Source: Stramenopiles sp. TOSAG23-6 (taxonomy: Eukaryota). Taken from it: a DNA stretch of 32,840 nt. Made by a program: the position numbers and the translations under genes. Location of the stretch: assembly GCA_900128565.1 (NCBI GenBank), contig LT635957.1, forward strand, positions 1 through 32,840, written 5' to 3'. Positions 1-32,840 of the stretch are shown here, in pieces. Each line of letters opens with the position of its first letter. Positions within the stretch are counted from its first letter, which is position 1. The notes beneath the pieces are model-generated. The model was not told the DNA's origin and did not search any database. It saw nothing but the letters and a program-made list of their open reading frames with translations.

Positions 1-1
1 A

Positions 2-3000
2 GCAGATGCTGGTGGTAACACAATTGTAGGGGCAACAGATGTTATTACTATTTCTATTGCGCCACCAAATAGTTCTGGTGCTATAATTACCGGTGATTTA
101 ACGAGAGCTGCCGTAAATGGTGTTGCTGATTTCAGTAAAAATTCATCTGGTATAAAAATCAATTTAGCTGGTAGTCATATACTAAAGGCTTCTACTGCTT
201 CAATATCCGGTCTATCGAATACAGTAGTTGTTGCTGCTGGTCCAGCAGCAATATTAACATTAACACAGCCAGAAGTAGAAGTTTTTGATGCTGGAGGGGT
301 AAATTTATGTAGCCATTATAATGGATCTCTTGGTGTAACTATTGTTGATCCAAATACGGGAATAACTAATATGACTATTGATATTATTGGTGGCCGTGCA
401 ATATTCACAAACTTGACTTTAAATCAAAAAGGTTCGTATAATTTGATTGCANNNNNNNNNNNNNNNNNNNNTACTTATCCATTTGGTGTTGAGGGTGCTC
501 GTTTGGAAACAAATGTACCACTAACTGTTACAGTTGGTGATCCTGCTGATCTGGTCTGGACTACCTCAATGTCGCAATGTCTCGGCGGGATTCCTTGTGC
601 AATACAGCCTAAAATAACAATAGTCGATGCGGGTAACAATACTGTTGATACAAATAAAGCCGTTGCAATTTCATTAACGTTTCCGGAATCAGGAGTAACA
701 TTGACTGGTGAAGAGACTAAAATCGAGGCAAAGAATGGAATAGCTGATTTTGGTGCAGAAGACGCACAATTAACTATAGATAAAACAACTGTCGGATTAG
801 CAGAAAAGCATACACTTACTGCGTCGATTGTCTTTGAATCTGTAACCATTTCAAAAACGTCTGATGTATCTGTGGCAATAGGACCCGCGGCACAGCTCCA
901 CTGGCAAACAGGAGCATCAGTATGTCGAGGTGGTGAATTGTGTGATATTCAACCACAGATACATATTCAAGACTTAGGTGGGAATGTCGTCAATGAGTCT
1001 TCTTTAATAGTTATCACAATAGTAACTGGTCCTGTAGGCGGAACTTTAGTGAATGCTACTACTGACGCTACAACAGTGAGTGGAATTGCAAACTTTGCAA
1101 AGCTTGGTATGACAACAAAAGGTAGCTATAAATTAAAAGCCACTTATAAAGACACATCTATATTTAAAGAAACAACTGATGATGTTGTAGTTATTATCGG
1201 TGCACCACATTCTCTCGAGGTAACTACACCACCTTCGACGAGTTCATTCGGTGGTTCGCCATTTGATATTCAACCTGCAGTAAAGTTAATAGATAAAGGT
1301 CTGAATATATGCATGGGTACAGAATATACTGTTATTCCTGTTATTGATGATATGTCTGCAAGTATTTTACCAGTGGGTGCAATAAATATCAAAACAACAA
1401 CTGGAGTTGCCGAATGGGGTGGTGGGACTAATCTTGCTATAAATCTAAAAGGAACATATTCAATGAAATTCAGAGTGAATGCTGTTGAATCTTCATCAAG
1501 TTCAATCACAGTCAGTGTAGGTCCACCAGCAACATTTGAATATGCTACTGTGATAACACAATGTAAAGCAACAGAACCATGTGTAAAACAAGCCATTATA
1601 AAAGTTCTTGATCTTGGTACTAATCTTGTGACTGATGATAGTCAAATGATATCAAAAGTGAAATTATCAATAGTATCAGGTCCGGTTGGTGGTACTTTAT
1701 CAGGTACGGATTCTATTACTGCTGTTGATGGTGTTGCCACTTGGCCTGATGTTGGCGGTATAAAGTTTGATAAGGTTGGAGAATATGTACTCAAGGCAGA
1801 AGGCACCAGAGCAGATGATACAACATTTTCTATTACGTTGAGTAAAATTATTGTATCACATAGTTCTCCTGCAAGTTTAGTATGGACAAAAGAGCTATCA
1901 AATTGTACTGGTGGCATTGCATGTGTGGAACGCCCCAGCGTTACAATACTAGATGCTGGTTTTAATGTATGCACATCATATGTTGAAAAATTAGTGTCTA
2001 TAGTAGATACGTCGTATTTAGATGGCCCATTGAATGATCTGTTAGGTGTAAATGCTCGTAGTGTATCCACGCAAGCTCCTGTAAATGGCATTGCTAACTG
2101 GAGTTCCCCAACGAACGATATTATTTTGAATGAAGCAGGTGATCATAAATTAGTAGCTGTACTGATCGGAACAACTGTAAAGAGTCCAACAAGCACTGTC
2201 ATAGTATCCATTGGTACACCAGACAATTTAGACTGGGATTGGAATGCACCCCAGAACTGCAAAGGAGGAGAACCTTGTGATACTGCAAGGGTTCTCATAA
2301 AAGATAAGGGAGGAAACACAGTAACTTCAGCGACCTCGAAGGTAACAATAGTGATTGATAGTCCAAATAATGGATCTACTTTATCAGGAAATATTCAAGT
2401 GCCAGCTGTATCTGGTATTGCATCTTTTACGGATCTTACTATTGATAAAGCTGCAACGAATTATATTCTTCGAGCTTCAATTACTGACCCAACAAATATA
2501 TTTTCCTTGAGTCCACAAATCAGTGTAGCAATTGGTGCAGTTTCGCACTTGCATTGGTTTACTCAACCTGGATCTTGCCTAGGGGGCTCTCCCTGTTCAG
2601 TCCAACCATTGGTACAAGCACGAGACAAGGGAAACAACGTAGTTATTTCTTACACAGGCGGTCCTACTGTTGTTGTAACAAAAAAGAGTGGAACAGGTTC
2701 CTTGACAGGTACAACAACAATTGCGTTTATAAACGGTGTGGCTGATTTCGCTTTACTTGACATTGCAAATAGACTGACGTTGGATAAAATAGGATCATAC
2801 AGATTGAATGCAAAATCATCTTCGAGTGGCTCCGCTCACTCAGCTAATTCAGGTACATTCAGTGTTACTGCGGGTCAAGCTCATTCTCTCACTTGGTCGA
2901 AAGAGATTGGTACCGGACAATGTAAAGGGGGCGAAAAATGCGAAACTCAACCAGAAATCACACTACTTGATGAGGGAGGAAATGTTGCAACTGGTTCAAC

Positions 3001-6000
3001 AGCGATTGTAACAATAACTATTAACAGCAGTAATCCAGTAAGTAATGGTGCCACTCTCACTGGTACGTCATCAAAGAAGGTTTCGGGAGGCACTGGTAAA
3101 GCAATTTTTACTGATCTTACAATAGATAAAGCACCTGCTACGTACGTTTTAAAAGCTTCAATTACTACACCGACAAGTATACATGCTTTGAGCTCGAGTT
3201 TCAATGTAGAAGTTGGTGCAGTTTCACACTTGCATTGGTTTACTCAACCTGGATCATGCTTAGGGGGTACTCCATGCTCAGTCCAACCATTGATACAAGC
3301 AAGAGATGCAGGAAACAACGTAGTTACTGCTTATACAGGCGGTCCTACTGTTGTTGTAACAAAAAAGAGTGGAACNGGTTCCTTGACAGGTACAACAACA
3401 ATTGCGTTTGTAAATGGTGTGGCTGATTTTGGTCAACTTGATGTTGGAAATAGACTAAAAATAGACAAAATTGGATCTGATTACGTATTGAATGCAAAGT
3501 CATCAGACAATTTACATACATCCGATTCATCTACTATCAGTGTTAATGTAGGATCTGCGACAAGTCTACATGCATCTATAACAATAAGCGGCTGCAAAGG
3601 TGGTTCTATTTGCATTCAACAACCTGTCATTGAAATTCAAGATGCTGGCGGCAACACAAGAACAATGGATTCGTCGTCTTCAATTACAATTAGTATATTC
3701 GATCCATTGGCTGGACAAGAACTATTCGGTGCATCGGGTTTAACATTTAATGCTGTTAAAGGTGTTGTAACATTTAAAGATATCCGAATGACAAAGGAAG
3801 GATTGTATACTCTTCAATTTGTCCAAAAGAACATATTAGATGTTCCATATATAGCTACTGTAGCTACTTTAAAATTATCAACCAATGTAGTAATTGGACC
3901 TGTGGCATCGTTAGAATGGACTCGTCCATTTAAAGATTGTGTTGGGGGGACAATTTGTGTTGAGCAACCGATCGTTACTGCAAAAGATCTTGGAAACAAT
4001 ATTGTCACATCTCTTTCAAAAGATATCACTATACGAAAAACGAGTGGTCCTTCAATAAATGCCAAGTTATCTGGTATAACAACAAAAGTAACGACTGAGA
4101 AAGGTGTTGCTGACTTTAAAGATTCTGGTATGAAGTTTGACATCATTGGAACTTATGAAATTGAAGCTGTTATCATCGATTTAGGAATTGTATCAGTAAA
4201 AGGTTCTATTGAAGTGACTCTGGGTTCAAGGGAAACTATTTCATTCACACAAAATATGTCAGGTTGTCTAGGTGGTGAAATTTGTTCGCAAATGCCGATT
4301 GTAACAATCTATGATGCGGGGGGGAATGTTAAAGCGGATGAGGTCGGTGAGGTGATAATACAAATTAAAACAGGTCCAGTTGGTGGTACATTAAGTATGA
4401 GCGGTGCTGGTGATTTTAAGGCAACTGTGAAAAATGGTCATGCTTCCTTTACTGGTTTATCAATCGATCTTGTGGGCGATTATACTCTTGAGGCGAGTGT
4501 AGATACACATACAGCTCAGAGTGGTGTCGTCGCAGTTTCTGTGGGTTCAGTAGTTGGAGTGAAATGGGACGTTCAGCCAAGTGGGTGCACTGGAGGTTCT
4601 GTATGTTCGACTAGTCCTGTTGTCAAAGTTATTGATAGAGGAGGAAATGCCATTGGCAGTGAGCACTTTGCAGGTAAAGTTCTCATAAGTAAATTTGTAG
4701 GACCTGATTCTCTTCAACCTCCTGGAGTTGGACTAAAAGATGTAAAAGCTAATGGATTAGTTGACTATAGTAGCCCGCACGGAATTATGATGAACGTGGC
4801 GTGCTCAGGCGATGAAAAATGTTATGTGCTCAATGCTGTTGCTCAATTAGATGGGAAGTCAGTTGGGGCTTCTGCTAAATCAGAGGCATTTGCGGTTACA
4901 GTTGGTGATCCTGCAGATCTTGTCTGGACTACCCCTATATCACAATGTTTCGGTGGTAGTCCTTGTGGAACAATGCCTGTGATAAAAATTGTCGATGCGG
5001 GTAACAATACTGTTGATACAAATCTTGCTGTGACAATATCATTAACGTTTCCAAAAAATGATGTTGCACTGTCTGGTGCAAAGACTTCCATCGCGGCAAA
5101 GAATGGAATAGCTGATTTTGGAGCTGAAAACGCACAATTAACTATAGATAAAACAACTGTCGGATTAGCAGAAAAGCATACACTTACTGCAAAGATTGTC
5201 AGTAAATCTGAAACCATTTCTAAATCGTCTGATGTATCTGTGGCAATAGGACCCGCTGCAGGATTTTATTGGCCTGCATCAAAGCAACCATCCGGGTGCA
5301 AAGGCGGTGAATCGTGCAACGTTTCAGAAGTTACACTTGTCGATTTAGGTGGCAACATTGCAAAAGGTTCAACGTCGACTATATCAATAACTATTGACAG
5401 TAGTGATCCAGTAAGTAATGGTGCTACTCTCACTGGTACTACATCGAAGAAGGTATCTACAGGGACTGGTAAGTCAAGTTTTACTGATCTCACAATCGAC
5501 AAAGCACCTGCTACGTATATATTGCAAGCGTCCATAACACATCCGACTAATGCGAGTATAAAAAGTTCAACTATTGCGGTTACTGTTGGAGAAGTTTCAG
5601 ATCTTGCATGGCTACATTATCCTAATAATGCCGAGGGAGGAACAGTTTTTGAACATCAACCAACTTTACGTGTTGTTGACAAAGGTCATAATACTGTTAC
5701 AACATATTCAGGTGCAGTTTATATGAGAAAAAAGGAAACTACATGTGTTACCAGTACTCTTAGTGGAATGTTCCAAATTTCTTTTGTAAAAGGTATTGCA
5801 GATTTCAGTCTCTTAGACAAAACAAAACAATTAAAAATGGATAAGATTGGAACAAATTGTCAATTGAAAGCAACAACAGTGGATAATTTGTATACATCGG
5901 ATTCTTCAGTATTTGCTGTAACAGTCGGCCCTGCAGCTCGATTATCTGTGAGCTCTGCTATTAGTGGTGCTCGAGGCGGAGAAGTGTTTGATAACATGCC

Positions 6001-9000
6001 AGTCATTCAAATACAAGATGCTGGTGGTAATTTATGTATAACAAATAATGACACAACTGTTTCGATTGACACTGTTCCAACTGGTTCATTGCTTGGAACA
6101 CTTGAAGCTAAAACAATCAACGGTATTGCAACTTTTGACAAAGTCAAGAATGCATTAAAAATTTTAACAAAGGGTGTTTATAATCTGGAAGCAACTGCAA
6201 AAGGAAATGAGTTTTTCCCTCGAGTGAGGCCTAATTTCACTATTTCACATTTACACGCACCATCGCCATGGACCGTAAATGTTCAGATAGGAAAAGTTGT
6301 AAGTTTACAATGGGCCAGAGGATTTTCGTCGTGCTCAGGAGGAGTTCCGTGTATTCAAATGCCCATCGTTAGTTTACACGACATGGGAGGGAACATTGTA
6401 TTAAATGATGATACTGACATGGAGGTAAATATTGCTATAGGTGATGTATCACCAAATGGAAGTTCTGCGATTGCTGGAACAACATTAATACAAACTAATT
6501 CTGGAATGGCTGATTTTACAGGAAAGGGGTTAATCTTTGATAAAGCTGGTGATTACGAAGTAGTAGCTACGTGGGCTGACAAAGCTTCAAAAGGCGCTAT
6601 AGAAGAGTCAAAAGGTATTTCAACAAGTATATCGTCGCCTCCTTTAATGGTGGCTGTTTCTGTCGGTGCAAGTAGTCATATAGAATGGACAAAACTTCCT
6701 GGTGAGTGTGAAGGTGGACATGCTTGTAAAGTACATGCAGAAATAAAAATATTTGATAAAGGCGGCAATGTCGTGTTAAGTGAAGATGGTAATGAGGTAT
6801 CTATAACGATTCATCATTCATCATTGAATAAATCCCAATCTGGTCAAATATTAACAGGCACGTCTGATAAAGTGGTCGCTGTATTTAAAGATGGTAAAGC
6901 TCAATTTCCAAATTTAATCATCGATAAAGTTGATACGTATATTTTAACCGCTTCTACATCAGGAATTGCGCCAGTCCAAAGCTCGGTTATAACAGTAAAA
7001 GTTGGTGATGTAGAAAATGTACAATGGGCTAATGATTTGACTGGCTGTATTGGAGCAGAAGTATGCAATCAAGCAATTTTGTATGCTACTGATAGAGGAG
7101 GTAATATTGTTCCTACATTTACAGAAAATATTAAATTTCAATTGAAAGATGAATTAGGTGCAACGTTAAAAACGTTGGAGGGTAAATCGTGGGCTCTAGG
7201 TCATGTGTGTTCCCCGCATTGCGAGAAATCTTTTGTAAAGGGTATTGCTACACTCAATGATGTTGCAATTGATCGAGTTGGTACGTATGTCATCGTTGCG
7301 AGTATCCCAAGTGTCCTTGATGATGAAGGAAACCCTATTCAACAACAATCAGGAAGCATTACCGTCGCCAGCGGTCATCCTTTTCAATTATTTTGGAGTC
7401 AACGGTTGAGCGGATGCAGAGGAGGCGAACAATGTGATATTATGCCTTTTATTGAAATTCAGGATAAGGGTAGAAATAGAGTTGAAGCAGAGACATCAAA
7501 AGTTACACTTCAATTACTCACTTATCCTGATGCTGCAAAGGATTTGGATAGTAACAAGAGACTTGTGGGGGACTTTCTACAAAAGAATGCAGTTAATGGA
7601 ATAGCTGATTTTAGCACTGCGAAAATAAAGCTTCCAATTGTTGGTGATTATAACATTGAGGCATCTGTGGGTGGTAAAATGGGGAAGATTTCAAGCGCAA
7701 TTCAGTTCACAGTTTCTGTAGGTTTTCCAGTAGAAGTACGTTGGACATTGAATCCTAATGAGTGCGTAAGTATGCTTCCATGCAAAATTCATCCAAAGAT
7801 CACATTGTATGACTTGGGTGGTAATATTGCAATTCCAGCAACAGAAGCGGATAGTAGAAACGTATCAATTTCTATAGTAAGTGCACCTAAAACAAGAAAG
7901 GGAAAAGCAGCGTCCTTGTTTGGAACTACCTCATCAAAGGCATTGAATGGTGTTGCTGATTTTGCTTCGAATGTAGATAAGTTGACAATGGATGCCACGG
8001 GAAAATATAAATTGAAAGCATCTTTCATTTCAAAGGGTGGAAATATTGAGTACAGTGCAACATCTGCGGAGTTTTCCGTTGCTGTTGGCGCAGAATCATC
8101 TTTAGAATGGGTATCTACCTTTACTGGATGTGTCGGTGGTTCTCAATGTAATACGTATGGCTCCGTTGAGGTACTCGATGCAGGAGGCAATTTAGTAACC
8201 GAATCAAGCACTTCAATAACCGTAGCTATCGATAGTCCTACCGACAATGATTCTACATTGAAAGGCACCGTAACAAAGTCTCTTTCAAAAACAGGAATTG
8301 CTCATTTTGATGATTTAGTTATAGACAAGGCACATTCAAAATATATATTACGCGCATCAACGCCAGCGCCACTCAGTCTCGCTGTAAATAGTAGTTCGTT
8401 TGCTGTAGTAGTAGGTCCACCTCATGTACTTGTGTGGCAAAAGAAAATCTCAGGTTGTTTCGGAGGTACTTCGTGCAAAGTTCAACCGATAGTCGTCGTG
8501 GAGGATAAAGGTGGTAACACCGTTGTGCCTGCGTACGGAGGGGAAATAACATTGAAAATGGAAGCTGGACCGTCGGGTATTACTTCACCTGGGGGACATG
8601 TATCAGCTGCTGGATCATTACGTGGTGATTTAGTTCGTTCGTGTTCATCAGGATCATCCAATTGGGGAGATACTGATGTATCGAAACCATTGGTATTTGA
8701 TACTAGTGGTATATATAGTGTGTCAGCATGTGTCGCATTATATGATGATACAAACAAAAATAGTTCAAATAAAGTGGTACTCCCATGTGTAAATGAAAGT
8801 GTTGATGTGCTGATTGGAGAAGCTAGTCAATTAGAATGGACAGCCAATGCCGAAGGATGTCATGGAGGACAAAAGTGTTATCAAAATCCAGTGGTTTCAA
8901 TTCTTGATGCAGGTTCAAATGTTGTTACTACTTCATTCTCTCATGTTGTATTGAGTATATCTGAAGGACCAGCAAACGGTGAAGTTAGTGCTGGAGTGAT

Positions 9001-11281
9001 GAAAGCAAAGAACGGTGTTGCAGATTTCAGAGAATCGCATATGCATTTAAATATTATCGGGACGTATACTCTATTGGCAACAGTGTCACTAGGAGGGAAA
9101 GCATCCATAGAAGCAAAATCTTCGTCATTTAGTGTACTGGCAGGTGTTCTTTCATATCTAATATGGTCTCGTGAACCAGCAGGTTGTATTGGTGGAAAGT
9201 TTTGCTCTACTCAGCCTTCAGTTACTGCTGTGGATGCTGGTTATAATGTAATAACAGATGGCCCTCCATTGGAATTATCGCTTGAAGTGTTGGTAGGGCC
9301 TGGAGTGGTTAGTGCAAGTACTGCATTGACAGAACATGGTGTGGCGACTTGGGATGACCTATCACTTGATGTTGCAGGTACATATGTACTATCCGTATCA
9401 GCAACAGATAATAAGAAATTATCTGCAGCAAGTAAGGTAGTCAACGTACGTAATGGTAATCTCACAACAGTGAAATGGACTACAATACCTAGTGAATGCT
9501 TAGGAGGTAGTCCATGTAAAAAACAACCAGTGCTAACATTTACAGATTCTGCAGGCAATCAAGCATTTTTAGGAGATATGGGAGTAGATATTACCATAGA
9601 AATTAAAAATGGTCCACCAGATTCAACAATTAAATACAACACTGATTTAGATTTTAATGATGTAACAGCCGTAAAAGATCTAACATTAAATGTTGCTGGC
9701 GAGTACACGCTAGAGGCAACAGTATTTAGTCATTGGTCTGGGAAAAAACTTGTATCTTTGGACCCTGTAAACGTTACTGTTGGTGTTGGTCCTCCTGCTA
9801 CTGTTGAAGTGGTTGGAGAGATTTCAGGTTGTCGAGGTGGAGATAAGTGCGATAAATTACCAGATATTGTTTGTCGAGATCTCGGTGGAAATAAAGTATT
9901 GCCTGAAAATTTGCCAGACGATTTGAAGTTGGAAGCTAGTCTTGTTGTCGTCCAAGGACCATCAGGGGGTGTCATGCAAGAAATCAATGGAGATAAACCA
10001 TTCGATTTTAGCTGTCAAAAAGCGTTGCTTCGTCAAATCTATTTAGATTCCACCAGCGTTACAGATTCCACCACCGGAAAAGAAGGTGATACTGCTATAA
10101 CTATGCCAAAGGAGTGTCCAAATCCTGCAAATGAAAAGGTACCTGCAAGTACGATGTCTGCTGATGGCATGTCAAAAGTTCCAGAAAATCTAGGATTGAC
10201 GAGAGTTGGAAATTACACGATCAAACCTGTAGTCACACTTCTTGGTGTTGATAGTTTAGGACAAACAGATACACAAAAAGAGTCAGACGAAAAGAAGGAA
10301 GAGACAGGCGAGAAAGAACTTCAACCAGGCGATGATTCAAAAACCCCACCAAAGAATGGCCAAGGTGCTGATGATTCAGGATCATCACGTAGTCGGAAAT
10401 TAATATCTGTAGGTCAATCCATGACAATATCTGGTCCAGAGACACAAGTAACAGTTGAACAAGGTAATGCAAGTCAATTAATATGGGTAACAGAAGCAAA
10501 TAGCTGTGTTGAAGCAACTTCTTGTCAAATATTCCCGCTCATTGCCCTAGTTGATAGCGGTGCAAATTTGGTGAAATTAGGCAATGATGAAAAACCATTG
10601 CAAGTTGAACTGAAAATCATCTCCAGCCCAGAAGGTGGAGCTATTCATGGAATACGTGCACCACTTGAAGATGGCTTTGCTGTCTTTACAGGACTAATGT
10701 TTGATCTTACTGGGTCATATGTTTTACGAGCAGAAATAGTGGAAGAAATTGAAGGTGCTACAAATCCAGTCAAAGGACTTCCCCTTGATGCTGTTCAAGT
10801 AATACGTCGTATATGCCCTGCTAATTATTATGGAAAAAGTGGTAAATGTCTTAAATGTCCTAATGGTTTTGGAAGCCCAGAAGGAAGTACAGCTGTAGGC
10901 GAATGCATTCAAGTTGGGGATAAGAAGGACGAAATAAATGAAGATCACAAACTGAATACAAAAACTGAGACATCGACGAGTATATTGAGTATAATATTGC
11001 TCATTGCGCTTATCCTTTCATGGTGTTGCATTATGTTGTATTGTTGTTTGTTTTGTTGGAAAAGACGAAATACTTTGGCGTATGATGGAGCTGATCCTGA
11101 TTTGAAATGGTGGCAAAAGATTGCTGCAACACGTAAACGCAACGCTGATCTTGCTAAAAAAGGACGTTTTAACGATGCAGAATCCGCATGGAAAGAACCA
11201 GGCCAAGATCATCAAGGGGTAGATGTTGGTCCTGAAAAAGAAGGGGAGCATAAGACTTCAATTATAAGTGCAGTGATGTAG
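2..11281 (+). CDS. Giant type-I membrane/surface protein with tandem ~115-aa Ig-like beta-sandwich repeats, a Cys-rich ephrin-receptor-like (GCC2/GCC3) module, one TM helix and a short cytoplasmic tail; 5'-partial
   Basis: The frame is open from nt 2 (ADAGGNTIVG...), so the ATG at 371 is internal. I count 29 units after the N gap, consensus A..L.W...CxGGxxC..QP.V...D.GGN...NG.A.F..L.IDK.G.Y.L.A...V.VG. CPANYYGKSGKCLKCPNGFGSPEGSTAVGEC at ~10814-10906, hydrophobic ILSIILLIALILSWCCIMLYCCLFCW at ~10982-11059, TAG stop. Frame continuity across the 20-N gap is not guaranteed. Confidence 0.9.
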   Translation, partial: ADAGGNTIVGATDVITISIAPPNSSGAIITGDLTRAAVNGVADFSKNSSGIKINLAGSHILKASTASISGLSNTVVVAAGPAAILTLTQPEVEVFDAGGVNLCSHYNGSLGVTIVDPNTGITNMTIDIIGGRAIFTNLTLNQKGSYNLIAXXXXXXXTYPFGVEGARLETNVPLTVTVGDPADLVWTTSMSQCLGGIPCAIQPKITIVDAGNNTVDTNKAVAISLTFPESGVTLTGEETKIEAKNGIADFGAEDAQLTIDKTTVGLAEKHTLTASIVFESVTISKTSDVSVAIGPAAQLHWQTGASVCRGGELCDIQPQIHIQDLGGNVVNESSLIVITIVTGPVGGTLVNATTDATTVSGIANFAKLGMTTKGSYKLKATYKDTSIFKETTDDVVVIIGAPHSLEVTTPPSTSSFGGSPFDIQPAVKLIDKGLNICMGTEYTVIPVIDDMSASILPVGAINIKTTTGVAEWGGGTNLAINLKGTYSMKFRVNAVESSSSSITVSVGPPATFEYATVITQCKATEPCVKQAIIKVLDLGTNLVTDDSQMISKVKLSIVSGPVGGTLSGTDSITAVDGVATWPDVGGIKFDKVGEYVLKAEGTRADDTTFSITLSKIIVSHSSPASLVWTKELSNCTGGIACVERPSVTILDAGFNVCTSYVEKLVSIVDTSYLDGPLNDLLGVNARSVSTQAPVNGIANWSSPTNDIILNEAGDHKLVAVLIGTTVKSPTSTVIVSIGTPDNLDWDWNAPQNCKGGEPCDTARVLIKDKGGNTVTSATSKVTIVIDSPNNGSTLSGNIQVPAVSGIASFTDLTIDKAATNYILRASITDPTNIFSLSPQISVAIGAVSHLHWFTQPGSCLGGSPCSVQPLVQARDKGNNVVISYTGGPTVVVTKKSGTGSLTGTTTIAFINGVADFALLDIANRLTLDKIGSYRLNAKSSSSGSAHSANSGTFSVTAGQAHSLTWSKEIGTGQCKGGEKCETQPEITLLDEGGNVATGSTAIVTITINSSNPVSNGATLTGTSSKKVSGGTGKAIFTDLTIDKAPATYVLKASITTPTSIHALSSSFNVEVGAVSHLHWFTQPGSCLGGTPCSVQPLIQARDAGNNVVTAYTGGPTVVVTKKSGXGSLTGTTTIAFVNGVADFGQLDVGNRLKIDKIGSDYVLNAKSSDNLHTSDSSTISVNVGSATSLHASITISGCKGGSICIQQPVIEIQDAGGNTRTMDSSSSITISIFDPLAGQELFGASGLTFNAVKGVVTFKDIRMTKEGLYTLQFVQKNILDVPYIATVATLKLSTNVVIGPVASLEWTRPFKDCVGGTICVEQPIVTAKDLGNNIVTSLSKDITIRKTSGPSINAKLSGITTKVTTEKGVADFKDSGMKFDIIGTYEIEAVIIDLGIVSVKGSIEVTLGSRETISFTQNMSGCLGGEICSQMPIVTIYDAGGNVKADEVGEVIIQIKTGPVGGTLSMSGAGDFKATVKNGHASFTGLSIDLVGDYTLEASVDTHTAQSGVVAVSVGSVVGVKWDVQPSGCTGGSVCSTSPVVKVIDRGGNAIGSEHFAGKVLISKFVGPDSLQPPGVGLKDVKANGLVDYSSPHGIMMNVACSGDEKCYVLNAVAQLDGKSVGASAKSEAFAVTVGDPADLVWTTPISQCFGGSPCGTMPVIKIVDAGNNTVDTNLAVTISLTFPKNDVALSGAKTSIAAKNGIADFGAENAQLTIDKTTVGLAEKHTLTAKIVSKSETISKSSDVSVAIGPAAGFYWPASKQPSGCKGGESCNVSEVTLVDLGGNIAKGSTSTISITIDSSDPVSNGATLTGTTSKKVSTGTGKSSFTDLTIDKAPATYILQASITHPTNASIKSSTIAVTVGEVSDLAWLHYPNNAEGGTVFEHQPTLRVVDKGHNTVTTYSGAVYMRKKETTCVTSTLSGMFQISFVKGIADFSLLDKTKQLKMDKIGTNCQLKATTVDNLYTSDSSVFAVTVGPAARLSVSSAISGARGGEVFDNMPVIQIQDAGGNLCITNNDTTVSIDTVPTGSLLGTLEAKTINGIATFDKVKNALKILTKGVYNLEATAKGNEFFPRVRPNFTISHLHAPSPWTVNVQIGKVVSLQWARGFSSCSGGVPCIQMPIVSLHDMGGNIVLNDDTDMEVNIAIGDVSPNGSSAIAGTTLIQTNSGMADFTGKGLIFDKAGDYEVVATWADKASKGAIEESKGISTSISSPPLMVAVSVGASSHIEWTKLPGECEGGHACKVHAEIKIFDKGGNVVLSEDGNEVSITIHHSSLNKSQSGQILTGTSDKVVAVFKDGKAQFPNLIIDKVDTYILTASTSGIAPVQSSVITVKVGDVENVQWANDLTGCIGAEVCNQAILYATDRGGNIVPTFTENIKFQLKDELGATLKTLEGKSWALGHVCSPHCEKSFVKGIATLNDVAIDRVGTYVIVASIPSVLDDEGNPIQQQSGSITVASGHPFQLFWSQRLSGCRGGEQCDIMPFIEIQDKGRNRVEAETSKVTLQLLTYPDAAKDLDSNKRLVGDFLQKNAVNGIADFSTAKIKLPIVGDYNIEASVGGKMGKISSAIQFTVSVGFPVEVRWTLNPNECVSMLPCKIHPKITLYDLGGNIAIPATEADSRNVSISIVSAPKTRKGKAASLFGTTSSKALNGVADFASNVDKLTMDATGKYKLKASFISKGGNIEYSATSAEFSVAVGAESSLEWVSTFTGCVGGSQCNTYGSVEVLDAGGNLVTESSTSITVAIDSPTDNDSTLKGTVTKSLSKTGIAHFDDLVIDKAHSKYILRASTPAPLSLAVNSSSFAVVVGPPHVLVWQKKISGCFGGTSCKVQPIVVVEDKGGNTVVPAYGGEITLKMEAGPSGITSPGGHVSAAGSLRGDLVRSCSSGSSNWGDTDVSKPLVFDTSGIYSVSACVALYDDTNKNSSNKVVLPCVNESVDVLIGEASQLEWTANAEGCHGGQKCYQNPVVSILDAGSNVVTTSFSHVVLSISEGPANGEVSAGVMKAKNGVADFRESHMHLNIIGTYTLLATVSLGGKASIEAKSSSFSVLAGVLSYLIWSREPAGCIGGKFCSTQPSVTAVDAGYNVITDGPPLELSLEVLVGPGVVSASTALTEHGVATWDDLSLDVAGTYVLSVSATDNKKLSAASKVVNVRNGNLTTVKWTTIPSECLGGSPCKKQPVLTFTDSAGNQAFLGDMGVDITIEIKNGPPDSTIKYNTDLDFNDVTAVKDLTLNVAGEYTLEATVFSHWSGKKLVSLDPVNVTVGVGPPATVEVVGEISGCRGGDKCDKLPDIVCRDLGGNKVLPENLPDDLKLEASLVVVQGPSGGVMQEINGDKPFDFSCQKALLRQIYLDSTSVTDSTTGKEGDTAITMPKECPNPANEKVPASTMSADGMSKVPENLGLTRVGNYTIKPVVTLLGVDSLGQTDTQKESDEKKEETGEKELQPGDDSKTPPKNGQGADDSGSSRSRKLISVGQSMTISGPETQVTVEQGNASQLIWVTEANSCVEATSCQIFPLIALVDSGANLVKLGNDEKPLQVELKIISSPEGGAIHGIRAPLEDGFAVFTGLMFDLTGSYVLRAEIVEEIEGATNPVKGLPLDAVQVIRRICPANYYGKSGKCLKCPNGFGSPEGSTAVGECIQVGDKKDEINEDHKLNTKTETSTSILSIILLIALILSWCCIMLYCCLFCWKRRNTLAYDGADPDLKWWQKIAATRKRNADLAKKGRFNDAESAWKEPGQDHQGVDVGPEKEGEHKTSIISAVM
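452..471. other. Assembly gap (20 N)
   Basis: Run of N inside the repeat gene. A single N also lies at 3376. Confidence 0.99.
527..888 (+). repeat. Internal duplication A, copy 1 (362 bp; copy 2 at 4895-5256)
   Basis: Highly similar DNA of equal length, from gttacagttggtgatcctgc to gtggcaataggacccgc. Confidence 0.95.
2532..2748 (+). repeat. Internal duplication B, copy 1 (217 bp; copy 2 at 3213-3429)
   Basis: Highly similar DNA from ttggtgcagtttc(g/a)cacttgcattgg to ggtgtggctgattt. Confidence 0.95.
3012..3144 (+). repeat. Internal duplication C, copy 1 (133 bp; copy 2 at 5385-5517)
   Basis: Shared caataactatt...atccagtaagtaatggtgc...aaagcacctgctacgta. Confidence 0.85.
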
Positions 11282-11516
11282 AGAATTTATATCATTATTA
11301 AAAGTATTTTCTTTAATCTATTTGTCTTTTGAATCATATTTTGGGTCATATAAAAGTAATGATATAATGAAATATTCAAATTATTTGTCACATCTGCATC
11401 TCTACGGCTTTGCCCTCTTCAAAGGCTTAAAAAATACTTTAGTATTATCATTTTATAATTTTATGTCCGATTTGTAATGAAGATTTCATAGATAAAATAA
11501 ATTTGAATTTCGATAG

Positions 11517-11533
11517 AAACCCTAACCCTAAAA
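11517..11533 (+). promoter_or_regulatory. Telo-box-like motif AAACCCTAACCCTAAAA upstream of the LYR-PB1 gene
   Basis: Two CCCTAA units about 110 bp upstream of ATG 11643. The same 14-mer occurs reverse-complemented at ~30075-30088. A regulatory role is only inferred. Confidence 0.3.
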
Positions 11534-11642
11534 GAGTTCTGTTCGGAACTTCGCGGATCGCTCCCAGGTATTCCAACACCACCGTGGACTGAATTTTATT
11601 CAGTTCAAATCTCCTAGTGGGTAATTCCAATTGCATTACACA

Positions 11643-12359
11643 ATGGTTTTGGGTGTACCAGTTGCCAATGGTGCTTCAAAAATCACTAGAGAATCTGTAC
11701 TCAGTTTATACCGCAAATGTTTGCGCACAGCGATGCGTTGTTGTCCTACAAATGAAAAGAGAATGGAAATGACTTTCTATGCGAGGCTGAAATTTAGGCA
11801 GAACTCTTCTCTTGTTGATAAAAATCGAATTAGATTAGCATATACAGACGGGTTGGAGCAAGTACAGAGTACTATCGCTTACCATATAGCATATTCTACG
11901 AGTAGAAACCAATTGGAAGAATTACCACGATCTGAATTTGGGAGGATAATACCAAATGAAGAAGGGTTGAAACCTTCTTTGAAAAGTGAAACTGCGGTTG
12001 CCAATAATACAGATAGTATTGAAACACATCAGAAAATTAAATTGGTGATGGGCCAACATAAACGTAGAATCTCTTCACACTCTCCGGTTGGTTTATTTCA
12101 ATTAAGAAAACTAATACAGAATACCTTCTGCGATGAGCTAAAGCAGTTACCTCCTTCACCTTCCACAGATTGTCCAGCAGCTAACTACACAATAGAATAT
12201 ACTGACGACGACGGTGATATGATACAAATAACTAATGATGAAGAACTGGTTGAAGCAATCCAAATAATGGAAAGTATGGGTACGTCCGTCGCGAAATTTG
12301 AAGTTCAACTTCAAACACCAGTTGATGATTCAGATGACTACAATAAACCTAATAAATAA
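11643..12359 (+). CDS. Complex1_LYR-motif protein fused to a C-terminal PB1 domain
   Basis: VLSLYRKCLRTA...ARLKFRQN...RIRLAYTDG is the LYR pattern. KIKL...KRR...IEYTDDDGDMIQITNDEELVEAI is PB1 with an acidic OPCA motif. First ATG is at 11643; the ORF-track start at 11631 is TTG. Confidence 0.85.
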   Translation: MVLGVPVANGASKITRESVLSLYRKCLRTAMRCCPTNEKRMEMTFYARLKFRQNSSLVDKNRIRLAYTDGLEQVQSTIAYHIAYSTSRNQLEELPRSEFGRIIPNEEGLKPSLKSETAVANNTDSIETHQKIKLVMGQHKRRISSHSPVGLFQLRKLIQNTFCDELKQLPPSPSTDCPAANYTIEYTDDDGDMIQITNDEELVEAIQIMESMGTSVAKFEVQLQTPVDDSDDYNKPNK

Positions 12360-12420
12360 ACCAGCACCAAACATATGCTATATGTTATTAGTTTTATAAA
12401 TAATATGAAAATGACTTTTT

Positions 12421-15400
12421 TTAACAATCCTCCAGGAACAAAGCTACTCCCGCCAAAATCCACTTTTCACGCTGTCCTTTTATCGGCAAACCTAGTTCAG
12501 TGAGAAGCCGTTCTCTTGAAGTGTTATAATACAAAGGTGCGTGTAAAGTGTTTTCTGATCCATAAGGTTCTACAGTATCATTAGGTACAAAGCCAATGTA
12601 ACAAGTTGGAGCCGACATTAGTTCTAAATCATTCACATTTGCTTCTTCTAATACTTTATCTGTAAAAACAGCTCCTTGTAGGAGAAGTCCTTCAACACAT
12701 ACTTTCAAAGAACCCTTCACAAGGGATCTATCCCAAGCTGAAATAAGTTTGAGATCATCCAATGGACACTTTGTCACGCGTGAAGTCTCTTGTCGAAGTG
12801 CATTTAAAAATGTTCCAGGGTGTAACAAGTCGGCAAGATTCAACGGTGAATCTAAAAGTGATTTTGAATTTATCAACTCACGCCAGTGATGTACGGCTTC
12901 ACACTTTGCTGCTACAGCAGACATGTACACTTGAGGAGTTTCTGGACCTTCCCATTTTCTATCCCATCTTACTGGAACAATACTGTTCATAAGACACCGG
13001 GCTGTATTTGCAATTGCGGGTGTCAGTAAAGCATTTCCATGTAAAACTTGTTTTACTGCTTTTAAGTCCCCGTCAACAATGTGCATTAAAGATGAAGCCC
13101 CTGCCAGCTCCATTTGAACAAACTGCGACACAGGACTTTCTGGATCAAATGCACCCCCTTCAAAACTTTTACTCTTTCCTTCAAAATTATTTTTCCCTTC
13201 ATCCTTTCCTTCGCGTGACTTACCCTCATTATATCGCGGGGATATAAGTGAACCATTGGCTTTAGAATTTTTCAGTGTCTTTTCCCATGTATCAATCACA
13301 GGACCCAGCTGAGCTCGCCACACATCCTGATTAAAAGCCGAATGCTCCCCGGATGATCTTTTCAATCTTTTCAAATCTTTTATTATTCTCGTACTATTTG
13401 CACGTTGTGCAGATCTTTCAATATTTGCTGGTAGTCCAAATAAGGAAGGAGCATCAGAATCAGGAAGTCTTCCAATAAAAGAGAAATATTCGCCATGGTT
13501 TGAAGATTTTGGAATGCTTAGTCCAATAGATGGAATCTCTATATTTCCAGATAACATGGCATCACTAAAGTAAAATGAAAGATATGCTTTCAAAACTCTC
13601 ATATCAAATATATTGGATACACGGCCACCATATAATGCATTCTCCATCATACCATGTACAGTGTTCCATAGTCCATGCACTGCTCCTCCATGCTTTGACT
13701 CTCTGCCTCCACCACTTGTATCAGAGCTTTTTAATGCAGATTCAATCACATTTGTAGCAGCGCGTAAATCTCCTAGAGAAAATTCATAGAATTCTGACCA
13801 TCCTTGCGGAATATAATTACGCCTCTCTTGAACTATTGCATGAATAAATGCTAAAAGGAACATTACCTGTGATCGTTTTCCAGAGCCTGCAGATACAAAC
13901 TCTTCATTCCAGGAATCATAAGTACGCTGTAGATTTTTCTTGACTCCTGGTGGTGCTTCAACTGTACATTTCAATGCTTGTTGTACTAAAATAGTAGGAA
14001 ATTTATCGTGACTCTCTGCAGTGAGCCACAGACGAAAATTTTTATGAGAATGAAGTGAATTTAATGTCTTTTCCAAGACTGGTAACCAAGCAATGACTAA
14101 ATGTAAATTTTTCAGGCAAAGCCATGTACCTCTCTCCGCGCATCGCTGTAATAATCTAATCGCTTTATCCTGTGTTCCACCACCCATTGCCATTTCAAAG
14201 TAGTTATCTTCTCCGACAGTCTGAGCAGCATAATCTTGAAGGTCTTTACATGGGTCAACTCCAGTAGTGACAATAAACAAAATCGGAGTTTCGCAACTTG
14301 ACTCTTCCTGGTGCAATCGCGATACATTTGTTGGTGTTGGAGATATGCTTGATAAGCCAAGCAACTCGCATGCAAAAACATCCATGGCTGACTGGAGTCT
14401 ATCAGGTCGAAGGACTTGAACTGTTAACAATCTTTGAAAAGCAGAAAGCTTTTGAGCCATTTTCTTTGGAAAATTTCTTTCGCATGTTGCAGATCTAGAC
14501 CACTTTGACCACATATCTGAATCAAGCAACTCCAATCGTGATACTAGTTCTGGAAATGTGTCTGAAAATAATCTAAATGTGGATGCGCGTTCGCGAGGTG
14601 CCCACGAAGGAAATCCTTTTGGTTCTCCCCTTGCTCTTAAGTCTGGTGCAAGGTAGCCTCCAAAAAACTCCCATTCATTCTCTTCAAATTCATTGGGATA
14701 CATACCATGTACGAGATGTATCGCCCACATCTGTCTATCTGCTTTAAACAAGGATCTGCCAACATAAAAAAGTGTTCTTTGAATTAGCAGTGGTGTTAAA
14801 ACCTTTAATCGTTCGTGAATAGTTTCATAAGTTACCTTCGTATCTAATGTTGCATTGAACAATCCAAGATAAGATTGAAGTGAAAACTGGTACATGTGAT
14901 TGATATTTTGTAATTGCTTGACTAAGAAAAAGAGTTGCGCTCCATCCCTTGCAAAGTCCAAATATACATCCCGTTGGGAATCTAATTCTTCTGAAGCTTT
15001 GGTTGATTCTTCTAATGCAATCATGATTTCTTTTGATTTAATCTTTGTTTGTGTCAAAGAATCAATTAAATCTTGATTTTCAAGGAGATTTCCAGATGAT
15101 TCAGCTAAAGTTTTCAAAAGATCCTTTTCTAAGCTTGCTAACTGAACTTTGAAACTTTCTTCTCTTTGTAACATGTCACTCTTTTGTTTCTCTAATTCAG
15201 GTTTTTCGTGTTGAATTGTCGCACCCAATAACTGGCCTTCTAAACCACTTTTTGTTACAGTAAAATTCACAACTGTAATAAGGGATGCAGCATCAGGTGG
15301 TATGCTCGGGTTGGGATTTCTTGTAACCATATACATTACAAACTTTTCATTGAAATCGATCGTCTTTTCACCAATCTGTACAACCAACCGACTTCCTTGT

Positions 15401-18400
15401 CGAGAAAAGTCGCGGCGTACTAAAGGATACAGCATAGGTTCGACACCATCTACTTCCATTAGCATTAACGTTTTTCCAAATCGCACAGCTAACTCCACTT
15501 GGTTTGCAAATCGAGGATCTTGGGACGGTAAGCATTCTACGGTAACACCACTTTTTTGTAAATGTCCTTTCAACCAAGATGTTGCAGCAGAAGACGGGTC
15601 AATAATGAAAGGTGTCCTCTTAGAATTCAAGATAACTATACTATTTTCCATTGTTAGATTGTCAGATGGCAAACCTGCTGCTTTCCAGGTTAATTGCTCA
15701 CTTTCAGATGATAAAACAGAGCGAAAATCAAATGAATCCAAACCTGTGATTTTCGTCCATACCCTAGTAGCTTGTCTACGAATATTTTCATCGCTTTTTG
15801 CTAGATATGTGACAAAGCCTGCAGCTAAAAGAATGCGATATGGCAAATCTTGTACCTCAGAACGAAGTTGTTTCACTGTACTCTCCCACCGAGATTGTTC
15901 ACCACTTAATTTTCCTAATAGAGTTTCTGCTTTTTCAAGTACAATTTCAGTTTTTTCTAAACTTGAGCGAGTTTGTTCAGCTTCGCGTGTCTTTTGTGCA
16001 AACTCTTTCTTTAGTCGATTTACTTTATTTTGTATTGTCTTCAGCTCCTTGGCATTACTTTTTAACTTCTCGGATGCATATTTTAATTCGGAATTAGCTT
16101 TGTCAAGCTCTTCTTGCAGAGGCATAACAGTTTCTAAAACTACAGAATATTCAATGTTTGCCTTGACCCATTCTGCAAGAGGTGCAGCAGCTATAGATAC
16201 ACGACGAATCGCTTTCTTTTCAAATGAATTCGGATTCTTCTTCATCGTTTTACCAACTAATTTTCTCATCTCTCTTGTGATTCTCGCAGTATCAAAATTT
16301 AAAATGTCGTCCTTTACTCCACGTTTTCCTAGGAAGTTCCTCATCGATAACCAAGAAGTATCATTAATTCCAAGCAAAGTCAACACCGCAGATAAAACAT
16401 GTCTAATAGGATCTGGTGGTGTCTTTAAAGAACGAATTTCATCAAGATTCTCGCTCTTAATCTGACCAACGGCTTTTTTAGCAGCATCGAGTACAGGTTG
16501 AATCCCACTGAGCTCTTCTTCGATAAGACCTTTACGTTTATCTGTTTTGCTCTTTGCCGCAGATAGAACTGTTTGCAACTCAGTAACTTCACTCTTTCTT
16601 TCAGATGCAAGTTCTAATGCCTCAGTTATCTTTACCATTGCAGCATCGGCCTCCTGTTGTTTTTCCGCTAATGTAGCTCTCTGCTGAACAGCATTCTTTG
16701 AAAGTTCATCAACTGTCATCGATGCTTCCTGAAGTTTTGCAAGTCCTCCCTCCATTCGATTTGCATTGCTCAAAATATCAACTTTCATATTTTCATATAG
16801 TATAAGATACGTTTCGAGAAAACTCATGAAATCACGGGGGGTTGCTGTGTCCGTTTTCCTTCTAAAAAATGCATTTTCACTATCTTCATCGTCCCCGCAT
16901 AAAAGGCAACTTTTATGTATATCAACCATACTCTGAACTAAAGTATCGCTATCTGCTACTTCTTCGAGGAAATCAGGCATTAACAGTTTTGGTACTACAA
17001 GCATTGAGGAATACTCCCATTCACCAAACCATTGTATTGAGCATCTCGTAAACAAAGCTGGATTACTCATGCACCTCTGTCGAAATTCAGGTGAAATGTG
17101 GTCCATACCCAGGGCTATATGTACGTTGTCACGACATCTTTGTACAAAATAATCAAAAGCTGTTTTATACACCATATCTAGACCTCGTTCGTTCATTTCC
17201 TCTTTTAATGGGGAAAGTAACTGCTCTAATTCTTCATGTGTATATAAACCTGAGATTTCTCCAGCAGATAATAAAGAATTCACTGACTGTAAAATATAGT
17301 CACCGATGAAGTGATAATCTTCTAAATAGAACACAACTGGTCGACCTTCAATCCCACCTTCAAATAAAACATTTTTTAAATCAACATGAAATGATTTTTG
17401 AGAATATCTCCTAGTTATAAATGGTGTAATGAAACGAATATCCTGCATAAATGCACATAGTTGTACAGTAGTTTTCCTACCACACCCGCTACGACCAACA
17501 AGGAGAAGAGAACCTCCTGGTCTAGACAAAACCCGATCTACTCGAGAAATATGTTCCAACACTTCAGTGAATAGTAATAATGTTAAATCTTTTTCCTCGC
17601 GCTCATATAACAACTTACCTCGCTTCACAACATCAATAAAATCAGATTCACTCACTCGTATAAGTTTCCGAAAAGATTGTTCGGTCATATCACTTTCTTT
17701 GTTTTCGTCTCCACTTAGGACTTCACCATTATCTTTGCCTTCAGATGCATGCTTTCCTTCTATTCCATTCGAAGAAGAATCTTTCACTAAAGTACTAAAG
17801 AAAATATTTTCTAGATCAATTCTATGGGACCAATCTTTTCTAAACAATGCGCTTAATATGGTGTCAAACTTCTTTTCACTAGACGAATCAACTAAACGGT
17901 CCTTCATTAGACGCCTTGCCTCGTATATCACAACATCGAGAAGTGATTCGATACTTAAGTCATAATGACCAAGGCCTAGAACCCAATTTGTAAGATCTCT
18001 TGGTGTGAGTAGATAATGTCGGTGCTCATCTACAGTGAACTTTGCTCGAATTTGCTCATAAAATTTTACCATTGTACTTGCCAATTTCTCGATATTTTTG
18101 ACTTGTTTGAACGCTTTATCAGCATCTCTTAAGGCAACACCGGAAAGAGCAGCACGTAAGTATATAGTATAAATGTAAGACAATTCGTCCGGGGTTGGTT
18201 CCTCCATGTAGGCTATATTTACAATGGCCGTGAAACGTGATGATAGCTGGTGTCTACCCAAAGTTGTGGCTGGATTAATAGAACATACTACGACTACACG
18301 ATCTAGACCAAGAAATTCCAAATCGTCGTCGTAAAAACCTTGAAAAGTACAAAGCTGTTGTAAAAACGCGACGAGCATACTTGTATTATACTTATCAGGT

Positions 18401-21400
18401 TTCGATAAATTAATATTTTTCAAGAAAAGAACTAGTCTTTCACAGTCACGGGGGCGTAATACTCTACCGGTGTTTGTAGAGAATACACCACACGATGATC
18501 GTAGTTTTTGAATGACATGCTCAGCAGTTGTGCGTGCATTACAATGCAATGTACAAATATTTGTATTTTTGTGACTTCCCAACACTTCTTCTATCAATGC
18601 AGATTTACCGGAACCTTCAGGCCCGACAATTATAAAAGGTTTCATATTCTCTGCCCAAGTTCCTACCATTGTGACATTTCTTTGGTATGCGGCTGTCGGT
18701 ATTACAATGCCTCTACGAAGAGTCTTTGGATCGAGTGATATGTGGGGAGCATGTGATATGTACTGTATCAGTTTATGTGTTTTAGAATCCCAGACACTAT
18801 TTAAGGGATCTTCTGGATCAGGAGGACGCTCATTGGCCCAACTAAATAATTGTGTTGCTAGATTTGCACGATCTTCTGTTACGAGATTTCCACCTAAACC
18901 TCGAATAATTGCGCGAATAAATTGGGCAAGTTCCGTAACATTTTCTAAATGAGAAAGTCCATTATTTACCGTACCAACCATTGTAGTATCAACGACAAAT
19001 CTATCAAGGTCTAGGACCCATTTTAATGCACGATAAAAGTAATCATCAATCCAGCTAACCATAGCCAATTGATTGGCGCTTGGTAAAGTAGAAAGCCATT
19101 TTCTAACTAACCTCTTTACGTCTACATCTTCATCGGATAGAAATATCATACCCATCCTAGATATTGTTGCTGGTGATGCGAATTGTAAGTCATGTGTCTC
19201 AAAAAGAAAATTGACATTCGGTCCAAAATTTATTCTTTCCCCACTTGGAAGAGTTAGCAAATGATTGTCATCCAATACAGAATTTAAAGACTCAATCCAT
19301 TCAGGATCAACGTCACCATCACAAATAATCCAACTTCGAACATTCGAAGGTTCTTTGACTACCTGCTTCGCAGCTGATGTAAGTACGCCATCAAACCACT
19401 CTCTCGTATCTAAATCCATATGTCCCAGTAATAGTTCTCTGGGCATCGATTTCGGATTCATCACATATGTTTTTAGTTCCTGACCACATTTTATCATTGC
19501 TTCTTTCAGTACCCGCCAAACTGTACTTTTACCACACCCAGAGGGCCCGACAATGACACAACCCATTCGCTGATCTAATGACTCTTTCAATTGTAACATT
19601 TTACTTAATTGCCCCTCATCAAATTCCAATGAACCTCCAAAGGCACCATCGTTCTGCTCCATTACAGCTCGTATTGCATCCTCAAGTTTCGGTACGGCAA
19701 TGTCTTCAACCTTGGCGTTTGGAAAAATATCGCTACATAACCCAACGAACCGACTCGCATCTTGGTAAGTTAATTTAGATAAAGTATTCACCCGAACAGA
19801 TTTGATAAGAATTTCTTCTTCTGCTGTTTCTGTGATTGTAGTCTCGCCCGATTCTGCTTTCAAGTTCTGAATAAGTTTTCCACCTGTGACTAAAATAGAT
19901 TTTAGAGCGCGAAGTCCCCAATCATAATGTTGTTGAGGGCTTAACAGTTCTTTACTCAGACCAAACAAACTACATATCTTCTTGCCCAATTCTTTTGCAT
20001 GTTTGAAACCTTCGGAGTATAAGATCACATTTGCAATAAGCTCATTATCTGGTCTCGACATTGCAACTGGTCTGAAAAGTTGCTTCAAATTATCGGGAAG
20101 TTTTGACCTTCCCCCATATCCTTTTTTAGGTGGGTTTAAAGTAACAAATATACCTGCATTGGAATCCACTTGAATATTTCGTCCAAGCAAAGACATTCTT
20201 TCATCCTTATTTTTGATTGCAGCTTGAATTAATTGAATCTGTTGTGACACAGCAGATAACTGATCTTCTTTTAATCTATTAAATTCGTCGAAACAACCCC
20301 AAGCTCCACATTTAACCAAACCGGTAAAAATACGACCCATCGATTGAAAATCAATCCCCTCGTCGCAATTGAATACTAAAACTTGTCTACCTAGAGCCGC
20401 ACCTAATGCTTTTACAGATTCTGTTTTCCCTGTACCAGCAGGCCCATAAGGATTACCCCCGTAACCTTGATGCATCCCTTGAGTGAGTGTCAAGTAACAC
20501 TTGTCTGTTAAAGGTGTATGTACTAATTTCGATGCATTACCTTGATACTCATATGTATAATTAAATTGAGCATTGCTCATTTTCGCAATACATAAGTCTC
20601 TTTTGTTCATATAGAAGCGCAATTGTTTCTGCCATGACCATGTATTTATCGACGGACAGCCATTTTGTATTAAGTAATCAACAACGTCCATATTATGAAT
20701 CAAATCTAACACCATCGCCTTAACTTTAATGCGAATTAGAGGCTTTCCGGTGAGGTCATAGCTTGTGTAGGTTTGTAGTGTTTCTGCCAATTGAGTTTTT
20801 AGTGATGCTAAATTTCCATTATGTATGGCAGCTTCTGTTCTCAAGGTGAAATTAACTATTTCAGAGAGACAAAGAACTTGCGATGCAAATCGAGTCATAT
20901 CAAGTGATTTCATAGCTAAACAATCTACAAGTTGCGTCTGCAGAGCATTTTTACTCTCCTCTTGTAGTACAATCAACCATTCCTCTGTTTCTTCAGAAAC
21001 CGGGACTGGGTCAGGCAGTTGAACAACTTCTCCCTTACCTGACTTTATTGCAATGATTTTTGAATTGTCCTCATTAAACTCAACAGTTTGAACACCTTGG
21101 AATAGCTTCTTTAAATGAGCCTGTATAACAGTTGGATTTTTAGCTTGACCAAGAATTTCTAATAAATCTTCATCGCCAATAAAATAAAATCTTGGCATTT
21201 TTTCACGTTTTTGTTCCAAGAAATCCGCCAGTGCTTTTGTACATCTTTCGAGCTGTTCGAGTAAAGCTTCAACATTCGATAATAAATTTGGGTGTACAGA
21301 AGAATCACACAATGTTAAAACTCGTTTATCGTCTTCAACTTTCGACATTATATCACGAAATTCGTCGTCAATTCTTTGAAATCTTTGATGTTCATGAGGC

Positions 21401-24400
21401 AAAGCACCACGTCCAAAGATTGGTTCTAAATAAAGCCATTTTCGTTGAATTAAGTTAAGATTATGTAAAATTTGATCTAAATCTGAGAAATTCTTCTCGA
21501 ATACAGATGCTTCTGCGGCAAATGCACGAAAGTATGGCGAATCTTTGAGTGATCCAAGTAGCGATTGATTGTCTCCTAAAGCAGTGAAAAGATCTTTCCA
21601 TTCAGTCAGGAGCATTGTCGTTCTACCCAGCTCTGTGTGTTCAAACAGAACAAGCTCAGCCGAGGCACACCAGTCTTTCAGCTCTACCATAGCCTCGCGG
21701 ATACGAACTTCGCCAGTAGCTCGGGCAGTAAGGTCTCGGCAAAATTTGTCACTTTTTGCAACAGCTTCTAATCGATCCAGAAAGTGCCCTGCATTGAGAT
21801 TCTCAAGTCTAGTGCCCTTTGGGATTCCAAGTTGACGAAACAAAGAAGCCCAATGAACTTCATTAAATGGTACATCACCTTTACAGAATTTAAGTGCAGG
21901 TAACGCAGACTTTAAAATGCCAAGCACTTCCTTCAAATGTATAGAAACAACATCTTTTTTTGTTTTGACTTTAGGTAACCAGTTTTGTACAAAATCAGAT
22001 AATTCGTAAATCCTTGTACGAAAATTAATCCAATCTTGGACACGAAATGCTTCCCATTCTTCTAGATATTTTTGCATTAAACTCCAACTCTCCTGGGTTT
22101 CTTGCATATCAGCCTGTAATTCTGTTAATGTTGGAAATTTTGGCACAGGCATATCAAAATGTACACAATTATTTTTCAGTGTATTTACTTCTTTAACTTT
22201 TTCTTCCATTTGTTCTTGCCAATCTTCAAGAGAATCAAATATACCTTGAATTGTTTCTGGATTCCAATTATTGACTTCTCCCTGAGGCTTAAGTGCATGC
22301 CATCGTAAAGCTAATTTCTCAACTGATTCATTAGCTTCTTTTATGCGCATGTCAATTTCTCCTTTTAACGTTTCACGTTGTTCCTCCACCAAGTCATTAA
22401 AAGCCTCCATAGCAACTTCAAAATTTTCCCATCTGGAAGGAAGCCTTCCGAGACGAACACGAACCTCTTCAACATCAACTCGATTACCAGCGACACTAAT
22501 GAGTAATTTTCTTCTTTCATCCGCTCGCCTCATTTCCATCTTTATTGACTTCTTTGAACCAGATAATTCTCCCCATGCCTTTTGTGCAAGACCTATTTCT
22601 TCTATAGATGTAGGTCTGGAGTTGAGTTGTTGCATGCCATTATCAAGGAACTCCTCAACTGTTGAAACCATCCGCAGTACAGATCTTTTCAGGGAAAGCA
22701 GAAGAGCATCACTCATTCGTTGTATATGATCTTCTACAGCTGATTTAAATGGCGCTGCACTTACATTAATACAATCCAGCTTGTAAAATTCTGGTAGCTT
22801 TTCGCTTTGTTTTAATCTTTTTTTTAACATTGCAAAATTAACTTGATACTCAGCCGCAGAGCTTACGTTTTCTTCGACATATTCGTCCATATCCGGAACA
22901 GTGCCCAATGCCACCCATAACTCTAAACCTTGTTTCAATTCCTTCAAACGCCGAAAAAGATCTTCTGCCTTTTTATATACCTGTATTAGACTTTCAGCAT
23001 TTTCTTTTTCGATACTTTTATAGACTGCTTTATTACCAAAACCATCAAAAGCAACGGGTATAGCTAAAAACCGACGCAATTCACGAAAATATTGTGTACG
23101 TATATCTTCTATCGCAGGACGGAATTCTAGACGTCGCTGAGTGAAACATAATTCAACCTTAATTTCCAACATATTTTCATTCAAAGATTCAAGACCCATA
23201 CAATATCCAGCTTCGAGTGCTTTACACAATTGATGATCCCAATGTAACTTCCAATTTGCCATCCTTTCTGTAGGATATTTTCGAGTTAAATCAGAGACCT
23301 TATCTCGCATATCGAACCATTTACTTTTCCATTGATCTCTTTGGCGCAGTAAATCGATATTCATTAACTCCGCAGTTTGCACTGCCAACTGCATATGTAT
23401 TTTACGCAAACTTCTATTTTCCTCAGACAGTGCATTTGCAGATAGTTGTAAATGCTCCACAAAGTCTTGACATTCTCGAGGGTTATTCCAAGTAACAGCC
23501 TTTTTTGCCCCTCGCTTGTTTCCTCGATGTAACTGGTTTTCAAAACGCTTCAATGCATCTAGCAGCATAGGCTTCTGTGTGACGACAATTTGATTTCCCA
23601 TTGAGTTGTAAAAGTTAGCTATCTTTTTGAGCATTACTCCATATCGGTAATATTTCTCACCATCACTTGCAACGCCTTTGATTCTCGAATTCACTTGGTG
23701 ACCAAGATCTTCAAGTTGTCTAACTTCCCTCAAAAGTCGCACAAGCTTTTCCGAATAATTTACAATGAGCTCTCCATCGACATCAATTTCCATTAATTGG
23801 CCCGAAACTTCCAACGAAAGCTCGCCATCATCAAGTAGGTATTCCGTAGCATCTACCCAATTTTGAAATTCGTTTCGACGCCAAGTACGCAATTTTTCCA
23901 TGAGTTCTTGAATCATTCCCTTGAAATCGTCGTATAAAGAGAGATCTGACAGAATATGTCTAGACCGAGTAAGTAGTCCTCTCATTCGAGCTTCACATTG
24001 TTTGGCCCATACTATATTATTTGTGACTATCGGAAGGTTACGACCTAATGGAGCACCTGACGATACATTAGCAGAAGATTTACTCTCTCTTTGGTGCATC
24101 GCACGAGATTGGTCTTTGACAGACTCGTAATCTTGGTCGCACTGTTCAACATATGCTGATAACTGAGCGAGTAAGGTTTCTCTCTCTCCATGTAGAGCCT
24201 TTGCAATTGTACGCCGCCCAAGAAGTTGCCGATAGCGAAGAAATTCTCTGAGCAACTGCTGCGGATGTTCGGACATCCCTGAAATTTGTTTCCTTAGATT
24301 AGAAGCGATATGTTGCTCAATGGGTGCTAGCTGACGATCATGCATAGCAACTGCATCTTCCCAGCGAGATTTTGTATATGGATTATAGTGCAAAGGACGT

Positions 24401-25569
24401 AGATCCGAAGCATTAAATGGATCAAATGCAGAAGCAACATTGAGTTCACGCTGTTCTTGTATTGATAATAAACGTAACAATTCTTCGTGTGTTGTGCGAA
24501 CTTTTAGTATACTTTCTAATCTCTCGGATAAATTTTTTATGTGCTGCTCTTCATAAGCAGCACCTTCCCAAGGATGCTCCTCACAGGATGGCCAGAAAGA
24601 CCCACTTAGATCTGCAGTCACAAGTGACCATCTTTCACAAACAAGAATAGCTTCCTGTAGACGACTCGCAACTTCCGCATATGCACCCTGCCATATATCA
24701 GTTGAACCGAGATAACTGGAAACATATCGAGCCAATGCACTGGCAATCACAGAAAATATATGTTTCATGCGATGTTGAGGATACTGAGATGACTGCCGAA
24801 CATCTGCTTTCCAAATATCATCGAGACAGTTTTGTGTGTCATCCACTAATTCTAAAATATCAGGCAAAGTCATTGTTAAATTATCACCCATTTCGTCTAC
24901 CTTACTTATACGTTGGAACCGACTTGAAATTCCCGAGAATATTTCTGAAAACTTTTGAGCTGACTCACCATTCGTACGATTATTGGCTAGCATTTTCCAA
25001 ACGTCGAACTCGTCAGATGGAACGAGGATAGAAGCCATAGCTTTTTTGTCGTGAATATCAGCTAACTCTGACGAACCTCTTCGTACTAATGAACCTAAAC
25101 CCGAATCCATAACAGCTAATAACTTTTGCATCTTTGGTGCCATTTTTGTTGACCAAGATTTATCACGTAAAAGCATTGGTGCATAGACCCGATGAGTTGC
25201 ATTATATAATGCATGTATTGGAGAATCTAACATAGAACTAACCATGATAACTTGTGCAAAGTTGTCGTCCGTAATAGGAGTAGGTCTTAACTTTACAAAA
25301 AGTACCTGGGAACAACGGAAATCTTTGCCGTCCCATACTGTATCGCTACGCATTTTATTCGATAAAACAATTTCCGGTGTTGAGTTGTTTTTTGTTGGTA
25401 TTGAGCATATTACTTGCAAAAGAGAGCAATTTTCATTCTCTAGAAATGTTGTCACTGCTTTAGACGATTCGATACAATCTCGTACTTTACTAGAGGTTTT
25501 AGAATCATCCAAGTATCCAAGCAGTGTACTCGCAGAAGTAATTATAAACTTTCGTCGACTGTCACTCAT
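12421..25569 (-). CDS. DYNC2H1: Cytoplasmic dynein-2 heavy chain (retrograde IFT dynein), 4382 aa, intronless
   Basis: P-loops GPAGTGKT, GPSGCGKS, GPEGSGKS and degenerate GRSGCGRK; WGCFDEFNR; QQHYDWGLRALK; stalk coiled coil. Features I recognise as dynein-2-like: LHWDHQL.KALE, SRPDNELIA, IQHEKPELE. Confidence 0.95.
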   Translation of the reverse strand: MSDSRRKFIITSASTLLGYLDDSKTSSKVRDCIESSKAVTTFLENENCSLLQVICSIPTKNNSTPEIVLSNKMRSDTVWDGKDFRCSQVLFVKLRPTPITDDNFAQVIMVSSMLDSPIHALYNATHRVYAPMLLRDKSWSTKMAPKMQKLLAVMDSGLGSLVRRGSSELADIHDKKAMASILVPSDEFDVWKMLANNRTNGESAQKFSEIFSGISSRFQRISKVDEMGDNLTMTLPDILELVDDTQNCLDDIWKADVRQSSQYPQHRMKHIFSVIASALARYVSSYLGSTDIWQGAYAEVASRLQEAILVCERWSLVTADLSGSFWPSCEEHPWEGAAYEEQHIKNLSERLESILKVRTTHEELLRLLSIQEQRELNVASAFDPFNASDLRPLHYNPYTKSRWEDAVAMHDRQLAPIEQHIASNLRKQISGMSEHPQQLLREFLRYRQLLGRRTIAKALHGERETLLAQLSAYVEQCDQDYESVKDQSRAMHQRESKSSANVSSGAPLGRNLPIVTNNIVWAKQCEARMRGLLTRSRHILSDLSLYDDFKGMIQELMEKLRTWRRNEFQNWVDATEYLLDDGELSLEVSGQLMEIDVDGELIVNYSEKLVRLLREVRQLEDLGHQVNSRIKGVASDGEKYYRYGVMLKKIANFYNSMGNQIVVTQKPMLLDALKRFENQLHRGNKRGAKKAVTWNNPRECQDFVEHLQLSANALSEENRSLRKIHMQLAVQTAELMNIDLLRQRDQWKSKWFDMRDKVSDLTRKYPTERMANWKLHWDHQLCKALEAGYCMGLESLNENMLEIKVELCFTQRRLEFRPAIEDIRTQYFRELRRFLAIPVAFDGFGNKAVYKSIEKENAESLIQVYKKAEDLFRRLKELKQGLELWVALGTVPDMDEYVEENVSSAAEYQVNFAMLKKRLKQSEKLPEFYKLDCINVSAAPFKSAVEDHIQRMSDALLLSLKRSVLRMVSTVEEFLDNGMQQLNSRPTSIEEIGLAQKAWGELSGSKKSIKMEMRRADERRKLLISVAGNRVDVEEVRVRLGRLPSRWENFEVAMEAFNDLVEEQRETLKGEIDMRIKEANESVEKLALRWHALKPQGEVNNWNPETIQGIFDSLEDWQEQMEEKVKEVNTLKNNCVHFDMPVPKFPTLTELQADMQETQESWSLMQKYLEEWEAFRVQDWINFRTRIYELSDFVQNWLPKVKTKKDVVSIHLKEVLGILKSALPALKFCKGDVPFNEVHWASLFRQLGIPKGTRLENLNAGHFLDRLEAVAKSDKFCRDLTARATGEVRIREAMVELKDWCASAELVLFEHTELGRTTMLLTEWKDLFTALGDNQSLLGSLKDSPYFRAFAAEASVFEKNFSDLDQILHNLNLIQRKWLYLEPIFGRGALPHEHQRFQRIDDEFRDIMSKVEDDKRVLTLCDSSVHPNLLSNVEALLEQLERCTKALADFLEQKREKMPRFYFIGDEDLLEILGQAKNPTVIQAHLKKLFQGVQTVEFNEDNSKIIAIKSGKGEVVQLPDPVPVSEETEEWLIVLQEESKNALQTQLVDCLAMKSLDMTRFASQVLCLSEIVNFTLRTEAAIHNGNLASLKTQLAETLQTYTSYDLTGKPLIRIKVKAMVLDLIHNMDVVDYLIQNGCPSINTWSWQKQLRFYMNKRDLCIAKMSNAQFNYTYEYQGNASKLVHTPLTDKCYLTLTQGMHQGYGGNPYGPAGTGKTESVKALGAALGRQVLVFNCDEGIDFQSMGRIFTGLVKCGAWGCFDEFNRLKEDQLSAVSQQIQLIQAAIKNKDERMSLLGRNIQVDSNAGIFVTLNPPKKGYGGRSKLPDNLKQLFRPVAMSRPDNELIANVILYSEGFKHAKELGKKICSLFGLSKELLSPQQHYDWGLRALKSILVTGGKLIQNLKAESGETTITETAEEEILIKSVRVNTLSKLTYQDASRFVGLCSDIFPNAKVEDIAVPKLEDAIRAVMEQNDGAFGGSLEFDEGQLSKMLQLKESLDQRMGCVIVGPSGCGKSTVWRVLKEAMIKCGQELKTYVMNPKSMPRELLLGHMDLDTREWFDGVLTSAAKQVVKEPSNVRSWIICDGDVDPEWIESLNSVLDDNHLLTLPSGERINFGPNVNFLFETHDLQFASPATISRMGMIFLSDEDVDVKRLVRKWLSTLPSANQLAMVSWIDDYFYRALKWVLDLDRFVVDTTMVGTVNNGLSHLENVTELAQFIRAIIRGLGGNLVTEDRANLATQLFSWANERPPDPEDPLNSVWDSKTHKLIQYISHAPHISLDPKTLRRGIVIPTAAYQRNVTMVGTWAENMKPFIIVGPEGSGKSALIEEVLGSHKNTNICTLHCNARTTAEHVIQKLRSSCGVFSTNTGRVLRPRDCERLVLFLKNINLSKPDKYNTSMLVAFLQQLCTFQGFYDDDLEFLGLDRVVVVCSINPATTLGRHQLSSRFTAIVNIAYMEEPTPDELSYIYTIYLRAALSGVALRDADKAFKQVKNIEKLASTMVKFYEQIRAKFTVDEHRHYLLTPRDLTNWVLGLGHYDLSIESLLDVVIYEARRLMKDRLVDSSSEKKFDTILSALFRKDWSHRIDLENIFFSTLVKDSSSNGIEGKHASEGKDNGEVLSGDENKESDMTEQSFRKLIRVSESDFIDVVKRGKLLYEREEKDLTLLLFTEVLEHISRVDRVLSRPGGSLLLVGRSGCGRKTTVQLCAFMQDIRFITPFITRRYSQKSFHVDLKNVLFEGGIEGRPVVFYLEDYHFIGDYILQSVNSLLSAGEISGLYTHEELEQLLSPLKEEMNERGLDMVYKTAFDYFVQRCRDNVHIALGMDHISPEFRQRCMSNPALFTRCSIQWFGEWEYSSMLVVPKLLMPDFLEEVADSDTLVQSMVDIHKSCLLCGDDEDSENAFFRRKTDTATPRDFMSFLETYLILYENMKVDILSNANRMEGGLAKLQEASMTVDELSKNAVQQRATLAEKQQEADAAMVKITEALELASERKSEVTELQTVLSAAKSKTDKRKGLIEEELSGIQPVLDAAKKAVGQIKSENLDEIRSLKTPPDPIRHVLSAVLTLLGINDTSWLSMRNFLGKRGVKDDILNFDTARITREMRKLVGKTMKKNPNSFEKKAIRRVSIAAAPLAEWVKANIEYSVVLETVMPLQEELDKANSELKYASEKLKSNAKELKTIQNKVNRLKKEFAQKTREAEQTRSSLEKTEIVLEKAETLLGKLSGEQSRWESTVKQLRSEVQDLPYRILLAAGFVTYLAKSDENIRRQATRVWTKITGLDSFDFRSVLSSESEQLTWKAAGLPSDNLTMENSIVILNSKRTPFIIDPSSAATSWLKGHLQKSGVTVECLPSQDPRFANQVELAVRFGKTLMLMEVDGVEPMLYPLVRRDFSRQGSRLVVQIGEKTIDFNEKFVMYMVTRNPNPSIPPDAASLITVVNFTVTKSGLEGQLLGATIQHEKPELEKQKSDMLQREESFKVQLASLEKDLLKTLAESSGNLLENQDLIDSLTQTKIKSKEIMIALEESTKASEELDSQRDVYLDFARDGAQLFFLVKQLQNINHMYQFSLQSYLGLFNATLDTKVTYETIHERLKVLTPLLIQRTLFYVGRSLFKADRQMWAIHLVHGMYPNEFEENEWEFFGGYLAPDLRARGEPKGFPSWAPRERASTFRLFSDTFPELVSRLELLDSDMWSKWSRSATCERNFPKKMAQKLSAFQRLLTVQVLRPDRLQSAMDVFACELLGLSSISPTPTNVSRLHQEESSCETPILFIVTTGVDPCKDLQDYAAQTVGEDNYFEMAMGGGTQDKAIRLLQRCAERGTWLCLKNLHLVIAWLPVLEKTLNSLHSHKNFRLWLTAESHDKFPTILVQQALKCTVEAPPGVKKNLQRTYDSWNEEFVSAGSGKRSQVMFLLAFIHAIVQERRNYIPQGWSEFYEFSLGDLRAATNVIESALKSSDTSGGGRESKHGGAVHGLWNTVHGMMENALYGGRVSNIFDMRVLKAYLSFYFSDAMLSGNIEIPSIGLSIPKSSNHGEYFSFIGRLPDSDAPSLFGLPANIERSAQRANSTRIIKDLKRLKRSSGEHSAFNQDVWRAQLGPVIDTWEKTLKNSKANGSLISPRYNEGKSREGKDEGKNNFEGKSKSFEGGAFDPESPVSQFVQMELAGASSLMHIVDGDLKAVKQVLHGNALLTPAIANTARCLMNSIVPVRWDRKWEGPETPQVYMSAVAAKCEAVHHWRELINSKSLLDSPLNLADLLHPGTFLNALRQETSRVTKCPLDDLKLISAWDRSLVKGSLKVCVEGLLLQGAVFTDKVLEEANVNDLELMSAPTCYIGFVPNDTVEPYGSENTLHAPLYYNTSRERLLTELGLPIKGQREKWILAGVALFLEDC

Positions 25570-25892
25570 TGTGGTTTGCTTTACTTTGAGAGGACTACAA
25601 ACGTATTCGGGATAGAGCTAATCTCAAAAAGCCTGAGCAATATCAAGGTTAAATAAGTTCACTTTTAAAGGAAGATATACAAAGATGATGAACAAAAAGA
25701 GTTTGGCGAGCTACTACTAACCAATCTAGCCTACTTATAGTGAATATTTTAACGTAGTATTGCCTAAATGTAACTGTTGTTTTTCCGTTTCATCTCCGAA
25801 CTACGAGTCCTACGTTATTAAACGGTTGGTAGGGTACCGCTAGTTAAAGAAGGATTTCATAATCTGTAGAACGTGCGCCGCTGATACTAAAA

Positions 25893-27083
25893 ATGTCAAA
25901 TTTTTACCTGGTAGAACAAAAGTTTAAAGCTGGAAAAGCTGAGGGTTGGTGGAAAAGAATATTCGAATTAAAGAAGTCTGTCAAAGAAACGAAAAAATTT
26001 ATGGATATGGCAAAATCATTAGGCTACTTCCTTCATTCTCTCAATGCAAGCGATACTAAATCTACCATTTGGTGTTTCTGGGAAGTTAAGCCCACCAATT
26101 CAGAACACGACTTATACAAATTTATCAATGGCCCCCATGGTCTTTCATTTGGTTGCTGCTCTAGTATTTTCCATTCTATTCCTAATGATATTTTACATGG
26201 AGGTACTGTGTATAAACAATATTTCTCTAATGACAAATACGTCGAGCCTATAATCCTTAACCCGGGAGAAAATCCATCGCAGTTTTACATCGTGCGCCAT
26301 GATCTTAAAAGACACCATCAAGACACTTGTTGGGATTTTTTTTCTACTCTAGGGAAAGATTACAAGAAGTTGACGGCAACTCTTGAATCGTGGGATCTTC
26401 TTGGTTTTCACAACCACTCCTTCAACCCAATAGGACCTGAAGGTCCTTTTTTTAGCGTATGGGAAACTAAACCGGACAAAACACATAAAGATTTCGACGA
26501 TTTTCTAACGCATACTTTTTACCCACTTGGCATCACTAGTGTATTGAATCCAATTGATCACACGTTATCCGGTTTAGCGGGAAGTTTAACACCATATCCT
26601 CGTTTTTTCACCGATGCTGGAATGGAAATACGAATGTCAATTGAAAATCACTTTAAAGGCATCCAAGAATATAATATGTACCAATTGAAGCACGGATTCA
26701 ATGAGCAACGGTTTAAAAAAACATGGTCAAAGAGTACATCATTAAACGCGGAGTTTATCGGACCCAACGGGAGGGTGATAACATTTGAAGATGTCATTAA
26801 AGCTAAGAAGAAGGAAGAAGACCTTACAGAAGTTCATCAAGAGTTATTTAGCATAGAAGATATAGTTATTTTACCCGGCAAACTTTCAGCTTACGTGCGC
26901 TACGTTGAACACAGTTTGTGTAAGGTCGGAGGTGTAACCCACGACGTCCACGTAACTTGGACAGCAGTTTTGCTAAAAAGAGGTCCAGGGTTGTGGATGA
27001 TTTATGGAGGTCATAGGTCGAGAACTCATGGAGCCTTAAAACAACCACCAAAAGAAGATGATGCAAGGGTAGTATTAGTATAA
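25893..27083 (+). CDS. Hypothetical protein: two tandem ~110-aa domains plus a C-terminal NTF2/SnoaL-like (DUF3804-like) domain
   Basis: Repeat 1 FYLVEQKFK...WW...LGYFLHS...CFWEVKP...KFI parallels repeat 2 FYIVRHDLK...CW...LGFHNHS...SVWETKP...DFL. The C-terminal FIGPNGRVI...TWTAVLLK...WMI...HRS resembles NTF2-fold DUF3804 proteins, from recall only. Confidence 0.75.
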   Translation: MSNFYLVEQKFKAGKAEGWWKRIFELKKSVKETKKFMDMAKSLGYFLHSLNASDTKSTIWCFWEVKPTNSEHDLYKFINGPHGLSFGCCSSIFHSIPNDILHGGTVYKQYFSNDKYVEPIILNPGENPSQFYIVRHDLKRHHQDTCWDFFSTLGKDYKKLTATLESWDLLGFHNHSFNPIGPEGPFFSVWETKPDKTHKDFDDFLTHTFYPLGITSVLNPIDHTLSGLAGSLTPYPRFFTDAGMEIRMSIENHFKGIQEYNMYQLKHGFNEQRFKKTWSKSTSLNAEFIGPNGRVITFEDVIKAKKKEEDLTEVHQELFSIEDIVILPGKLSAYVRYVEHSLCKVGGVTHDVHVTWTAVLLKRGPGLWMIYGGHRSRTHGALKQPPKEDDARVVLV

Positions 27084-27300
27084 AAATAATGTTTACAATA
27101 CAATCAATAAATATCAATAAATATAAAGAATTATTTGAGTTCAAAACATTTTATTTAGACAAAACTATTAATAGCCAACCATTAAGTTACATATACCTCC
27201 TGGAACAGCACGGCGAAAGCTTCACACGACGTTGACATCCATTACACATTTCAATTAATTTTAACGACCCTCAGGATCTCATTGGTTGGTGGATTAAAAT

Positions 27301-28131
27301 TTATAACCACCATATTAACATAATAATTAAAGTATACAATGACAATGATGTAAACGAAAGCACAAAAACATTAAAGCAAAACAAATTATTGCAACCTATT
27401 ACAGTACCAGTCCATGGACAGTAATGATCGATTTCTTCTATCTTATAATATGTGCAATATGTAAGCTATGAAACAAATGAATAAACTCTGTTGTACAAAG
27501 ACAAATAGTATCACTGTATTATACATAAAAAATACAGTGTTTGAGTTTCCGAGCAAAACAAAATCCTTCGCTCGGACATTGGCGGTCTAAATGAATCTGT
27601 CAGTGGATGCTGTCGCCAGTTTTCAGCTTGCGGTGCGGAATACCTGGGAAATATTCCAGGTGAGCGACAAGCAGTACACATGAGAGACACTCCGGTAAGA
27701 ATAACTAGAGGAATGGCAGGTATGTATAGCCCCCACGGTAAATTTGGCAGAGTAACCACAAATAATAGTATCGATGGTAGGATAAGAAGTACCGGCACAG
27801 TAATGAAGACGAGACATACCCAATCTGGACCAATAATACATCTTGGATACGGTTTTCCATCTTTTGTTTTGCTTTCCGAAAACATCCAGAATCGACCAAC
27901 AGGTTCGGGGCGACAACAGCGAAAACAGCAGAATACACACGGAGGTTTCGGTGACGACCGAGTTGGAACATAATTAAGTTGACCATTCTCAATTATGATG
28001 GGTACTCTTTTTACAATCCTTTCACCACTTTTATTTAGTGAGTTGTTTGTCGCGTCGTCTAACATATGTACTGATGAGCTATCCGGAGAGTTGCTCGCCC
28101 TTACAGGTTTAACTTTTGCCTGTAAGGACAT
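27301..28131 (-). CDS. DHHC-family protein S-acyltransferase (DHYC variant), two exons: 28131-27536 and 27442-27301
   Basis: Exon 1 has GPDW, two TM helices, PGIFPR and FRPP..FCSETQTL. Exon 2, translated by hand, reads IEEIDHYCPWTGTVIGCNNLFCFNVFVLSFTSLSLYTLIIMLIWWL*. Joining them restores the usual C-x10-DH spacing. Confidence 0.88.
27443..27535 (-). other. Putative non-canonical intron, 93 nt, GT...AA (CT|GTATTTT...ATTATAA|GATA)
   Basis: In-frame insert with TGA and TAG stops between homologous DHHC segments. No GT-AG pair keeps the frame open. Confidence 0.7.
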
Positions 28132-28523
28132 TTATCAAAGTGGCATCATATAGAGAGCTAATTTACCATAAGTGAACTTAACTGATCTCGTTAATTAAGG
28201 TAAGAAACAACTATTCATAAAATAACCACATCTGGTGCGTTTCATTGTATTTTTTCAACTTAATTCTCTTAGGAATTCGTCATCCGTTAACTTTTATTTA
28301 ACGGAAAAAAGAAAAAGATCAAGATGTATTCTCTTACTCTTACTATTCAATATATCACACAATCTTACAGAATCTTCTTTATATATAATAATATAAAATC
28401 AAAATATAAATAAAAAATGCGTGAATATCAAATATAACGTTTATTATTTTAAGATTTCCATTCATGACTGTTTTCGGAAAAGAAACACTGAAAGGGCTAT
28501 TTATTAGAATTAAACAGGGTAAA

Positions 28524-29546
28524 TTAAAAAAAGAAATCCGAATTTATATCGTGGTCCAATATTTTTTTGGAAGGGAATTCTTCCCCAGTCTCACCAGTTC
28601 TCAGCACATCGTGCTCTCGAGTACCGCGTTTCCGTGGTGTCACTACCCTGACAGCGTGTAGTGTACGCATTGCATTGAGCTGTTCAAAAGGAATATACTT
28701 TTTGTCCGTATAGTTAGAAGTTTTCTCAGAGCCTAAAGAAAAGCGTCTTGTATTGCGATGTTCAAAAGGAACATACTTTTTGTCTTTTAACTTTTTGAGG
28801 GAGTCTAAAGAAAAGCGTCTTGTATGTCTTACTAGTCCTTTTTTGGGCTTCGGAATAATTGCAACAACTTCTCCTGATGGTGTCGACTTTTTCTTTGTCA
28901 CTGCTTCAGACAATACTTTAGGTAATTTATATATCCTTTCAAAGGAAAATGTCATACCTTCTGGGACTCCATGACCATGTATATCAAGCCATTGTGCTAA
29001 TACCATTTCCAAGCAATCATAGTTAACTTTCTTTGTAGATGATTTTTCTTTATGGTGAAGAATGACTTCTCGAAGGATGTATGCATCGATATCTTTCAAG
29101 GGAACTTGCTTCGTAGAATACTTCACGTACGCAGATTTCGCTATTCGCTTTACATCAAACATTGCGTCATTTCGAGAAGTGCCACTGTGGCGAAGTAACG
29201 GAGAATCTCCAGTGTCATCCTGACTTTTGTTATGCTCTCTCAACCACTGAAGGAATGTTTCCGCGAGGACTTCATCAACGTTTTCTTCAGATAGATCTTC
29301 ATAAGGCAAAGTATTGACCTCCAAAGCTAAGTTCACCAATGTACTGACATTATTGTAGAAAGCTTCGATTGTTGAAATAGCACCCATGTATTCGAAGTTT
29401 TCAAATAGGAGTTGAGGTGTACAAATAATATGTTTCTGCTCTTTCATTTCAACTGAGAGTACTGAGCTAGGGGCCAGCAAAAAAGCAGCGTGTACAGCTG
29501 GGCTGTACATAACGTAGAATAAACACACAATAAAAATATACTTCAT
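28524..29546 (-). CDS. Hypothetical protein with a duplicated TRRFSL...DKKY.PFE motif; start uncertain
   Basis: 1-kb open frame. First ATG at 29546 (MKYIF), alternative ATG at 29510. The frame stays open to ~29630 after a ctatag, so it could be a terminal exon. No family recognised. Confidence 0.6.
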   Translation of the reverse strand: MKYIFIVCLFYVMYSPAVHAAFLLAPSSVLSVEMKEQKHIICTPQLLFENFEYMGAISTIEAFYNNVSTLVNLALEVNTLPYEDLSEENVDEVLAETFLQWLREHNKSQDDTGDSPLLRHSGTSRNDAMFDVKRIAKSAYVKYSTKQVPLKDIDAYILREVILHHKEKSSTKKVNYDCLEMVLAQWLDIHGHGVPEGMTFSFERIYKLPKVLSEAVTKKKSTPSGEVVAIIPKPKKGLVRHTRRFSLDSLKKLKDKKYVPFEHRNTRRFSLGSEKTSNYTDKKYIPFEQLNAMRTLHAVRVVTPRKRGTREHDVLRTGETGEEFPSKKILDHDINSDFFF

Positions 29547-29809
29547 CGATTTATCCGCCTTTATCGAATAGTGCACTTTGTTTTTCAATGGATTTCTTTC
29601 TCGACTTTTTTTTAACTGTGTCGTTAAAACCTATAGCTAGGCTGCGTTTAAATGAATTCAATAGTATAAAGACATAGCCTCCCCTGGGGGCTGTCCTTTA
29701 AAAAAATAGTAGCAAATTTGAAATTATTTGCCATCCCAAAAAAATTGGAATTTCGTGCGTCTGTTTTTTTTACAATAATCGTATCTTCCTATCTTTCGTT
29801 CCTCACGAG

Positions 29810-30509
29810 CAGGGCTGGCATCGGACGAAATCGGCCGGTTTCGTTCCATTATAATTTATAATGGCGTTCCATTCCATTACATTCCATTCCATGAGAGCGC
29901 CGGGGATTTCGTGTATAATGGAATGGAATGCCATTATAGATTTTCAGATTCCATTATAATGGAATGGAATGGAATGGGATTTTTTTGGAAAATTTATAAT
30001 GAGCCATTATAATATATAATGAAATCTCATTATATTATAATGAAATCTCATTATATTATAAGCCTCGTATTACCTAGGGTTAGGGTTTTCCCCTTTATTC
30101 CTTAAAAAAAAAGATCACATAAACAAGTGTAATTTCACTAATATTCAATATTTTTCTAAAGTAAATAGCAGTAAATGATCCCATGATTACATGCAATCTT
30201 CCTATAGCCTTCTTGTGTACACTATATTTGTGAAATTACATTTTATTTTGTTGCTGCCAATTTTTTTTTTTTTTTTTGGTTTTCGTAGTAAATTTTGTAC
30301 CTAACGATTTTAGCTAACGATTTAGAAAATTATTCCATTATAACGCAAAAAAAATTGGGTTATAATGGAATGGAATGCCATTATAGATTTTCAGATTCCA
30401 TTATAATGGAATGGAATGCCATTATAGATTTTCAGATTCCATTATAATGGAATGAAACTCCATTCCATTTTTTGATTTCGTGTTATAACGGCGTCCGATG
30501 CCAGCCCTG
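29810..30509. mobile_element. Non-autonomous hAT-superfamily DNA transposon (MITE), 700 bp
   Basis: Perfect 18-bp TIRs CAGGGCTGGCATCGGACG (29810-29827) and CGTCCGATGCCAGCCCTG (30492-30509). Perfect 8-bp TSD CTCACGAG at 29802-29809 and 30510-30517. CAG termini, subterminal repeats, no ORF. Confidence 0.95.
29914..30442 (+). repeat. Subterminal 41-bp unit TATAATGGAATGGAATGCCATTATAGATTTTCAGATTCCAT (29914-29954, 30361-30401, 30402-30442) and a 21-bp tandem pair (30015-30056)
   Basis: Exact copies read directly. Many GGAAT/ATTCC pentamers and CCATTATAATGG palindromes. Confidence 0.92.
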
Positions 30510-30655
30510 CTCACGAGTTGTTGTAGCAAAATCTAAAAAATCTAAATCCTTCCAAGTTTACATTACATTATTCTTAGATTTAGATAATTTTCGGATAGTA
30601 TTCAAACCTTTAGCATTCTGAACTATTTATATCTGCACCAAATTCAGATCCAGCA

Positions 30656-31831
30656 ATGAATGATTCAGAAATAACCGAGCGTAGCTCACAGTTAAATATT
30701 TGGTTAGATGAACTTTCAAAAACCCCAACAGCAAAGCTTTTGGGAATTAGCCCTGCTGAACGTGACGAATTATTACGATTACGAGACGAAAATAATTCTT
30801 TACAGATGAATCTTGAGTCAATTGAAGATGAAATTTCAAGAAAAGAAAAAGTATTGAGAGATACCAAAGTAAAAGCTGCTACAGGGAGAAAAGAGTTACA
30901 GTCTGATTTAGCTCCATTTGCTAGAGTCCTCCAAGACCTGGAGGTTGAAGAGCGAGTATTACGACACAAAGTTATAAAAGAGAATAAAGTTGCCGAGTTA
31001 AAGGAGTTTCTAGAGCGCCAGGAAGCATTACGAAAGGAGGAGGAGAAAATGAAAAGAAAGTTGGAAGAAGCAGAGGACGAGTTACAAGAACTGCGTGATT
31101 CCATTGCCAGTGTTGATCCTGGAAGTTTACTGCCAAATCAACTAAAAAATATTGCATTGTATATAAAATGGAAAAAACTGCTCGCAAAGAAGAATAAAAT
31201 GGAGAGAAAGAATCGTGAAGAATCGTACAAAAAGATGGAAATCGAAGAAGCCAAAGAGGAGTTGGACATTATCGTAAAAGAAATGGAGAAAAAGGCTGAA
31301 ATTTTGCAGATAGAAGCAAAAACTAAAGAACATGAAGATGCAATCAATGAATGTAACACAAGAATTGCAACAATGGAGATGGGTACTAAAATAGCTATGA
31401 GCGAAATGCAAAGTTTTGGTGAAGAATTTAAGAAAGTTAGTGCCGCAATTAAGAAAAGTAAAGAATTGAAAACAAAAGAGTTACATGATCTTTTACAACA
31501 TAAAAAAAAATTACAACAAGCGGAATCATGGTTTAATGAGCTAATGAAGAAGGAAGTAGATCAAATACGCAAACAAGTATCTGACAAATGGAAAATCATT
31601 CTCCAAGAGCAACAAGATAAAGCAGCGATCAAACTTGATGAAGAACGTCAATCTTTCAAATCTAAAATAGAGAATGCAAAACATGAGTTGGGTGTAAAAT
31701 ATTCAGGTGGGTTTGAAACACTTTTAAATGCAGCAAAAGAAAAATATTTAGTTGCCAAAACTGAAGCAGAACAATTACAACAGGAGGTTAATCATAAAAA
31801 AATACTTGTTGATCAAGCTGAAAAGGATATT
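30656..31831 (+). CDS. Long coiled-coil protein exon (E/K-rich)
   Basis: Heptad-like E/K/L-rich ORF. Coding character ends at ...EKDI|GTATGT (31832); the ORF-track tail VCFIFFQ... is intronic. The frame is open back to 30614 after tttag, so it may be an internal exon. Confidence 0.8.
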
Positions 31832-31925
31832 GTATGTTTTATTTTTTTTCAAATTCGTTTTTTTTTTCGTACGAAATTTTGTACCTAATGAATTTTTTGT
31901 TTTGAAATATTTTTCCAAAATACAT
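31832..31925 (+). other. Putative repeat-type intron, 94 nt, GTATGT...ATACAT|G; paralogous to 32742-32840
   Basis: Shares gtatgttttatttttttt, ttcgtacga.attttgtacctaa and tttgaaatatttttccaaaatacat with the copy 910 bp downstream. Confidence 0.65.
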
Positions 31926-32741
31926 GCGTTTCACCACAGGCTTAAATCAAATGGTGTTTCTCTGTCAACGGGTGAATGCACGTTTTCATCATGAATGTAT
32001 TACTTTATAGTTTTCTTTTTTCATAGTACATTTCGTACCTAACGATTTTTTTTTTTTTGTAAAATTCTTGTTTTTTTTCACAATACATGTGGTAATATTT
32101 TAGAAGCTGTAAATCTCACACTCAATATTTTTGATGTTTCCTATGTTGATCGAAATTTAGGTAGTAGTGGTATGACCATTCAACTACTCACAGCTTCAAA
32201 TGGAACATTTCGTGTTGACACAGACTTGAGTGATTTAACACATGCGCGCATGAAACGATCTGGTGTTGGATGTGATTGTATCTGTTTTGACTTGTACGGT
32301 ATTCACTTACATTTCATTTTTTTGTTTTTTTTGTTTTTTTTTGTTAGGTACAAATTTTACTATGAAAAAAATATTTCAAAAATATTTTTGAATTTGTATT
32401 CACTTATTTCATTTTTTTTTTCATCGTACATTTTCATAAAAACAAATTTTATATCTAACGATGTTTTTCAAAAATATAACATATTTTTCTACAATATTAA
32501 CGTCCTTCCCACCCAGTACCTTTATTTATTTTTAATCCAAAGAATACAAAATCTAAAATAGACAGTAAATCTTCAGAGCATTCTTCAAGTCGGTCGCGAC
32601 GAACTCATAATCGGACTCACTCTCGTTCAACATTTCGATATACTAAAAATAATACTAAAATATCTAAAACGTCTAAAAATAATCGAAACCCCAACCCTAA
32701 TTATAAACATACTCAAAGATACGAAGAATCATTTGGTGCAT
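31926..32741 (+). CDS. DEPDC5: DEPDC5/Iml1 (GATOR1 subunit) homologue, SABA/vWA-like domain exons 31926-31992, 32089-~32293 and ~32500-32741; partial
   Basis: Hand translation GECTFSS|CGNILEAVNLTLNIFDVSYVDRNLGSSGMTIQLLTASNGTFRVDTDLSDLTHARMKRSGVGCDCICFDL|RPSHPVPLFIF is colinear with the DEPDC5 segment as I recall it ([28 protein letters not shown]...GVFEVD..L..LTKQRMIDNGIGVDLVC...PLHAVPLF). Confidence 0.85.
31993..32088 (+). other. Putative non-canonical intron, 96 nt, GAATGT...ATACAT|G (alternative: 92 nt GT...AT from 31997)
   Basis: In-frame TAA at 32040-32042, then no AG before the conserved GNILEA at 32091. Flanked by the direct repeat CATG (31990-31993 and 32086-32089). Confidence 0.7.
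32294..32499 (+). other. Putative non-canonical intron(s), ~203-206 nt, exact borders ambiguous
   Basis: Separates CICFDL from RPSHPVPLF. In-frame TAA at 32498-32500, and the nearest AG (32515-32516) lies inside the conserved PxHxVPLF motif. Confidence 0.6.
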
Positions 32742-32840
32742 GTATGTTTTATTTTTTTTTTGTATGAATTTTTTTTCGTACGACATTTTGTACCTAACAA
32801 AAATTAAATTTTTTTTTTGAAATATTTTTCCAAAATACAT
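32742..32840 (+). other. Putative repeat-type intron, 99 nt to the window edge, GTATGT...ATACAT
   Basis: Begins with GTATGT where the open DEPDC5 exon loses coding character. Paralogous to 31832-31925. Confidence 0.6.

Follow-up and report, generated by a model that had tools for sequence, protein, structure and literature searches.

An introner- or MITE-like repeat at homology-anchored interruptions that canonical GT–AG removal does not resolve

Escapes from GT–AG and the present locus

Genomes that have left the GT–AG rule on a large scale are very few; those named in the papers cited here are euglenozoans (euglenids and diplonemids), Amoebophrya, and Fritillaria (PMC13326754, PMC11282704, PMC7789003). 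Such genomes serve as natural experiments on why AG is near-universal and bear on what enforces it, be it U2AF, Prp8, or the snRNAs. In Fritillaria, PMC13326754 describes a YAY triplet that precedes the 5′ site and recurs as the last triplet, with 3′ AT in 34–44% of introns and 3′ AC in 28%. Here, we analysed a window, namely the whole stretch of 32,840 nucleotides, in which five interruptions (I1 to I5) were located in a DHHC gene and a piece of a DEPDC5/Iml1 gene.

The transposon-derived introns of Fritillaria borealis and Fritillaria pellucida resemble the repeat copies in the window by their YAY signature, which appears here as CAT on both sides of I3, I5, and a copy on the metagenome contig L003 and as a 3′ CAT only in I2; the last triplet is not YAY in I4 (AAC) and I1 (TAA), and the boundary is otherwise of the Fritillaria type through I3, I5, and L003. 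Also common to both are the 3′ AT/AC ends, the T-rich tract, and apparently lineage-specific positions, and the inverted terminal repeats and target-site duplications that mark the Fritillaria introns as transposon-derived may have short counterparts here (PMC13326754 and PMC11282704). Nonetheless, the present host differs in being stramenopile-like and not a larvacean tunicate, the 5′ ends here follow a full GTATGT consensus, starting with GT or GA, in place of the 5′ AG of the main Fritillaria classes, and the genome is very intron-poor, the window copies being putative introns.

The introners among the non-canonical introns of Amoebophrya A25/A120 are, like the putative introns described here, repeated, with no transposase inside the element and with direct repeats (3–5 nt) over the exon/intron borders that make the exact border undefinable; inverted repeats lie at their ends, as may be the case here (PMC7789003). 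Their inverted repeats are, however, 8–20 nt long and form hairpins, whereas the candidate ones here are 7 nt with folds not unusually stable, and they lack consistent terminal dinucleotides, while a canonical-looking 5′ site and a branch motif are kept here (PMC7789003). In the stramenopile Aureococcus anophagefferens and in Micromonas, both marine protists, introners are again short and non-autonomous, carry direct and inverted repeats, and form introns in many genes; they use canonical GT–AG, which the window copies cannot (PMC7789003).

The earlier assignment of this DNA to a stramenopile-like genome is borne out by dynein-2, whose best named relatives are those of brown algae, a raphidophyte, and oomycetes (70–72%), with animals at 62–65% and no tunicate among the 120 dynein-2 matches listed. 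By protein similarity, therefore, this gene places the window nearest to stramenopiles; it runs through 4398 codons with no interruption. The preliminary description, which knew of no such intron system in a stramenopile-like genome, rightly named Fritillaria and Amoebophrya but missed the match in boundary signature, and systems of this kind are already in print there (PMC13326754 and PMC7789003). Since those boundary features are published and the window lies nearest to stramenopiles, the window would represent another lineage with an already known kind of system.

Interruptions in the DHHC and DEPDC5/Iml1 genes

Five T-rich interruptions (93, 94, 96, 203, and 99 nt) were indeed found at the positions that had been claimed. 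I1 (27443–27535, − strand, 93 nt; ACT|GTATTT..ATAA|G) interrupts the DHHC gene, splitting two ORFs of the same frame by two in-frame stops (TGA at 27511–13 and TAG at 27466–68). Exon 1 (27536–28131, − strand) is an ORF ending in ..FRPPMSERRILFCSETQT(L); its coding score is 0.16 per codon, it has no Pfam match by itself, and its cysteine-rich domain does not retain the zinc-finger cysteines. Exon 2 (27304–27442, − strand) continues as (L)IEEIDHYCPWTG.., after which come a single transmembrane stretch and a stop, and matches the Pfam DHHC family (PF01529, E 1.5e-7, residues 9–51). I1 is anchored in that the alignments to Pfam DHHC and to the ZDHHC9 PDB chain both start exactly at IEEIDHYC, the first codon after the interruption.

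On the + strand, a coiled-coil ORF of no known family (30656–31831, coding score 0.43 per codon) runs into I2 (31832–31925, + strand, 94 nt; ATT|GTATGT..CCTAAT..ATACAT|G), a full repeat copy. Exon Ea (31926–31992, + strand) reads AFHHRLKSNGVSLSTGECTFSS and ends on the first nucleotide of a Cys codon, with a borderline coding score of 0.085 per codon; the anchor of I2 is also weaker, being merely the AFH that corresponds to AFHRF, 28 residues before GN, in the closest homologue (P0122). I3 (31993–32088, + strand, 96 nt; CAT|GAATGT..CCTAAC..ATACAT|G), another repeat copy, is followed by exon Eb (32089–32298, + strand; (C)GNILEAVNL...GVGCDCICFDLY(G)), which represents the conserved core of the N-terminal domain of Iml1 (Pfam IML1 PF12257, E 5.7e-17), is 56% identical to the distant homologue P0122, and has a coding score of 0.49 per codon. 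GNxLE is present in 139 of the 150 best Iml1 homologues.

I4 (32299–32501, + strand, 203 nt; ACG|GTATTC..TTAAC|G) is composite: in addition to a 5′ piece, it contains a partial antisense copy (32342–32374) and a sense copy (I4b, 32396–32501). Exon Ec (32502–32741, + strand) then reads (G)PSHPVPLFIFNPKN... as an open frame of 80 codons with a coding score of 0.30 per codon, and tblastn matches of P0122, P0124, P0125, and P0127 begin at 32504. Among those 150 homologues, 113 have both landmarks; relative to xPLF, 110 of the 113 show P at −4, and 88 show H at −2. I5 (32742–32840, + strand, 99 nt; CAT|GTATGT..ACAT) is a full repeat copy, the 3′ end of which is the last base of the window. For comparison, the 5–95% range of in-frame coding scores is ~0.19–0.60, and no interruption exceeds 0.14 in any frame.

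With the homology anchors fixed, every in-frame, stop-free excision was enumerated for I1–I4. No GT/GC–AG solution was obtained at I1, I2, and I3, and the earlier claim that GT–AG fails was thereby confirmed at the DHHC site and two Iml1/DEPDC5 sites. No AG occurs in 32043–32091, the sole interval able to hold an acceptor for I3, nor from the CTRAY motif to the proposed 3′ end in I2–I5. At I4, there is again no GT/GC–AG solution when PSHP is retained; when VPLF alone is retained, a single GT–AG solution (32299–32516, 218 nt) appears, which we rejected because it removes PSHP with the conserved P-x-H motif. The length of I4 is uncertain, however, as removal of 203 nt gives a spacing of 17 versus 16 in 110 of the 113 homologues. 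Canonical GT–AG removal thus fails at the homology-anchored interruptions, and a canonical U2-type intron was rejected for I1, I2, I3, and I4 (PSHP kept), all of which lack the terminal AG.

A dispersed repeat and the state of the interrupted genes

The interruptions are real and anchored by homology, as had been described, but they are not all independent introns sharing signals; I2, I3, I5, and I4 in its second half are copies of one mobile, dispersed repeat with identities of 58–87% (87% between I5 and I2). I1 was not detected by nhmmer as a member of this family. Copy divergence gives no insertion date, because subfamilies exist. The repeat is also found in intergenic DNA, one occurrence is inverted, and two metagenome contigs unrelated to each other (L001 and L003) carry it as well. 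In this small sample of three contigs, the window holds four full and two partial copies, L003 one full copy, and L001 one partial copy; nhmmer matched L001 with E 1.7e-8, a partial intergenic copy (30273–30337, + strand) with E 5.7e-7, and the antisense copy with E 0.002.

The candidate terminal inverted repeat CATGTAT/ATACATG spans 7 nt only. CAT stands upstream in four of the six copies with a known 5′ flank (I3, I5, L001, and L003; not I2 and I4b) and is the last triplet in all four copies I2, I3, I5, and L003. On L003, a full copy sits between CAT and CAT|G, and with the copy removed, a 181-aa ORF continues in frame for 48 more codons. The copies that interrupt ORFs are all in sense orientation (I2, I3, I4b, I5, L003, and L001; 6/6), a count in which four belong to one gene and are hence not independent; the sole antisense copy is nested within I4. 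With many similar copies at unrelated sites, other genes included, the repeat is an introner/MITE-like family.

Plain MITE insertions that are never spliced, in dead or dying genes (a 5′-truncated DEPDC5 remnant and a degenerate DHHC gene) within a repeat-rich region near the contig end, would constitute a less probable but serious alternative, in which frame is restored merely by precise insertion with target-site duplication. Indeed, nothing in the window matches the N-terminal ~380 residues of the Iml1 homologues, and the DHHC gene appears degenerate, its cysteine-rich domain lacking the zinc-binding cysteines and its C terminus being short, with just one more transmembrane stretch before the protein ends. 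A 716-bp element with inverted ends (29802–30517), inside which the partial intergenic copy lies, is located nearby, and the window terminates inside a repeat. Furthermore, all four full copies are found within 1 kb at the contig end and none in the 24.5 kb of two giant ORFs, a pattern that relaxed selection would give as well. On the other hand, no stop interrupts the frames of Ea (22 codons), Eb (69 codons), Ec (79 codons), and DHHC exon 1 (198 codons), where about one stop per 15 codons is expected at the G+C content of 37–39%; coding scores are normal in Eb and Ec, and the invariant motifs are kept in Eb. The GTATGT start, CTAAC, and the T-tract would be unaccounted for in a plain MITE, and neither the uniform sense orientation nor the compactness of the genome (intergenic spacers of ~200–350 nt) favours this alternative. 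If it were true, the window would display just a MITE family in decaying genes.

Given that the N-terminal ~380 residues are missing and an unrelated coiled-coil ORF adjoins, the DEPDC5 gene may have been truncated or may be dead, or else a mis-join of the contig may lie in the repeat. That no unusual splicing exists at all, the whole pattern stemming from assembly or sequence errors (mis-joins via repeat copies and indels in long T runs) or from an unrecognised canonical exon structure, is nonetheless quite improbable. The exact coincidence of the window end with a repeat copy, the chimeric nature of L001, which is broken within the same repeat, the N runs in the window, and the biologically senseless coiled-coil/DEPDC5 junction at I2 would all fit such errors. 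Errors in T runs, however, leave the exon frames unchanged, and a mis-join does not explain I3 and I4, which are flanked on both sides by one conserved domain in the right order; also, the independent contig L003 has the same element with the same ends within an ORF.

Splice-like signals and possible modes of removal

The 5′ ends are GTATGT in I2 and I5, GTATTC in I4, GTATTT in I1, and GAATGT in I3, so that GT within a U1/U6-complementary consensus is found in four of the five and GA in one. A CTRAY motif is located 37–46 nt from the 3′ end in I2–I5 and L003, in which T amounts to 51–55%. The U2-like donor with its GA variant and the CTAAC-containing motif, both proposed previously, are therefore present, except that I1 has no CTRAY; the proposed YAH|G end, in turn, is a possible register but only one among several equivalent ones. 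Because most copies sit between CAT direct repeats, several registers yield the same mRNA: in I3 and I5, with CAT on both sides, GT..AT, TG..CA, AT..AC, and CA..TA are such registers. Word-based searches found no spliced (transcript-derived) protein. Frame restoration is not specific to splicing, since the frame would return equally on removal of any recent insertion that is flanked by a target-site duplication.

An AT..AC reading is available also at I1, I2, and I4, and the pair AT...AC is chemically compatible in both spliceosomes. The elements might then be spliced with true ends AT...AC, GT...AT being the wrong register chosen within the CAT repeat, which we consider improbable. Excisions of this type keep frame and anchors at I3 (31991–32086, with the same mRNA as the GA..AT register), I4, and I1; an equal shift within the CAT repeat gives AT..AC at I5, and 31827–31923 (ATATTG..ATAC) is in frame at I2, where the products of the registers differ (..EKDIAFH.. 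versus ..EKDAFH..). The 3′ ends would become TAC in four copies; I4 would end in AAC and I1 in either TAC or CAC. The corresponding 5′ ends, however, would be ATGTAT, ATGAAT, and ATATTG, none of which is like the 5′ consensus motifs /ATAAGT and U12-type /ATATCCTT, and a perfect GTATGT would be left 2 nt inside the intron without reason. At I1, furthermore, 21–24 residues would separate FRPP from IEEI as against 15 in the GT..AA product and presumably ~11 in ZDHHC9, and I4 would need four extra residues, where the 203-nt solution already exceeds 110 of the 113 homologues by one residue.

U12-type introns have a 5′ /[AG]TATCCTT and TCCTTAAC located 10–20 nt from the 3′ end. The AT...YAC register of most copies is shared with U12-type and U2-type AT–AC introns, and the core CCTAAC resembles the U12 branch site; the 5′ ends are nevertheless GTATGT or ATGTAT, and CCTAAC is 37–46 nt from the 3′ end, so that a minor-class intron was rejected. 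Yeasts and other intron-poor eukaryotes have strict-consensus introns with GTATGT, TACTAAC, and a YAG end. Here, too, introns are very few, with a GTATGT 5′ site and a CTAAC-type branch motif, but yeast-type introns end in YAG and are alike in signals alone, whereas the window copies are alike along their whole length.

We are therefore inclined to favour, as rather probable, an introner/MITE-type element that is inserted in sense orientation and removed from the pre-mRNA as an intron with a non-AG 3′ end. In this reading, a short (~94–106 nt), T-rich, non-autonomous mobile element has inserted into coding sequence, mostly at CAT^G sites, and supplies a yeast-like 5′ splice site at its first base (GTATGT, in one copy with GA), a small hairpin (GUAC..GUAC), a CCTAAC motif that resembles a branch site 37–46 nt from its end, and a T-rich tract. 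It brings no AG, and excision of the element with one flanking CAT copy would restore the original codons. The most uniform register would be G(T/A)...A(T/C/A) in front of an exonic G, with AT...YAC equivalent for most copies; removal at the RNA level, a spliceosomal mechanism, and the exact register are steps that we infer. Excision from DNA in the manner of the internal eliminated sequences of ciliates would agree with the short inverted ends (CATGTAT/ATACATG), the flanking direct repeats, and the precise restoration of coding sequence, but RNA is indicated by the sense bias (6/6) and by GTATGT, CTAAC, and the T-tract, all of which are strand-specific; to our knowledge, programmed DNA elimination has no precedent in stramenopiles, and we regard this mode as very improbable.

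If the copies are removed as introns, tolerance of non-AG 3′ ends would not be confined to this element: because the unrelated DHHC interruption has the same kind of ends, the comparison suggests that the host spliceosome tolerates them. A bolder and more tentative extension is that the major spliceosome has dropped its 3′ AG requirement genome-wide in an uncultured marine stramenopile-like flagellate, in which the few introns, whether transposon-derived or not (DHHC), would all have a strict GTATGT-type start, a CTAAC branch site, and an A–H end before an exonic G. Large-scale non-canonical splicing would then have arisen independently for a third time, and for the first time with the canonical 5′ half kept, with an introner lacking AG as the probable driver. 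A stramenopile case with canonical 5′ and branch sites and the 3′ end alone changed would, if true, allow the 3′ requirement to be isolated, and gene callers bound to GT–AG would truncate or split the genes of this lineage in metagenome-assembled genomes.

As for secondary structure, the folds of the five interruptions are not unusually stable (z-scores of −0.04 to −2.10), and pairing of intron ends of the Amoebophrya introner or euglenid type was accordingly rejected. Among the five folds, end-to-end pairing is seen in I2 only, over 7 bp.

Gene content and affinity of the contig

The contig in the window is eukaryotic and compact, with few introns and a G+C content of about 38%. It opens with an ORF of 3759 codons matching no Pfam family (2-11281, + strand; still open where the window begins; runs of N at 452-471 and 3376), followed by a single ORF with domain matches to Complex1_LYR and PB1 (11625-12359, +), an unusual pairing, and by a cytoplasmic dynein-2 heavy chain of 4398 codons in one unbroken ORF (12421-25617, −). 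Further along are a DHHC gene (exon 1, 27536-28131; exon 2, 27304-27442; both −), an ORF of 368 codons that belongs to no known family and contains direct repeats spaced 72-78 nt apart (28524-29630, −; repeats at 28670-28825), and a piece of an Iml1/DEPDC5 gene. Neither Rfam nor a tRNA search gave a match anywhere in the window.

When the AAA1-AAA2 part of dynein-2 was used for comparison, identity was 74-70% to environmental proteins, 70-72% to those of brown algae, a raphidophyte, oomycetes and a bolidophyte, 70% to one dinoflagellate entry, and 62-65% to those of animals. These values make the label "stramenopile-like" in the preliminary description a reasonable one, and a Fritillaria-like tunicate was rejected on the same identities. 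No close relative was found in the protein database by the dynein-2 search, and a Protein Atlas search for the taxonomy of the dynein returned generic dynein clusters and nothing more specific.

Boundaries of the five interruptions

Five T-rich interruptions, I1 in the DHHC gene and I2 to I5 in the DEPDC5 piece, had been proposed earlier, and re-reading of the sequence bore out all of their positions and termini: I1 (27443-27535, −; 93 nt, ACT|GTATTT..ATAA|G), I2 (31832-31925, +; 94 nt, ATT|GTATGT..ACAT|G), I3 (31993-32088, +; 96 nt, CAT|GAATGT..ACAT|G), I4 (32299-32501, +; 203 nt, ACG|GTATTC..TAAC|G), and I5 (32742-32840, +; 99 nt, CAT|GTATGT..ACAT), the last base of which is also that of the window.

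Homology anchors several of these junctions. The DHHC gene consists of two ORFs in the same frame with TGA and TAG between them, and the Pfam DHHC and ZDHHC9 PDB-chain alignments both start exactly at IEEIDHYC, with the first codon after I1. Reassignment of these stop codons was rejected, given that the giant ORFs, read with the standard code, are free of in-frame stops. In the DEPDC5 piece, the exon after I3 (Eb, 32089-32298) matches Pfam IML1 at E 5.7e-17, and an exhaustive HMMER search with it retrieved 519 proteins with E up to 0.001. Among the best 150 of these 519 Iml1 homologues, GNxLE is present in 139, of which 113 carry both landmarks, GxGxD and xPLF; the distance between the two is 16 in 110 of the 113, with P at −4 relative to xPLF in 110 and H at −2 in 88. 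The window encodes GNILEA straight after I3 and PSHPVPLF straight after I4. The anchor at I2 is weak, namely AFH only, matched to AFHRF of the closest Iml1 homologue. Word-based protein searches for transcript-derived or close relatives, with Eb and with DHHC exon 2, gave no match each.

We then enumerated, for I1 to I4, all excisions after which the anchors on the two sides share a single frame free of stops. No GT-AG or GC-AG excision was available at I1, I2 or I3, nor at I4 with PSHP kept; the sole GT-AG solution at I4 (32299-32516) removes the conserved P..H. This agrees with the earlier claim that GT-AG junctions cost the frame or conserved residues. The earlier interpretation as introns is partly supported: the non-AG ends hold if these stretches are spliced, and the splicing itself stays conditional. 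In I2 to I5, the stretch from the branch-like motif to the exon contains no AG. Past the proposed 3′ ends, the next AG comes at a regular distance, +13 (I2, 31938-39), +14 (I3, 32102-03) and +14 (I4, 32515-16), and its use as an acceptor in I2 or I3 would place TAA immediately after the junction.

A repeat family within and outside the interruptions

Judged from their sequences, I2, I3 and I5 are copies of a single repeat, as is the second half of I4, a relation which the preliminary description had overlooked. The copies have in common TTTTCGTACGAAATTTTGTACCTAAC-like cores as well as both termini, with pairwise identity of 58-87% and a T content of 51-55%. A copy starts with GTATGT at base 1, contains a small GUAC..GUAC hairpin and ends with ...ATACAT followed by G; CCTAAC is located 37-46 nt before the 3′ end, and no AG follows it. 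U12-type introns were rejected on this position of CCTAAC and on the 5′ ends, GTATGT or ATGTAT. The fold stability of the interruptions is not unusual (z −0.04 to −2.10), and they therefore do not belong to the type, seen in euglenids or Amoebophrya, in which the two ends pair.

A profile was built from five copies, which match it by construction. It also finds partial copies in an intergenic position (30273-30337, E 5.7e-7), in antisense inside I4 (32342-32374, E 0.002) and on a metagenome contig (locus L001, E 1.7e-8); I1 was not detected as a member. Likeness through shared splice signals alone was rejected in view of the whole-length identity and of the antisense and intergenic copies. A pattern scan for the repeat gave three loci on metagenome contigs, none on viral contigs, and one match on genome contigs, in a Flavobacterium, which we took as chance. 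Among the three, L003 has a full 104-nt copy (2475-2578) within an ORF, with CAT before it and CAT|G at its end, and removal of the copy brings 181 codons into frame with a further 48; this junction rests on ORF continuity, as Pfam gave no family above threshold for the gene. L002 gives a weak, partial-length match to the profile (nhmmer E 0.0093) and was set aside. In all, the six ORF-interrupting copies are in the sense orientation (6/6), four of them in one gene.

Some further features were noticed around these copies. L001 (1-1076) is chimeric: its copy stops after about 70 nt and AT-rich sequence continues, with an ORF resembling a bacterial short-chain dehydrogenase, and the ORF at the far end contains ..DVYKRQ.., which we take to be the translation of a library adapter. 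The intergenic copy at 30273-30337 is borne by a 716-bp element (29802-30517) whose terminal inverted repeats are 26 nt long and 92% complementary and whose interior is filled with ATTCCATTATAATGGAATGGAAT-type palindromic repeats; this element may be a larger relative or carrier of the small repeat. Also, the first 25 nt of I4 (GTATTCACTTAC..) are found again at 32396-32420, on either side of the antisense partial copy, which suggests a nested insertion or local duplication within the putative intron.

Splicing or insertion

CAT precedes the copy in I3, I5, L001 and L003 and also ends it in I3, I5 and L003, L001 being broken off before its 3′ end; with CAT on both sides, therefore, GT..AT, TG..CA, AT..AC and CA..TA cuts yield the same mRNA. 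AT..AC excisions are available in the enumeration for I1 and I4 too, and that for I2, read from the sequence, is 31827-31923. At I2 the two registers would encode different products, ..EKDIAFH.. with GT..AT and ..EKDAFH.. with AT..AC. We prefer the register G(T/A)...A(H)|G because it is the sole single rule fitting all five sites, GTATGT stays the 5′ site, the spacing of the DHHC product is then nearest to the usual cysteine-rich domain, and I4 gains the fewest extra residues.

On the sequence evidence, the most likely reading, and one we hold to be probable by a modest degree, is that an introner-like element is taken out as a putative non-canonical intron. The elements bear exactly the signals an introner would need, and on the sense strand only. 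The main rival, which we consider rather unlikely, is that they are unspliced insertions in decaying genes: the zinc-binding cysteines are gone from the DHHC protein, four full copies lie inside 1 kb with none in the 24.5 kb of the giant ORFs, and excising any recent insertion plus its duplication would restore the frame. The exons are nonetheless open, with coding scores of 0.49 (Eb) and 0.30 (Ec, 32502-32741) per codon (5-95% range about 0.19-0.60), whereas the interruptions score at most 0.14 per codon in any frame. The edges of the DEPDC5 piece also count against splicing: Iml1 homology starts abruptly at 31926, about 380 N-terminal residues of the homologues are without a match in the window, an unrelated coiled-coil ORF lies upstream, and the last base of the window is also that of a copy, repeats being places where assemblies stop. 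This ORF of 392 codons, of no known family, adjoins the DEPDC5 homology across I2 (30656-31992); a Protein Atlas search with it returned generic coiled coils only (scores up to 0.87), and the adjacency may reflect gene fusion, truncation or mis-joining of the contig.

If the introner reading is true, the window would add a new lineage to an already known kind of system. In the main text of the literature covered, no comparable system was found in a stramenopile. According to PMC7789003, introner elements of Amoebophrya have borders overlapped by 3-5-nt direct repeats, and those of Aureococcus use canonical motifs. In Fritillaria, one report (NAR 2026, PMC13326754) describes a YAY triplet ahead of the 5′ site and again at the intron end, and gives 3′ AT as the commonest end (44% of introns in F. 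pellucida and 34% in F. borealis) and 3′ AC in 28% of F. borealis introns; it also found duplication or divergence of U2AF in F. borealis. A review (PMC11282704) describes transposon-derived inverted repeats and target-site duplications in the introns. The repeat family of the window resembles Fritillaria in CAT/CAT and in 3′ AT or AC, but differs in its stramenopile-like host lineage and in the retention of a canonical 5′ site.

Follow-up and report, generated by a model that had tools for sequence, protein, structure and literature searches.

The last kilobase of contig LT635957.1 from Stramenopiles sp. TOSAG23-6 contains protein-coding blocks interrupted by short sequences that resemble one another and that open like spliceosomal introns, and the question raised by this locus is whether an intron-making mobile element put them there and, if so, where such introns would be cut. 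The window analysed here is the whole stretch of 32,840 nt (positions 1 to 32,840, forward strand). A sequence-only reading of it had proposed an introner-like family of recent origin, in which an inverted copy of the 5' end supplies a 3' CAT in place of CAG.

The interruptions i1, i2 and i4, the copies inside the composite interruption i3 and a sequence at 30279-30312 are members of one repeated family. These elements are 92-100 nt long, T-rich and non-coding, and the window holds six copies, four whole and two partial or rearranged. When i1 (31832..31925, + strand, 94 nt, running from GTATGT through the core and CTAAT to ATACAT, as placed by alignment and profile) is aligned end to end with i4 (32742..32840, + strand, 99 nt, its closing ATACAT finishing precisely on the window's final base), 82 of 100 alignment columns are identical, and blastn within the window gives E 5.5e-21. 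The two had been said to share about 18 nt at the 5' end, a central motif and 25 nt at the 3' end, and we found the first 18 and the last 26 nt to be identical, together with a common core, TTCGTACGA[A/C]ATTTTGTACCTAA. The claim that the second interruption has the central motif and an ATACAT-type end was likewise borne out, since i2 shares the core with i1 (77.6% identity over 58 nt, E 4e-8) and its 3' end is ACAATACAT; by blastn and profile this copy runs from 31997 to 32088 (+ strand, 92 nt, GT..AT), not from 31993. Identity of the i2 and i3 copies to i1 and i4 is 62-66%.

A 23-nt core pattern with at most three mismatches matched the window five times, against 0.03 expected, and none of 100 shuffles gave five or more matches. 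A profile built from five copies returned six matches with E<0.01, all in 30279-32839, the next best having E 0.12. Three copies beyond those listed earlier were recovered, namely a forward copy at 32405-32496, a core on the reverse strand at 32341-32373 and a partial intergenic copy at 30279-30312. The first two belong to i3 (32299..32498, + strand, 200 nt, or 203 if extended to 32501; core pattern, blastn and profile), which is a tandem of i3a (32299-32395), with forward ends and an inverted core, and i3b (32396-32498), which stands in forward orientation and has its CTAAC at 32455; the 3' border of i3 is uncertain, the end being either ..ATATT or ..TTAAC. The intergenic fragment (+ strand, core only, profile E 2.3e-5) lies in the spacer ahead of the coiled-coil ORF, beside other repeats, with the core pattern at 30282-30304 (one mismatch) and weaker blastn similarity across 30260-30342. 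Similarity among the copies starts and stops at the exon-intron borders. At i1 it spans 31831-31926, and metagenomic contigs of other copies align from 31831 and mostly end at 31926; they diverge ahead of 31831 and, for the most part, beyond 31926 or 32089.

Upstream of i1 lies a coiled-coil ORF (30656..31831, + strand, 392 aa from its first ATG in the ORF list) that runs into the element. It has no similarity to IML1 and no Pfam family at E<0.001, and its Atlas leads are ciliary coiled-coil proteins only, all below 0.9. Downstream, three blocks on the + strand belong to an IML1-like gene. Exon 2 (31926..31996, frame from 31927, ending VNARFHHE) corresponds in alignment to AFHRFH in the three nearest IML1 homologues, a stretch that immediately precedes their GN[IL]LEA block. 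Exon 3 (32089..32298), the core of the IML1 N-terminal domain (Pfam PF12257, E 1.7e-16), is stop-free, matches residues 304-369 of human DEPDC5 (PDB DEPDC5 chains, E 1.3e-10 to 1.8e-23) and 519 library proteins at E<=0.001, and is 52-57% identical to its best homologues over 65 residues. Exon 4 (32499..32741) was placed by homologue alignment, its PSHPVPLF (within RPSHPVPLF) aligning with their P-P-L-H-x-V-P-L-F, and continues into a low-complexity basic stretch.

The gene is incomplete in the window. Exons 3 and 4 cover PF12257 at profile positions 206-285 of 286 only, homologues carry 290-600 residues ahead of the exon 3 block, and nothing matching the first 200 positions of PF12257 or the N-terminal 300 residues of IML1 was found anywhere in the window. 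With tblastn, homologues of at least 700 aa among the 150 listed hit only exon 3 (93 matches) and exon 4 (one match). A search of a large protein collection with exon 3 returned no spliced protein form among the "longer" lengths (37 candidates, none scored) or the "near" lengths, where there was no candidate. Strain differences were read from the runs X3, X4 and X9, and all six within exons 3 and 4 are synonymous (2/2 and 4/4); one X3 contig, over the 3' part of i2 and exon 3, carries five substitutions and five gaps, with two of the substitutions in the 207-nt exon. Because these six differences are all synonymous, we take the IML1-like gene to be in use, with purifying selection on its interrupted exons.

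All whole copies read on the sense strand open with GTATGT or GTATTN (GTATTA or GTATTC), followed by a CTAAC/T core and a T-rich tract. The centre of a copy is the palindromic TTCGTACGAA, after which comes GTACCTAAC/T, read as a putative branch site; this CTAAC/T motif stands 37-46 nt from the 3' end (37 nt for the CTAAT of i1). Weak inverted-repeat ends (ATGTAT...ATACAT), as noticed earlier, are present, being 6 nt only in i2 and i4 and 5/6 in i1. The border direct repeats that had been proposed survive as ATG, which is perfect at i2 (ATGT on both sides) and 2/3 at i1 (TTG against ATG), and CATG proved not to be general. The 3' flank of i4 is beyond the window end; no border repeat can be read there or in the metagenomic copy L001 described below, and the ACG repeat at i3 gives no in-frame excision. 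Predicted RNA folds of three copies had z values against shuffles of -0.83, -0.23 and -2.10, two of the three being no better than the shuffles, and in the minimum-energy fold the ends are paired in i1 and unpaired in i2 and i4.

There is no canonical in-frame solution for these interruptions. Among the in-frame open junctions that keep the conserved flanking peptides, GT/GC..AG accounted for 0 of 455 at i2 and 0 of 171 at i3; AG does not occur anywhere in i1 or i4, and in no copy does a usable AG follow the branch motif before the next exon begins. Three other candidates were tried and discarded: the first AG past the branch motif of i1 (31938-31939) yields an in-frame stop, the AG at 32102-32103, after i2, introduces a stop and would remove the conserved GNILEA, and read-through of the copies as coding sequence meets stops in the exon frames. 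Since the frame is restored by removing the element with one border repeat, the cut sites would be GT..AT or AT..AC. Aligned on the element the ends are GT..AT; other possible ends are AT..AC for i1, i2 and i4 and GT..AC for i3. The AT..AC cuts would fall at 31829/31923 (i1), 31995/32086 (i2) and 32740/32838 (i4), and this reading is in frame at both junctions that allow a check (i1 and i2). At i2, removal of 31997-32088 (GT..AT) and of 31995-32086 (AT..AC) is equivalent, because ATGT is present at both borders, and as the AT..AC borders give the same mRNA the terminal dinucleotides stay ambiguous. At i1, GT..AT breaks the frame (94 nt against the 95 needed), and a 95-nt AT..AC removal (31829-31923) joins both frames without a stop, for which the chance expectation is one in three. 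The suggestion that the inverted 5' end supplies CAT for CAG agrees with the 6-nt inverted ends and the want of an in-frame GT/GC..AG junction, but AT..AC gives the same mRNA and GT..AT fails to keep the frame at i1.

The surroundings of the family in the window are intron-poor. Its copies are confined to the last 2.6 kb, a profile search finding none in the remaining 30 kb, the window contains uninterrupted ORFs of 3759 and 4398 aa, and no T-rich stretches occur in it outside the element-bearing region. Were copies spread evenly in this genome, a copy-free 30 kb would be very unlikely. A short-core match at 12581-12591 was dismissed as a chance match within dynein coding sequence, and Rfam gave nothing near any gathering score across 29500-32840. 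Under the standard code the long ORFs of the window are open, and among named sequences those closest to its dynein come from stramenopiles; in a FastTree tree of one dynein segment the window sequence stands beside a EukProt "PLAT" sequence, near the stramenopile base, a placement that is a lead only, because the tree has no support values and contains no euglenozoan, rhizarian or ciliate sequences.

A copy also occurs outside the window. The core pattern matched one locus in the metagenome contigs, the sole copy beyond the window in that collection, and had no matches in the viral and genome contigs; a pattern of the 3' end had none in the two collections searched. The one locus, L001, is about 85% identical to i1 over 87 positions and is directly preceded by a 29-aa stretch with a weak match to the start of DNA_pol_B (E 0.038), after which the contig continues as ATGTATGTTTT... 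The coding sequences in which copies stand are of three unrelated kinds (the coiled-coil ORF, the IML1 exons and the DNA-polymerase-like stretch). In the window and L001 together, all five copies with a coding flank have their 5' end in sense; one fragment is intergenic.

The family is abundant in marine samples. From the seawater DNA run X3, 5309 contigs aligned to 2.7 kb of the window, and thousands of them match i1 and i4 at 90% identity or more. Summed contig depth, which is not copy number and includes other organisms, was 87,207 in the i1 bin and 84,261 in the i4 bin, compared with 4.2-5.9 in the exon bins. The T-rich i3 bins reach a depth of only 12-53, so runs of T are not by themselves enough to draw contigs. 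At least 111 contigs have A as the majority letter at 31858, as do i4 and L001. The same sample contains a strain about 98% identical to ours, and its contigs (31458-31857, 32033-32305 with two junctions, and 32482-32766) keep the copies at all four junctions that they cover. No empty site or precise removal of an element was found among the DNA joints listed. The recent gain claimed earlier is upheld in part only: i1 and i4 have thousands of close contig matches, i2 and the i3 copies are more diverged, and the other strain has its copies at the same junctions.

Among the 15 joints listed from RNA runs (132 further exist), none connected two exons of the IML1-like gene; stretches of the gene that no RNA contig covers are uninformative here. 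Two RNA contigs extend to a border (32491-32695 and 32686-32766), and both continue into the element and therefore represent unspliced RNA or DNA. Poly-A run X11 gave depths of 5-8 on the coiled-coil ORF and less than 2 on the element bins, as removal from mature RNA might produce; as the run supplied seven contigs only, and contig depth cannot rank the parts of a gene, we do not count this difference as evidence.

Taken together, we consider it probable that the copies form a MITE-like introner family, each being excised with one short border repeat (ATG) and read as GT..AT or AT..AC. The mobile family of introns proposed from sequence is to this extent retained: the elements are repeated, in sense within unrelated coding sequences, abundant in independent marine samples and set in an otherwise uninterrupted window, but neither splicing nor an empty site appeared among the joints listed. 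A miniature transposon-like element would become an intron where it inserted, carrying with it GTATGT (or GTATTA/GTATTC) as a 5' splice site of the yeast type and a branch site, CTAAC/T after the palindromic centre, and the ..ATACAT end would be an inverted copy of the (AT)GTAT of its 5' end. Spread by DNA transposition would create a 3-nt target duplication, and loss of the element with one ATG border repeat, which we infer to be by the spliceosome at the RNA level, would restore the reading frame. To our knowledge, AT..AC is the one non-GT-AG pair accepted by the spliceosome. The bolder form of this account, that a transposon-like element made thousands of spliceosomal introns in this lineage and that these are GT..AT, their last nucleotide being other than G, is possible and in our view rather doubtful. 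In it, the 3' end would be the inverted 5' splice site plus the target duplication, and the spliceosome would select the 3' site with no AG present, perhaps through its spacing from the CTAAC branch or its pairing with the 5' end.

The rival explanation with the most substance concerns i1 alone and would leave the family itself unaffected. Because of the frame break at i1 with aligned borders and the missing IML1 N-terminus, i1 may be a false assembly join, bringing together a coiled-coil ORF and IML1 exons from two loci, or the coiled-coil ORF may represent a gene of its own. A false join is a serious possibility, to which we give less than even weight: besides those 290-600 absent residues, i1 is bridged by no X3 contig (one breaks off at 31857, and another, over 31860-31926, never enters exon 2), and the sequence appears to come from a small set of single-cell data. 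Against it, the AT..AC removal described above links the two frames stop-free, itself a one-in-three event, X3 exon depth is equal on both sides and GC3 is similar. Were the elements instead plain MITE insertions that are never removed, in an IML1-like gene that is dead or dying, the RNA joints listed would be expected to hold no spliced form, as is the case, and the absent N-terminus and the frame break at i1 would fit too; the synonymous strain differences, a stop-free exon 3 that keeps 52-57% identity to its best homologues and the sense placement of every coding-flanked copy, with splice-like signals, make this improbable.

Removal from RNA by non-ordinary chemistry, with the inverted ends pairing and bringing the exons together in the manner of euglenids and diplonemids or of Amoebophrya, is unlikely, if somewhat less so than a pseudogene. 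The non-AG 3' ends favour it, as do the paired ends of i1 in its minimum-energy fold and the border-overlapping direct repeat with inverted ends, a combination described for Amoebophrya in part of the account of Farhat et al. (PMC7789003). The 6-nt inverted repeat falls short of the 8-20 nt of that class, the folds are not significantly stable, with the ends of i2 and i4 unpaired, and GTATGT, CTAAC and a T-rich tract in sense suit the spliceosome. Two further explanations we regard as very improbable. If the copies were ordinary old introns, alike through strong extended splice signals and T-richness only, the common GTATGT, CTAAC and T-runs and the low identity of i2 and i3b to i1 would be accounted for, but not the 26 identical 3' nucleotides and the palindromic TTCGTACGA core of i1 and i4, neither of them a known signal, nor a copy about 85% identical in a different gene and sample, nor the thousands of contig matches, the intergenic fragment and the inverted core. 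A DNA excision like that of ciliate IESs, occurring in an expressed nucleus of which the assembly would show the unprocessed form, agrees with short, AT-rich elements that have short border repeats and weak inverted ends; the X3 DNA contigs, however, retain the element at the four junctions reached, precise removal is seen in none of the listed DNA joints, and the long ORFs use the standard code beside a dynein whose nearest named relatives are stramenopiles.

Introners are the best-documented route of burst-like intron gain in genomes. All introner families described so far supply or recruit, as far as we know, accepted splice dinucleotides. A perfect GTATGT, CTAAC and T-rich tract in sense are signals read by the spliceosome, U2-type AT-AC introns are a known kind, and the compensation of a G1-to-A by a last-G-to-C change is known from yeast genetics. 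Under the alternative cuts i1, i2 and i4 would be AT..AC introns of this kind, but the AT lies 2 nt (i2, i4) or 3 nt (i1) upstream of GTATGT, i3 has none, and the start would be AUGUAU, not AUAAGU. U12-type introns have a 5' [AG]TATCCTT and an TCCTTAAC branch site roughly 10-26 nt from the 3' end; our copies could have AT..AC ends and match the TCCTTAAC consensus at six of eight positions in the core, but they have no ATATCC 5' site, opening instead with GTATGT/GTATTN, and their CTAAY is 37-46 nt from the 3' end. A MITE would be expected to have terminal inverted repeats of about 10 bp or more and a duplication of fixed length, and here the ends are 6 nt and ATG(T) is perfect at i2 only. The tunicate Fritillaria is said to have non-canonical, MITE-linked introns and a U2 spliceosome that takes 3' ends A-N; by that report, its introns are like ours in their non-GT-AG borders, short direct repeats and proposed MITE origin. 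Huff et al. 2016 reportedly also treats introner elements.

Introners have been described from Micromonas, Aureococcus and many marine protists (Gozashti et al. 2022, PMC9860276; 2025, PMC12130899). Our copies resemble them, in the parts of that work considered here, as near-identical short introns in unrelated genes of a marine protist host, in a probably high copy number, as judged from contig matches, in similarity bounded by exon borders, in having border repeats and inverted ends as some families do, and in an element that carries one splice site and would leave with one border repeat. The introner families covered in that part of the 2025 study were accepted only with 5' GT/GC/GA/AT and 3' AG/AC (PMC12130899); our element-aligned 3' end is AT with no AG available, splicing of our copies is putative, and no transposase partner is known for the family. 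Dinoflagellate introner-like elements, as set out in sections of a preprint by Roy et al. (10.1101/2020.10.14.339549), are of the TIR type with 3-8-nt target duplications; ours would be similar as putative TIR-type elements, with one splice site from the duplication and mainly one orientation, but the dinoflagellate elements in those sections all have AG at the 3' end, their variation being confined to the 5' site (GT/GC/GA).

The introners of Amoebophrya, in the portion of Farhat et al. (2021, PMC7789003) that treats them, lack GT-AG ends and share no terminal dinucleotides; their direct repeats, 3-5 nt long, lie over the borders and make the exact cut ambiguous, and their inverted repeats of 8-20 nt form hairpins, in a host where U1 was not found. 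Like these, our copies would be repeated non-GT-AG introns with border direct repeats (3-4 nt at i2) and inverted ends, MITE-like without a transposase; unlike them, they have 6-nt ends and non-significant folds in place of hairpins of that length, together with perfect GTATGT and CTAAC. The nonconventional introns of euglenids and diplonemids also have borders other than GT-AG, carry short direct repeats and have been proposed to come from MITEs (PMC12621601), but, at least in that part of the literature, rely on extended, stable, G+C-rich end pairing and have no U1 complementarity; the present copies are A+T-rich, fold weakly and have a canonical 5' site.

If the copies are spliced, they form an experiment of nature on 3' splice-site choice, between GT..AT and a major-type AT..AC derived from the target duplication, and a lineage may have introns that are nearly all young and of single origin. 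If GT..AT were true, the most conserved rule of the second splicing step would have been relaxed naturally and across a whole genome, in a host whose 5' and branch sites otherwise follow the textbook. A gene finder that insists on GT-AG would break any gene bearing a copy. Assemblies, moreover, end at these elements or may mis-join there, and the contig of our window stops exactly at the end of i4.

The element copies i1 (31832-31925) and i4 (32742-32840), which lie on the + strand near the 3' end of the window, share 82% identity across 100 aligned columns (within-window E 5.5e-21). Their first 18 nt and last 26 nt are identical, and both carry the core TTCGTACGA(A/C)ATTTTGTACCTAA, the first 10 nt of which form a perfect palindrome. 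The 23-nt core occurs five times in the window at up to 3 mismatches, against 0.03 occurrences expected. Copy i2 (31997-32088) has both the core and the ..ACAATACAT end common to the family, while i3 (32299 to ~32498) is a tandem pair in which each copy begins with GTATTCACTTA: in i3a the core (32341-32373) is on the opposite strand, whereas i3b (32396-32498, + strand) is a forward copy. A core fragment is also found in the spacer, at 30279-30312. The sequence-only reading had regarded i1, i2 and i4 as related introns, an observation that is confirmed here and extended by i3a, i3b and the spacer fragment. A five-copy profile run over the whole window found six places at E<0.01, all within 30279-32839; no hit in the remaining 30 kb scored below E 0.12. 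The last base of the window (32840) is the last base of i4 (..ATACAT), as expected if the assembler stopped at the repeat, and the 3' flank of i4 lies beyond the window end. A perfect palindrome of 10-12 nt (TTCGTACGAA) forms the centre of the element, as seen at 31866-31877 and 32775-32786, and in i3a the entire core is inverted relative to the ends; this inversion could have resulted from recombination at the central palindrome.

Four public sequencing runs were aligned to 30100-32840 at 90% likeness. From seawater DNA (run X3), 5309 contigs aligned, with a summed contig depth, which includes other organisms and is not a copy number, of 87,207 in the i1 bin and 84,261 in the i4 bin, 1,661-2,971 in the i2 bins, 12-53 in the i3 bins and 4.2-5.9 in the exon bins. 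Two RNA libraries of one sample (X4 and X9), which may contain DNA, gave ~15,000 and 11,000-13,000 on the element versus 2-8. By summed depth, which is not a count, the family is very large in the sampled community, and T-runs alone are not the cause of the high depth, since the T-rich i3 bins are low. At position 31858 the majority letter is A in at least 111 X3 contigs, as well as in i4 and in a copy on a metagenome contig (L001), so that i1 differs from the family consensus at this position. Aligned contigs of other copies have their left ends at 31831 or between 32738 and 32742 (32740 in most) and their right ends between 31925 and 31928 (31926 in most) or at 32089. They indicate a consensus that starts with (A)TGTATG and finishes with ATACATG, and so has ATG at either end.

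The copies i1 to i4 alternate with coding stretches of an IML1/DEPDC5-like gene. Within the IML1/DEPDC5 N-terminal domain, exon 3 (32089-32298) is the block of highest conservation (Pfam E 1.7e-16); it retrieved 519 library proteins at E<=0.001 and matches residues 304-369 of human DEPDC5 in solved structures. Read in frame from 31927, exon 2 (31926-31996) aligns with ..AFHRFH.. of the three closest homologues, and exon 4 begins with RPSHPVPLF, the P-P-L-H-x-V-P-L-F of the family in the homologue alignment. The coding sequence before i1 is a 392-aa coiled-coil ORF, which shows no similarity to IML1. In L001, the sole metagenome contig with the core, a 29-aa stretch with a weak match to the beginning of DNA_pol_B (E 0.038) leads straight into the element, a copy that shares ~85% identity with i1 across 87 aligned columns. 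After ~85 nt of element this contig continues into unrelated sequence (170-1076), and its end is what we take to be a sequencing-adapter motif; on these grounds L001 is probably chimeric and its 3' element border unusable. Copies thus lie in at least three unrelated coding sequences, with the GTAT end always toward the 5' side of the coding strand.

The X3 run contains a ~98% identical strain with the same layout as the window, whose contigs cover 31458-31857, 32033-32305 and 32482-32766. All six listed differences in exons 3 and 4 (32258, 32270, 32600, 32605, 32612 and 32614) are synonymous in the homology-inferred frames, which argues for purifying selection on these exons and makes it unlikely that the host gene is dead; the single difference listed in the coiled-coil ORF (30675) is nonsynonymous. 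Because the exons are under selection and the copies contain stops in the exon frames, the copies must go before translation. Removal at the DNA level is unlikely, as the X3 DNA contigs cross four exon-element borders and keep the element at each of them. A structure-guided, non-spliceosomal removal has little support, the folds of the copies not being significant. Splice-like signals and the selection on the exons point instead to removal by the spliceosome. The family is probably a MITE-like introner, being small and very numerous, with 6-nt inverted ends, a 3-nt border repeat and its own splice signals. A 5' splice site, a branch site and a pyrimidine tract would come with each element, whose removal would take one border repeat along with it. 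The tandem i3 is consistent with this proposal: the core inversion appears to have cost i3a its forward branch motif, so the pair would be spliced out as one intron, with i3b supplying the branch and the 3' end. All points that can be tested without the genome lend good support to the proposal of an introner-like mobile family.

The copies in the window offer no usable AG at the 3' end. For i2 and i3 we listed all donor and acceptor positions giving an open frame and conserved flanking peptides, and none of the 455 pairs at i2 or the 171 at i3 was GT..AG or GC..AG; no AG dinucleotide occurs anywhere inside i1 or i4. The CTAAC/T motif stands 37-46 nt before the 3' end. Exactly 92 nt have to be removed at i2, where 31995-32086 (AT..AC) and 31997-32088 (GT..AT) give the same mRNA because ATGT is present at both borders. 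At i3, the 5' site GTATTC (32299) keeps the frame with an end at 32498 (..ATATT) or 32501 (..TTAAC). Excising i1 at its element-aligned borders (94 nt, GT..AT) puts exon 2 out of frame with the coiled-coil ORF; excising 95 nt (31829-31923, AT..AC) keeps the two in frame. With a rule of ending in AC, the frame is kept at three of three testable places, provided that the 5' cut falls 2 or 3 nt before GTATGT and that i3 is cut at GT; a GT..AT rule matches the register of the splice-site-like GTATGT, fails at i1 and meets a TT end at i3. The family borders would be either GT..AT or AT..AC, a choice that RNA-seq junctions could not settle. A poly-A RNA contig (run X11) aligned on 32768-32839 contains a copy ending in ..ATACA followed by GTAAGTC.. 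instead of T, which indicates that CAG-ended variants exist somewhere in the sampled community.

The i1 junction itself is problematic. IML1 homologues have ~290-600 residues before the exon 3 block, and tblastn with homologues of at least 700 aa among the 150 listed found nothing of this part in the window: there were 93 matches on exon 3 and one on exon 4, and those elsewhere were scattered, at E 0.045 or worse. In 30656-31996, the coiled-coil ORF gives way to IML1 exons with no counterpart of the ~300 N-terminal residues that every homologue has. No contig spanning i1 was present among those aligned from the four public runs. It is possible that the contig is falsely joined inside i1, that the coiled-coil ORF belongs to a gene of its own that ends in the element, or that the ORF and the IML1 exons form an odd gene fusion of this lineage. 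The family finding is unaffected, and i1 should not be used for fixing the splice rule.

Introners with border duplications and inverted ends, in which the duplication supplies one or both splice sites, are described for many marine protists in extracts of PMC9860276 and PMC12130899, and the same type for dinoflagellates in an extract of a preprint (10.1101/2020.10.14.339549); as described there, they keep a 3' AG (or AC), unlike the element-aligned ..AT end seen here. For Amoebophrya, an extract of PMC7789003 reports repeated introns that lack GT-AG ends; their direct repeats measure 3-5 nt and their inverted repeats 8-20 nt, and their borders cannot be placed exactly. Border ambiguity is common to both systems, but the long hairpin and the missing 5' consensus reported there are not features of the present family. 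Nonconventional introns of diplonemids and euglenids depend on G+C-rich end pairing, according to part of PMC12621601. In the sections seen of a single-cell stramenopile paper (PMC5778133), introns are mentioned in the methods only, and a narrow search of the literature on introners in stramenopiles, MAST-4 and single-cell non-canonical introns yielded no description of the family.

The window is eukaryotic DNA, and its ORF listing gives very long uninterrupted frames under the standard code. A 3759-aa ORF (2-11281, + strand), open off the 5' end and without a Pfam family at E<0.001, contains a gap of 20 Ns (452-471) and one isolated N (3376). It is followed by a 244-aa ORF (11625-12359, + strand) with the unusual pairing of Complex1_LYR (residues 24-80) and PB1 (137-228), by a complete 4398-aa heavy chain of cytoplasmic (intraflagellar transport) dynein-2 with all its Pfam domains (12421-25617, - strand), and by three ORFs without a family (25863-29630). 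The dynein-2 frame is uninterrupted and, together with the 3759-aa frame, shows that the rest of the window is intron-poor. For the dynein motor, stramenopiles are the best named relatives (70-72% identity over 614 residues; top match overall 74%), and a quick tree, of narrow sampling and without support values, places the window near the stramenopile base. The public runs containing the window sequence are marine, and it may have originated from two small runs. GC3 is similar across all ORFs (0.28-0.36) and lower in the two short IML1 exons, and in the whole window T-rich stretches (60-nt windows, at least 60% T) occur only beyond 30.2 kb.

The spacer at 29800-30520 holds a second repeat system, which looks like another foldback or TIR element because of its inverted arms, 72-nt units and hairpin-forming repeats. 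The 26-nt arms (29802-29827 and 30492-30517) are 92% complementary and 664 nt apart, and enclose three copies of the 72-nt unit (TATAATGGAATGGAATGCC...) and many short hairpin-forming repeats. In X3, the bin 30284-30375, which also includes the partial introner copy, has a depth of 54 versus ~5 in nearby unique bins.

Follow-up and report, generated by a model that had tools for sequence, protein, structure and literature searches.

Repeat-family introns without a 3' AG in a stramenopile DEPDC5 gene, and a U1 snRNA complementary to their 5' junctions

The DEPDC5 gene and its neighbours

The window, by which we mean the whole stretch of 32,840 nt analysed here (contig C7), belongs to the 21.1 Mb assembly of Stramenopiles sp. 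TOSAG23-6, an incomplete genome in 6236 contigs, and its DNA also occurs in seawater samples. Most of the close homologues that carry names come from oomycetes, and one comes from a diplonemid. It begins with a 3759-codon intronless ORF with an open 5' end (2-11281, plus strand), which by eye has repeated Ig-like units, Cys-x-Gly-Gly-x-x-Cys and a C-terminal membrane segment and probably encodes a giant surface protein. An ORF at 11640-12359 (plus strand) carries an LYR motif and a PB1 domain (Pfam 4e-12 and 1e-10), and a 4398-codon intronless ORF on the minus strand (12421-25617) is dynein heavy chain-like by eye. At 29802-30517 lies a non-autonomous element with perfect 18-bp terminal inverted repeats, an identical 8-bp flanking duplication and internal GGAAT-rich repeats, which we take to be hAT-like from the 8-bp duplication; it includes a partial copy, at about 30261-30330, of the intron family described below. 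The remaining features of interest, including three exons of a DEPDC5/Iml1 gene, lie at the 3' end of the window:

30656..31831, plus strand: coiled-coil ORF of 392 codons, not DEPDC5 (-9.0 bits against the upstream DEPDC5 profile)
31832..31925, plus strand: intron A, 94 nt, family copy, GT...AT; probable mis-join point of the contig
31926..31992, plus strand: DEPDC5 exon, 22 codons plus 1 nt, inside the IML1/SABA domain
31993..32088, plus strand: intron B, 96 nt, family copy, GA...AT
32089..32293, plus strand: DEPDC5 exon, IML1 profile positions 208-273
32294..32499, plus strand: intron C, 206 nt, GT...TA, holding an inverted fragment of a family copy
32500..32741, plus strand: DEPDC5 exon, end of the SABA motif followed by a low-complexity Ser/Arg/Lys/Asn-rich linker
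32742..32840, plus strand: intron D, 99 nt, family copy, GT...AT; the contig ends on its last base, and the next exon lies beyond it

The exon boundaries come from scoring cut pairs against a homologue profile, built from those 114 of 150 listed homologues that had sufficient flanking sequence. An earlier sequence-only reading had taken three coding islands at 31926..32741 for a colinear DEPDC5 segment, and that span equals the exon span exactly. The middle exon alone matched Pfam IML1 (PF12257) at 60.6 bits (E=1.7e-16; cut-off 26.2) and aligned ungapped to residues 304-369 of human DEPDC5 (6ces_D, E=1.3e-10). It was matched by 519 representatives at E<=0.001, with a best identity of 56% over the exon. 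The first exon fills the gap in the IML1 profile between position 178, where an exon on contig C1596 ends, and 206. The third starts with a Pro-x-His-x-x-Pro-Leu-Phe motif, in which the first Pro is found in 110, the His in 84 and the second Pro in 111 of the 114 homologues; a Pfam search with the low-complexity remainder of this exon gave no match. The gene thus shares with the DEPDC5/Iml1/Sea1 family (PF12257, PF19418) a colinear IML1 match over three pieces. A putative C-terminal domain lies on a separate contig, C119, and would belong to the same gene by homology (PF19418 E=0.005, 19.6 bits, below the cut-off; tblastn against homologues, with values as low as 6e-12).

Once the introns are removed, the frame stays open for 605 codons, upstream exons on C1596 included. 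All 11 listed coding differences between the assembly and an independent metagenome run (X3) are synonymous; six of them fall in the window exons, four (4/4 listed) in the third exon. Judged from its sequence, this appears to be a functional, ordinary DEPDC5/Iml1 gene (a GATOR1/SEACIT subunit), and we saw nothing unusual in the protein. The sequence-only reading had called the gene hidden and had suspected that apparent gene losses might be artefacts, which for DEPDC5 was overstated: a six-frame HMM search recovers two exons above the IML1 cut-off of 26.2 (60.6-61 and 68.5 bits). Word-index protein searches gave no match, but they also missed a plain 258-codon ORF and are therefore no proof that gene callers failed on the introns.

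The ORF upstream of 31832, which that reading had not recognized as foreign, does not belong to the gene. The last 1010 bases of the window are common to three contigs, all of which diverge exactly at intron A: C7 joins them to the coiled-coil ORF, C2425 to a cysteinyl-tRNA synthetase and C1596 to a DEPDC5 N-terminus. All three joins are in frame, so frame cannot decide among them. Against the upstream DEPDC5 profile, the C1596 exon, which covers IML1 positions 53-178, scored 105.0 bits and the competing joins -9.0 to -1.9. Support for the C1596 join comes from homology, as intron A is not bridged by any DNA contig of the metagenome. The window is probably mis-joined at 31832, with the true 5' half of DEPDC5 on C1596. 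A true fusion of the coiled-coil protein with DEPDC5 is less likely than mis-assembly, given that a third contig joins cysteinyl-tRNA synthetase at the same repeat. The coiled-coil ORF is single-copy in the assembly and its own 3' part is missing from the window contig; a Pfam search assigned it to no family, and an atlas search gave only leads below 0.9.

Other contigs show similar signs. C119 also starts within a repeat copy, and family motifs occur at 54 of 138 contig ends compared with 169 of 1340 interior windows. Elsewhere, identical stretches occur on three contigs each (L007, L008 and L009; C1935-C1937), and the assembly is redundant at such repeat-resolved paths. Assembly breaks and mis-joins at repeats are an error source as serious as mis-splicing.

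Cut sites and the intron family

To place the introns we scored every open in-frame cut pair around A (3905 pairs), B (2698) and C (2514). In each scan the model with introns 31832-31925, 31993-32088 and 32294-32499 tied for first place, at 151.0 bits. Within the scanned range of intron A, none of the 3905 pairs was GT-AG or GC-AG. The best GT/GC-AG alternative for intron B reached 125.0 bits and deletes a near-invariant Gly-Asn-x-Leu (Gly, Asn and Leu in 113, 112 and 111 of 114 homologues), and the best GT-AG alternative for intron C reached 134.3 bits and deletes the Pro-x-His motif. The sequence-only reading had inferred non-AG introns from the lack of any AG in 32040-32092 and 32498-32506; this proved correct, 31886-31930 likewise contains none, and canonical alternatives are either absent (A) or 26 and 17 bits worse (B and C).

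Neighbouring in-frame non-canonical cuts score within 1 bit of the best, so homology fixes the length of each intron and not the exact base. The cut of intron B slides to AT..AC or TG..CA with the product unchanged, because of a short direct repeat. Intron C is more restrictive: moving its cut 1 or 2 nt to the left introduces a stop codon, while the GT...TA cut and its slide TA...AA are open. The inverted family fragment in this intron carries a minus-strand branch-like motif at 32344-32353, and a word of 11 nt occurs in the intron both at 32299 and at 32396. The run X3 contig leaves the assembly sequence 12 nt into intron C, and the inverted family fragment (32294-32400) may be particular to one strain or a chimera formed during amplification. 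AG still works in this organism, as shown by the first intron of the gene, a GT-AG relative of the repeat family located on C1596.

The poly-T tracts that the sequence-only reading had seen between the coding islands are copies of one repeat family, a point beyond its view. With intron A as the query we obtained 1666 first-look candidates in the assembly, of which the 40 scored had 88-100% identity. We then collected 205 candidates from 113 loci, which together span 400,833 bases with some redundancy, and kept 110 unique high-scoring copies. With a slash marking each cut, the family consensus reads exon ..AT / GTA(T or C)GTTT ... TACCTAAC ... A(A)TAC AT / exon. Among the 110 copies the donor has A at -2 in 79, T at -1 in 95, G at +1 in 103, T at +2 in 104, A at +3 in 108, T (73) or C (34) at +4, G at +5 in 105, and T at +6 to +8 in 109-110. 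A branch box with a CTAAC/CTAAT core, a motif that also served as a search anchor, lies a median of 39 nt from the 3' end. The terminal inverted repeat is limited to GTA(T)..(A)TAC, 3-6 nt, and overlaps the splice signals.

The same intron pattern occurs in dozens of unrelated genes. Removing the element plus 2 nt keeps the frame in 91 of the 98 copies with clear flanking frames, where about one third would be expected, and in 101 of 110 the sense strand gives the longer joined frame. Copy lengths spread evenly over the three classes modulo 3 (40/35/35), so the copies are not as a rule read through. Of the 98, 7 break the frame rule, including at least one canonical GT-AG copy, L029, which is shorter by 2 nt; L101 resembles it. 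In two copies (L029 1501-1589 and L101 2895-2989) a canonical AG stands two bases before the usual end, and the frame of L029 suits GT-AG. Canonical relatives of the family are present, and a few copies have AG as their end.

The 110-copy set was selected by the family profile, and 30 of its 113 source loci were picked for likeness to intron A, so the following end types are not genome-wide fractions: among the 91 frame-consistent copies, GT-AT accounts for 72, AT-AT for 5, GT-TT, GA-AT and GT-GT for 3 each, and five further types for 1 each. Terminal AG occurs in none of these 91 profile-selected copies. GT starts 80 of them; the 11 other starts are unusual even for a well-paired U1. Copies starting with AT were seen at eight loci (L003, L037, L038, L044, L057, L060, L074 and L113) and make up six of the 91. 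The 3' ends other than AT repeat the last two upstream exon bases in 6 of 10 cases (permutation mean 0.75, p=2e-5), a small sample that would fit target-site duplication, though selection for mimicry of the exon end would look alike.

Across 60 arbitrary contigs (150,376 bases) we counted 95 branch-box words, which extrapolates to about 13,000 genome-wide. This is an overestimate, because large contigs are poorer in copies and contigs are redundant; thousands of copies is a safe figure. The 13 kb dynein-like ORF contains no intron copy, and insertions are therefore strongly clustered by gene. The suggestion that the pattern extends across the genome was borne out on a 0.40-0.46 Mb sample. Its companion, that standard gene finders mis-model such genes, stands as a deduction: with AG-less introns throughout the sample, finders that accept only AG would mis-splice them.

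U1 snRNA and the candidate mechanism

The assembly yielded U2, U4, U5 and U6 snRNAs, with the U2 GUAGUA and the ACAGAGA motif intact, and a sole U1 (54.1 bits, E=8e-12, below the Rfam cut-off of 69.5) with four stem-loops and an Sm site. This U1 is represented by one locus, on two contigs of identical sequence, and because the genome is incomplete a further U1 of the standard type could have been missed. The U5, U2, U1 and U4 genes form a tandem cluster (L133; C1146 9-645) with gaps of 2, 23 and 5 nt, which suggests one transcript or internal promoters. The 5' arm of U1 starts AAACGUACAUG, where the Rfam consensus arm is AUACUUACCUG; the changes are C9 to A, U5 to G and a leading A-run. The arm AAACGUACAUG is the exact complement of the family junction consensus CAU/GUACGUUU, including the A for C at position 9. 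Aligned to the Rfam model, C8 lies opposite +1, placing the cut before the G, and A9 lies opposite the exonic U. Donors pair on average at 9.6 of 11 positions with the organism's arm, compared with 7.1 of 11 for the consensus arm, and pairing drops to 2.9-5.7 when the register is shifted by 1-2 nt. The predicted U1-donor duplex has -9.2 kcal/mol with the organism's arm and -2.1 with the consensus. A search for the same arm in relatives gave 17 metagenome matches, none of them a U1. On the protein side, a U2AF65-like gene is present (contig C433). For U2AF35, none was found among 15 zinc-finger matches (7 loci translated), nor did a back-translated motif give a match in this incomplete genome.

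We consider it probable that the major (U2) spliceosome removes these copies, of about 100 nt, from DEPDC5 without a 3' AG. The element spans GTA.. to ..TAC, and the next two bases, which usually copy the upstream exon end (mostly AT), resemble a 2-bp target-site duplication. A cut from the first G through these two bases restores the reading frame exactly, so that an element with a 2-bp duplication would be removed without trace. The 5' site would be read by the changed U1 arm and the branch, the CTAAC box, by the unchanged U2. Past the branch, the 3' cut would come after about 33-54 nt, in most cases at YAT; compared with YAG, this triplet retains the pyrimidine at -3 and the A at -2 and differs only in the last base. 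An acceptor near a set branch distance would be picked, with YAT preferred and other ends that mimic the upstream exon end tolerated, and the non-AG end may be accepted by U1 itself or by relaxed protein checks. On the evidence of their sequences, the family introns would work like U2 introns but are non-canonical at the 3' end, and the match of arm and donor suggests that introns and splicing machinery changed together.

The best-surviving rival, which we nevertheless regard as improbable, is a shift of register to AT-AC or TG-CA, with the minor spliceosome or a euglenid-like hairpin-guided excision giving the same product. Where both flanks are AT the three registers yield identical mRNA, the element ends are short inverted repeats, and at a few junctions (L016, L038) a cut moved to the left reads at least as well, as judged by motifs. 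However, intron C allows neither left-shifted register, U1 fits the G register only, and there is no U12-type 5' or branch consensus. Folding z-scores are only -1.7, -0.4 and -2.1. U12 and U6atac were not found in the snRNA search, a weak argument in an incomplete genome.

Ordinary GT-AG splicing at nearby AGs, with a few residues lost or gained, seems to us very unlikely. We addressed AG use with a second catalogue of 138 candidates, built without 3' assumptions and including some with duplicate donors. An open in-frame AG 12-75 nt past the branch motif is present in 56 of the 138, and introns B and C do have in-frame canonical alternatives. But such an AG is absent in the other 82, AG is about equally frequent in all frames (59, 61 and 63 of 138), intron A has no canonical pair in the scanned range, and the alternatives in B and C remove residues conserved in 110-113 of the 114 homologues. 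In 43 of the 138 the first AG keeps the frame, against 97 for the first AT-ending motif (10 without any).

Slightly less credible still is removal at the DNA level, or editing of the 3' base to G before splicing. Ciliate IESs are short, AT-rich and flanked by direct repeats, and these elements are too; yet three features are signals of RNA, namely the sense bias (101/110), the branch box and the match to U1, and the independent DNA run X3 has the intron flanks at the same places. That the gene is dead and hit by MITE insertions, or that the pattern is an assembly artefact, can practically be set aside: the region is mis-assembled at a repeat shared by three contigs and amplification may have produced the inverted piece in intron C as a chimera, but with the introns taken out the 605 codons on C1596 are free of stops, 11 of 11 coding differences are synonymous and dozens of unrelated genes show the same pattern.

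The sequence-only reading had proposed RNA-seq as a check. We compared contig C1596 with one metagenome and with three metatranscriptome runs, two of which came from a single sample. RNA contigs were sparse, lay over intergenic DNA too and were unspliced even across the gene's canonical intron; they are therefore probably DNA or pre-mRNA, and the comparison gave evidence in neither direction. No spliced joint appeared among the 15 joints listed (282 more lay beyond the listing), repeat copies having swamped the joint table.

If removal by the major spliceosome is accepted, one further step can be entertained, though we hold it only tentatively. The junction code may have shifted from CAG/G to CAU/G at both intron ends through the changed U1 arm, such that the AU at the 3' end would be recognized by those U1 bases that read exon -2/-1. 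U1 can reportedly read the 3' AG in fission yeast (Reich et al. in 1992), and a budding yeast study is said, by its title, to be contrary; both are cited in PMC5029451. Were the shift real, an AT-targeting transposon with a 2-bp duplication would have made an instantly perfect intron, thousands of times, and a single snRNA change, not a protein duplication, would license AG-independent splicing genome-wide.

Comparison with known systems

Few rules of eukaryotic splicing are as conserved as the terminal AG, which most introns sampled here lack. A standard snRNA set with one altered U1 offers a small, testable hypothesis for escape from that rule. In practical terms, gene models and contig joins of this organism are unreliable at these repeats, and claims about gene content and domain fusions need six-frame searches and long reads. 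In the main texts accessible to us, we found no marine protist described as having GT-AT introners together with an altered U1, nor any system that joins such introners to a change at U1 position 9. What this locus adds is the homology-scored exclusion of AG alternatives (in one gene), an intron that fixes the register, the mis-join and the matching U1.

The accessible part of the work on introners of Micromonas and Aureococcus describes short repeated introns with terminal inverted repeats, in which the element supplies the 5' site and the target-site duplication the 3' site (PMC11282704). There the co-opted end is AG, whereas here it is mostly AT and sometimes TT, GT, GG, AC or TA, and the inverted repeat is only 3-6 nt. 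Introners of Amoebophrya, in the portion of the report available, are repeated introns with inverted and direct repeats that needed a custom annotation pipeline; they have no fixed end dinucleotides and their U1 was not found, in contrast to the strong donor, branch box and U1 seen here (PMC7789003).

Altered U1 arms that match atypical donors are described, in the available part of the source, for Entamoeba (ACAAAC) and Mastigamoeba (ACGUAC), while most lineages with GUAUGU-type donors keep a standard U1 (10.1101/2022.06.08.495308). The ACGUAC core found here equals the Mastigamoeba variant, and the A-extended pairing is like that of Entamoeba. Their changes lie opposite +3/+4; here position 9, opposite exon -1, is changed as well, in an organism with AT-ending introns.

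The tunicates Fritillaria borealis and F. pellucida have MITE-derived non-canonical U2 introns with 3' AT in 34% and 44%, respectively, according to the accessible text (PMC13326754). They share with the introns here a YAY triplet, which precedes the 5' site and recurs at the 3' end, and probably the use of the major spliceosome. The 5' ends of F. borealis are mainly AG, and that text attributes the tolerance to duplicated U2AF and changed m6A, stating that a divergent U1 is not the route taken (PMC13326754). In the present organism, by contrast, GT predominates at the 5' end, and it is the sequence of the U1 arm that is changed. Our findings would thus extend the few reported cases of U1 co-evolution, by a route unlike the U2AF duplication and m6A of the tunicates.
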